A stretch of DNA of 24,000 bases from Peptostreptococcaceae bacterium VA2. Its GTDB lineage: Bacteria; Bacillota; Clostridia; Peptostreptococcales; Peptostreptococcaceae. Both the position numbers and the translations under genes were made by a program. Shown here piece by piece: positions 1-24,000 of the stretch (positions are counted from its first letter, which is position 1; the number at the start of each line of letters is the position of its first letter). Under the pieces are notes generated by a model. It saw nothing but the letters and a program-made list of their open reading frames with translations, made no database searches and was not told the origin of the DNA. Where the stretch lies: NCBI GenBank assembly GCA_000686145.1, contig JMMB01000001.1, forward strand, positions 1 to 24,000, in the 5' to 3' direction.

Positions 1-1133
1 TCTATGATTTTTTATATTATCATTTATAAACTGTTTAAAAATAAAATTAATAAAAGTTCATTAAATTATTTTGAATCTCAAAATAATTATAGTGCAATAA
101 TAAATGAGCCATTTAAATTCTCCAAAACAATTAAAATAAATAGTCTTGAGAATATTTTTACACTTCGTTTAAATAATGGTTTTAATTCTTTTTTAAAATC
201 TCTATTGCATTATGGTAAAGTAACATATTTATATAACAGCTTAGAACAACTAATAGAAACTATATTTACTTCAGCTTTATTATTTATATGTGCTTTACAA
301 GTTTTAAATAAAAATATGTCAATAGGCCAAGTTACAATAATTCTTAACTATTTTGCCTTAATATTAAGTAGTTTTAGCCTATATTCTAAACTTCGGAAAA
401 AGGTATCAAGAATATAAAGTTTGCTGTGATAGATTTGAGGAATTGTTAAGTATAGATCAAGAATCTCAAGGAACTGAAATAATAGATAAAATAAATAAAA
501 AAATAACTTTGCAAAATTTTACCTATTTAGAGGGAGATAGTGTAGTAATCAATAACTTAAATTATTCATTTGAATCCGGAAATATTTTACACAATTTTTG
601 GAGCAAACGGATGTGGAAAATCTACATTGCTTTATTTTAATATCTAGAATTATTAATAATGATTCTGGGAATCTGTATTTTAATAATACAAATTCCGATT
701 TAATAGACTTTAATCATCTCAGAAAACATCATATATCTTTCTTAGAACAAGAACCAAATTTAATAAAAGATACTTTCTATAACAATATTACTTATAATAT
801 TGAAAATACTACTTCACTTGAGCAATATATAGATTTATTTAACTTAGATATTTGCTTTAATAAATTTGAAAATGGAATTAACTCTATGCTTTCTGATAAT
901 ATAGAAAAATTTATCTGGCGGAGAAAAACAAAAAAATAGGTTTAGTCAAAACATTTTTGAAAAATTCTAACTTAGTAATTCTTGATGAGCCCACATCAGC
1001 ACTTGATTCTAATAGTTGTGTGAAATTTTGAAAAAGTTATTAGCTTAATATACAAGAAAGACAAAATTTATTATAGTAGTAACTCCATGATAAAAATTTA
1101 CTTGATATAAGTGATTTTATACTTAGAGTTTAA
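1..1133 (+). pseudogene. ABC-type peptide/bacteriocin exporter (fused permease-ATPase), 5'-partial and multiply frameshifted
   Basis: ORF 4-417 is the hydrophobic tail of a transmembrane domain. Reading on across frames gives RYQEYKVCCDRFEELL, Walker A GANGCGKST (~600-626), signature LSGGEKQK (911-934), Walker B LVILDEPTSALD (~970-1008) and a C-terminus HDKNLLDISDFILRV* ending at 1133. At least 5 frame changes or stops are needed to join these pieces. Confidence 0.8.
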
Positions 1134-1183
1134 AATAATAAAATATTACTCTTGGTTAATAACTAAAAGGATGTTCTAATTTT

Positions 1184-1294
1184 ATGGAAATAATAAAGAA
1201 ATCTGAAGGTATATCTCCATATATAATTGAATGTGGCCCTAACGGGCTAGATCGTGATGGGCAATGTTCTTTAATCATCACAATGTACTTGTAA
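1184..1294 (+). CDS. Degenerate paralog of the Cys-rich RiPP precursor (conserved leader, divergent core with few Cys)
   Basis: MEIIKKSEGISPYIIECGPNG matches the first 21 aa of the 23660-23827 peptide with one substitution (I/V). The 5' UTR is also homologous but has a 4-nt insertion and a weaker RBS. After GPNG the core diverges (LDRDGQCSLIITMYL*), and Cys-containing fragments (QCTCKN) appear out of frame. Confidence 0.5.
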   Translation: MEIIKKSEGISPYIIECGPNGLDRDGQCSLIITMYL

Positions 1295-1351
1295 AAACTG
1301 ATGATAATTTGCCGTATGCTTGTACAGTTCCCAAAATTGTAATAATCTAAA

Positions 1352-1405
1352 AAAAATAAAAATAGAGAATTAAGTTATAAAACTTAATTCTCTATTTTTA
1401 TTTTT
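1352..1405. terminator. Bidirectional rho-independent terminator between convergent genes
   Basis: Perfect 25-bp stem (aaaaataaaaatagagaattaagtt / aacttaattctctatttttattttt) with loop ataa. A/T runs flank both sides. Confidence 0.8.
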
Positions 1406-1425
1406 TTAACAATCTATTTTCAGCT

Positions 1426-2180
1426 TTAATTATTTCTATTTACTTTATTCCATAGATATTTTGATACTATCGCCTCTACCTCTAAAGTAATCTCATTTCT
1501 TTTCTTTTTTGCCATGATACTCAAATACTCCAATATAAGTTTTTGTTCTTTAATATATAATCTACCTTCTGCTTTGAAAATCCATACTTAGTCCCTATTT
1601 TAGCTAATGAAATACCTTTAGACCTTAATTTAAATATATCCTTTACTATTTGTGCTTCTTTTTCATCAACTTCAAATTCACCATTTTTATTTACTTTATA
1701 TCCTAGTGATGGCTTACCACCAACCCATTTATTTTCATTAAGCCTTGCTATTCTACCATTGCGAGTTCGCTCATTTATAATAGCTCTTTCAAATTCTGCA
1801 AAACTTCCAAGCATCTGTAAAAATAACATCCCCTGTGGATTTGAGGTGTCAAATAACTCGGTAACACTTACCAAAGCTACTTCATACTCTTGTAATTCAT
1901 AGATCATAGCTAATAAATTGTATAAACTTCTGTGTATTCGGTCGTTCTTATAAACTACAATCATCTCTATATCATTTTCTTTAACATAATTTATCATTTT
2001 ATCATATTCTGGTCTATCTGTTGATTTACCTGAAACTGCTTTATCTATAAACATTTTATCTATCGCTATATCATGAAGCTTGCAATACATTTTTATTTTA
2101 TCTTCTTGGTCCTTTAATGAAGTATTATCTACTTGCATTAAAGTCGAGATCCTACAATATCCTACTGCTCTTTTTTTCAT
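1426..2180 (-). pseudogene. Serine recombinase (resolvase N-domain plus partial 'recombinase' domain), C-terminal part frameshifted
   Basis: N-terminus MKKRAVGYCRISTLMQ carries the catalytic-Ser motif typical of resolvase/invertase enzymes. The ATG at 2180 follows GGAGGA. Comparison with the paralog at 21368-21911 shows a 1-nt insertion after ILKNKN and a second frameshift after HGKKEKK. The restored reading (..YIGVFEYH..NEITLEVEAIVSKYLWNKVNRNN*) ends at 1426. Confidence 0.8.
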
Positions 2181-2411
2181 GTCATCCTCCAAATGTATTT
2201 TATATAATATCCTTATGTATTCCTAAGGATACCGAGATACGTGTAAAAACCGGCCACATCTTCTGTATATATGTTGGTATTACTAGATTTCACGCTTGAT
2301 TTTTTTAAAAATTATACCTTTTATCTAACCTGCGTTTTTTACGAAAAAAAGCACCAAAGTTGCTTCAATCTCTGTAAAATCAATAGCTTAGCCATTTTTT
2401 TTAATATATCG

Positions 2412-2452
2412 CTATAGTAGCCTCAGGAAAATGCGAATTTACAACGTTAAGG
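2412..2452. repeat. Third copy of the terminal-repeat motif of the 21912-22175 element
   Basis: ctatag..aaaatgcgaatttacaacgttaagg aligns with ctataa..aaaatgcggatttttaacggtaaag at 21912-21955. Nearby, 2374-2389 (gtaaaatcaatagctt) matches the reverse complement of 22073-22086. Confidence 0.45.
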
Positions 2453-2554
2453 CGATTTTGCCCGCTTATTCCAATGGATTGGTGAGTTTCTAAGAATATC
2501 TATATGGGTCCAGGACGAAATACAAGACTACACACCTGTCGGTACAAATATTAA

Positions 2555-2583
2555 AAAGTACCGCTATACTAAAACGGTACTTT
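2555..2583 (-). terminator. Rho-independent terminator of 2591-2812
   Basis: 9-bp stem aaagtaccg/cggtacttt. On the minus strand it is followed by a T-run (the complement of 2550-2554). Confidence 0.7.
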
Positions 2584-2590
2584 AAATTTT

Positions 2591-2812
2591 CTATATTTTT
2601 TTATATCTTTGAGTTCCTCCATTATCAGGAAGTGCCTCTACCGATAATACATTTAAATCTACAACTTTCTTGAAGCTTTTCCCTAAACTATACGTTTTAT
2701 TTAAACTTTGTAAATTTGACCATTCTTTACTTGTAAATAACTCTTCTAATATAAATTGCTGATTACCTGCTAACGTTTCTAATCTTCCAATTGCTCTACT
2801 TAATAAATCCAT
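2591..2812 (-). CDS. Small hypothetical protein (possibly DUF1413-like)
   Basis: 73-aa ORF with RBS AGAGGTG 6 nt upstream of the ATG. The pattern ..EELFTSKEWSNL...LGKSFKK.V resembles small DUF1413-type proteins, but this is recalled from memory. Confidence 0.55.
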   Translation of the reverse strand: MDLLSRAIGRLETLAGNQQFILEELFTSKEWSNLQSLNKTYSLGKSFKKVVDLNVLSVEALPDNGGTQRYKKI

Positions 2813-2876
2813 CTATTACACCTCTTTATATAAATTTAATATTAAATATTTTCAAATACTTTAAGTTTATTTTAAT

Positions 2877-3509
2877 TTATTCAACTTCATCAAAGAATAT
2901 AGTTTTTATAAACTCTCCAATTCTTGCTGATTCTGATTTTTTTAAATCTTTAGGTATTTCTATTTTTACATTTACATCTGGTCTTATTGGATATTCTACT
3001 GTTATAAACTCTTTTTCATCTAATTTATCTTCTAAAATTTCTCCAAGTGCTATTTGGATATCTTTATATCTATGAGTTAATTCAACACATGCTCTTGGTG
3101 ATTTTAATGAACTTCTTAAATCTAATGTCAAATCATTTCTTAAAACTGGATCACAAATCCATTTAACACCTCTTTGATGAGGATATCCTGTCCCTGTAGC
3201 TTTAGTTTTATCATATATATATTCTGTAACTATTTCTCCTATATAAACAATCTCTTCATCAGGTACAACTACATAATCTCCTATGCTCATTCTATTTACA
3301 ATAATATCTAATGTTGCTTTATCGCTAGACATTGATCTAGAACTTTTATATTCATATGTATTATTAAGTATTTCTCCAATATCCTTTATATCTTTTCCTG
3401 ATAAATCGTCTACATCATCCCATCCAGCACCTATTAAGTTATCTAATTTAAATTCTTTCATTTTATTTATGTTATTTGGTAATGGCCTAAACATCCATGC
3501 TCTTTTCAT
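2877..3509 (-). CDS. Hypothetical protein resembling the N-terminal module found on Mrr-type restriction proteins
   Basis: 210-aa ORF with RBS AAAGGGG. The pattern W.FR......F......IG.GW....DLSG ... GD.VVVP....IY.GEI...Y.......YPHQR.VKWI matches the non-catalytic N-domain I recall from Mrr-like restriction system proteins. No nuclease motif is present. Confidence 0.6.
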   Translation of the reverse strand: MKRAWMFRPLPNNINKMKEFKLDNLIGAGWDDVDDLSGKDIKDIGEILNNTYEYKSSRSMSSDKATLDIIVNRMSIGDYVVVPDEEIVYIGEIVTEYIYDKTKATGTGYPHQRGVKWICDPVLRNDLTLDLRSSLKSPRACVELTHRYKDIQIALGEILEDKLDEKEFITVEYPIRPDVNVKIEIPKDLKKSESARIGEFIKTIFFDEVE

Positions 3510-3573
3510 ATTTATACCCCTTTCAGTATTATCTTTTATCTAAATAATATCAACATTTATAAAGTAAGTCAAC

Positions 3574-3612
3574 AGAAAATTATAGATAACTTGTAGTTAT
3601 CTATAATTTTCT
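3574..3612. promoter_or_regulatory. Perfect 18-bp inverted repeat with a 3-nt centre, upstream of 2877-3509
   Basis: agaaaattatagataact-tgt-agttatctataattttct, verified as a perfect palindrome apart from the centre. It sits 65-100 nt upstream of the ATG at 3509. It could be an operator or a hairpin terminator. Confidence 0.4.
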
Positions 3613-3707
3613 ATTATTTTATTAATCATATTTTGATTGTTCTTATGATATAAATCCAATGAAAAGGTCAAGTTTGTCGGCTCAAACTTGACTAAATCGA
3701 ATCAAAA

Positions 3708-3738
3708 ATATATTGTAACTTTAGTAGTTACAATATAT
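3708..3738 (-). terminator. Rho-independent terminator of 3838-4809
   Basis: 13-bp stem atatattgtaact/agttacaatatat with loop ttagt, followed on the minus strand by TTTTTG. A second hairpin lies at 3667-3692 (gtcaagtttg/caaacttgac). Confidence 0.7.
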
Positions 3739-3837
3739 TCAAATCATTTTACCATACTTATTTTTCATATTAATTATTATATATATTAATTATATTATCA
3801 AACTTTGTCGAATTTAAATATATATTTAATATCATTA

Positions 3838-4809
3838 TTAAGATTTACTCTTCGAAGAATTTAATACTTCATTATGAATATCATTTATAATATCTAATCT
3901 TAATTTATTGAATTTACTCCTATATCCATATTTATCTTCTTTTACTTGACATGTTTTATCACTAATACGAAGTACATCTAATTCTGATATTTGATAAACT
4001 ACTTCAATTGACAAATCTCTAAAATGAATAAAATCAAGTATATTACTACATTCATTTCCTGTACTTAATACTCTTAACCATTTAATTATCCATTCTCTAT
4101 CAGAACCTTTTATATAATATACATGATTATACCAATTTTCATCGTACACTAGTCCACTATAATTTCCTCGTATATAAATATAACACCTCTCTTTAAATTT
4201 TTCTAAAGATCTCTTATCCTCATAATCTCCATTTACTTTGCATTTTAATAAGTTAAGATTTGTGTTAAATATTAACTTAAAACTCTCTAGAATATCTTCT
4301 GGTTTGTTCAAATATCTATTCGGTTTTATCATAAATGTTTTAGTATAATCATCAACAATTTTTTCTATAACGCTATCCGTTTCTTTAATACAACTATTTA
4401 ATAAATAATATAACATTTGTAGTGCATACTCTCTATCATCTTTTTTCTTACCTTTAGCTTCCATTCTAATTAATTGATATGCACCCATAAAGCTTATAAT
4501 TGGTGCTATCGTAGTTGCCAATGCTAATAATATTTCAGCATCTCTTATTCTTACATTATCCCAACCTAAAGCACCTATTCCAATCATATATGATATCATA
4601 ATTGATATCCCCACTAATATTATCCATTTATTGACTTTATTTTTTTTTTCTTGTTTATTATTAAATAATATTAATCCAGCACCTATTGCAATTCCTACTA
4701 TTATACAAAATATACTTAGTCCAATAATATTTTCACCAGTAAATATATTATAAAAAAATCTATACAATTTATCACTTAATACAAAAAATCCTTCTCGCAT
4801 TTTGTCCAC
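3838..4809 (-). CDS. Membrane-anchored hypothetical protein (N-terminal TM helices plus cytoplasmic domain)
   Basis: 323-aa ORF. The GTG start at 4809 lies 7 nt after GGGAGAG. Residues ~25-115 contain 3-4 hydrophobic helices, and the rest is soluble with no motif I recognise. Confidence 0.65.
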   Translation of the reverse strand: MDKMREGFFVLSDKLYRFFYNIFTGENIIGLSIFCIIVGIAIGAGLILFNNKQEKKNKVNKWIILVGISIMISYMIGIGALGWDNVRIRDAEILLALATTIAPIISFMGAYQLIRMEAKGKKKDDREYALQMLYYLLNSCIKETDSVIEKIVDDYTKTFMIKPNRYLNKPEDILESFKLIFNTNLNLLKCKVNGDYEDKRSLEKFKERCYIYIRGNYSGLVYDENWYNHVYYIKGSDREWIIKWLRVLSTGNECSNILDFIHFRDLSIEVVYQISELDVLRISDKTCQVKEDKYGYRSKFNKLRLDIINDIHNEVLNSSKSKS

Positions 4810-4831
4810 GCTTTATCTCTCCCTGCTAAAA

Positions 4832-4845
4832 TCTCTCTCTCTCTC
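4832..4845. repeat. (TC)7 dinucleotide repeat in the 5' leader/promoter of 3838-4809
   Basis: tctctctctctctc read directly from the sequence, 23-36 nt upstream of the start codon. Confidence 0.9.
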
Positions 4846-5096
4846 GTATTTCATTAAAGTTAAATATTTGAATAAAAAAGGAAATAATCATTGCCCTTTT
4901 TCTTGCTTTCTAAGAGCCGAATAAACTCTATCTACAATAAATTCCATCAACATACCGCTTAACTGTTCCTCTGTAAGTAATTTTTCAAAGAAAGATTGAT
5001 TACTCTCTAAATCATCTCTAAGCTAATTTTATACTTATATTTATTTCATCTTACTTTCAACATCAATTGCTTTAACTAAAAACTTTAAGATAATCT

Positions 5097-5471
5097 TTAG
5101 TATGGTCTTAAAAATGTATTTGCTGATCTTTTATAACCTTTTTGAACTCTAAATATAAGTTCTTTTTCTTCTAGTTCTTTAAACCATCTTGAAATAGTTC
5201 TTTTATCACAATTAAAATACTCTGCTATACGCTCAGAACTATGCCAGCTTTCCCCTGTGTCATTCTTCGAATGTATACCAAGGTATATGTATAATTTTAA
5301 AGCATTGCCACTTAATTCTTTTAATGCTCCTTTTTCTAAAAAATCGTTGTATATTGGAAAAAATCCATTTTTATTACTTATGTTTGCTGTCTTCCATTCT
5401 CTAAACTCATCTCTAGATTTTTGCATTAATGGTTCTGCTTGTTCTGATGTCATCGGTGATTTTTTCTCCAT
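5097..5471 (-). CDS. Winged-helix DNA-binding protein (HTH_36-like)
   Basis: 124-aa ORF with a strong RBS AAGGAGG. The segment LSGNALKLYIYLGIHS...ESWHSSERIAEYFNCDKRTISRWFKELEEKELI is a typical wHTH of phage/plasmid regulators. Confidence 0.7.
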   Translation of the reverse strand: MEKKSPMTSEQAEPLMQKSRDEFREWKTANISNKNGFFPIYNDFLEKGALKELSGNALKLYIYLGIHSKNDTGESWHSSERIAEYFNCDKRTISRWFKELEEKELIFRVQKGYKRSANTFLRPY

Positions 5472-5507
5472 AATATCCTCCTTAACTACAAAATTAAAAT
5501 TTATTGT

Positions 5508-5544
5508 ATTCTATATAGTTATATACAATATAACTATATAGAAT
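5508..5544. promoter_or_regulatory. Perfect 17-bp inverted repeat with a 3-nt centre in the divergent promoter region (candidate operator)
   Basis: attctatatagttatat-aca-atataactatatagaat, verified. It lies 37-73 nt upstream of the wHTH gene start (5471) and ~170 nt upstream of 5715. Confidence 0.55.
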
Positions 5545-5714
5545 TATACGAATAAAAGCAAGACAGTTTTTGTATTAAAAATCATAAAAAGGTAGACACA
5601 TTTTGTTATAGTTAATACATTACTTGACTTATTTAAAAAAATTAATTATTATATATTTATATCAAATTATGTAATATTATTGCATAATAATTTTGTAGTA
5701 TAGGGGTGATTGCT

Positions 5715-6326
5715 ATGGGAATAGATACAGATCCTCTTATCTTAGCTGCTAAAAGTTATGAAAAGTTAATTAATAAGAATTTCGACATAACTATAGATAC
5801 TAAAGATGGGAATACAAAGACTATTCAGGTTCATTTCAAAAAAGATAATTTTTATCATCTAATTGGATTTCACTATTTAAAAGATTTACCACAACTTAAT
5901 ACTAGACATAATAAAAAGAATAAGATTTTTAATAATGTACTACAAGGTACTATTACATATAATTCATTAAAGAGTAGTTCTCATTTTGATAATAAAATAG
6001 ATGATAGAGTTAACTATTTTCATAATATAGATAAATTACTATTTGAGAAGGTTATCTTAGACTTTGATGCATGTAACGTAAGTCTTAAAACTAATTTAAA
6101 ATGCGATTATATGTTTTTTAAGAATAAGAATGGAAAGTACATGCATCTAAGTTTAGCTCAAGATAAAAATCATTATCCAGAGAGCTTTTTTGTTAGAGAT
6201 GATAGTGCATACATCAAAGATCAAGATATATTTGATATAGTTTTAATCAAAGAAGTTGAGAAAAATAAGTCTAAAAAAATCAAAAAAAGCATCCAACATA
6301 AGTTAGATGCTTCTATAGTTAATTAG
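5715..6326 (+). CDS. PBECR4-like (Barnase-EndoU-ColicinE5/D-RelE-like) putative nuclease
   Basis: The ATG at 5715 lies 6 nt after AGGGGTG. The pattern A.SYEKLINK.F.I.......T..IQV.F.K.NFYHLIGFHYLKD matches my recollection of PBECR4-domain proteins. This assignment is unverified. Confidence 0.5.
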   Translation: MGIDTDPLILAAKSYEKLINKNFDITIDTKDGNTKTIQVHFKKDNFYHLIGFHYLKDLPQLNTRHNKKNKIFNNVLQGTITYNSLKSSSHFDNKIDDRVNYFHNIDKLLFEKVILDFDACNVSLKTNLKCDYMFFKNKNGKYMHLSLAQDKNHYPESFFVRDDSAYIKDQDIFDIVLIKEVEKNKSKKIKKSIQHKLDASIVN

Positions 6327-6440
6327 AATATATTTTTTATTCGAAGTTAAAAAACTTCTAGTCAGAAACGGCTGAATATAGAAACCGTTAATAAAATCTC
6401 AGCACTTCACTTCTCTGACAAAGCAAGCACCTCATAGATT

Positions 6441-6470
6441 AATATAACATATTGAGTTATATGTTATATT
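6441..6470 (+). terminator. Hairpin plus T-run downstream of 5715-6326
   Basis: 12-bp stem aatataacatat/atatgttatatt with loop tgagtt, followed by tttatt. Confidence 0.5.
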
Positions 6471-6570
6471 TTTATTATATACAAATTCTATGTGTTTGTA
6501 TACACATTTTTGAACATTTATGTGTAATTTAATAGACATATACCTTACATTATAGACATTTTATATGTAT

Positions 6571-7206
6571 TTATTTTATATTCTCATAAAAATCAATATA
6601 TTGATTTAGTATATAGTTAAGTAACTCTTGCTGAGTTACTCCACTATCTTTTAGATCTTCTGCTATTCTTTCAAATCCTTTTTGAACTTCTACATCTAAT
6701 TTTAATGTTTTAGCTCTATAGTCTCTTTTTCCTTGTTTAAAATTATATATTTCTTTTACTATATCTTGTTTCGTCTCCATATTACTTTCAGTAATATCTT
6801 TGTAATATTCATTTTGACCATCTAATAAATTCTTAATTCTTTCTACGTTATCCATTAGATATGTTAGACTATTTTTTTGATTAGAAGTTATCTCTAAGTT
6901 AGTTGTAATATTATTTATTACTGGAATATTACTTTCATTCCTCGGGGTACTTTTCATATTACTTTCTGTAATATTACTGTAATATTTCTTTTGTTCCCCC
7001 GCTTGTACATCAACATTTTCAAGCATGTACTGCTTTTTACTCTGGCTATATTTGTATCCAGCCTTACCAAAATTTTTACTAATAGTCTTTCTCGATATTT
7101 CTACATCCTCAGAGAATTTAGTTAATGTGGTTCCTTCTTTTAGGATATTATTTACGTACTCTATCTGAGATAATATATCTAAATTTTTAAAGTCTTCTTT
7201 GTTCAT
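6571..7206 (-). CDS. HTH DNA-binding protein with an internal tandem repeat and an RHH-like C-terminus
   Basis: The ATG at 7206 is preferred because GGAGGTG lies 7 nt upstream; the track start at 7221 is TTG. The N-terminal HTH is LTKFSEDVEISRKTISKNF. The repeat YY(S/K)(N/D)ITESNM occurs twice. The C-terminus is KTLKLDVEVQKGFERIAEDLK. Confidence 0.7.
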   Translation of the reverse strand: MNKEDFKNLDILSQIEYVNNILKEGTTLTKFSEDVEISRKTISKNFGKAGYKYSQSKKQYMLENVDVQAGEQKKYYSNITESNMKSTPRNESNIPVINNITTNLEITSNQKNSLTYLMDNVERIKNLLDGQNEYYKDITESNMETKQDIVKEIYNFKQGKRDYRAKTLKLDVEVQKGFERIAEDLKDSGVTQQELLNYILNQYIDFYENIK

Positions 7207-7223
7207 TTGTTCCACCTCCAATC

Positions 7224-7253
7224 AATATTACTTCTTGTAATATTATATATTAC
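7224..7253. promoter_or_regulatory. Overlapping ATATTAC/GTAATAT palindromes directly upstream of 6571-7206 (candidate operator)
   Basis: aatattac-ttctt-gtaatatt, then gtaatat-tat-atattac. The same heptamers recur 9 more times at 6779-6985 and 5 times at 8131-8182. Confidence 0.55.
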
Positions 7254-7398
7254 TTTTTAAAGTCTTTCTGTATGTTTTTGAAAATTAATATAACTTACAA
7301 ATAATATTTTAAATAAAACAATCTTGTATACTCCATTTAACACAGTATACAATTAGATAAGGAAATAAATTTTTCATATTAATATAAGGAGATATTCT

Positions 7399-7866
7399 AT
7401 GTTAAAAACACCTTTAGGAAATTTAATTGTTCAAAAGAATAATATAGAGATAGATTATAGTGCGATACCACAACCTTTAAGAATTTTTGATAAACTAAAT
7501 TACTATGTTGATGCAAGATATCTAATAGATATTGATACCAAAACTATTAAATCAGGTGATACAATCAAATACTTTATTGATTGCAAGAATGTTGAGACAG
7601 ATATTGATGGTGGAGAATACTTAGCACTTTTAAACTTGAGAAATAATAATCTATTGATGAGTTTAGGTGTCTATGAAATACTCTATCGTAGCCATAAAAA
7701 AGATTTTGGCTTTGATGTATGTTATATTGATAATGGCTTAGAATCATATTTTATTGATAATAAATACACTGAAAAATTTAGATTGGCGATATCATGGATA
7801 GAGTTAAAAGATGATCTGGATGAAATATCAACTTGGTATGCTTCAGATCCAACGTTATTTAATTAA
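7399..7866 (+). CDS. Hypothetical protein
   Basis: 155-aa ORF with RBS AAGGAGA 7 nt upstream and a terminator immediately downstream. I recognise no motif. Confidence 0.65.
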   Translation: MLKTPLGNLIVQKNNIEIDYSAIPQPLRIFDKLNYYVDARYLIDIDTKTIKSGDTIKYFIDCKNVETDIDGGEYLALLNLRNNNLLMSLGVYEILYRSHKKDFGFDVCYIDNGLESYFIDNKYTEKFRLAISWIELKDDLDEISTWYASDPTLFN

Positions 7867-7878
7867 ATAGATAGGAGA

Positions 7879-7919
7879 AGAGTTGAAGTAGGAGCAAAAA
7901 ACACCCCTACATCAACTCT
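7879..7919 (+). terminator. Rho-independent terminator of 7399-7866 (also the terminal stem-loop of repeat copy A)
   Basis: agagttgaagtagg / cctacatcaactct stem followed by tttttatt. Confidence 0.75.
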
Positions 7920-8130
7920 TTTTATTATATGTTGGGGTCAAACTTAAGGGTCGAGTCTGACTTCACAGATTGTAGCTGAGAAGCGCTACAAACTGTGAGG
8001 CCAGCCTCAAAACGTACTGCATGAGTTAATTCTTACTTTTCTAAATTAAATAATATTTTTCATGAAAAAAGCACTTGTAATTTTATATACTTTACAAGTG
8101 CTTTTCTATGCTTTTAATAGTATTTCTTCT

Positions 8131-8182
8131 ATATTACAAATCATATTACTACTAGTAATATCAAATATTACTTTTATATTAC
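8131..8182. repeat. Phased array of five ATATTAC/GTAATAT heptamers (iteron-like)
   Basis: The heptamers start at 8131, 8143, 8155 (inverted), 8165 and 8176, a spacing of 10-12 bp. The array lies in a non-conserved spacer of copy A. Confidence 0.6.
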
Positions 8183-8918
8183 CAACTCTGTATATCTTGA
8201 CATAGCTATACTTCAAGTTACTATTTATAGAGTTTGGCTGTCGCCACCGCGCTTTCTCTGCAATCTTTTGAGCAAAGAACACTCAAAAGGATTTTCGTTC
8301 AATCGCTAACTCAAAACCCACCCTTCTATAGTAATTTTCATATATTTTGAAAGTAAATTACTTTCTAGTTAATTTAACTGTTTATCGAAAAGATTGGCCT
8401 TCGACCCTGCCCCTCTGACTAATCTCAAAAGCACGAACACAATTCGCTCCTAAAATACTTCGCAAACATCATATTTCATATCAAGTCTGCTTTGTATATT
8501 ATCCGCTCATTTGTGTTCGTAGCTTATTTAAGATAGCCATTCACTGCCCTAAGCCCAATGCCCTGTATATTTGTTTTTGTTGGTGCATAACTCCAAATAA
8601 AGTCTATTGAGCCTTCACATTTTTAATAATAAATTTTTATTGCTACTTTAAAGGTTTATCTCTCCTATTAACTACATAAGTATAGTTAGTTAGTGCCGGC
8701 AATATAGTTTAATTGTTGGTACTACGCATTGGATAAAACCATTGCTCCGCTATCCAACGCTAGTCTATATTAGCTTTTAATAATGTATTTATCATTTATG
8801 TACATTTTAGCAACAATTATTGTTTCGTTATTTATATATGTTTAATAATTTTCTTGTCATAACTTAACAGTATTGATGCTTTTTGAGTGTTCAAAAAAAC
8901 ATCTATTTTGGTGGACCC

Positions 8919-8945
8919 TTGTCAAATAGCAACTTATGGTATAAT
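8919..8945 (+). promoter_or_regulatory. Sigma-A-like promoter for the NUDIX gene
   Basis: TTGTCA (8919-8924), 15 nt, then TGgTATAAT (8937-8945). The spacer is slightly short. Confidence 0.45.
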
Positions 8946-8992
8946 TAGACTTACAAGTTAAGTATGAAAATTAAAGAGGGGAAAGATTTGAT

Positions 8993-9442
8993 ATGATTAA
9001 TGTTGATTTTTTTAAATGGGATGAAATAAATGATAAGGATTTATTATTTGCTGTAATAGTATCAAGATTTCAACACAAATGGATTTTAGCAAAGCATAAA
9101 GATAGAGAAACTTGGGAAATTCCAGGTGGTCATAGAGAAAAAGGGGAAAAAATAAATATTACAGCATCAAGAGAACTTCAAGAAGAAACAGGAGCAAAAG
9201 AATTTAAACTTACACCCATTTGTATTTATTCAGTAACAAAAGAAGATGGTGATAAAACAAAACACCCAGTATCAACATTCGGAGGTTTATATTTTGCAGA
9301 AGTAACAGAACTTGGAGATTTACCAAATCTTGAAATCGAAGAAATTAGATTTTTTAACAACTTGCCAAATGAGTTAACTTATCCAGAAATTCAGCCTTGT
9401 TTACTTGATAAAGTAATTAAATATATTAATAATCAGCATTAA
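8993..9442 (+). CDS. NUDIX hydrolase
   Basis: Complete Nudix box GHREKGEKINITASRELQEETGA (GX5EX7REUXEEXGU). RBS AGAGGGG upstream and a terminator downstream. Confidence 0.9.
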   Translation: MINVDFFKWDEINDKDLLFAVIVSRFQHKWILAKHKDRETWEIPGGHREKGEKINITASRELQEETGAKEFKLTPICIYSVTKEDGDKTKHPVSTFGGLYFAEVTELGDLPNLEIEEIRFFNNLPNELTYPEIQPCLLDKVIKYINNQH

Positions 9443-9485
9443 AAAATATATTATCACCACTTGATAATACATGGTATATATGAGT

Positions 9486-9509
9486 TAGGAGCAAATGCTC
9501 CTATTTTTT
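9486..9509 (+). terminator. Rho-independent terminator of the NUDIX gene
   Basis: taggagc-aaat-gctccta followed by tttttt. Confidence 0.75.
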
Positions 9510-9729
9510 AAACATATATTATTGTTAACAGATTTAATCTTAAACTAAAATTTAATATATCAAACTAATACAATAAAAAGTTGTACATGAAAATAAATAT
9601 ATGTTTTCGTGTACAACTTTTTAGGTGTCATAACTTTATAATTACGATACCTTGTTTTCATATATTAGTTATAAGGTCTGCAACAATATCAAAACTCAGA
9701 ATCAAAAAACTAGTCATAAGACTAGCTTT

Positions 9730-10394
9730 TCATATTATATAAGCATCTGCAAAACCTTTATTTTTAGCCATTTGAACTTGATTTACAGCGTTGTTTTTAT
9801 CTCTGATATGCACCAATACAAACCTTATACAAGATGTCGTTATTAACTTTTTCTAACCCAAATAACTCTATTAAATTATCTCTAATTATAGAAACTACTG
9901 CTTTAATACTTGCACTAACTTTTAAATCTTTTTCAGCTTCTATTATTTGATATAAAATCAACTTCAATTAAGCTAGCTGGCATAGTTGTGTTTTTCAAAA
10001 CTGAAAGCGCCTTACTATATTTAACTCCCCTATTTCTAGAATTAAAAATCTTTGAAATATCCTCACAAACTCTCTTAGAAAAATTATTCATCTTAGTATT
10101 ACCATTGCTGTACTGCCATATTTCAACTCCTCTAACACTCTTATCCGAAGCTGAATTGATATGAATAGACAAAAAATAATCTGCCTTAAAATCATTTGCT
10201 ATCCTAGCTCTCTCACTCAATGATAAATACTTATTTTCTAGTCTTGTAAATTTAACTTCTATCTCACAATTTTTCAATAACTCATTTAACTCTTTTCCTA
10301 TAGCTAAAACCACATCTGCTTCATGTGTTTTATTTTGTCCAACCGCTCCTGAGTCATTTCCTCCATGCCCTAAATCAATAACTAATCTTTTCAT
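9730..10394 (-). pseudogene. N-acetylmuramoyl-L-alanine amidase (Amidase_3) with a C-terminal SPOR-like domain, frameshifted
   Basis: ORF 9933-10394 has GHGGNDSGAVG, SIHINS and LIEVDFISN. Downstream, in other frames, are IIEAEKDLKVSASIKAVVSIIRDNLIELFGLEKVNNDILYKVCIGAYQR and then KNNAVNQVQMAKNKGFADAYII* (SPOR-like). At least two frameshifts separate these pieces. Confidence 0.75.
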
Positions 10395-10520
10395 AAAATC
10401 CCCTTTCCACTTATTAATATTTTTTTATTAACAAATTCACTGTATTGCCTAACCACTTCATTTCCCCCACACATTACTCAAATCTATGTATAATTTAATT
10501 ATAGAATTTGGAGGGATTTT

Positions 10521-10625
10521 ATGGATAGAAAAGATATAAACGCACAATTTTTAAAAAATAAAATAGGAAAAAATAATTTTAAAATACTGCTAGATTACTT
10601 ATTACATTTAAGCACACGAAAATAG
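10521..10625 (+). CDS. Possible 34-aa small protein
   Basis: GGAGGG lies 5 nt upstream of the ATG. The sequence is MDRKDINAQFLKNKIGKNNFKILLDYLLHLSTRK* and is followed by hairpin 10623-10651. There is no other support. Confidence 0.3.
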   Translation: MDRKDINAQFLKNKIGKNNFKILLDYLLHLSTRK

Positions 10626-10656
10626 CCTGTATATTAGCTTGTACAGGCTTTATTAT

Positions 10657-11058
10657 TTATTTATTATAGTTTGTATTGAAAGCAAAGCTTTTAAGCTCTA
10701 AACCTTTAATCTCACCACTTGACCAACTATCATTTACTTTATCTTCTTTTTCATTCATACTAGTAGTTTTTTTACTGGATCTTGTGCTCTTGCTCTTAAT
10801 TTTTTGAGTATTAATCTTTTTCTCATGAGCCTTTTCTTTCTTTGCTTGTTTTTGTTTATATTCTTCAAACTTTAAAACCCCAAAATTTTTAATCATAGCT
10901 TGCTCTGTAATAATCCAAGTTGTCCCTATTTTTTTAATATCCTCATCAATAACAAACTTACCACGAGCCACCTTTTTTCTTAAACAAGAAGCATCTATGC
11001 CATATATTTCTTCTATATCTAAAAACGTATACAACCCTTTAAAATTCCCAATTGCCAT
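10657..11058 (-). CDS. HTH DNA-binding protein with a lysine-rich tail
   Basis: 133-aa ORF. The N-terminus LDIEEIYGIDASCLRKKVARGKF....IKKIGTTWIITEQAM is an excisionase/MerR-like small HTH. The C-terminal half is K/S-rich. Confidence 0.65.
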   Translation of the reverse strand: MAIGNFKGLYTFLDIEEIYGIDASCLRKKVARGKFVIDEDIKKIGTTWIITEQAMIKNFGVLKFEEYKQKQAKKEKAHEKKINTQKIKSKSTRSSKKTTSMNEKEDKVNDSWSSGEIKGLELKSFAFNTNYNK

Positions 11059-11123
11059 AACATTTCCCCCTTAAAACTTCTATGCTTTATATATTCTACA
11101 TAACAAAATAAATCCATTTTTAT

Positions 11124-11230
11124 TTTCACGCAAACGTGACAAATTAAGGCTTGATCATAAAAAATAATGTCACGTTTACGGGACATTACTTTTATATTTA
11201 TTAGTTTTTAAATGTCCTGTTTGCGTGACA
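11124..11230. promoter_or_regulatory. Three copies of an 18-bp palindromic operator TGTCAC-N6-GTGACA upstream of 10657-11058
   Basis: 11124-11141 (reverse complement TGTCACGTTTGCGTGAAA), 11168-11185 (TGTCACGTTTACGGGACA) and 11213-11230 (TGTCCTGTTTGCGTGACA). Centres are ~44-45 bp apart. Confidence 0.65.
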
Positions 11231-11269
11231 TTTAGATATTTTAAATAAATCTAATTCTTTTTATAAAAT

Positions 11270-12100
11270 ACTTTCTTAAAAGCTAGATAGACCAGCATTT
11301 GATAACGGAGCAATGGTTTTATCCAATGCGAAATACCAAGTTAGAAACTTTATACCGACACCAAATAACTCTACTCATTTAGTAAATTAAAAATATAAAC
11401 TTAAAAATATTTACACGATAAATTATCAAAAACGTGGAGGTCCATAAACTATTAATGGAAAAAAATCTAAAAACTAAACACACAGGGCATTGGGCGAAGG
11501 GGCAGTGAATGGCTATGCTCAAAAGCTACGAACACATGCGAGCGGATAATATACGAAGCAGACTTGATATGAAATATGATGTTTGCGAAGTATTTTAGTA
11601 GTGAGTAGTGTGAGTGCGTTGAGTATTAGTCAGAGGGGCATGGCCGAAGGCCAATCTTTCTGATAACCAATAAAACTAATTAGAAACCAACTTACTTAAA
11701 ACCTAAATAAAACTTTAGATTTAAAAATGGTTTTGAGTTAGCGATTGAACGAAAATCCTTTTTAGCGCACTTTGCTAAAAAGATTGAAGAGAAAGCGCGG
11801 TGGCGAAGCCAAACTCCCAAAGTATCAATATTAGGTATAGCAACTATAATATCCATATAATCAACGAATTAAATTATATAAAAAAATTATTATTAAAGTC
11901 TCAAGTACCTCAAATCCAAAAGCTAAATCTAATCAAAAAACTTATAAATAACCAATGCACCAGGTCTTTAGTCTGGCATCACAGTTTATAGCGGTTCTTA
12001 GCTATTATCTGTGAGGTCAGACTCGACCCCAAAGCTTTTGACCCCAGCATATAAATAGAGATAGTTGAGGTAGGAGCGCTCTTTGCTCCTTCGTCAACTA
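11270..12100 (+). ncRNA. Copy B of the large non-coding paralog pair (candidate structured RNA; strand inferred)
   Basis: Mirror of 7879-8786. A -10-like TATAAAAT lies at 11262-11269. The terminal stem-loop at 12061-12101 is followed by cacccttttt. The only ORF (11800-11991) falls in a spacer that copy A does not conserve. Confidence 0.45.
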
Positions 12101-12253
12101 TCACCCTTTTTAAATAATCTTTAAATGTGTTTTTAGAGAATAGTATTTCTTAGCGATGCCCACGAAAATATCTGTTTTAGTGGACATATTAATATTTTAA
12201 ATATGATATAATTTAAATATTATATTCGATTAATTTGATAATAGGGGGAGCAT

Positions 12254-12871
12254 ATGATTGATAATACTATTTATTTAATAGGTCAATTAATAAATACAAT
12301 AGCTCAAATTGTATTATTTAGCAGTATTCCATTTTTATGGTATATTATTTCAAAAAGAAGTTTTAAGGGAGTATTTAAATATTTAGGGTTAAAAAATACT
12401 AATAAACAAAATTATTTTCAAGCTTTAAAAATAACTAGTTTAGCATATATTTTTTCATTCTCTATTATAGTTATCCTTAAGTTAATTCAAGGAGGAATGT
12501 CTTTAAATCCTTTAGACGGTTCATATGATAGAGGACTTATTATTTTTACTATATCTTTAGTTCTATTTGGCATAAAGGCTGGTCTTAGTGAAGAGATACT
12601 TTTTAGAGGATTTTTAGGAAAAAGGTTAATATGTAAGTTTGGATTTTTAAAAGGAAATTTATTGCAAACTGGAATTTTTATACTTCCTCATGTATTTACA
12701 TTTGGAAAATCGCCTACTTTAGAAGTGATTTTTGGGCTTATAAACGCCGCTATTATAGGATATGTATTTGGATATATTATGGATAAGAAATCAAATGGAA
12801 GTATTTTGCCAATTATAATTTGTCATGGAGTTGTAAACATTACTTCATCAATTATAATAAATATTATATAA
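12254..12871 (+). CDS. CPBP family intramembrane glutamic endopeptidase (CAAX protease / Abi-type)
   Basis: Multi-TM protein with motif 1 SEEILFRGF, motif 2 FILPHV and motif 3 ICHGVVN. RBS GGGGGAG. Confidence 0.85.
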   Translation: MIDNTIYLIGQLINTIAQIVLFSSIPFLWYIISKRSFKGVFKYLGLKNTNKQNYFQALKITSLAYIFSFSIIVILKLIQGGMSLNPLDGSYDRGLIIFTISLVLFGIKAGLSEEILFRGFLGKRLICKFGFLKGNLLQTGIFILPHVFTFGKSPTLEVIFGLINAAIIGYVFGYIMDKKSNGSILPIIICHGVVNITSSIIINII

Positions 12872-12920
12872 AAATAATCATATGTTAACCTATGATTATA
12901 AAAAATAGTACTTATTTAGT

Positions 12921-12948
12921 GTTCAAAAAAACATATGTTTTTCTGAAC
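12921..12948. terminator. Bidirectional terminator between convergent genes
   Basis: gttcaaaaaaacat/atgtttttctgaac, a near-perfect palindrome. Confidence 0.6.
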
Positions 12949-12967
12949 TCAAAATGTACTAAATAAA

Positions 12968-13168
12968 TTACTTAATTTTATCTACCTTATCAAAATATAT
13001 TGAAATCTCACCACACTTTGGACAAACACTAGCCTTTACCTTACCCTTTGTATTTGAAAAAACTCCACTTCCTTTTCCCAGCACTACTGATGCGTAAGCT
13101 GTGAAATTTTCAGTCTTTAACATATAATCTTCAATCATAACTTCATCACATCTTAAACACTTTCTCAT
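12968..13168 (-). CDS. Small zinc-ribbon protein
   Basis: 66 aa with CxxC (CLRC) at the N-terminus and CPKC near the C-terminus. RBS AGAGGGGG. Confidence 0.7.
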   Translation of the reverse strand: MRKCLRCDEVMIEDYMLKTENFTAYASVVLGKGSGVFSNTKGKVKASVCPKCGEISIYFDKVDKIK

Positions 13169-13285
13169 ACTATATCCCCCTCTTTTTAGTTTTTATAATA
13201 AAAATATAGTTCATCAAGATCTAAAAATCTATATTAGATTTTAATTTAACAGTTCTTTAAACAAGTTTTTAGAGATTAGTTAACT

Positions 13286-13637
13286 AGGCCAACTTGCGTT
13301 TTTCTCGAATTTTTTAATCAAAGTTAGTTGAAATCATTGATACTACTACGTTTAATTAAAACCTCAATTTTCTGTTTGAAACTTTTAATTTTAACCAGAT
13401 ATTTAGGTCTATATTTATTTAAAATAAATTATACCAAGGTCTAAAAATACAGTTTGTAGGCATTGTTTGACCTTGAATTTGATATATTTTAAGAGTCAAT
13501 AATATCCTAACTTTATTGACCATTTGTTTATTTAGATATAAAAAAAGAATCTATCTTATTAAATTGATACATTCATTGGTATTACTAAGGTTGAATATAG
13601 TTTGATCAAAAATTTCGGAAAAAACGCAGGTTGGCCT
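13286..13637. mobile_element. MITE-like non-coding element with 37-bp terminal inverted repeats
   Basis: 13286-13322 (aggccaacttgcgtttttctcgaattttttaatcaaa) against the reverse complement of 13601-13637 gives 32/37 matches. There is no ORF inside. A partial third copy of the repeat (aacctgcgttttttacgaaa, 19/20) lies at 2327-2346. Confidence 0.5.
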
Positions 13638-13683
13638 ATATGTATATGATATAATATTATAATATTATATCATATACATATAG
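13636..13683. repeat. Perfect 48-bp palindrome directly upstream of the RBS of 13695-13904
   Basis: ctatatgtatatgatataatatta|taatattatatcatatacatatag, verified base by base. It carries TGATATAAT (an extended -10-like sequence) on both strands. Confidence 0.95.
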
Positions 13684-13694
13684 GTGGGTAAATT

Positions 13695-13904
13695 ATGAAA
13701 AAAGCTAAAAAATTCTTTGATAAACATAAAAAACTATCTTATTTAGGAAATTTTATTATAAGTTTATTAGGCATAACCATTTTTCCATATCTGTTTATGC
13801 CTAATTTTAAGGGTTTTATATTAGGTTTAATTTTAACCATAATAGTACTAAACATATTAGGATTAAGATGGGGACCATTATTATTTAAACCAAAAAATAA
13901 TTAA
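13695..13904 (+). CDS. Small two-TM membrane protein
   Basis: 69 aa with RBS AGGTGGG and two hydrophobic helices. Confidence 0.6.
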   Translation: MKKAKKFFDKHKKLSYLGNFIISLLGITIFPYLFMPNFKGFILGLILTIIVLNILGLRWGPLLFKPKNN

Positions 13905-14006
13905 CGTCTTAATGTGAATATTGGGGGAGGACCATATCCGTCAATCTAAAAGGTAAGTAGTCCTAAAATTGCCGTTTAGGAACTAGTTATTATTTAAAAT
14001 AAAAGT

Positions 14007-14046
14007 AATGCCCTTAAAATCCAAGTAAATGGATTTTAAGGGCATT
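14007..14046 (+). terminator. Rho-independent terminator
   Basis: 17-bp stem aatgcccttaaaatcca/tggattttaagggcatt followed by ttta. Confidence 0.75.
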
Positions 14047-14129
14047 TTTACTAGATACCTTTAAATAAGTTTTTAGGGATTAGTTATATTAAAACTAGTG
14101 TTTTCAACACCTGTAATATATAAATAAAC

Positions 14130-14172
14130 AAAGAAAGGGCAAACTTAATTTTGTTAAGTTCGCCCTTTCTTT
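14130..14172. terminator. Strong hairpin (bidirectional terminator-like)
   Basis: aaagaaagggcaaacttaa / ttaagttcgccctttcttt with one mismatch, flanked by A/T runs. Confidence 0.6.
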
Positions 14173-14310
14173 ATTTTATTAACTTACAAAGCTATATCCT
14201 TAATTTTTTCATAAAAAATATTCCACAAAAATAATACTCAACTATATTTTAGGACTTAACACAACCCTCCTACTACAATGAAATTAATCAAAACAAAAGG
14301 AGGTACTAAA

Positions 14311-14553
14311 ATGCCAGAATTAAAATTAGCTGATGATGTAGTAGAAATTAAAAACCAATCATCATTAAAAATCAAATATGACTGTGGTTTAGATGATAAC
14401 CAAAAAGTAATAACAAAAACAAGAAGTTATTCAAATGTGAAAGCTGGTGCAAAACCACTTGATGTATTCAACGTAGCTGAGACATTAATATCACTTCAAA
14501 AACACGACAAGTTATCAGTAATGAAACAAGATAACACAGAATTAGCTTTATAA
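14311..14553 (+). CDS. DUF1659-like small protein
   Basis: The ATG at 14311 follows AAAGGAGG. The sequence LKIKYDCGLDDNQKVITKTRSYSNVK...A.DVFNVAETLISLQ, and the pairing with the next two genes, is the Firmicute DUF1659-DUF2922-YvrJ arrangement as I recall it. Confidence 0.65.
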   Translation: MPELKLADDVVEIKNQSSLKIKYDCGLDDNQKVITKTRSYSNVKAGAKPLDVFNVAETLISLQKHDKLSVMKQDNTELAL

Positions 14554-14575
14554 AAAAACAAAGGAGGAATAAAAA

Positions 14576-14809
14576 ATGGAAAACTTAGAAACTAAACTTT
14601 TAATGACATTCTCAACAGACTTTGGAAAAAAGGTCAGCTTATTTGTAACAGATCCAAGACAAGACTTAACAGAAGCAGAAATAAAAGCTGCAATGGATAT
14701 AATAGTTCAAAAGAATATATTTGCACCAGGTGGAGAAGATTTAAAAACTCCAATAGAAGCAAAACTAGTTCAAACAGAAACTACAGAATATGACCTTGCA
14801 GTTGCGTAA
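14576..14809 (+). CDS. DUF2922-like small protein
   Basis: RBS AAAGGAGG. The sequence is LLMTFSTDFGKKVSLFVTDPRQDLTEAEIKAAMDIIVQKNIF. Confidence 0.65.
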   Translation: MENLETKLLMTFSTDFGKKVSLFVTDPRQDLTEAEIKAAMDIIVQKNIFAPGGEDLKTPIEAKLVQTETTEYDLAVA

Positions 14810-14893
14810 CACATGGAACACTTAAGAAATGTCCCTCTAAGCGCCGGAGGGGCTTTCTTAGCATATTTATAGGTTAATAGGAGGAATAAGTCA

Positions 14894-15049
14894 ATGGAAT
14901 TAGATTTAATGCAACTCGTGGCTAATTTGGGGTTTCCAGCAATAGTTACAATGTATCTATTGGTACGTATCGAAGGGAAACTAGATGGCCTAAGTTCAAG
15001 TATCAACTCTTTAAGCTCAAATATTAATGAATTAAATAATAAAAAGTAA
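14894..15049 (+). CDS. YvrJ family small membrane protein (absent from the ORF track)
   Basis: 51 aa: MELDLMQLVANLGFPAIVTMYLLVRIEGKLDGLSSSINSLSSNINELNNKK. RBS AGGAGGAA. The motif GFP..V..YLL.R.E.KLD is typical of YvrJ proteins. Confidence 0.65.
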   Translation: MELDLMQLVANLGFPAIVTMYLLVRIEGKLDGLSSSINSLSSNINELNNKK

Positions 15050-15085
15050 AAAGCCGCCTACCCATAATTTGGATAAGTGGCTTTT
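15049..15085 (+). terminator. Rho-independent terminator after the yvrJ-like gene
   Basis: aaaagccgc...gtggctttt stem (with one G.U pair) followed by a T-run. Confidence 0.55.
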
Positions 15086-15153
15086 TATTTAAAAAACTAG
15101 AACTCACTGAAAAACCATAATACCTTTTTAAATCAACATCTGTCAATTAAGTA

Positions 15154-15417
15154 TTAAGCACTTTTTTTCTGTTTATTTATAATAGATCTTATATAACTTT
15201 CAGACATATTGTATTTAATAGCTAGTTCTTTATGGTTAAAACCATTATACTCAGCCATAATTTCTCTGTCACGAACCCCTTTATATATCATCTTTTCCGT
15301 AGGAAAATACACAGATGTCCCTCCAAATTCTTTGAATAATAACTTAGCTCTCTCTATTCCAAGCTCTTGTGCTATATTTTCAAATTGTGGAGGTAAGTCA
15401 CTTAGTTTTAATTTCAT
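15154..15417 (-). CDS. Mor-family-like transcriptional activator (small HTH)
   Basis: The ATG at 15417 lies 6 nt after AGGAGGTG. The sequence FGGTSVYFPT......RDREI..EYNG.NHKELAIKYNMSESYIRSII matches the Mor/CD3324-like pattern. Confidence 0.6.
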   Translation of the reverse strand: MKLKLSDLPPQFENIAQELGIERAKLLFKEFGGTSVYFPTEKMIYKGVRDREIMAEYNGFNHKELAIKYNMSESYIRSIINKQKKSA

Positions 15418-15513
15418 ATAAAACACCTCCTATAAACTTATTTATAGTTGATATTCTACAAATATTATATTTAACCTACTAAAATACTTAATTTTTAATA
15501 ATATTTTCTAATT

Positions 15514-16746
15514 CTATATCATTGAATCTTCTAACAGTAATTTTTTTTGATCATTTTCTAATAAATTCTTATCTTGATTTAAAGAGATAGTATCGCCATA
15601 ACTTAAGGCCATATTTTCAATGATACCACTTGTTATTTGACCTGTTTGCTCTATAGTTTTTTCCTTTGACTTTAAAAATCCAGCTATAATTTGATTTTGT
15701 CTAGATGAAACTCCTTCTAGTTGCTTAAACATAATCTCTGTTTGTATAGCTGCATCTTTTTCAATCATATTTTTATACATATTGTAAGAATCCGAACCCT
15801 TCTCAAAGCCTTCCATAATTCCTAAAAGCATTGGGAACTTATTAGCTTGATAATCTAAATTATCAGCTTTTATCTTATCTGCTAATTCCCCATAGAACCT
15901 TTCTATATCTTTATTTAAAGCTAAAGACCCTTTTTCTATTATTTCTAATCTTTTTTCAGTTATTTCATCTAACTTACTTTGCATAGCTACTATTGTTTGA
16001 GCTATACAACTTAAACCTCTAGCCTTGGCTTCCTCATGAGCTAATTTAAAATAATATTCTTTTTCTAAAACATCTAACTTAACATCTCTTATTAAATTTA
16101 TTTTTTCTTGCTCCATGTGGACTAAGTTTATTTTTAAATCTCTTTCTATCTCTGCTATTTTAACTTTATCTGGTTCATACGTAGTAGTTGTTGAACTCCT
16201 ACTTCCTCCTACACTACTTTTTCCACCAAATAAACCACCTATAAATCCACCTATTTTTCCTAGTAATCCCATGCTTTCTGTACTCCTTATTGTATTACAA
16301 TCCTTATTAAGTATCGTATTGAATATTTTGTCTATTTGAACACTTCTAAATCTACCTAAAGTACATACATTTGAAAAATGTTCACAGTTATTAAATATTA
16401 AATTATATCCATTATCACCTATACAACATCGTGCATATTGGACTATATGCTCCGCTGGATATAAATCTTTTATTTCTTCTTCCGTATATTCCTTAACCTC
16501 TAATATTCCATCTTTCAAGAACACATCTAAATTAGTTGTAATAACTTCATTTTTTGACCAATCTAATATATTATCATTGTCTTGTCCTGTAAAGTGAATA
16601 ACTTCATCATGAGATACATATATCCCATGATGATTATAAATACCTCTATTAACTCTTATATGATCACCTTTTGATGGTTCTTTCTCTGCCCATATTTCAT
16701 TAGGTGTTTGAACTACTAAATTTGGATATTTTGGTACTACACTCAT
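15514..16746 (-). CDS. LRAT / NlpC-P60 superfamily (PLAAT-like) domain protein with a glycine-zipper and coiled-coil C-terminal region
   Basis: The N-terminal ~140 aa contain GDHIRVNRGIYNHHGIYVSHDEVIHF (His box) and YNLIFNNCEHFSNVC (NCEHF catalytic-Cys motif). These are followed by GLLGKIGGFIGGLFGGKSSVGGS and ~220 aa of heptad-rich sequence. The start is 10 nt after the upstream gene's stop. Confidence 0.75.
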   Translation of the reverse strand: MSVVPKYPNLVVQTPNEIWAEKEPSKGDHIRVNRGIYNHHGIYVSHDEVIHFTGQDNDNILDWSKNEVITTNLDVFLKDGILEVKEYTEEEIKDLYPAEHIVQYARCCIGDNGYNLIFNNCEHFSNVCTLGRFRSVQIDKIFNTILNKDCNTIRSTESMGLLGKIGGFIGGLFGGKSSVGGSRSSTTTTYEPDKVKIAEIERDLKINLVHMEQEKINLIRDVKLDVLEKEYYFKLAHEEAKARGLSCIAQTIVAMQSKLDEITEKRLEIIEKGSLALNKDIERFYGELADKIKADNLDYQANKFPMLLGIMEGFEKGSDSYNMYKNMIEKDAAIQTEIMFKQLEGVSSRQNQIIAGFLKSKEKTIEQTGQITSGIIENMALSYGDTISLNQDKNLLENDQKKLLLEDSMI

Positions 16747-16756
16747 ATTAATCCCC

Positions 16757-18838
16757 TTAAGCCATTAATTCTTTTCTCATCTTATACATCAATGAGTTAA
16801 ATTGCTTTTCTCTATTAGACTTTTCTTCACTATATAATTGTGCATCTGATATATAGTTTTCAATATTTCTTCTTTTTAAATCTGCAAATTGATTTAATAT
16901 TGTTTCAGATATTTTATTAAAATCCTTATCCTTTACAAAATATAATACTTCATTTACTTGTAAATCAATTATTGACTCTGCCCATTTAAGTAAAAATATT
17001 CTATCTTCAACGCTATCTAACTTAAATATAATATCTTGTAGTCTATTTTGGAATTTAACAGTTATTTTATATAGGTCACTTTCTACTTCAAGCTTTTCTT
17101 GAATATCTCCACCTGATACAAATGCATATTTTTGATGTATATTTTTTCTTTCATTCTTATAGAAATCATCTAAATCGTTATTGTATTGTTCTAATATGCT
17201 TATAACTTCTTCAATCATATATTTTGATTCATTTTCATCTTGAATAACTGATACAATAGATTTTTTGATACCTTGTTTGATTAATTCTGTAAAACTTTCT
17301 TCTATTGTATATTTTTTATTTCTCCAGTCTTTATACCAAGACATATACATATCTTCTTCTATTCCATCATCTTCACTTAAAGATTTTAAATCTTCTTTAT
17401 CTTTAGTTTTAAATACTTTGTAATTTTCACTCCATTTAGACTCTGCATTGATTACATTTATTACAAAATCTTTATTAGCTTCAAAATATTCTACTTTAAC
17501 TAAAGCATTTTTTATTATATTCGCAGTATTTTCTGCTATAAAATTAAAACTAGCTCTTTTTTCTTCTTTTAGCTCTGCTAGTAATAGTATTGAATTTTCA
17601 TTGTCATTTATTTCTTCAATTCTTGATTCTAGCTTATCTGCCTGACTTTTTACTGATAGTAGTTTAGTTTTAATACTACTCATTCCTAGGTCGATATTTT
17701 TTCTTAAAAATGCTTGTCTATTTTTTAAAAGTGTATTTTCTTCTTCATCTAACTTTAGATTATCTTCATACTTTTTAGATAGTTTAAGTCCACATACATT
17801 GAATTCTCTTATAATATCCCACTTTATTTCTTCAAAGTATTGTAATTTTGATATTAAGTCATCTATCCAACGTTGTATTGCTTCATAATATTTTATTATT
17901 GATGAATCTATTAAATTAATATCGTAGTTTATAAGTATTAAATTATAATCAAATGTTGATGATAACAACACTTCTGTTTGAAGCTCCTCTATTTTTGATT
18001 GAATTTCATTTAATTTATTTAAAAGAATAGGTTTTTCTTTATAAATACTTCTATAAAGTATAGTAATCTCTTCATCTTTAAATATTGGTTCTAAGTTGTT
18101 ATTAGTAAGTAAACTTAAAAACATTTGCAACTTTTCTTTCTTGGTATACACTTTATTATACTCATTTATATTAGATTCATATTTATCATTTGAAAAATTA
18201 TAACTACAAGCTATTATTCCTCCATAACAATACTCAGAACAAATATTATTACTATTTATAACTTTTAATTTTTCAGGATAACTCTTTTCAAAAGTATACC
18301 AATACTTTGAACTCTCAAGATGTTTTTTCGATGGAAAATCATAATCATTTATTAAACTATGTAAATAATCTCTTTCAATAAAGTTCCATTTTTTACATCC
18401 TTCTAATTTTAAATGTCCAACAATTTTTCTAGCCACTTCATTATCATAGTAATTTCCATTATTATCTTTATATTTAAAGTAATCTAGATTTGTTATAATT
18501 GCCCCTGTTTTTTTATCCATAATAATCTCAGGTTTATTTTTAAATAAATAATATCTTTGTTTATCTATTGCCTCTAATATTCTATCTATTCCATCGCTAG
18601 CAAGTAGATTAATTTCACTATTTAGTGAAACCAATCTACTTGCTATATTCTCTAAATCATTTTTCACCTTACTTTGCTTAGATAAAAGCTCTGACTTTTC
18701 ATTATTTAAATCTAATACTTTCTTTACATTAACAACATTATCTATACCTTCACAATTTTCCTGTATTATTGTTATTTGTTTTAATAAATCCTCTTTTAAT
18801 GATGTTAATTCTCCTAATGTTTTTTCTTCACAATTCAT
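16757..18838 (-). CDS. Large (693-aa) coiled-coil-rich protein of unknown function
   Basis: Uninterrupted 2082-nt ORF with RBS AGGAGAG. I see no Walker A, nuclease or other catalytic motif. Long K/E/L-rich heptad segments are present. Confidence 0.75.
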   Translation of the reverse strand: MNCEEKTLGELTSLKEDLLKQITIIQENCEGIDNVVNVKKVLDLNNEKSELLSKQSKVKNDLENIASRLVSLNSEINLLASDGIDRILEAIDKQRYYLFKNKPEIIMDKKTGAIITNLDYFKYKDNNGNYYDNEVARKIVGHLKLEGCKKWNFIERDYLHSLINDYDFPSKKHLESSKYWYTFEKSYPEKLKVINSNNICSEYCYGGIIACSYNFSNDKYESNINEYNKVYTKKEKLQMFLSLLTNNNLEPIFKDEEITILYRSIYKEKPILLNKLNEIQSKIEELQTEVLLSSTFDYNLILINYDINLIDSSIIKYYEAIQRWIDDLISKLQYFEEIKWDIIREFNVCGLKLSKKYEDNLKLDEEENTLLKNRQAFLRKNIDLGMSSIKTKLLSVKSQADKLESRIEEINDNENSILLLAELKEEKRASFNFIAENTANIIKNALVKVEYFEANKDFVINVINAESKWSENYKVFKTKDKEDLKSLSEDDGIEEDMYMSWYKDWRNKKYTIEESFTELIKQGIKKSIVSVIQDENESKYMIEEVISILEQYNNDLDDFYKNERKNIHQKYAFVSGGDIQEKLEVESDLYKITVKFQNRLQDIIFKLDSVEDRIFLLKWAESIIDLQVNEVLYFVKDKDFNKISETILNQFADLKRRNIENYISDAQLYSEEKSNREKQFNSLMYKMRKELMA

Positions 18839-18896
18839 TTTACTCTCTCCTAAATAAAAAATAATCCCTTAAACAAACCAAATTTTAATTTTATAT

Positions 18897-19337
18897 CTAT
18901 TCTAAAATAGAATTTTTCAACTCTTTTATCTGTTTTGTAGATTCATAACTATCAATTAGTAAAAAAGATTCTAAATCAGTTACCTCACTACCTAGAATCT
19001 CTACATAAAGTAAATTATTCAATGGGCTTTGCTTTATATCATCAATTTTACCTGTAAGAACATCTAATATTAAAGTTAATATCATATCAATTGTAACGCC
19101 ATTTGCTCTTAATAACTTCCCATGTGCTATTCTAACCAAAGTCATATCATTATCCTCAAATAATAATACACACTTATCTAAATCAGCTAAAATTTTAGTC
19201 TTATTAATCAAAGTGTAACCATTATCAGATAATGTCTTAAGAAAATCATGTATAAACTCTCTATCTCTAGGATAAATACACTCTCCATTTATGCTAGAGA
19301 TTAAAATTTTATCACCTTTCATAGCCCTTACATTCAT
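18897..19337 (-). CDS. Hypothetical protein (146 aa)
   Basis: The start is moved to the ATG at 19337 (GGAGAG 7 nt upstream), which removes the overlap with the upstream gene. I recognise no motif. Confidence 0.6.
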   Translation of the reverse strand: MNVRAMKGDKILISSINGECIYPRDREFIHDFLKTLSDNGYTLINKTKILADLDKCVLLFEDNDMTLVRIAHGKLLRANGVTIDMILTLILDVLTGKIDDIKQSPLNNLLYVEILGSEVTDLESFLLIDSYESTKQIKELKNSILE

Positions 19338-19362
19338 AAGTATACTCTCCATTATTATTAAC

Positions 19363-19599
19363 TTATTTTCTATACTTTGAAAAATCAATAACTTCCGCTA
19401 AGACCTTTTTTTCTTCTACAACAATTCTTTCTAAAGTCTGTTTATCTAAATAAGTATGAACTCCATCTTCTTCTATATCTGGTAATGCATACTCCATATA
19501 ATCAACCCATAGTTCTTCATTACTTAGCTTAGTATTGTAATACTTAAAATAATAAGTAATGCTTCCACTAATCTTTAACCACAGTTTTTTATCATCCAT
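19363..19599 (-). CDS. Hypothetical protein (78 aa, acidic)
   Basis: RBS AGGAGG upstream. No convincing terminator separates it from the Rep gene. Confidence 0.6.
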   Translation of the reverse strand: MDDKKLWLKISGSITYYFKYYNTKLSNEELWVDYMEYALPDIEEDGVHTYLDKQTLERIVVEEKKVLAEVIDFSKYRK

Positions 19600-19661
19600 A
19601 AAAACCTCCTAAAAACAGTATCTAAAACATAAAAGCGAAACAGTACTAAAGTACCCCAATA

Positions 19662-20921
19662 CTAAGAGGACGTTTCATTAAACTTTTTTTCTTTAATTTC
19701 TTTTATAATTTGAGATACTCTTCCCTTTGTTAATCCCAATTCTTTAACTATTTGTACTTGTTTATATCCTTTTTCATATAGCTCTTTTACTGCATTAATA
19801 TTATCTAATCTATCTTGTTCCCTTTTAGTTAATCCATTTTCATTTCTTCTTTTAGCTTTTTTCTTTTCTTTTTGTTCCTCTGCACTTCTTCTATATTTTT
19901 CTTTGCCAGATATAATCGTTATTAGATGTTCCTGCTCTTGTAAAGATATATCTAATATCTCAATTAATTTTGTATTAGTATATTTGTATAATTTATTTTC
20001 ATAGGCTCTTGTAGCCGACTTAGTATCTCTGATAACTTCATTCTCTGGTAATGGCTTTTTAAACATATCATTTAACTCTAGTGCTCTTCTTAAAGCTTCC
20101 TCTGCATCTTCTGTAAAGCAGGCTGAGTAATACCTATATAAAAACAATATAACTTCTCTATGCCCTTCTACATCATAATTTCTAAGTTCACAAACCTTAG
20201 TTATATCAATTACTCTTGCATGATAAAGACTATATTCAGTAAAAAGGCTCACCATTTTTTTAGGTCTACCCTTTGACTTCTTCTTTTTATTTATCTCCGG
20301 TAAATATTCCTCTTGTATTTCTTTTAATGAATACTCATAATCATATGCATCCAAAATCTCAACACAAGTTCCACTCTTTGAATTCATAGTACCAACTATC
20401 CTTAAAACTCTAGTTGGATCAAGTGCATTTGCATCTGCTCCAAATTGTTTTAAAGAATTAAATAAATATCTTTGTACCGCATACCATAAAGGTAGCGCCA
20501 TACTTGGAACTGGTTTTATTAAAATAACATAATAAAGTCCACGCCCACTATCTATTAAATAATTAGGTCTTGGTATTTTAGATCCATATAAGTCATGTTC
20601 TAAAAAATATTGAACTGCATCTTTAGTATATTTTGAGTTGTAGCAATCTATATCAATATAAACAGCTCTAAGCTCCTTTATATTCTCAATTCTTCTTTGT
20701 GGTCTATAAAATGTATTTTGAGATACATAAGTATTTATATTACTTATAATTTCATCACTTCTTTGTAGTAAATCATCTTTTTTATAGTGCCATTGGCTAT
20801 AGTCAGGATTTTTCTTAGCAATAGTTATATATCCTTCGCTGTCTTTATGTAAATTTGTTAAATGTTTCCTTGATTCATCTATGTTAACTTCATCATTTTC
20901 CTTTAATTTAAATGCTTGCAT
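19662..20921 (-). CDS. Plasmid/element replication protein, primase-polymerase (AEP)-like N-domain with a C-terminal HTH
   Basis: The sequence has ELRAVYIDIDC (DxD), SGRGLYYV and TRVLRIVGTMNSKSG, which resemble AEP/prim-pol Rep motifs. A basic linker is followed by the HTH GYKQVQIVKELGLTKGRVSQIIKEIK. RBS AGGGGGAG. Confidence 0.55.
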   Translation of the reverse strand: MQAFKLKENDEVNIDESRKHLTNLHKDSEGYITIAKKNPDYSQWHYKKDDLLQRSDEIISNINTYVSQNTFYRPQRRIENIKELRAVYIDIDCYNSKYTKDAVQYFLEHDLYGSKIPRPNYLIDSGRGLYYVILIKPVPSMALPLWYAVQRYLFNSLKQFGADANALDPTRVLRIVGTMNSKSGTCVEILDAYDYEYSLKEIQEEYLPEINKKKKSKGRPKKMVSLFTEYSLYHARVIDITKVCELRNYDVEGHREVILFLYRYYSACFTEDAEEALRRALELNDMFKKPLPENEVIRDTKSATRAYENKLYKYTNTKLIEILDISLQEQEHLITIISGKEKYRRSAEEQKEKKKAKRRNENGLTKREQDRLDNINAVKELYEKGYKQVQIVKELGLTKGRVSQIIKEIKEKKFNETSS

Positions 20922-21367
20922 TAAAAAAACTCCCCCTATTTCCGATAATGCACCTAAAAAAGATAAGAGAAGTTGTTTATATATATTGTCACTTCTTTAG
21001 CCATGTGATAAAATAGCTATATAAAACAAAACTATATAAAAACTCTCTATTAAGATTCTCTTATCTTTTTAGGGTTAATGTTAAAAGTTAGGATTTCTGT
21101 TTGGCGACGGGTTTCCTGACTTTTTTTATTATCCGATTAATATAGGTAAATTGTAACATAAAATTACTTTTTAGTACATACAAAGCGACACAGCACTAAG
21201 AGAACATTTAAGTTGACATCCTTTATGCCTCTAAAGACTTTAATAGCTTATTTATTGCTTGTCTAATTACACCCACTTTAATTTCTATTTATTATTATAA
21301 AATAGTATCAAGATTAAAGTCATCCATACTAATTTGGATGCTATCTTTCTTAACTTTTAGAGTGTTT

Positions 21368-21911
21368 TTAATTTTCAGAAAATTTATTTACTTTCGAATT
21401 ATTATTTACTTTATTCCACATATATTTTGATACTATCGGCTCTATGTTGAAGTTAATCTCATTCTTTTCTTTTTTGCTATGATACTCAAATACTCCAATA
21501 TAGTTTTTGTTTTTTAATATATAATCTACCTTCTGCTTTGAAAATACATACTTAGTTCCTATCTTAGCTAATGAAACGCCCTTAGACCTTAATTTAAATA
21601 TATCTTTTACTATTTTAGCTTCGTCTTCATCAATTTCAAATTTACCATGTTTATTTACTTTATATCCTAATGATGGCTTACCACCAACCCATTTATTTTC
21701 ATTAAGTCTTGCTATTCTACCATTGCGAGTTCTTTCATTTATAATAGCTCTTTCAAACTCTGCAAAGCTTCCTAGCATCTGTAAGAACAACATCCCTTGT
21801 GGTGTTGAGGTATCAAACATTTCTGTAACGCTTACTAAAGCAACCTCATGCTCTTGCAGTTCATAGATCATAGTCAATAGATTATATAGACTCCTATCAT
21901 TCTATAACGGT
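21368..21911 (-). pseudogene. Serine recombinase paralog lacking the N-terminal catalytic ~100 aa
   Basis: Collinear with codons ~105-end of 1426-2180, roughly 85-90% nucleotide identity by eye. Homology (..NDRSLYNLLTMIYELQ) stops at 21911, exactly where the TIR element begins. The C-terminus ..YIGVFEYHSKKEKNEINFNIEPIVSKYMWNKV.. is intact. Confidence 0.8.
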
Positions 21912-22175
21912 ATCGTAAGCAAAATGCGGATTTTTAACGGTAAAGAAATTTATTGTAGTATTTTTAATATTTTAACAACACTAAGTGCTTTTAAAGTACA
22001 ATACTTTTTACAAGTTTCAAATTTAATTATCAATCTGACACAAGTCATATGGCTCACTTCAAAAGCTTGATTTTACTTGTATTTATAAATATTTCAATAG
22101 AGTCTACTTTATCGCAACATTGCTTAGCGTTATAAATCCGCATAATCTGACGATACCCAATATAGTATTACCTAG
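21912..22175. mobile_element. 264-bp non-coding element with ~45-bp imperfect terminal inverted repeats (MITE-like or recombination-site module)
   Basis: Left end: ctataacggtatcgtaagcaaaatgcggatttttaacggtaaag. Reverse complement of the right end: ctatattgggtatcgtcagattatgcggatttataacgctaag. The shared blocks are ctata, ggtatcgt, atgcggattt and taacg. There is no ORF. Confidence 0.5.
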
Positions 22176-22184
22176 CTCTTTATT

Positions 22185-23492
22185 TTAGTTATTACTTATT
22201 GTTTTTAAAATTACATCTATAGGATTTTCCCAAACTTCTACATTAATATCTGGCATTAAAACAGTTTCATTGTCTCTAGATGCATCAGGTCTTAACCATT
22301 TTTTATATGAAATTTGGATCTCTAGTCCTGAATTTTCTAATTTAGGCCTTAATCCATCTCCAAATGAAGATGGTCTATTACTACTTGGCTTTCCTACTAT
22401 TGTTCCTAAATTCCCATCCTTAACCCATGTGGCTATCCATTGGGCTGAACTAAATGTGTTTTCATTAGTTATAATAAATAAGTTTATATCTTCATTTTTT
22501 ACCACACTATTGTTTCTTTCAAAAGTATCATAACCATCTTTTTTTAAATTTGGATATATTGATTGTGCTAAAGGTGAATATCTCACAATACTTCCAAAAT
22601 TTCCATGCTTAAATTTAAGTGCATTAAGTATCATACTACCCGCTTCTGACGTTCCTCCACCATTATCTCTAACATCTATTATTACATTTTCTAAGTCTTT
22701 ATTTATTTTTTTGTTTATATGTTCTATGACTTGATATAATTGTTCATTTACTTCACAAGTACCTAACTTAATATACATTGTTTGATTATCAATCATATTA
22801 CTTAAAATTTTATTTTTGTGGTCTGAGTGTTTTTTATTTTTTATAAATGTTATTTTTTCTTTTGTTTCTTTATATCCATCTTTTATAGTTATTATTATAT
22901 CTTTTGAACAATCAACACCTGCACTCATTAATACTAATTTATACTTTGATATTTCTGATCGATTTAAACTATTGCCAACAAAGTTTTCGGATGCAGAGAT
23001 TCTATCTACTTCATCTATAATTTTATGTATTTTTATATTATTTATTTTTGTAACAGTTTTTTTTGTAGGTTTGTTGTTTTCATCAAAAATTACTAATTCA
23101 TCATTTGTATATTTCCAATTAATATCTAAGTACATTGATGGTATCCATAATACACCTGTATGTCCATCTTCTATTGAAGATAAATATTTGCTTAATGCTA
23201 ATTGAAATTCACCTACTGTCATACATCTATTAGTTTCCTTTATAAATTGTCTTTTTATCTTTATATACTTTTTAGGATATTTATCTAAGAAAATTGGGTG
23301 TACACCCTCCATAGACTTTATCGCTTTATCCCTATCCTCTTTTATATCTCTTTTATTAACTTCCCTATCTAACTTATATTCATTTGTATATAAATGTCTA
23401 TCGTAACAATTACTAAGCTTATTTAGATTATATATAACTATGCAAAATATTAATATTAAGAAAATTCTATACATAGTAGCACGTTTTTTCAT
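22185..23492 (-). CDS. S41 family peptidase (C-terminal processing / tail-specific type), membrane-anchored
   Basis: N-terminal signal/anchor sequence. The motifs VIIDVRDNGGGTSEAG and ITNENTFSSAQW...GTIVGKPSSN match the S41 core. RBS GGAGGA. Confidence 0.8.
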   Translation of the reverse strand: MKKRATMYRIFLILIFCIVIYNLNKLSNCYDRHLYTNEYKLDREVNKRDIKEDRDKAIKSMEGVHPIFLDKYPKKYIKIKRQFIKETNRCMTVGEFQLALSKYLSSIEDGHTGVLWIPSMYLDINWKYTNDELVIFDENNKPTKKTVTKINNIKIHKIIDEVDRISASENFVGNSLNRSEISKYKLVLMSAGVDCSKDIIITIKDGYKETKEKITFIKNKKHSDHKNKILSNMIDNQTMYIKLGTCEVNEQLYQVIEHINKKINKDLENVIIDVRDNGGGTSEAGSMILNALKFKHGNFGSIVRYSPLAQSIYPNLKKDGYDTFERNNSVVKNEDINLFIITNENTFSSAQWIATWVKDGNLGTIVGKPSSNRPSSFGDGLRPKLENSGLEIQISYKKWLRPDASRDNETVLMPDINVEVWENPIDVILKTISNN

Positions 23493-23659
23493 GTATTATC
23501 CTCCATTTATATATTTAAAGTAAAATATCTCTTACTAAAATTATATATGCATTTTTAATATATATAATTTTATTTATGTATATTTTCTAAATTTTTATAA
23601 TATTAATTATTATCATTCTATTTCATCATAAAATAATTCTATATCTAGGAGGTGTTCTT

Positions 23660-23827
23660 ATGGAAATAATAAAAAAATCTGAAGGTATATCACCATATGT
23701 AATTGAATGTGGACCTAATGGTAGATGTGATAGTCAATGTTCTTGCAGGACTGCTTGTGTAAATAAATGTAAGGGACAGCAATGTGGTGTTCAAGTGTGT
23801 GTAGGACCACTTGGAAGAGTTTCATAA
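23660..23827 (+). CDS. Cys-rich RiPP precursor peptide (8 Cys in 55 aa; SCIFF/ranthipeptide-like, possibly the 'Clo7bot' type)
   Basis: MEIIKKSEGISPYVIECGPNGRCDSQCSCRTACVNKCKGQQCGVQVCVGPLGRVS, absent from the ORF track. Strong RBS AGGAGGTG. A paralogous leader lies at 1184. Confidence 0.75.
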   Translation: MEIIKKSEGISPYVIECGPNGRCDSQCSCRTACVNKCKGQQCGVQVCVGPLGRVS

Positions 23828-23905
23828 AAAATTATATATAAGTATAAAAGATGTATAATGATTTAAATCATTATACATCTAAATTTACATATGGAGGAAT
23901 AATTA

Positions 23906-24000
23906 ATGTATAAGAAATCATTTTATAATTTAGAGGTTGAAAACTTTGAAGATAATAACGTACTAATGTATAATTCATTATCTAATGCTATAGGTATAAT
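23906..24000 (+). CDS. 5' end of a probable peptide-modifying radical SAM/SPASM maturase (partial)
   Basis: RBS GGAGGA. MYKKSFYNLEVENFEDNNVLMYNSLSNAIGI resembles the N-terminal peptide-recognition region of rSAM RiPP maturases. The CxxxCxxC motif would lie beyond the window, so this call rests on context. Confidence 0.35.
   Translation, partial: MYKKSFYNLEVENFEDNNVLMYNSLSNAIGI

What the first reader, a model, noticed from the sequence alone, without database searches (positions are those of the whole stretch)
7879..12100. Divergent pair of ~0.85-0.9 kb non-coding paralogs with island-wise conservation and compensatory changes: candidate large structured RNA
7879-8786 and 11270-12100 are reverse-complement copies of each other, but conservation is patchy. 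Four GC-enriched islands are conserved: in A at ~7879-8015, 8228-8320, 8390-8570 and 8691-8765, mirrored in B at ~11965-12100, 11728-11816, 11478-11660 and 11295-11370. The AT-rich spacers between them have similar lengths but unrelated sequence. No ORF is shared, and substitutions show no 3-nt periodicity. Differences between the copies preserve pairing in three places. The hairpin cttttgag/ctcaaaag (8265-8289) becomes ctttttagc/gctaaaaag (11758-11782). The pair ttGtagc/gctaCaa (7970-7991) becomes A/T at the same position (11985-12007). The 10-bp helix 8726-8735/8751-8760 matches 11295-11304/11320-11329. Single differences give G.U rather than A.C only if A is read on the minus strand and B on the plus strand; for example ggtcgaaggcc (reverse complement of 8396-8406) versus ggccgaaggcc (11642-11652). 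That means both would be transcribed outward from the central cassette. Each copy starts just after a conserved -10-like box and ends in a conserved stem-loop. The size and ornate island structure recall GOLLD, ROOL and OLE-class RNAs found on mobile elements, but I cannot assign a family.
Basis: partly seen in the sequence, partly recalled or inferred. Interest (0 to 1): 0.8.

Follow-up and report, generated by a model that had tools for sequence, protein, structure and literature searches.

The report
New large structured plasmid RNA family
The two inverted non-coding stretches are diverged copies of a previously undescribed, roughly 650-850-nucleotide structured RNA gene carried on small plasmids of Clostridia-like and human-gut bacteria; its folding is strongly supported by evolution but its function is unknown.

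Summary
Window 7858-8792 (minus strand) and 11264-12121 (plus strand) are old paralogs, 76% identical. They belong to a family of 139 copies (85 non-redundant) on five Paraclostridium plasmids, 35 genome loci, 81 metagenome loci and one IMG/VR contig. On a structure-blind MAFFT alignment of 27 full copies, a 112-pair structure is 96.5% paired, against 36-40% with partners slid. It has 46 pairs with two-sided compensatory changes (slid 12-17; shuffled 23.6±2.5). The fold is strand-specific (G·U 286, A·C 53) and matches the predicted outward orientation. No ORF or codon periodicity is shared. In Rfam only a 75-nt sub-domain matches anything: Flavo-1, at 46-57 bits in every copy tested. ROOL, GOLLD, OLE, HEARO and raiA do not match.

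The core is islands 1-4 (~640 nt). Island 5 plus a terminator-like hairpin is a separable 3' module beyond a hypervariable spacer. The RNA starts divergently from a small HTH gene, or follows ardA. A single copy is enough in gut plasmids, and the RNA often converges on an opposite-strand gene, so it is a stand-alone RNA gene and not a leader. Transcription and function are untested.

The parts
7858..8792 (-). Copy A of the RNA gene (a-type paralog), full extent by profile match
   Evidence: nhmmer profile positions 5-900, 697 bits; nearest relative L192 minus-strand copy, 84%
11264..12121 (+). Copy B of the RNA gene (b-type paralog), full extent
   Evidence: nhmmer profile positions 5-899, 685 bits; 91% identical to L192 (plus-strand copy), L211 and L209 copies
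8726..8760 (-). Copy A 5' hairpin (11 bp; invariant loop GCGGAGCAAYGGUUU)
   Evidence: helix 1; recovered by the blind helix scan; coordinates
11295..11329 (+). Copy B 5' hairpin
8416..8539 (-). Copy A long irregular arm (about 40 bp in stacked segments, with a tandem G.A-type internal loop)
   Evidence: helices 3-7, 18 pairs with two-sided changes; reproduced in the single-sequence minimum-energy fold
11510..11632 (+). Copy B long irregular arm
8230..8312 (-). Copy A Flavo-1-like domain, including its closing helix and the GGC-GNNA-GCC hairpin
   Evidence: Rfam RF01705 46.5 bits at 8241-8315; helices 9-13
11735..11816 (+). Copy B Flavo-1-like domain
   Evidence: Rfam RF01705 47.7 bits at 11732-11806
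8012..8190 (-). Copy A hypervariable AT-rich spacer, containing a 19-bp hairpin plus U6 at about 8064-8110
   Evidence: unalignable between copies; hairpin -19.6 kcal/mol, z -5.5
11856..11965 (+). Copy B hypervariable spacer (no internal terminator)
7951..8010 (-). Copy A island-5 hairpin (3' module)
   Evidence: helices 14-15, 11 pairs with two-sided changes; z -4.2
11967..12026 (+). Copy B island-5 hairpin
   Evidence: z -6.2
7878..7920 (-). Copy A 3' terminator-like hairpin (could also terminate the converging ORF 7399-7866)
   Evidence: helix 16; z -6.2; weak U tract on the sense strand
12060..12102 (+). Copy B 3' terminator-like hairpin
   Evidence: helix 16; z -5.3
10657..11058 (-). c6: small excisionase-like HTH gene diverging from the 5' end of copy B; the most constant protein neighbour of the RNA
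   Evidence: PF20038 HTH_59 (1.2e-4, below the Pfam cut-off); phrog_2655 4.9e-12; synteny
11107..11232 (.). Operator-like palindromes between c6 and copy B
   Evidence: inverted repeats I8 and I25; the same theme upstream of other copies
9933..10394 (-). Amidase_3 gene of the central cassette (probably truncated here)
   Evidence: PF01520 9e-44; 153 aa here against 218-228 aa in relatives
6571..7221 (-). c1: conserved ~200-aa protein of unknown function, downstream of a-type copies
   Evidence: in 14 genome/plasmid loci; phrog_2727 5.8e-18; 374 homologs without a Pfam domain

Best explanation
Each arm is a gene for a large, highly structured non-coding RNA of a family that has no Rfam model and that I could not find described. 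Shown: the ~640-nt core is a 5' hairpin, conserved G-rich single-stranded joiners, a ~40-bp irregular arm, a small GNRA-type hairpin and a Flavo-1-type domain. A hypervariable spacer follows, and then in most copies a 60-nt hairpin plus a terminator-like hairpin. The fold is conserved by compensatory change on one strand only. The family sits in a conserved accessory module of small theta-type plasmids in Peptostreptococcaceae and in a ~22-kb gut element attributed to Faecalibacillus. Inferred: it is a stand-alone, trans-acting RNA. It would be transcribed from a promoter that diverges from, and is probably repressed by, the adjacent HTH protein c6; in many elements it lies in the same rightward unit as the antirestriction gene ardA. 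My best guess at function (about 25%) is a protein-binding or self-associating scaffold made early to help the plasmid establish or maintain itself. The two window copies are old paralogs kept separately, not a recombination substrate.
For: Homologs: 5 plasmids, 35 genome loci, 81 metagenome loci and 1 IMG/VR contig. Structure: 96.5% of cells paired against 36-40% slid; 46 pairs with two-sided changes against 12-17 slid and 23.6±2.5 shuffled (0 of 500); covariation score 0.212 against 0.03 and 0.09. RNAalifold finds 34 of 83 pairs compensatory on an independent MAFFT alignment. A blind helix-level scan finds 10 helices, all in the fold. Strand: -238 against -196 kcal/mol, column-shuffled -38.5±4.6, G.T 286 against A.C 53; some G.U pairs are invariant, e.g. 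26 of 26. Single-sequence z-scores are -3.4 and -3.7. RNA-style modularity: optional hairpins, and a 25-nt module grafted onto two different apical loops. Non-coding: no periodicity, median stop-free stretch 62 aa. Discrete unit: upstream operons end in their own terminators about 50 nt before the element. Not a leader: the 3' end converges on the opposite-strand gene c24 in gut loci and on ORF 7399-7866 in the window. Old paralogs: 64-82% identity within an element against 84-100% to copies elsewhere. Context: c6/operator/ArdA synteny.
Against: There is no transcript evidence. The promoter is only a positionally conserved A/T-rich box without a consistent -35, and the promoter scan finds no more than chance. 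The 3' hairpins have poor U tracts on the sense strand. No covariation links the core to island 5; some copies lack island 5, and the spacer tolerates a whole antisense gene or an IS element, so 'one ~850-nt RNA' may really be a ~640-730-nt RNA plus a separate 3' element. Several highly conserved segments never vary and so say nothing about structure. Single-pair covariation is inflated by clade structure. The proposed function rests on synteny alone.
Confidence: 0.8

Rival explanations
1. The ~850-nt arm is two units rather than one RNA: a ~640-730-nt core RNA (islands 1-4), and a separate 3' element (island-5 hairpin plus terminator) that acts as its own small RNA or as a terminator or processing module for neighbouring genes.
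For: Genuine copies lack island 5 (L198/L218/L261/L277/L282, L205, L194 plus-strand copy). Copy A has a strong hairpin plus U6 in its spacer, before island 5. The spacer holds an antisense gene with its own promoter-like -10 boxes and terminator, or IS605-like insertions, in gut copies. No helix supported by covariation joins the core to island 5.
Against: Island 5 follows the core in the same orientation in most complete copies across genera. Copy B has no internal terminator. The same 25-nt module is grafted onto both the Flavo-1-type hairpin and the island-5 hairpin in the same lineages, which suggests co-evolution within one molecule.
Confidence: 0.35
2. The structure forms in single-stranded DNA rather than RNA. 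It would be an Frpo/ssi-like single-strand promoter, priming site or single-strand origin used during transfer or rolling-circle replication, and inverted pairs would guarantee one functional orientation.
For: It neighbours ardA, a typical leading-region gene (PMC11541004). Covariation alone cannot tell RNA from ssDNA. Genes lie downstream of most copies.
Against: The element is 640-1250 nt, against the 50-350-bp regulatory regions searched for Frpo. ardA lies upstream of it, not downstream. There is no relaxase, T4SS or rolling-circle Rep on complete plasmids (PLSDB typing 'non-mobilizable') or on a near-complete 22-kb gut contig. The Reps are Rep_3 and phrog_9432 types. Invariant G.U wobble pairs, GNRA-type loops and a tandem G.A-type loop are typical of RNA. 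It ends in a terminator-like hairpin. One copy is enough in gut elements.
Confidence: 0.06
3. It is a giant cis-acting leader (attenuator or riboswitch-like) controlling the genes just downstream: c1-c9, or DUF1659-DUF2922-YvrJ.
For: In Peptostreptococcaceae plasmids each copy is co-directional with and 90-440 nt upstream of c1 or DUF1659. It ends in a terminator-like hairpin that could be a regulated terminator. The b-type copies of L002 and L003 lack that hairpin.
Against: In more than 25 gut loci the RNA converges on the opposite-strand gene c24. In the window, copy A converges on ORF 7399-7866, and copy B is followed by an unrelated CAAX-protease gene. The hypervariable spacer and IS or gene insertions between core and 3' end are hard to reconcile with a read-through switch. 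The downstream genes differ between a- and b-type copies.
Confidence: 0.05
4. The arms are DNA-level inverted repeats: ends of a composite transposon or an invertible segment acted on by the plasmids' serine recombinases, or decayed copies of a gene or IS.
For: Inverted arrangement around a variable cassette in 12 elements. Serine recombinase genes are on the same plasmids.
Against: The arms are only 64-82% identical within an element, while each has 84-100% matches elsewhere, so there is no homogenisation. Conservation is by base-pairing, not sequence. Single-copy arrangements are common. No transposase remnant, shared ORF or codon periodicity is present. There are no phage or IS matches (Rfam and Pfam).
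Confidence: 0.02

Closest known systems
Flavo-1 RNA motif (Rfam RF01705; Weinberg et al. 2010, PMC2864571)
   Same: Island 4 passes the family's gathering score in all 10 copies tested (46.5-57 bits against 42), always on the sense strand. It has the same architecture: a 3-bp outer stem, two internal loops carrying GAUUG-AG-type sequence on both strands, and a long A/U-rich apical stem. That architecture covaries here.
   Different: Flavo-1 was described as a ~76-nt stand-alone motif found almost only in Flavobacteria and other Bacteroidetes, plus Spirochaetes, with 239 representatives. In F. psychrophilum it lies sense, antisense or outside transcripts without preference (PMC9723704). Here it is one domain of a 640-850-nt conserved RNA in Bacillota plasmids, at one or two copies per replicon. 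It is followed by an invariant GGUGGCGAnAGCCAAACUCC extension that the Rfam consensus lacks.
ROOL RNA (Weinberg et al. 2017, PMC5737381; Kretsch et al. 2025, PMC12286853)
   Same: A large (>500 nt) structured bacterial ncRNA of unknown function, carried on mobile DNA of Bacillota and known from comparative genomics alone. Apical-loop elaborations are compatible with intermolecular contacts.
   Different: There is no match to the Rfam model even at E<=10. [quoted passage not shown] Here the supported fold is a series of long hairpin arms with no supported pseudoknot, and the window has no tRNA. Oligomerisation is untested.
GOLLD and OLE RNAs
   Same: Size class and 'ornate' conservation pattern: conserved islands, optional hairpins and unknown biochemistry. 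GOLLD is phage- or mobile-element-associated.
   Different: No Rfam match. No prophage or tRNA context. I did not look for the OLE-associated protein genes, which I know of only from memory. The host range differs.
Frpo/ssi single-strand DNA promoters of plasmid leading regions (PMC11541004)
   Same: A strand-specific folded element next to ardA on a plasmid.
   Different: It is several times longer, lies downstream of ardA rather than upstream, sits on replicons with no transfer genes, and has RNA-type features.
raiA motif RNA (PMC10861870, PMC11706538)
   Same: A structured ncRNA of unknown biochemistry in spore-forming Bacillota. The module here also carries sporulation-flavoured genes: a CwlD-like amidase and DUF1659/DUF2922/YvrJ.
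   Different: raiA is described as chromosomal and widespread. From memory it is about 200 nt; I did not check that here. No Rfam match.

Membership tests
Flavo-1 (RF01705) | Covariance-model score at or above the curated gathering score (42 bits) | tested here: met
   46.5 and 47.7 bits in the window; 49.1-56.7 bits in 8 further copies. This applies only to about 75 nt of each copy.
Flavo-1 (RF01705) | Hairpin with outer 3-bp stem, two internal loops and a long apical stem, supported by covariation | tested here: met
   Helices 10-12: 550-634 CG17/AU6/GC3; 573-612 GC16/UA11; 603-609 CG10/UG6/UA5. The apical stem is recovered blind.
Flavo-1 (RF01705) | Taxonomic range Bacteroidetes (mostly Flavobacteria) or Spirochaetes | tested here: not met
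   Hosts are Peptostreptococcaceae and gut Bacilli. The single 'Flavobacterium' MAG contig (L183) carries Bacillota-type DUF1659/DUF2922 genes and is probably mis-binned.
Flavo-1 (RF01705) | Short stand-alone motif (~76 nt), many copies per genome | tested here: not met
   Here it is embedded in a 640-850-nt conserved element, at one or two copies per replicon. Whether Bacteroidetes Flavo-1 copies also sit inside larger RNAs was not tested.
ROOL | Match to the Rfam covariance model | tested here: not met
   No hit at gathering score or at E<=10
ROOL | [quoted passage not shown] | tested here: not met
   The supported helices are serial hairpin arms and no long-range helix passes the blind scan. 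The window has 0 tRNAs. The context is plasmid, not prophage.
GOLLD / OLE / HEARO / raiA | Match to the respective Rfam covariance models | tested here: not met
   None appears among hits at E<=10 over 7700-12300, nor at gathering score over the whole window and six further loci
Large ornate homo-oligomeric RNAs (ROOL/GOLLD/OLE sense of PMC12286853) | Forms defined RNA-only multimers through conserved intermolecular contacts | not testable with these tools
   Needs mass photometry or cryo-EM of in vitro transcripts
Frpo/ssi ssDNA promoter | 50-350-bp element immediately upstream of the gene it drives, in the leading region of a conjugative element | tested here: not met
   Length is 640-1250 nt. 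ardA is upstream of it. PLSDB typing is non-mobilizable, and no relaxase or T4SS is found.
Frpo/ssi ssDNA promoter | Stem reconstitutes -35 and -10 hexamers at promoter spacing | tested here: inconclusive
   No such pair is evident in the supported helices by reading, but no dedicated search was run
Independent sigma-70 transcription unit with intrinsic terminator | Consensus promoter at the 5' end and hairpin plus U tract at the 3' end | tested here: inconclusive
   There is a conserved A/T-rich -10-like box but no consistent -35, and the scan finds no more than chance. The 3' hairpins are strong (z -5 to -6) with weak U tracts.

The most novel reading that the evidence does not exclude
This is a new class of giant ornate bacterial RNA, among the longest structured ncRNAs outside rRNA, group II introns and GOLLD. 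On this reading it works like ROOL or GOLLD: it assembles into a higher-order RNA or RNP particle, with the grafted 25-nt loop modules and G-rich joiners as intermolecular contacts. In plasmids with two old paralogs the particle would be a hetero-assembly. It would be made at entry into a new host, alongside ArdA, to promote plasmid establishment. This reading would also turn the orphan Flavo-1 motif into a reusable structural module shared across phyla.
Probability: 0.15. Interest if true: 0.9.

Novelty: new variant of a known kind. Interest (0 to 1): 0.78.

Why it matters
Large, complex-folded bacterial RNAs are rare, and each new class has tended to reveal unexpected biochemistry or architecture (PMC5737381, PMC12286853). 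This family offers a ready alignment: 139 copies from two bacterial classes, with clear covariation, natural length variants and a minimal ~640-nt core. It also has a tractable genetic setting, because it sits on small plasmids of culturable Paraclostridium and Romboutsia and on a ~22-kb element attributed to the human-gut species Faecalibacillus intestinalis. It gives the 15-year-old orphan motif Flavo-1 a first structural context as a domain of a larger RNA. The link to an HTH regulator and to ardA suggests a testable role in plasmid establishment. None of this is shown experimentally.

Tried and rejected
(1) ROOL, GOLLD, OLE, HEARO, raiA or any other Rfam family for the whole element: no hits at gathering score or E<=10.

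(2) Phage origin: no blastn match in 50,697 phage records. Two 15-17-base patterns in IMG/VR gave about 170 loci, and only one (L069) was real.

(3) Long-range pairing between island 3 and island 5 (GGG/CCC), which RNAalifold suggested: not supported by the blind helix scan, and some copies lack island 5. The alternative pairing of the 5' hairpin loop GGAG with CUCC after island 4 involves invariant bases only, so it can be neither supported nor rejected.

(4) An all-against-all single-pair covariation scan: uninformative. 611 pairs pass and only 33 are in the fold, which shows phylogenetic inflation. I replaced it with a helix-level scan.

(5) The extra ~390 nt of the 1247-nt gut variant as an additional RNA domain: rejected. 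It is an antisense 52-aa ORF cassette.

(6) Replication-primer or origin role: weakened. The plasmids encode their own Rep proteins (phrog_9432-type or Rep_3), and these are not adjacent to the RNA.

(7) c1 as a clue to function: 374 homologs, none with a Pfam domain or a name.

(8) A purine-rich block upstream of DUF1659 in L002, L003 and L205: absent from the window.

(9) Literature: five searches found no description of this RNA. The library does not cover subscription journals.

Full report
OBSERVATION. The two arms are real. The repeat finder reports five colinear inverted segments between 7862-8768 and 11287-12118, at 72-92% complementarity. BLAST gives 78.7% identity over 563 nt (E 1e-121) plus 78.5% over 163 nt. 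The conserved islands are GC-enriched (0.39-0.47) and the spacers are AT-rich (0.19-0.26). Profile matching sets the limits at 7858-8792 (minus strand, copy A) and 11264-12121 (plus strand, copy B).

RELATIVES. The window belongs to a family of small Paraclostridium plasmids. Five complete P. bifermentans plasmids of 19-32 kb, all typed non-mobilizable, carry the element with no annotation under it. I built a 21-base pattern from the most conserved island. It found 35 loci in GTDB species genomes, mostly Romboutsia, Terrisporobacter, Paraclostridium and other Peptostreptococcaceae. Many are on small contigs with very high coverage; a few are MAG bins of other phyla and are probably mis-binned. 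The same pattern found 81 metagenome loci, many from human gut. Of about 170 IMG/VR pattern hits only one is real, and no phage record matches. An nhmmer profile delimits 139 copies, 85 of them non-redundant at 97%.

STRUCTURE. On a structure-blind hmmalign alignment of 28 full copies, RNAalifold gives -238 kcal/mol on the sense strand, -196 on the antisense strand and -38.5±4.6 for column-shuffled alignments. G·T cells outnumber A·C cells 286 to 53. On an independent MAFFT alignment of 27 full copies, RNAalifold predicts 83 pairs, 34 of them with compensatory changes. I took those pairs (dropping a competing four-pair long-range helix) and added the 5' hairpin, the terminator hairpin and the closing helix of island 4, giving a 112-pair structure. 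In that structure 96.5% of cells are paired, against 36-40% when partners are slid by 1-3 columns. There are 46 pairs with changes on both sides, against 12-17 slid and 23.6±2.5 shuffled (0 of 500 shuffles reach the observed value). The covariation score is 0.212, against about 0.03 slid and 0.09 shuffled.

Single-pair covariation is badly inflated by clade structure: 611 column pairs pass a naive filter. I therefore ran a helix-level blind scan, requiring at least four stacked pairs that are each ≥90% canonical, at least two of them covarying. It returns ten helices, and every one belongs to the predicted fold. They are the 5' hairpin, three segments of the long arm, the apical stem of island 4, three segments of the island-5 hairpin and two of the terminal hairpin. 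Each window core also folds better than its shuffles (z -3.4 and -3.7).

RNA-STYLE EVOLUTION. Some G·U pairs are invariant, for example 26 of 26. The small hairpins have GNRA- or GNNA-type loops, and one internal loop in the long arm has tandem G·A-type mismatches. Seven copies carry an optional hairpin after GGGCA. A 25-nt module (GAGCCACGUGUGGGCGAACCACUUU) is grafted onto the apical loop of the island-4 hairpin in 46 copies and onto the island-5 hairpin in 40.

NOT CODING. No ORF is shared. Variable columns are evenly spread over the three codon phases in every island (chi-square p = 1.0, 0.85, 0.25, 0.08), and the median stop-free stretch in the core is 62 codons.

KNOWN FAMILIES. In the whole window Rfam 15 matches only Flavo-1 (RF01705), at 8241-8315 (minus strand, 46.5 bits) and 11732-11806 (plus strand, 47.7 bits), against a gathering score of 42. 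A permissive scan of 7700-12300 adds only noise. ROOL, GOLLD, OLE, HEARO and raiA are absent. Eight further copies give Flavo-1 at 49-57 bits, always on the sense strand, and nothing else. The Flavo-1 architecture is exactly helices 10-12 of the fold, and it covaries here. So island 4 is a Flavo-1 domain by Rfam's own criterion.

The rest of the RNA has no model, however. Flavo-1 was described as a short motif of Flavobacteria with no known context or function, and in F. psychrophilum it lies sense, antisense or outside transcripts without preference. Five literature searches found no description of the larger RNA.

ARCHITECTURE OF THE UNIT. The core is profile positions about 7-600 (window 11264-11855 on the plus strand; 8191-8792 on the minus strand). 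Beyond it lies a hypervariable spacer. In copy A the spacer contains a 19-bp hairpin followed by U6 (about 8064-8110, minus strand; z -5.5). Copy B has nothing comparable. In the 1247-nt gut variant (27 of 44 full metagenome copies) the spacer carries an antisense 52-aa hydrophobic ORF with its own RBS, -10 boxes and terminator. An independent gene caller also calls this ORF. IS605-like and IS21-like elements have inserted into some copies. Genuine copies without island 5 exist, and no helix supported by covariation joins the core to island 5. So islands 1-4 are the essential RNA. Whether island 5 belongs to the same transcript is open; I give the two-unit view about 35%.

CONTEXT. I clustered the ORFs of all loci and annotated them against protein-family libraries. 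This reveals a conserved module. In Peptostreptococcaceae it reads: c1< RNA-a< Amidase_3< c6(HTH)< [ArdA> c10>] RNA-b>, followed by either c1> c9> serine recombinase>, or DUF1659> DUF2922> YvrJ>. All twelve elements with two copies have them facing outward. In the gut element the order is c1< (247-aa ORF)< Amidase_3< c6< RNA> c24(HTH_7)< DUF1659> DUF2922> YvrJ> Mor<, with a single copy. The c1 homolog on that ~22-kb contig is one that NCBI attributes to Faecalibacillus intestinalis.

Four inferences follow.
- The pair is not obligatory.
- The RNA is not a leader, because its 3' end often converges on an opposite-strand gene.
- It is a discrete unit, because upstream operons end in their own terminators about 50 nt before it.
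- Its most constant partner is c6, an excisionase-like HTH gene that diverges from the RNA across operator-like palindromes (window 11107-11232).

The plasmids encode their own Rep (phrog_9432, 8e-32, window 19662-20921; or Rep_3), and it is not adjacent to the RNA. They have no relaxase, T4SS or rolling-circle Rep.

AGE OF THE DUPLICATION. Copies within one element are 64-82% identical over the core, and each has an 84-100% match in another element. Copy B is 91% identical to the L192 plus-strand, L211 and L209 copies. Copy A is 84% identical to the L192 minus-strand copy. The a and b copies are therefore old paralogs kept separately. This argues against homogenising recombination and for selection on both.

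MECHANISM. Shown: the fold is conserved, strand-specific and non-coding; the family is distributed as above; the synteny holds. Inferred: the element is a stand-alone trans-acting RNA expressed from a c6-controlled divergent promoter, in many elements in the same rightward unit as ardA. My best guess is a protein-binding or self-associating scaffold that helps the plasmid establish or maintain itself (about 25%). This rests only on the ardA/repressor layout and on analogy with other large RNAs of mobile elements.

Rivals: a structure that folds in ssDNA, Frpo/ssi-like (about 6%; wrong size, wrong position relative to ardA, no transfer or rolling-circle machinery, RNA-type motifs); a giant cis leader (about 5%); DNA-level repeats or decayed genes (about 2%).

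VERDICT. It is a candidate new class of large structured RNA that contains a Flavo-1 domain. Novelty: a new variant of a known kind (large structured ncRNAs of mobile elements). Interest is high because such classes are rare and this one comes with a rich alignment and culturable hosts. It is held back by the complete lack of expression or functional data, and because I could not search subscription-only literature.

Noticed in passing
window 11107-11232: Three operator-like palindromes of the TGTCACG...CGTGACA type lie between the c6 HTH gene and RNA copy B. Similar TCACG/CGTGA palindromes sit upstream of copies in L184, L192, L209, L207, L182 and L196. They are a likely c6 binding site controlling divergent promoters.
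   Followed up: partly
window 8064-8110 (minus strand): A 19-bp perfect hairpin followed by UUUUUU lies inside the spacer of copy A (z -5.5), and also gives a sub-threshold RefA9 hit. Copy B has no equivalent, so the two paralogs may make transcripts of different length.
   Followed up: partly
window 9797-10394 (minus strand): The Amidase_3 ORF is only 153 aa, against 218-228 aa in relatives, and a second overlapping ORF (9797-9967) continues downstream. This is probably a frameshifted or decaying amidase gene in this plasmid.
   Followed up: no
L207 about 1440-1833; L294 6868-7071; 27 gut metagenome loci: The spacer of the 1247-nt gut variant carries an antisense 52-aa hydrophobic ORF (MSKNNAKKNNNYYFPLFMGMGLVFGVILDQIAIGLCLGVAIGLALDNNKKKK; weak Gly-zipper hit) with a strong RBS and its own terminator. 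If the large RNA reads through, this is a type-I-toxin-like sense/antisense layout.
   Followed up: partly
L231, L256, L186, L212 (profile position about 303-309); L244, L283, L223 (spacer): Mobile elements have inserted into RNA genes. One has 437-aa plus 252-aa ORFs (IS21-like), with about 7 nt of the RNA duplicated at the junction. Another has 441-aa plus 137-aa ORFs (IS605-like) and has landed in the loop of the small ORF's terminator.
   Followed up: no
L196, L187, L200 and about 46 gut copies: The same ~25-nt module (GAGCCACGUGUGGGCGAACCACUUU) is grafted onto the apical loops of two different hairpins, the Flavo-1-type hairpin and the island-5 hairpin, in the same lineages. It is a candidate tertiary-contact or protein-binding module.
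   Followed up: partly
L002 about 7180-7300, L003, L205 (downstream of b-type copies): A purine-rich conserved block (AAAGGGAAAGGTGGTGGGGGAGCAGAGAGCGCGGTGGGAGAAG...) replaces the terminal hairpin upstream of DUF1659 in three elements. It is absent from the window and unexplained.
   Followed up: partly
window 6571-7221 against P0104 / L294: Protein c1 is 86-88% identical between this Paraclostridium-type plasmid and a ~22-kb element whose c1 homolog NCBI attributes to Faecalibacillus intestinalis (class Bacilli). That protein is listed in 158 blocks of the assembly index. This implies recent transfer of the module between bacterial classes.
   Followed up: partly
window 8879-8916 and 12911-12948: A 38-nt direct repeat (82% identical, core TGTTCAAAAAAACAT) sits at the NUDIX promoter region and again after the CAAX-protease gene. 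It may be a shared regulatory site.
   Followed up: no
L294 1-4232: The gut element carries an Agr-like quorum-sensing set (AgrB, a HATPase_c_5 kinase, a LytTR response regulator and a 47-aa ORF after AgrB) and a Gp49/HTH_3 toxin-antitoxin pair next to the RNA module.
   Followed up: no

What the first reader, a model, noticed from the sequence alone, without database searches (positions are those of the whole stretch)
15514..19599. Rep-linked four-gene block ending in an LRAT-like effector: candidate undescribed conflict/defence or plasmid-maintenance module
Four genes (19363-19599, 78 aa; 18897-19337, 146 aa; 16757-18838, 693 aa; 15514-16746, 410 aa) run co-directionally directly downstream of the Rep gene. 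Intergenic gaps are 62, 25, 58 and 10 nt, and I see no convincing terminators between them. Three of the four products have no motif I recognise. The 693-aa protein has no NTPase or nuclease signature and is largely coiled coil. The last protein pairs a predicted lipid- or peptide-acting catalytic domain with a membrane-active-looking glycine zipper. A large sensor or scaffold followed by a membrane-targeting effector on a mobile backbone is the grammar of abortive-infection systems. I do not recognise this gene combination as any named system.
Basis: partly seen in the sequence, partly recalled or inferred. Interest (0 to 1): 0.7.

Follow-up and report, generated by a model that had tools for sequence, protein, structure and literature searches.

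The report
Two-gene PLAAT-like candidate defence module
The proposed four-gene block is really a widespread, unnamed two-gene module: a large protein with a fast-evolving lectin-like domain, paired with a membrane-anchored phospholipase related to human PLAAT enzymes whose gene also seems to make a shorter enzyme-less product. It is probably a bacterial suicide-type defence or toxin system, carried here as plasmid cargo.

Summary
The four ORFs, their gaps (62/25/58/10 nt) and the lack of terminators are as described, but the four-gene cassette does not hold. The 78-aa ORF is a plasmid backbone gene. The 146-aa ORF is an orphan. Only the 693-aa and 410-aa genes travel together. That pair is adjacent in 42 of 45 species-level loci, often with a 4-nt overlap. 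It occurs in either gene order and in about 450 species genomes, mainly Clostridia, Bacilli and Negativicutes. It is absent from phage collections.

The 410-aa protein has a PLAAT/LRAT-type domain with an intact His-His-Cys triad, then a glycine-zipper anchor, then a long helical hairpin. The 693-aa protein has a coiled coil, a hypervariable, mosaic, possibly lectin-like domain and a conserved helical domain with no significant Foldseek match to solved (PDB) or predicted viral (BFVD) structures.

New observation: an internal Shine-Dalgarno motif plus start codon (ATG, or TTG/GTG) is conserved at Met159. This predicts a 252-aa enzyme-less isoform, and natural LRAT-less variants begin at the same position.

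No PADLOC model or searched paper covers the pair. Neighbourhoods are enriched for defence genes, but not in every locus. Best reading: an undescribed sensor-plus-membrane-phospholipase conflict module (confidence about 0.5). It sits as cargo in a variable slot between Rep and Mor on a small Peptostreptococcaceae-type plasmid.

The parts
16757..18838 (-). Partner gene (693 aa), the proposed sensor or scaffold. It is one half of the conserved pair.
   Evidence: 561 full-length homologues. 507 clusters at 50% identity in 1.84 billion representatives, none fused to an enzymatic domain. Adjacent to the LRAT gene in 42 of 45 species-level loci. No significant Foldseek match in PDB or BFVD.
18563..18817 (-). 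N-terminal coiled coil of the partner (residues 8-92).
   Evidence: AF2 helices 8-29 and 35-92, with low pLDDT.
18089..18562 (-). Alpha/beta domain of the partner (residues 93-250), possibly a C-type-lectin-like Lcl_C/DUF1566 domain.
   Evidence: 26 of 56 family members hit Pfam PF07603 Lcl_C at E<=0.01 (best 3.1e-7). The three hits whose scores were seen are below the gathering score, and the window protein itself does not hit. The AF2 model shows a mixed strand/helix domain with pLDDT 80-94.
18179..18481 (-). Hypervariable, mosaic patch inside the alpha/beta domain (residues 120-220).
   Evidence: Column entropy 2.47 bits (residues 120-215) against 1.0-1.1 in the rest of the protein. Window versus L110: 43% amino-acid identity here against 88% in the helical domain. 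dN is 6-10 times higher and dS is also raised. dN/dS is 0.41-0.62 against 0.13-0.18.
16760..17944 (-). Conserved all-alpha C-terminal domain of the partner (residues 299-693). This is the family's core.
   Evidence: pLDDT mostly 80-90. Many invariant Trp/Phe/Gln/Lys columns. Distant members match only this domain.
18839..18885 (-). Conserved leader and ribosome-binding site of the pair (…TTTATTTAGGAGAGAGTAAAATG). It marks the upstream boundary of the cassette.
   Evidence: Homology with sister plasmids L110 and L112 resumes here, just downstream of the 146-aa ORF's stop.
15514..16746 (-). Effector gene, long product (410 aa): PLAAT/LRAT domain, glycine-zipper anchor, Gly/Ser linker, YEPDK motif and helical hairpin.
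   Evidence: 676 full-length homologues. Alignment A1. AF2 model. 10-nt gap to the partner gene here; the homologous genes overlap by 4 nt in 17 of 41 loci.
16309..16698 (-). PLAAT/LRAT (permuted NlpC/P60) catalytic domain, residues 17-146. The Cys121 codon is at 16384-16386.
   Evidence: Pfam PF04970 E 1e-24. Foldseek hits to human AdPLA/PLAAT3/HRASLS2 with E 1e-5, TM 0.72 and 26% identity. H39/H51/C121 align to PLAAT3 His23/His35/Cys113 and are invariant in 58 sequences.
16283..16288 (-). Internal Shine-Dalgarno motif AAGGAG, 10 nt upstream of the Met159 ATG.
   Evidence: Read directly. Among 45 distinct homologues, 40 have an SD-like motif of 4 nt or more and 34 have a core of 5 nt or more at 4-12 nt spacing. 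Background at other codons of the same genes is 10.6% and 1.8%. The motif is spread over all three reading frames, 17/16/13.
15514..16272 (-). Predicted nested ORF for a short isoform (252 aa: glycine zipper plus hairpin, no enzyme domain), starting at ATG 16272-16270.
   Evidence: The start codon is conserved as ATG, or as TTG/GTG in the four homologues that lack Met. Natural LRAT-less partners in L070, L096 and L065 begin at this position.
16219..16272 (-). Glycine-zipper / short hydrophobic segment (residues 159-176), proposed membrane anchor.
   Evidence: M159, G166 and G174 are nearly invariant (G181, in the following linker, is too). Low entropy of 1.15 bits, flanked by hypervariable residues 147-158. 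It sits C-terminal to the catalytic domain, as the PLAAT membrane anchor does (own knowledge).
15580..16179 (-). YEPDK motif plus long antiparallel helical hairpin (residues 190-389).
   Evidence: AF2 helices 194-311 and 319-389, pLDDT up to 94. Y190, E191, P192, D193 and K194 are invariant. No significant PDB match by fold or sequence. It occurs as a stand-alone gene in Cloacimonadota, Ignavibacteriales and other variants.
18897..19337 (-). CONTEXT, not part of the module: 146-aa orphan ORF inside the cargo slot.
   Evidence: Only itself among 5.8 billion proteins. No tblastn hit in plasmids. Absent from sister plasmids that carry the pair. Has its own GGAGAG ribosome-binding site.
19363..19599 (-). 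CONTEXT, not part of the module: 78-aa plasmid backbone ORF that follows Rep.
   Evidence: 63-65% identical, apart from a 27-aa internal deletion, to the 105-aa ORF after Rep in P. bifermentans plasmids that lack the pair.
19662..20921 (-). CONTEXT: plasmid replication initiator with a C-terminal HTH.
   Evidence: phrog_9432 'replication protein', E 8e-32. About 81% DNA identity to P. bifermentans plasmids. 68-69% protein identity to the Rep of sister plasmids.
15154..15426 (-). CONTEXT: Mor-family transcription activator, the downstream backbone gene. Its conserved leader starts about 65 nt upstream of its ATG.
   Evidence: Pfam PF08765 E 6e-19. Junction alignment. A terminator-like hairpin follows at 15077-15057.

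Best explanation
Window 15,514-18,885 (minus strand) carries a self-contained two-gene conflict module that probably encodes three polypeptides. It sits in a variable cargo slot (about 15,490-19,362) of a small Peptostreptococcaceae-type plasmid, between the Rep + small-ORF backbone and the Mor activator.

Gene 1 (693 aa) is the proposed sensor or regulator. It has a coiled coil, a fast-evolving and mosaic ligand-binding (possibly lectin-like) domain, and a conserved helical core.

Gene 2 (410 aa) is the proposed effector. It has a cytoplasmic PLAAT/LRAT-type Cys-His-His phospholipase A/acyltransferase domain, followed by a glycine-zipper membrane anchor and a long coiled-coil hairpin. A conserved internal ribosome-binding site and start codon at Met159 is predicted to give a 252-aa isoform consisting of anchor plus hairpin only.

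Proposed mechanism (inferred, not shown). In the resting state the enzyme is held inactive. Restraint could come through hairpin/coiled-coil contacts with the partner, with the enzyme-less short isoform, or with both; the short isoform could act as an intragenic antitoxin or co-assembly subunit, as RpnS does for RpnL. When the variable domain recognises a phage or other invader-derived ligand, the effector is released or assembled at the membrane. It then degrades or re-acylates phospholipids, collapses the membrane and aborts the infection.

Shown here: the obligate gene pairing; the domain architecture; the intact catalytic triad; conservation of the internal SD plus start codon; the hypervariable patch; horizontal mobility; partial association with defence genes.

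Inferred: membrane targeting; the sensor role; the function of the short isoform; any anti-phage phenotype.
For: Obligate pairing. 41 of 45 species-level loci have partner->LRAT on the same strand, with gaps of -17 to +29 nt (17 are 4-nt overlaps). One more has partners on both sides. Two of the remaining contigs are too short to tell. The reverse order occurs in C. perfringens, C. butyricum, L064 and L069. No third gene recurs.

Effector. Pfam LRAT E 1e-24. Foldseek matches PLAAT3/AdPLA/HRASLS2 with TM 0.72. The triad H39/H51/C121 aligns to PLAAT3 and is invariant. Permuted NlpC/P60 enzymes are lipid-directed, and one clade comprises T6SS lipid toxins (PMC12994826).

Internal start. 34 of 45 homologues have an SD core of 5 nt or more, against a 1.8% background (binomial 2e-50, not corrected for phylogeny). 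The codon is ATG, TTG or GTG throughout. The motif occurs in all three reading frames while the encoded residues are hypervariable. Natural LRAT-less variants start at this position. In some phyla the LRAT domain and the hairpin are separate genes. Precedent for an intragenic antitoxin in a defence protein: Rpn L/S.

Sensor-like partner. Hypervariable mosaic patch. Sub-threshold similarity to Lcl_C/DUF1566 in 26 of 56 members. N-termini diverge while the helical core is kept.

Conflict context. Flanked by GmrSD, HsdR, McrBC, an SNF2+MTase+ResIII cluster, a PLD-helicase, a Upf1-like helicase-nuclease and NucS in 6 of the 7 contexts examined one by one; the seventh is this window's own plasmid. 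Roughly 20 or more of 195 neighbours in 46 species hit PADLOC models, including SIR2-HerA, MkoC, BrxA/B, MADS, MzaA and CARF-HEPN. Patchy taxonomic spread. Sits in a variable plasmid slot that is empty in one sister plasmid and holds other genes in another.
Against: There is no experimental evidence. None of the proteins hits any PADLOC v2 model. Many loci are flanked by ordinary housekeeping genes such as thiamine kinase, MreB, FlgI, SRP54 and transporters. My estimate of defence enrichment has no matched control and is read from family-level counts. Region-averaged dN/dS in the variable patch is below 1 (0.41-0.62), so diversifying selection is not demonstrated. The Lcl_C assignment is sub-threshold, and the window protein itself does not hit. 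The glycine zipper is only about 17 residues long and moderately hydrophobic, so membrane insertion is a guess. AF2 confidence for the effector is modest (pLDDT 69, pTM 0.35). The pair is absent from prophage and phage collections, whereas many defence systems are also carried by phages. LRAT-family enzymes can be acyltransferases rather than lytic phospholipases.
Confidence: 0.5

Rival explanations
1. The module is a toxin-antitoxin or addiction module with no dedicated phage sensing. The long PLAAT-hairpin protein is a membrane toxin. It is neutralised by the intragenic short isoform, the 693-aa partner, or both. On the plasmid, co-transcribed with Rep, it would stabilise the replicon by post-segregational killing.
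For: It lies in the Rep transcription unit in at least four related plasmids. The internal-start isoform fits an intragenic antitoxin. Chromosomal copies are often isolated between housekeeping genes, as TA loci are.
Against: A 690-aa partner with a hypervariable domain is unlike any classical antitoxin. Most copies are chromosomal. Only 3 of 72,556 PLSDB plasmids carry the partner. The TA and defence readings are not mutually exclusive.
Confidence: 0.2
2. The module is a physiological membrane or lipid-remodelling system. An LRAT-type acyltransferase would be scaffolded by coiled-coil proteins, comparable to PspA/flotillin-type membrane maintenance or to lipid/lipoprotein acylation. No conflict role would be involved.
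For: LRAT/PLAAT enzymes are primarily lipid-metabolic. An amphipathic segment plus a long helical hairpin loosely recalls membrane-remodelling proteins; Vipp1 appears only as a non-significant Foldseek hit (E 1.3). Many neighbours are housekeeping genes.
Against: The distribution is patchy and consistent with horizontal transfer: about 450 of 185,579 species genomes. The pair is plasmid cargo in a variable slot. It shows hypervariability and mosaicism. It recurs next to restriction and other defence genes. Its genomic position is not conserved.
Confidence: 0.15
3. The pair is an interbacterial (secreted) lipid toxin with an immunity protein, analogous to the Tox-Act1/TseH permuted NlpC/P60 T6SS effectors.
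For: It belongs to the same superfamily as lipid-targeting T6SS toxins. The long hairpin gives weak, non-significant Foldseek hits to translocator and toxin coiled coils such as IpaB, TcdA1 and an LXG complex.
Against: I see no signal peptide in either N-terminus by eye, and Pfam reports no LXG, PAAR, Rhs or other secretion-associated domain. No secretion-system genes appear in the neighbourhoods. The 'immunity' candidate would be larger than the toxin. Most hosts are Gram-positive and have no T6SS.
Confidence: 0.05
4. One reading: all four genes downstream of Rep act together as one four-component system.
For: The four genes are co-directional, closely spaced and have no terminators between them.
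Against: The 78-aa ORF is backbone in plasmids that lack the pair. The 146-aa ORF is an orphan. Sister plasmids and hundreds of chromosomal loci carry the pair alone.
Confidence: 0.03

Closest known systems
Eukaryotic PLAAT / HRASLS / LRAT family (Pfam PF04970; permuted NlpC/P60 phospholipase A1/2-acyltransferases)
   Same: Same fold: Foldseek TM 0.72 and 26% identity to AdPLA/PLAAT3/HRASLS2. Same Cys-His-His triad in the same permuted order, including the NCEHF motif. The catalytic domain is followed by a short hydrophobic segment, as in the C-terminally anchored PLAATs (own knowledge).
   Different: Bacterial. The anchor is a glycine zipper rather than a classical TM helix, and it is followed by a 200-residue helical hairpin. 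It is obligately paired with a 690-aa partner. An internal start is predicted to give an enzyme-less isoform. The substrate and reaction are unknown.
Tox-Act1 / TseH permuted NlpC/P60 T6SS effectors (PMC12994826)
   Same: Members of the permuted NlpC/P60 superfamily used in biological conflict and acting on lipids.
   Different: A different clade: the LRAT clade, which that paper treats as lipid metabolism. There is no secretion-system linkage and no small immunity gene. The protein is predicted to be cytoplasmic.
Rpn 'genes-within-genes' defence toxins (RpnL/RpnS; Zhong et al. 2023, doi 10.1101/2023.05.02.539157); also Cas10d/Cas11d
   Same: One gene is predicted to give a full-length toxic or enzymatic protein plus an internally initiated C-terminal product that shares its oligomerisation domain. 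In Rpn the short product is the antitoxin and the system protects against phage.
   Different: Rpn is a PD-(D/E)XK nuclease encoded by a single gene. Here the enzyme is a lipid-directed PLAAT-like domain, the shared part is an anchor plus coiled-coil hairpin, and a separate large partner is present. Translation of the short product has not been shown here.
Phospholipase-effector abortive-infection systems, e.g. CBASS with patatin-like CapV (PMC12480259)
   Same: The proposed logic is the same: invader sensing leads to activation of a membrane phospholipase and death of the infected cell.
   Different: There is no cyclase or nucleotide signalling. The enzyme fold and the sensor are unrelated. 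Membership is excluded by the absence of any CBASS component.
C-type-lectin-fold variable proteins (DUF1566/Lcl_C), frequent targets of diversity-generating retroelements (PMC11661182)
   Same: A ligand-binding-type domain that tolerates extreme sequence variation; here a 100-residue hypervariable patch.
   Different: The similarity is sub-threshold. No reverse-transcriptase family appeared in the top-25 Pfam lists for the neighbours, but I did not look for a DGR or template repeat specifically. The variation looks like allelic mosaicism. The protein is predicted to be cytoplasmic.

Membership tests
LRAT/PLAAT family (PF04970, permuted NlpC/P60) | Significant match to the family profile above the curated threshold | tested here: met
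   87.5 bits against a 24.3 cut-off, E 1e-24, residues 23-132. phmmer hits to PLAAT3/AdPLA/HRASLS2-4 structures, E 5e-6 to 8e-4.
LRAT/PLAAT family (PF04970, permuted NlpC/P60) | Catalytic Cys in the NCEHF motif plus two His residues, in permuted order (His before Cys) | tested here: met
   H39, H51 and C121 align to PLAAT3 His23, His35 and Cys113. All are invariant in 58 family members.
LRAT/PLAAT family (PF04970, permuted NlpC/P60) | PLAAT-like three-dimensional fold | tested here: met
   Foldseek against PDB: 4fa0, 7zom, 4dot and 4dpz with E 1e-5 to 1e-4 and target-normalised TM 0.71-0.72. The domain pLDDT is mostly 80-94.
LRAT/PLAAT family (PF04970, permuted NlpC/P60) | Phospholipase A1/2 or O-/N-acyltransferase activity on glycerophospholipids | not testable with these tools
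   Requires an enzyme assay.
Any named or candidate anti-phage system in PADLOC-DB v2.0.0 | At least one component matches a system HMM | tested here: not met
   No hit at E<=0.1 for the 78-, 146-, 693- or 410-aa proteins.
Anti-phage defence systems in general | Preferential location in defence islands or on mobile elements | tested here: inconclusive
   Six of the 7 contexts examined one by one show restriction or helicase-nuclease neighbours; the seventh is this window's own plasmid. Roughly 20 or more of 195 neighbours hit PADLOC models. Many flanks are housekeeping genes, and no matched control was run.
Anti-phage defence systems in general | Protection against phage on expression | not testable with these tools
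   Requires phage challenge experiments.
Lcl_C / DUF1566 (PF07603) C-type-lectin-like domain | Profile match above the gathering score (34.9 bits) | tested here: inconclusive
   26 of 56 family members match at E<=0.01 (best 3.1e-7). The three hits whose scores I saw are 21-26 bits, and the window protein itself has no hit. The AF2 model shows an alpha/beta domain at 96-250. No structural search of the isolated domain was possible.
Genes-within-genes (internal translation initiation site giving a second product) | Conserved in-frame start codon with a ribosome-binding site at the correct spacing | tested here: met
   40 of 45 homologues have an SD of 4 nt or more and 34 of 45 have 5 nt or more, against backgrounds of 10.6% and 1.8%. 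TTG or GTG replaces ATG in the four homologues without Met. The motif occurs in all three frames.
Genes-within-genes (internal translation initiation site giving a second product) | The short protein is detected in vivo | not testable with these tools
   Needs Ribo-seq with an initiation inhibitor, immunoblotting or N-terminomics.
   Only the 693/410 pair co-occurs. The 78-aa ORF is backbone. The 146-aa ORF is an orphan.
Polymorphic or secreted toxin with immunity protein | Secretion or delivery domain, or linkage to a secretion system | tested here: not met
   Pfam reports no such domains. No secretion genes appear in the neighbourhoods.

The most novel reading that the evidence does not exclude
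The pair is a previously undescribed, widespread bacterial immune system, found in about 450 species-level genomes (the closest 50-odd matches are mostly Firmicutes, including Negativicutes). Its effector would be a prokaryotic counterpart of the eukaryotic PLAAT membrane-rupturing phospholipases. It would be controlled by an intragenic, internally translated enzyme-less isoform and triggered by a partner protein whose hypervariable lectin-like domain recognises phage components. That would add the PLAAT/LRAT fold, which is also found in picornavirus 2A H-box/NC proteins, to the list of immune modules shared between bacteria and animals.
Probability: 0.4. Interest if true: 0.8.

Novelty: new variant of a known kind. 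Interest (0 to 1): 0.62.

Why it matters
If the pair is a defence system, it would be a new family with components that are new to the field. The effector would be a PLAAT-like lipid enzyme; in animals this family ruptures organelle membranes and is a picornavirus host factor (own knowledge). The sensor-like partner has no significant Foldseek match to solved (PDB) or predicted viral (BFVD) structures. This would extend the list of innate-immune effector folds shared between bacteria and eukaryotes.

The conserved internal start would also be a second well-supported case of a 'gene-within-a-gene' regulator in a conflict system, after Rpn. It is easy to test with a start-codon or SD mutant.

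On the practical side, the pair occurs in C. perfringens, in the probiotic C. butyricum CBM588 and in many gut and rumen Firmicutes, where phage-host determinants are poorly known. The result also shows that tight, terminator-free gene spacing downstream of a plasmid Rep is not evidence of a functional cassette.

Tried and rejected
- Megablast of the region found no phage match. It matched only the Rep end in three P. bifermentans plasmids.
- PADLOC, NCBIfam and PHROGs gave nothing useful for the four proteins.
- Foldseek of the 693-aa model found nothing significant in PDB (best E 1.3) or BFVD (best E 0.2). A PDB sequence-profile search also found nothing.
- The hairpin has no significant PDB relative by sequence or fold. 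I considered an ESCRT-III/PspA-like reading and an alpha-pore-forming-toxin reading; both rest on non-significant hits and I do not adopt either.
- No recurring third gene was found. The variable downstream genes (281, 392, 168, 121 and 243 aa) have no significant Pfam match.
- The alternative cargo in the sister plasmid's slot (307 + 58 aa) is also unannotatable.
- Region-wise dN/dS does not exceed 1, so I do not claim positive selection.
- IMG/VR holds no full-length relatives.
- Ten literature searches (LRAT, PLAAT, NlpC/P60, DUF1566, PF04970 and product-name terms combined with defence or phage terms) found no description of the pair. LRAT, NlpC and PLAAT are not mentioned in two recent large discovery papers.
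- The exact-sequence contig look-up failed for the window's own protein, and the cluster look-up gave only UniParc identifiers. The host species is therefore inferred only as Peptostreptococcaceae-like.

Full report
OBSERVATION. The window is AT-rich, about 26% GC. Four minus-strand ORFs sit at exactly the coordinates given: 19363-19599 (78 aa), 18897-19337 (146 aa), 16757-18838 (693 aa) and 15514-16746 (410 aa). The gaps of 62, 25, 58 and 10 nt are correct. A consensus scan finds no terminator-like hairpin on the minus strand between 21321 and 15077. The first one (15077-15057) follows the next gene, a Mor-family activator at 15154-15426. The upstream 419-aa protein is a plasmid replication initiator (phrog_9432, E 8e-32). 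The physical description is therefore right.

WHAT THE REPLICON SHOWS. The Rep end of the region is about 81% identical to two small Paraclostridium bifermentans plasmids of 25 kb and 19 kb. In both, the backbone runs Rep, a 105-aa ORF, variable content, Mor, and then YvrJ/DUF2922/DUF1659. The window has the same trio at 14278-15049. The window's 78-aa ORF is 63-65% identical to that 105-aa ORF, apart from a 27-aa internal deletion.

Junction alignments show that homology among the three plasmids stops at the stop codon of this ORF. It resumes about 65 nt upstream of the Mor ATG. One sister plasmid has nothing in between. The other has two unrelated genes of 307 and 58 aa. Window positions about 15,490-19,362 are therefore a variable cargo slot, and the 78-aa gene is backbone.

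The 146-aa protein has no homologue other than itself among 5.8 billion proteins and none in plasmids. Three further sister elements carry the 693/410 pair. Two of them (L110, L112) have a Rep that is 68-69% identical and is followed directly by the pair, with neither small ORF. The third (L013) carries the same Mor-YvrJ-DUF2922-DUF1659 backbone; its contig begins at the pair, so its Rep is not visible. In L110 and L112, similarity to the window resumes only about 45 nt upstream of the 693-aa start codon. The four-gene cassette is not supported. The unit is two genes.

THE PAIR IS A CONSERVED MODULE. The 410-aa protein has 676 homologues and the 693-aa protein has 561, nearly all full length. 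An exhaustive profile search finds 507 clusters (50% identity) of the partner in 1.84 billion representatives. A scan of one genome per species finds 452 genomes with a relative of the 410-aa protein; some of these are stand-alone LRAT domains. Among the 80 best matches listed they are mainly Clostridia, Bacilli and Negativicutes. Scattered cases occur in Proteobacteria, Cloacimonadota, Riflebacteria and Ignavibacteriales.

I built HMMs for the LRAT domain, the linker plus hairpin, and the partner, and searched ORFs in all fetched loci. Of the 45 species-level loci with a full-length gene:
- 41 have the partner immediately upstream on the same strand, with gaps of -17 to +29 nt; 17 are 4-nt overlaps.
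- 1 has a partner on both sides.
- 1 is divergent.
- 2 lie on contigs that are too short to tell.

The opposite order (LRAT first) occurs in C. perfringens, C. butyricum CBM588 and two distant lineages. All-against-all BLAST of the flanking ORFs finds no third gene that recurs across lineages. The partner is absent from 50,697 phage genomes and 2.9 million IMG/VR contigs, and no full-length LRAT-hairpin relative was found in IMG/VR; viral contigs carry only distant stand-alone LRAT domains. Only three PLSDB plasmids carry the partner.

THE EFFECTOR-LIKE PROTEIN (410 aa). Residues 17-146 form a PLAAT/LRAT domain. The evidence is Pfam PF04970 (E 1e-24), Foldseek hits to human AdPLA/PLAAT3/HRASLS2 (E about 1e-5, TM 0.72, 26% identity), and a residue-level alignment that places H39, H51 and C121 on PLAAT3 His23, His35 and Cys113. 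All three are invariant in 58 family members.

A hypervariable stretch of about 12 residues follows. Then come the conserved glycine zipper M159-GLLGKIGGFIGGLFGG, a Gly/Ser linker, an invariant YEPDK motif, and a long antiparallel helical hairpin (helices 194-311 and 319-389). The hairpin has no significant relative in the PDB by fold or by sequence. Permuted NlpC/P60 enzymes such as LRAT are lipid-directed, and a sister clade (Tox-Act1) comprises lipid-targeting T6SS toxins (PMC12994826).

In the window, AAGGAG (16288-16283) lies 10 nt upstream of the Met159 ATG (16272-16270). Among 45 distinct homologues with Met at this position:
- 40 have an SD-like motif of 4 nt or more at 4-12 nt spacing, against 10.6% at 16,222 other codon positions of the same genes.
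- 34 have a core of 5 nt or more, against 1.8% background. Binomial p is 7e-34 and 2e-50 respectively, not corrected for phylogeny.

The four homologues that lack Met have TTG or GTG at this codon, each with GAGGAGG or AGGAGG 7-9 nt upstream. The GGAG core falls evenly in the three reading frames (17/16/13). The encoded residues 147-158 are the most variable part of the protein (2.58 bits). The conservation is therefore at the DNA level.

Natural partners that lack the LRAT domain begin at this position. Examples are C. tagluense plasmids (254 aa, MGLLGTIGG…, hairpin HMM score 331), a Selenomonadaceae MAG (252 aa) and a Campylobacter MAG. Thaumasiovibrio has a 277-aa version with a different amphipathic N-terminus next to a divergent 695-aa partner. 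In Cloacimonadota, Ignavibacteriales and Delongbacteria the LRAT domain and the hairpin also occur as separate adjacent genes.

I conclude that the gene very probably gives two products: a 410-aa enzyme-anchor-hairpin protein and a 252-aa anchor-hairpin protein. The closest precedent is Rpn, where an internally translated C-terminal product is the antitoxin of the full-length toxic defence protein. Cas10d/Cas11d is another case (doi 10.1101/2023.05.02.539157).

THE PARTNER (693 aa). The AF2 model (pLDDT 78.5) shows a coiled coil (8-92), an alpha/beta domain (96-250), a linker helix and a compact all-alpha domain (299-692). It is not 'largely coiled coil'. No PDB or BFVD structure matches significantly, and no PDB sequence does either.

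Twenty-six of 56 family members give weak Pfam hits to Lcl_C/DUF1566, a C-type-lectin-fold domain (best E 3.1e-7). The window protein itself does not hit, so this assignment is tentative. DUF1566/CLec domains are classic variable ligand-binding modules.

Residues 120-215 are hypervariable, at 2.47 bits against about 1.0 elsewhere. Among close relatives the patch (residues 120-220) is mosaic: window versus L110 is 43% identical here and 88% identical in the helical domain. dN is 6-10 times higher and dS is also raised. Region-averaged dN/dS is 0.41-0.62, against 0.13-0.18 in the helical domain and 0.04-0.07 in the LRAT domain. It stays below 1, so positive selection is not demonstrated. Distant family members keep only the helical domain and have unrecognisable N-termini.

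CONTEXT. Six of the seven contexts I inspected one by one contain restriction or other conflict genes within about 10 kb. They include a PLD-DEAD-DUF3427 helicase, a Upf1-like helicase-nuclease and an M78 peptidase in C. perfringens; NucS and a DEAD-HNH helicase in Neobacillus; an SNF2 + N6-MTase + ResIII cluster; GmrSD and HsdR in C. baratii; two MTases plus McrBC on a sister plasmid; and a recombinase, Nmad3 and GmrSD in another locus.

A less selective survey tempers this picture. I took up to three flanking genes of 120 aa or more on each side in 46 species-level loci, 195 proteins in all. Many are housekeeping genes. Roughly 20 or more of the 195 match PADLOC models at E<=1e-10, including SIR2-HerA, MkoC, BrxA/B, MADS, MzaA, CARF-HEPN, MTases and PDC candidates. 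That is well above a background of a percent or two, but I had no matched control. The number is read from family-level counts, so I call the association suggestive rather than established.

MECHANISM (inferred). The architecture fits a sensor-plus-effector module. A cytoplasmic partner protein would recognise something through its exchangeable domain. The PLAAT-like enzyme would be held at or delivered to the membrane by the glycine zipper. Its coiled-coil hairpin would mediate assembly with the partner, with the enzyme-less isoform, or with both. Activation would degrade or re-acylate membrane phospholipids and kill or arrest the cell.

Which component restrains the enzyme is unknown. So are the trigger and the issue of whether the outcome is anti-phage, anti-plasmid or plain addiction. 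The toxin-antitoxin/addiction rival is compatible with the placement in the Rep operon. A housekeeping lipid role is disfavoured by the patchy distribution, mobility and hypervariability. A secreted-toxin role is disfavoured by the absence of any delivery signal or secretion context.

COMPARISON AND NOVELTY. The effector domain is a bona fide member of the LRAT/PLAAT family; profile, fold and triad were all tested and met. The system as a whole matches no PADLOC v2 model. Ten literature searches, including two recent large discovery studies, found no description of it. NCBI names the proteins only 'lecithin retinol acyltransferase family protein' and 'hypothetical protein'.

I rate it a new variant of a known kind (two-gene sensor/effector conflict modules with a membrane-lipid effector), with unprecedented components. 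Interest is 0.62. The pairing, the PLAAT link to eukaryotic biology and the conserved intragenic start are noteworthy and directly testable. Function is unproven, and undescribed candidate defence systems are numerous.

Noticed in passing
window 16283-16288 and 16270-16272 (minus strand); homologous positions in L003-L067: A conserved internal Shine-Dalgarno motif plus start codon (ATG, TTG or GTG) lies inside the LRAT gene. It predicts a 252-aa enzyme-less isoform, and natural LRAT-less homologues start at the same position.
   Followed up: yes
L087 (Thaumasiovibrio occultus chr 2) 7853-10798; L096 (C. tagluense pCM008-B) 8971-11933; L070 6132-10759; L065 4691-8254: Variants of the module in which the partner is paired with a hairpin-only protein (252-278 aa) that has no LRAT domain. 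Either the anchor-hairpin part has a function of its own or these copies are decaying.
   Followed up: partly
L059 77-7557; L063 7022-12158; L069 9920-14455; L064 1518-5975: Expanded 4-6-gene versions occur in Cloacimonadota, Delongbacteria, Ignavibacteriales and Riflebacteria. They combine an LRAT-hairpin gene, a stand-alone LRAT gene (152-163 aa), one or two hairpin-only genes (227-251 aa) and one or two partner paralogues.
   Followed up: partly
L043 (Solibacillus sp.) 7873-11131: This is the only locus where the partner-like gene (702 aa, weak score 133) lies on the opposite strand, divergent from the LRAT gene and almost abutting it. I have no explanation for it.
   Followed up: no
window 23660-23827 (+) and 22185-23492 (-): A 55-aa Cys-rich peptide (…CGPNGRCDSQCSCRTACVNKCKGQQCGVQVC…, no Pfam hit) sits next to an S41-family peptidase that has an N-terminal hydrophobic segment. 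It may be a bacteriocin or RiPP-like locus.
   Followed up: no
window 21368-21877 (-): A 169-aa ORF matches only the C-terminal end of the resolvase catalytic domain (profile positions 84-144) plus the Recombinase domain. It looks like a 5'-truncated serine recombinase gene next to Rep.
   Followed up: no
window 5706-6326 (+); 8993-9442 (+); 9933-10394 (-); 12254-12871 (+); 1521-2192 (-): Other plasmid cargo: a PBECR4 (Barnase/EndoU/RelE-like) nuclease, a NUDIX hydrolase, an Amidase_3 (153 aa, apparently short), an Rce1/CPBP-like intramembrane protease (often bacteriocin immunity) and a resolvase.
   Followed up: no
L002 (NZ_CP094939.1) 7720-8820: The same Rep-to-Mor slot in a sister plasmid holds a different two-gene cargo (307 aa + 58 aa) with no recognisable domains. 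The slot behaves as an exchange point for unknown genes.
   Followed up: partly
window 19662-20921; L001 9294-10523; L002 9282-10520: RefSeq annotates this plasmid family's Rep as 'DNA-binding response regulator'. The profile evidence (phrog_9432 replication protein, weak PriCT_1, C-terminal HTH) indicates a replication initiator, so the RefSeq name is misleading.
   Followed up: partly
L013 8776-13424; L110 4093-5949: Sister plasmids carrying the pair also carry two C5 DNA methylases plus an Mrr_N-McrB/McrC system, or a SNF2/DEAD helicase. This small plasmid family therefore accumulates restriction or defence cargo.
   Followed up: no
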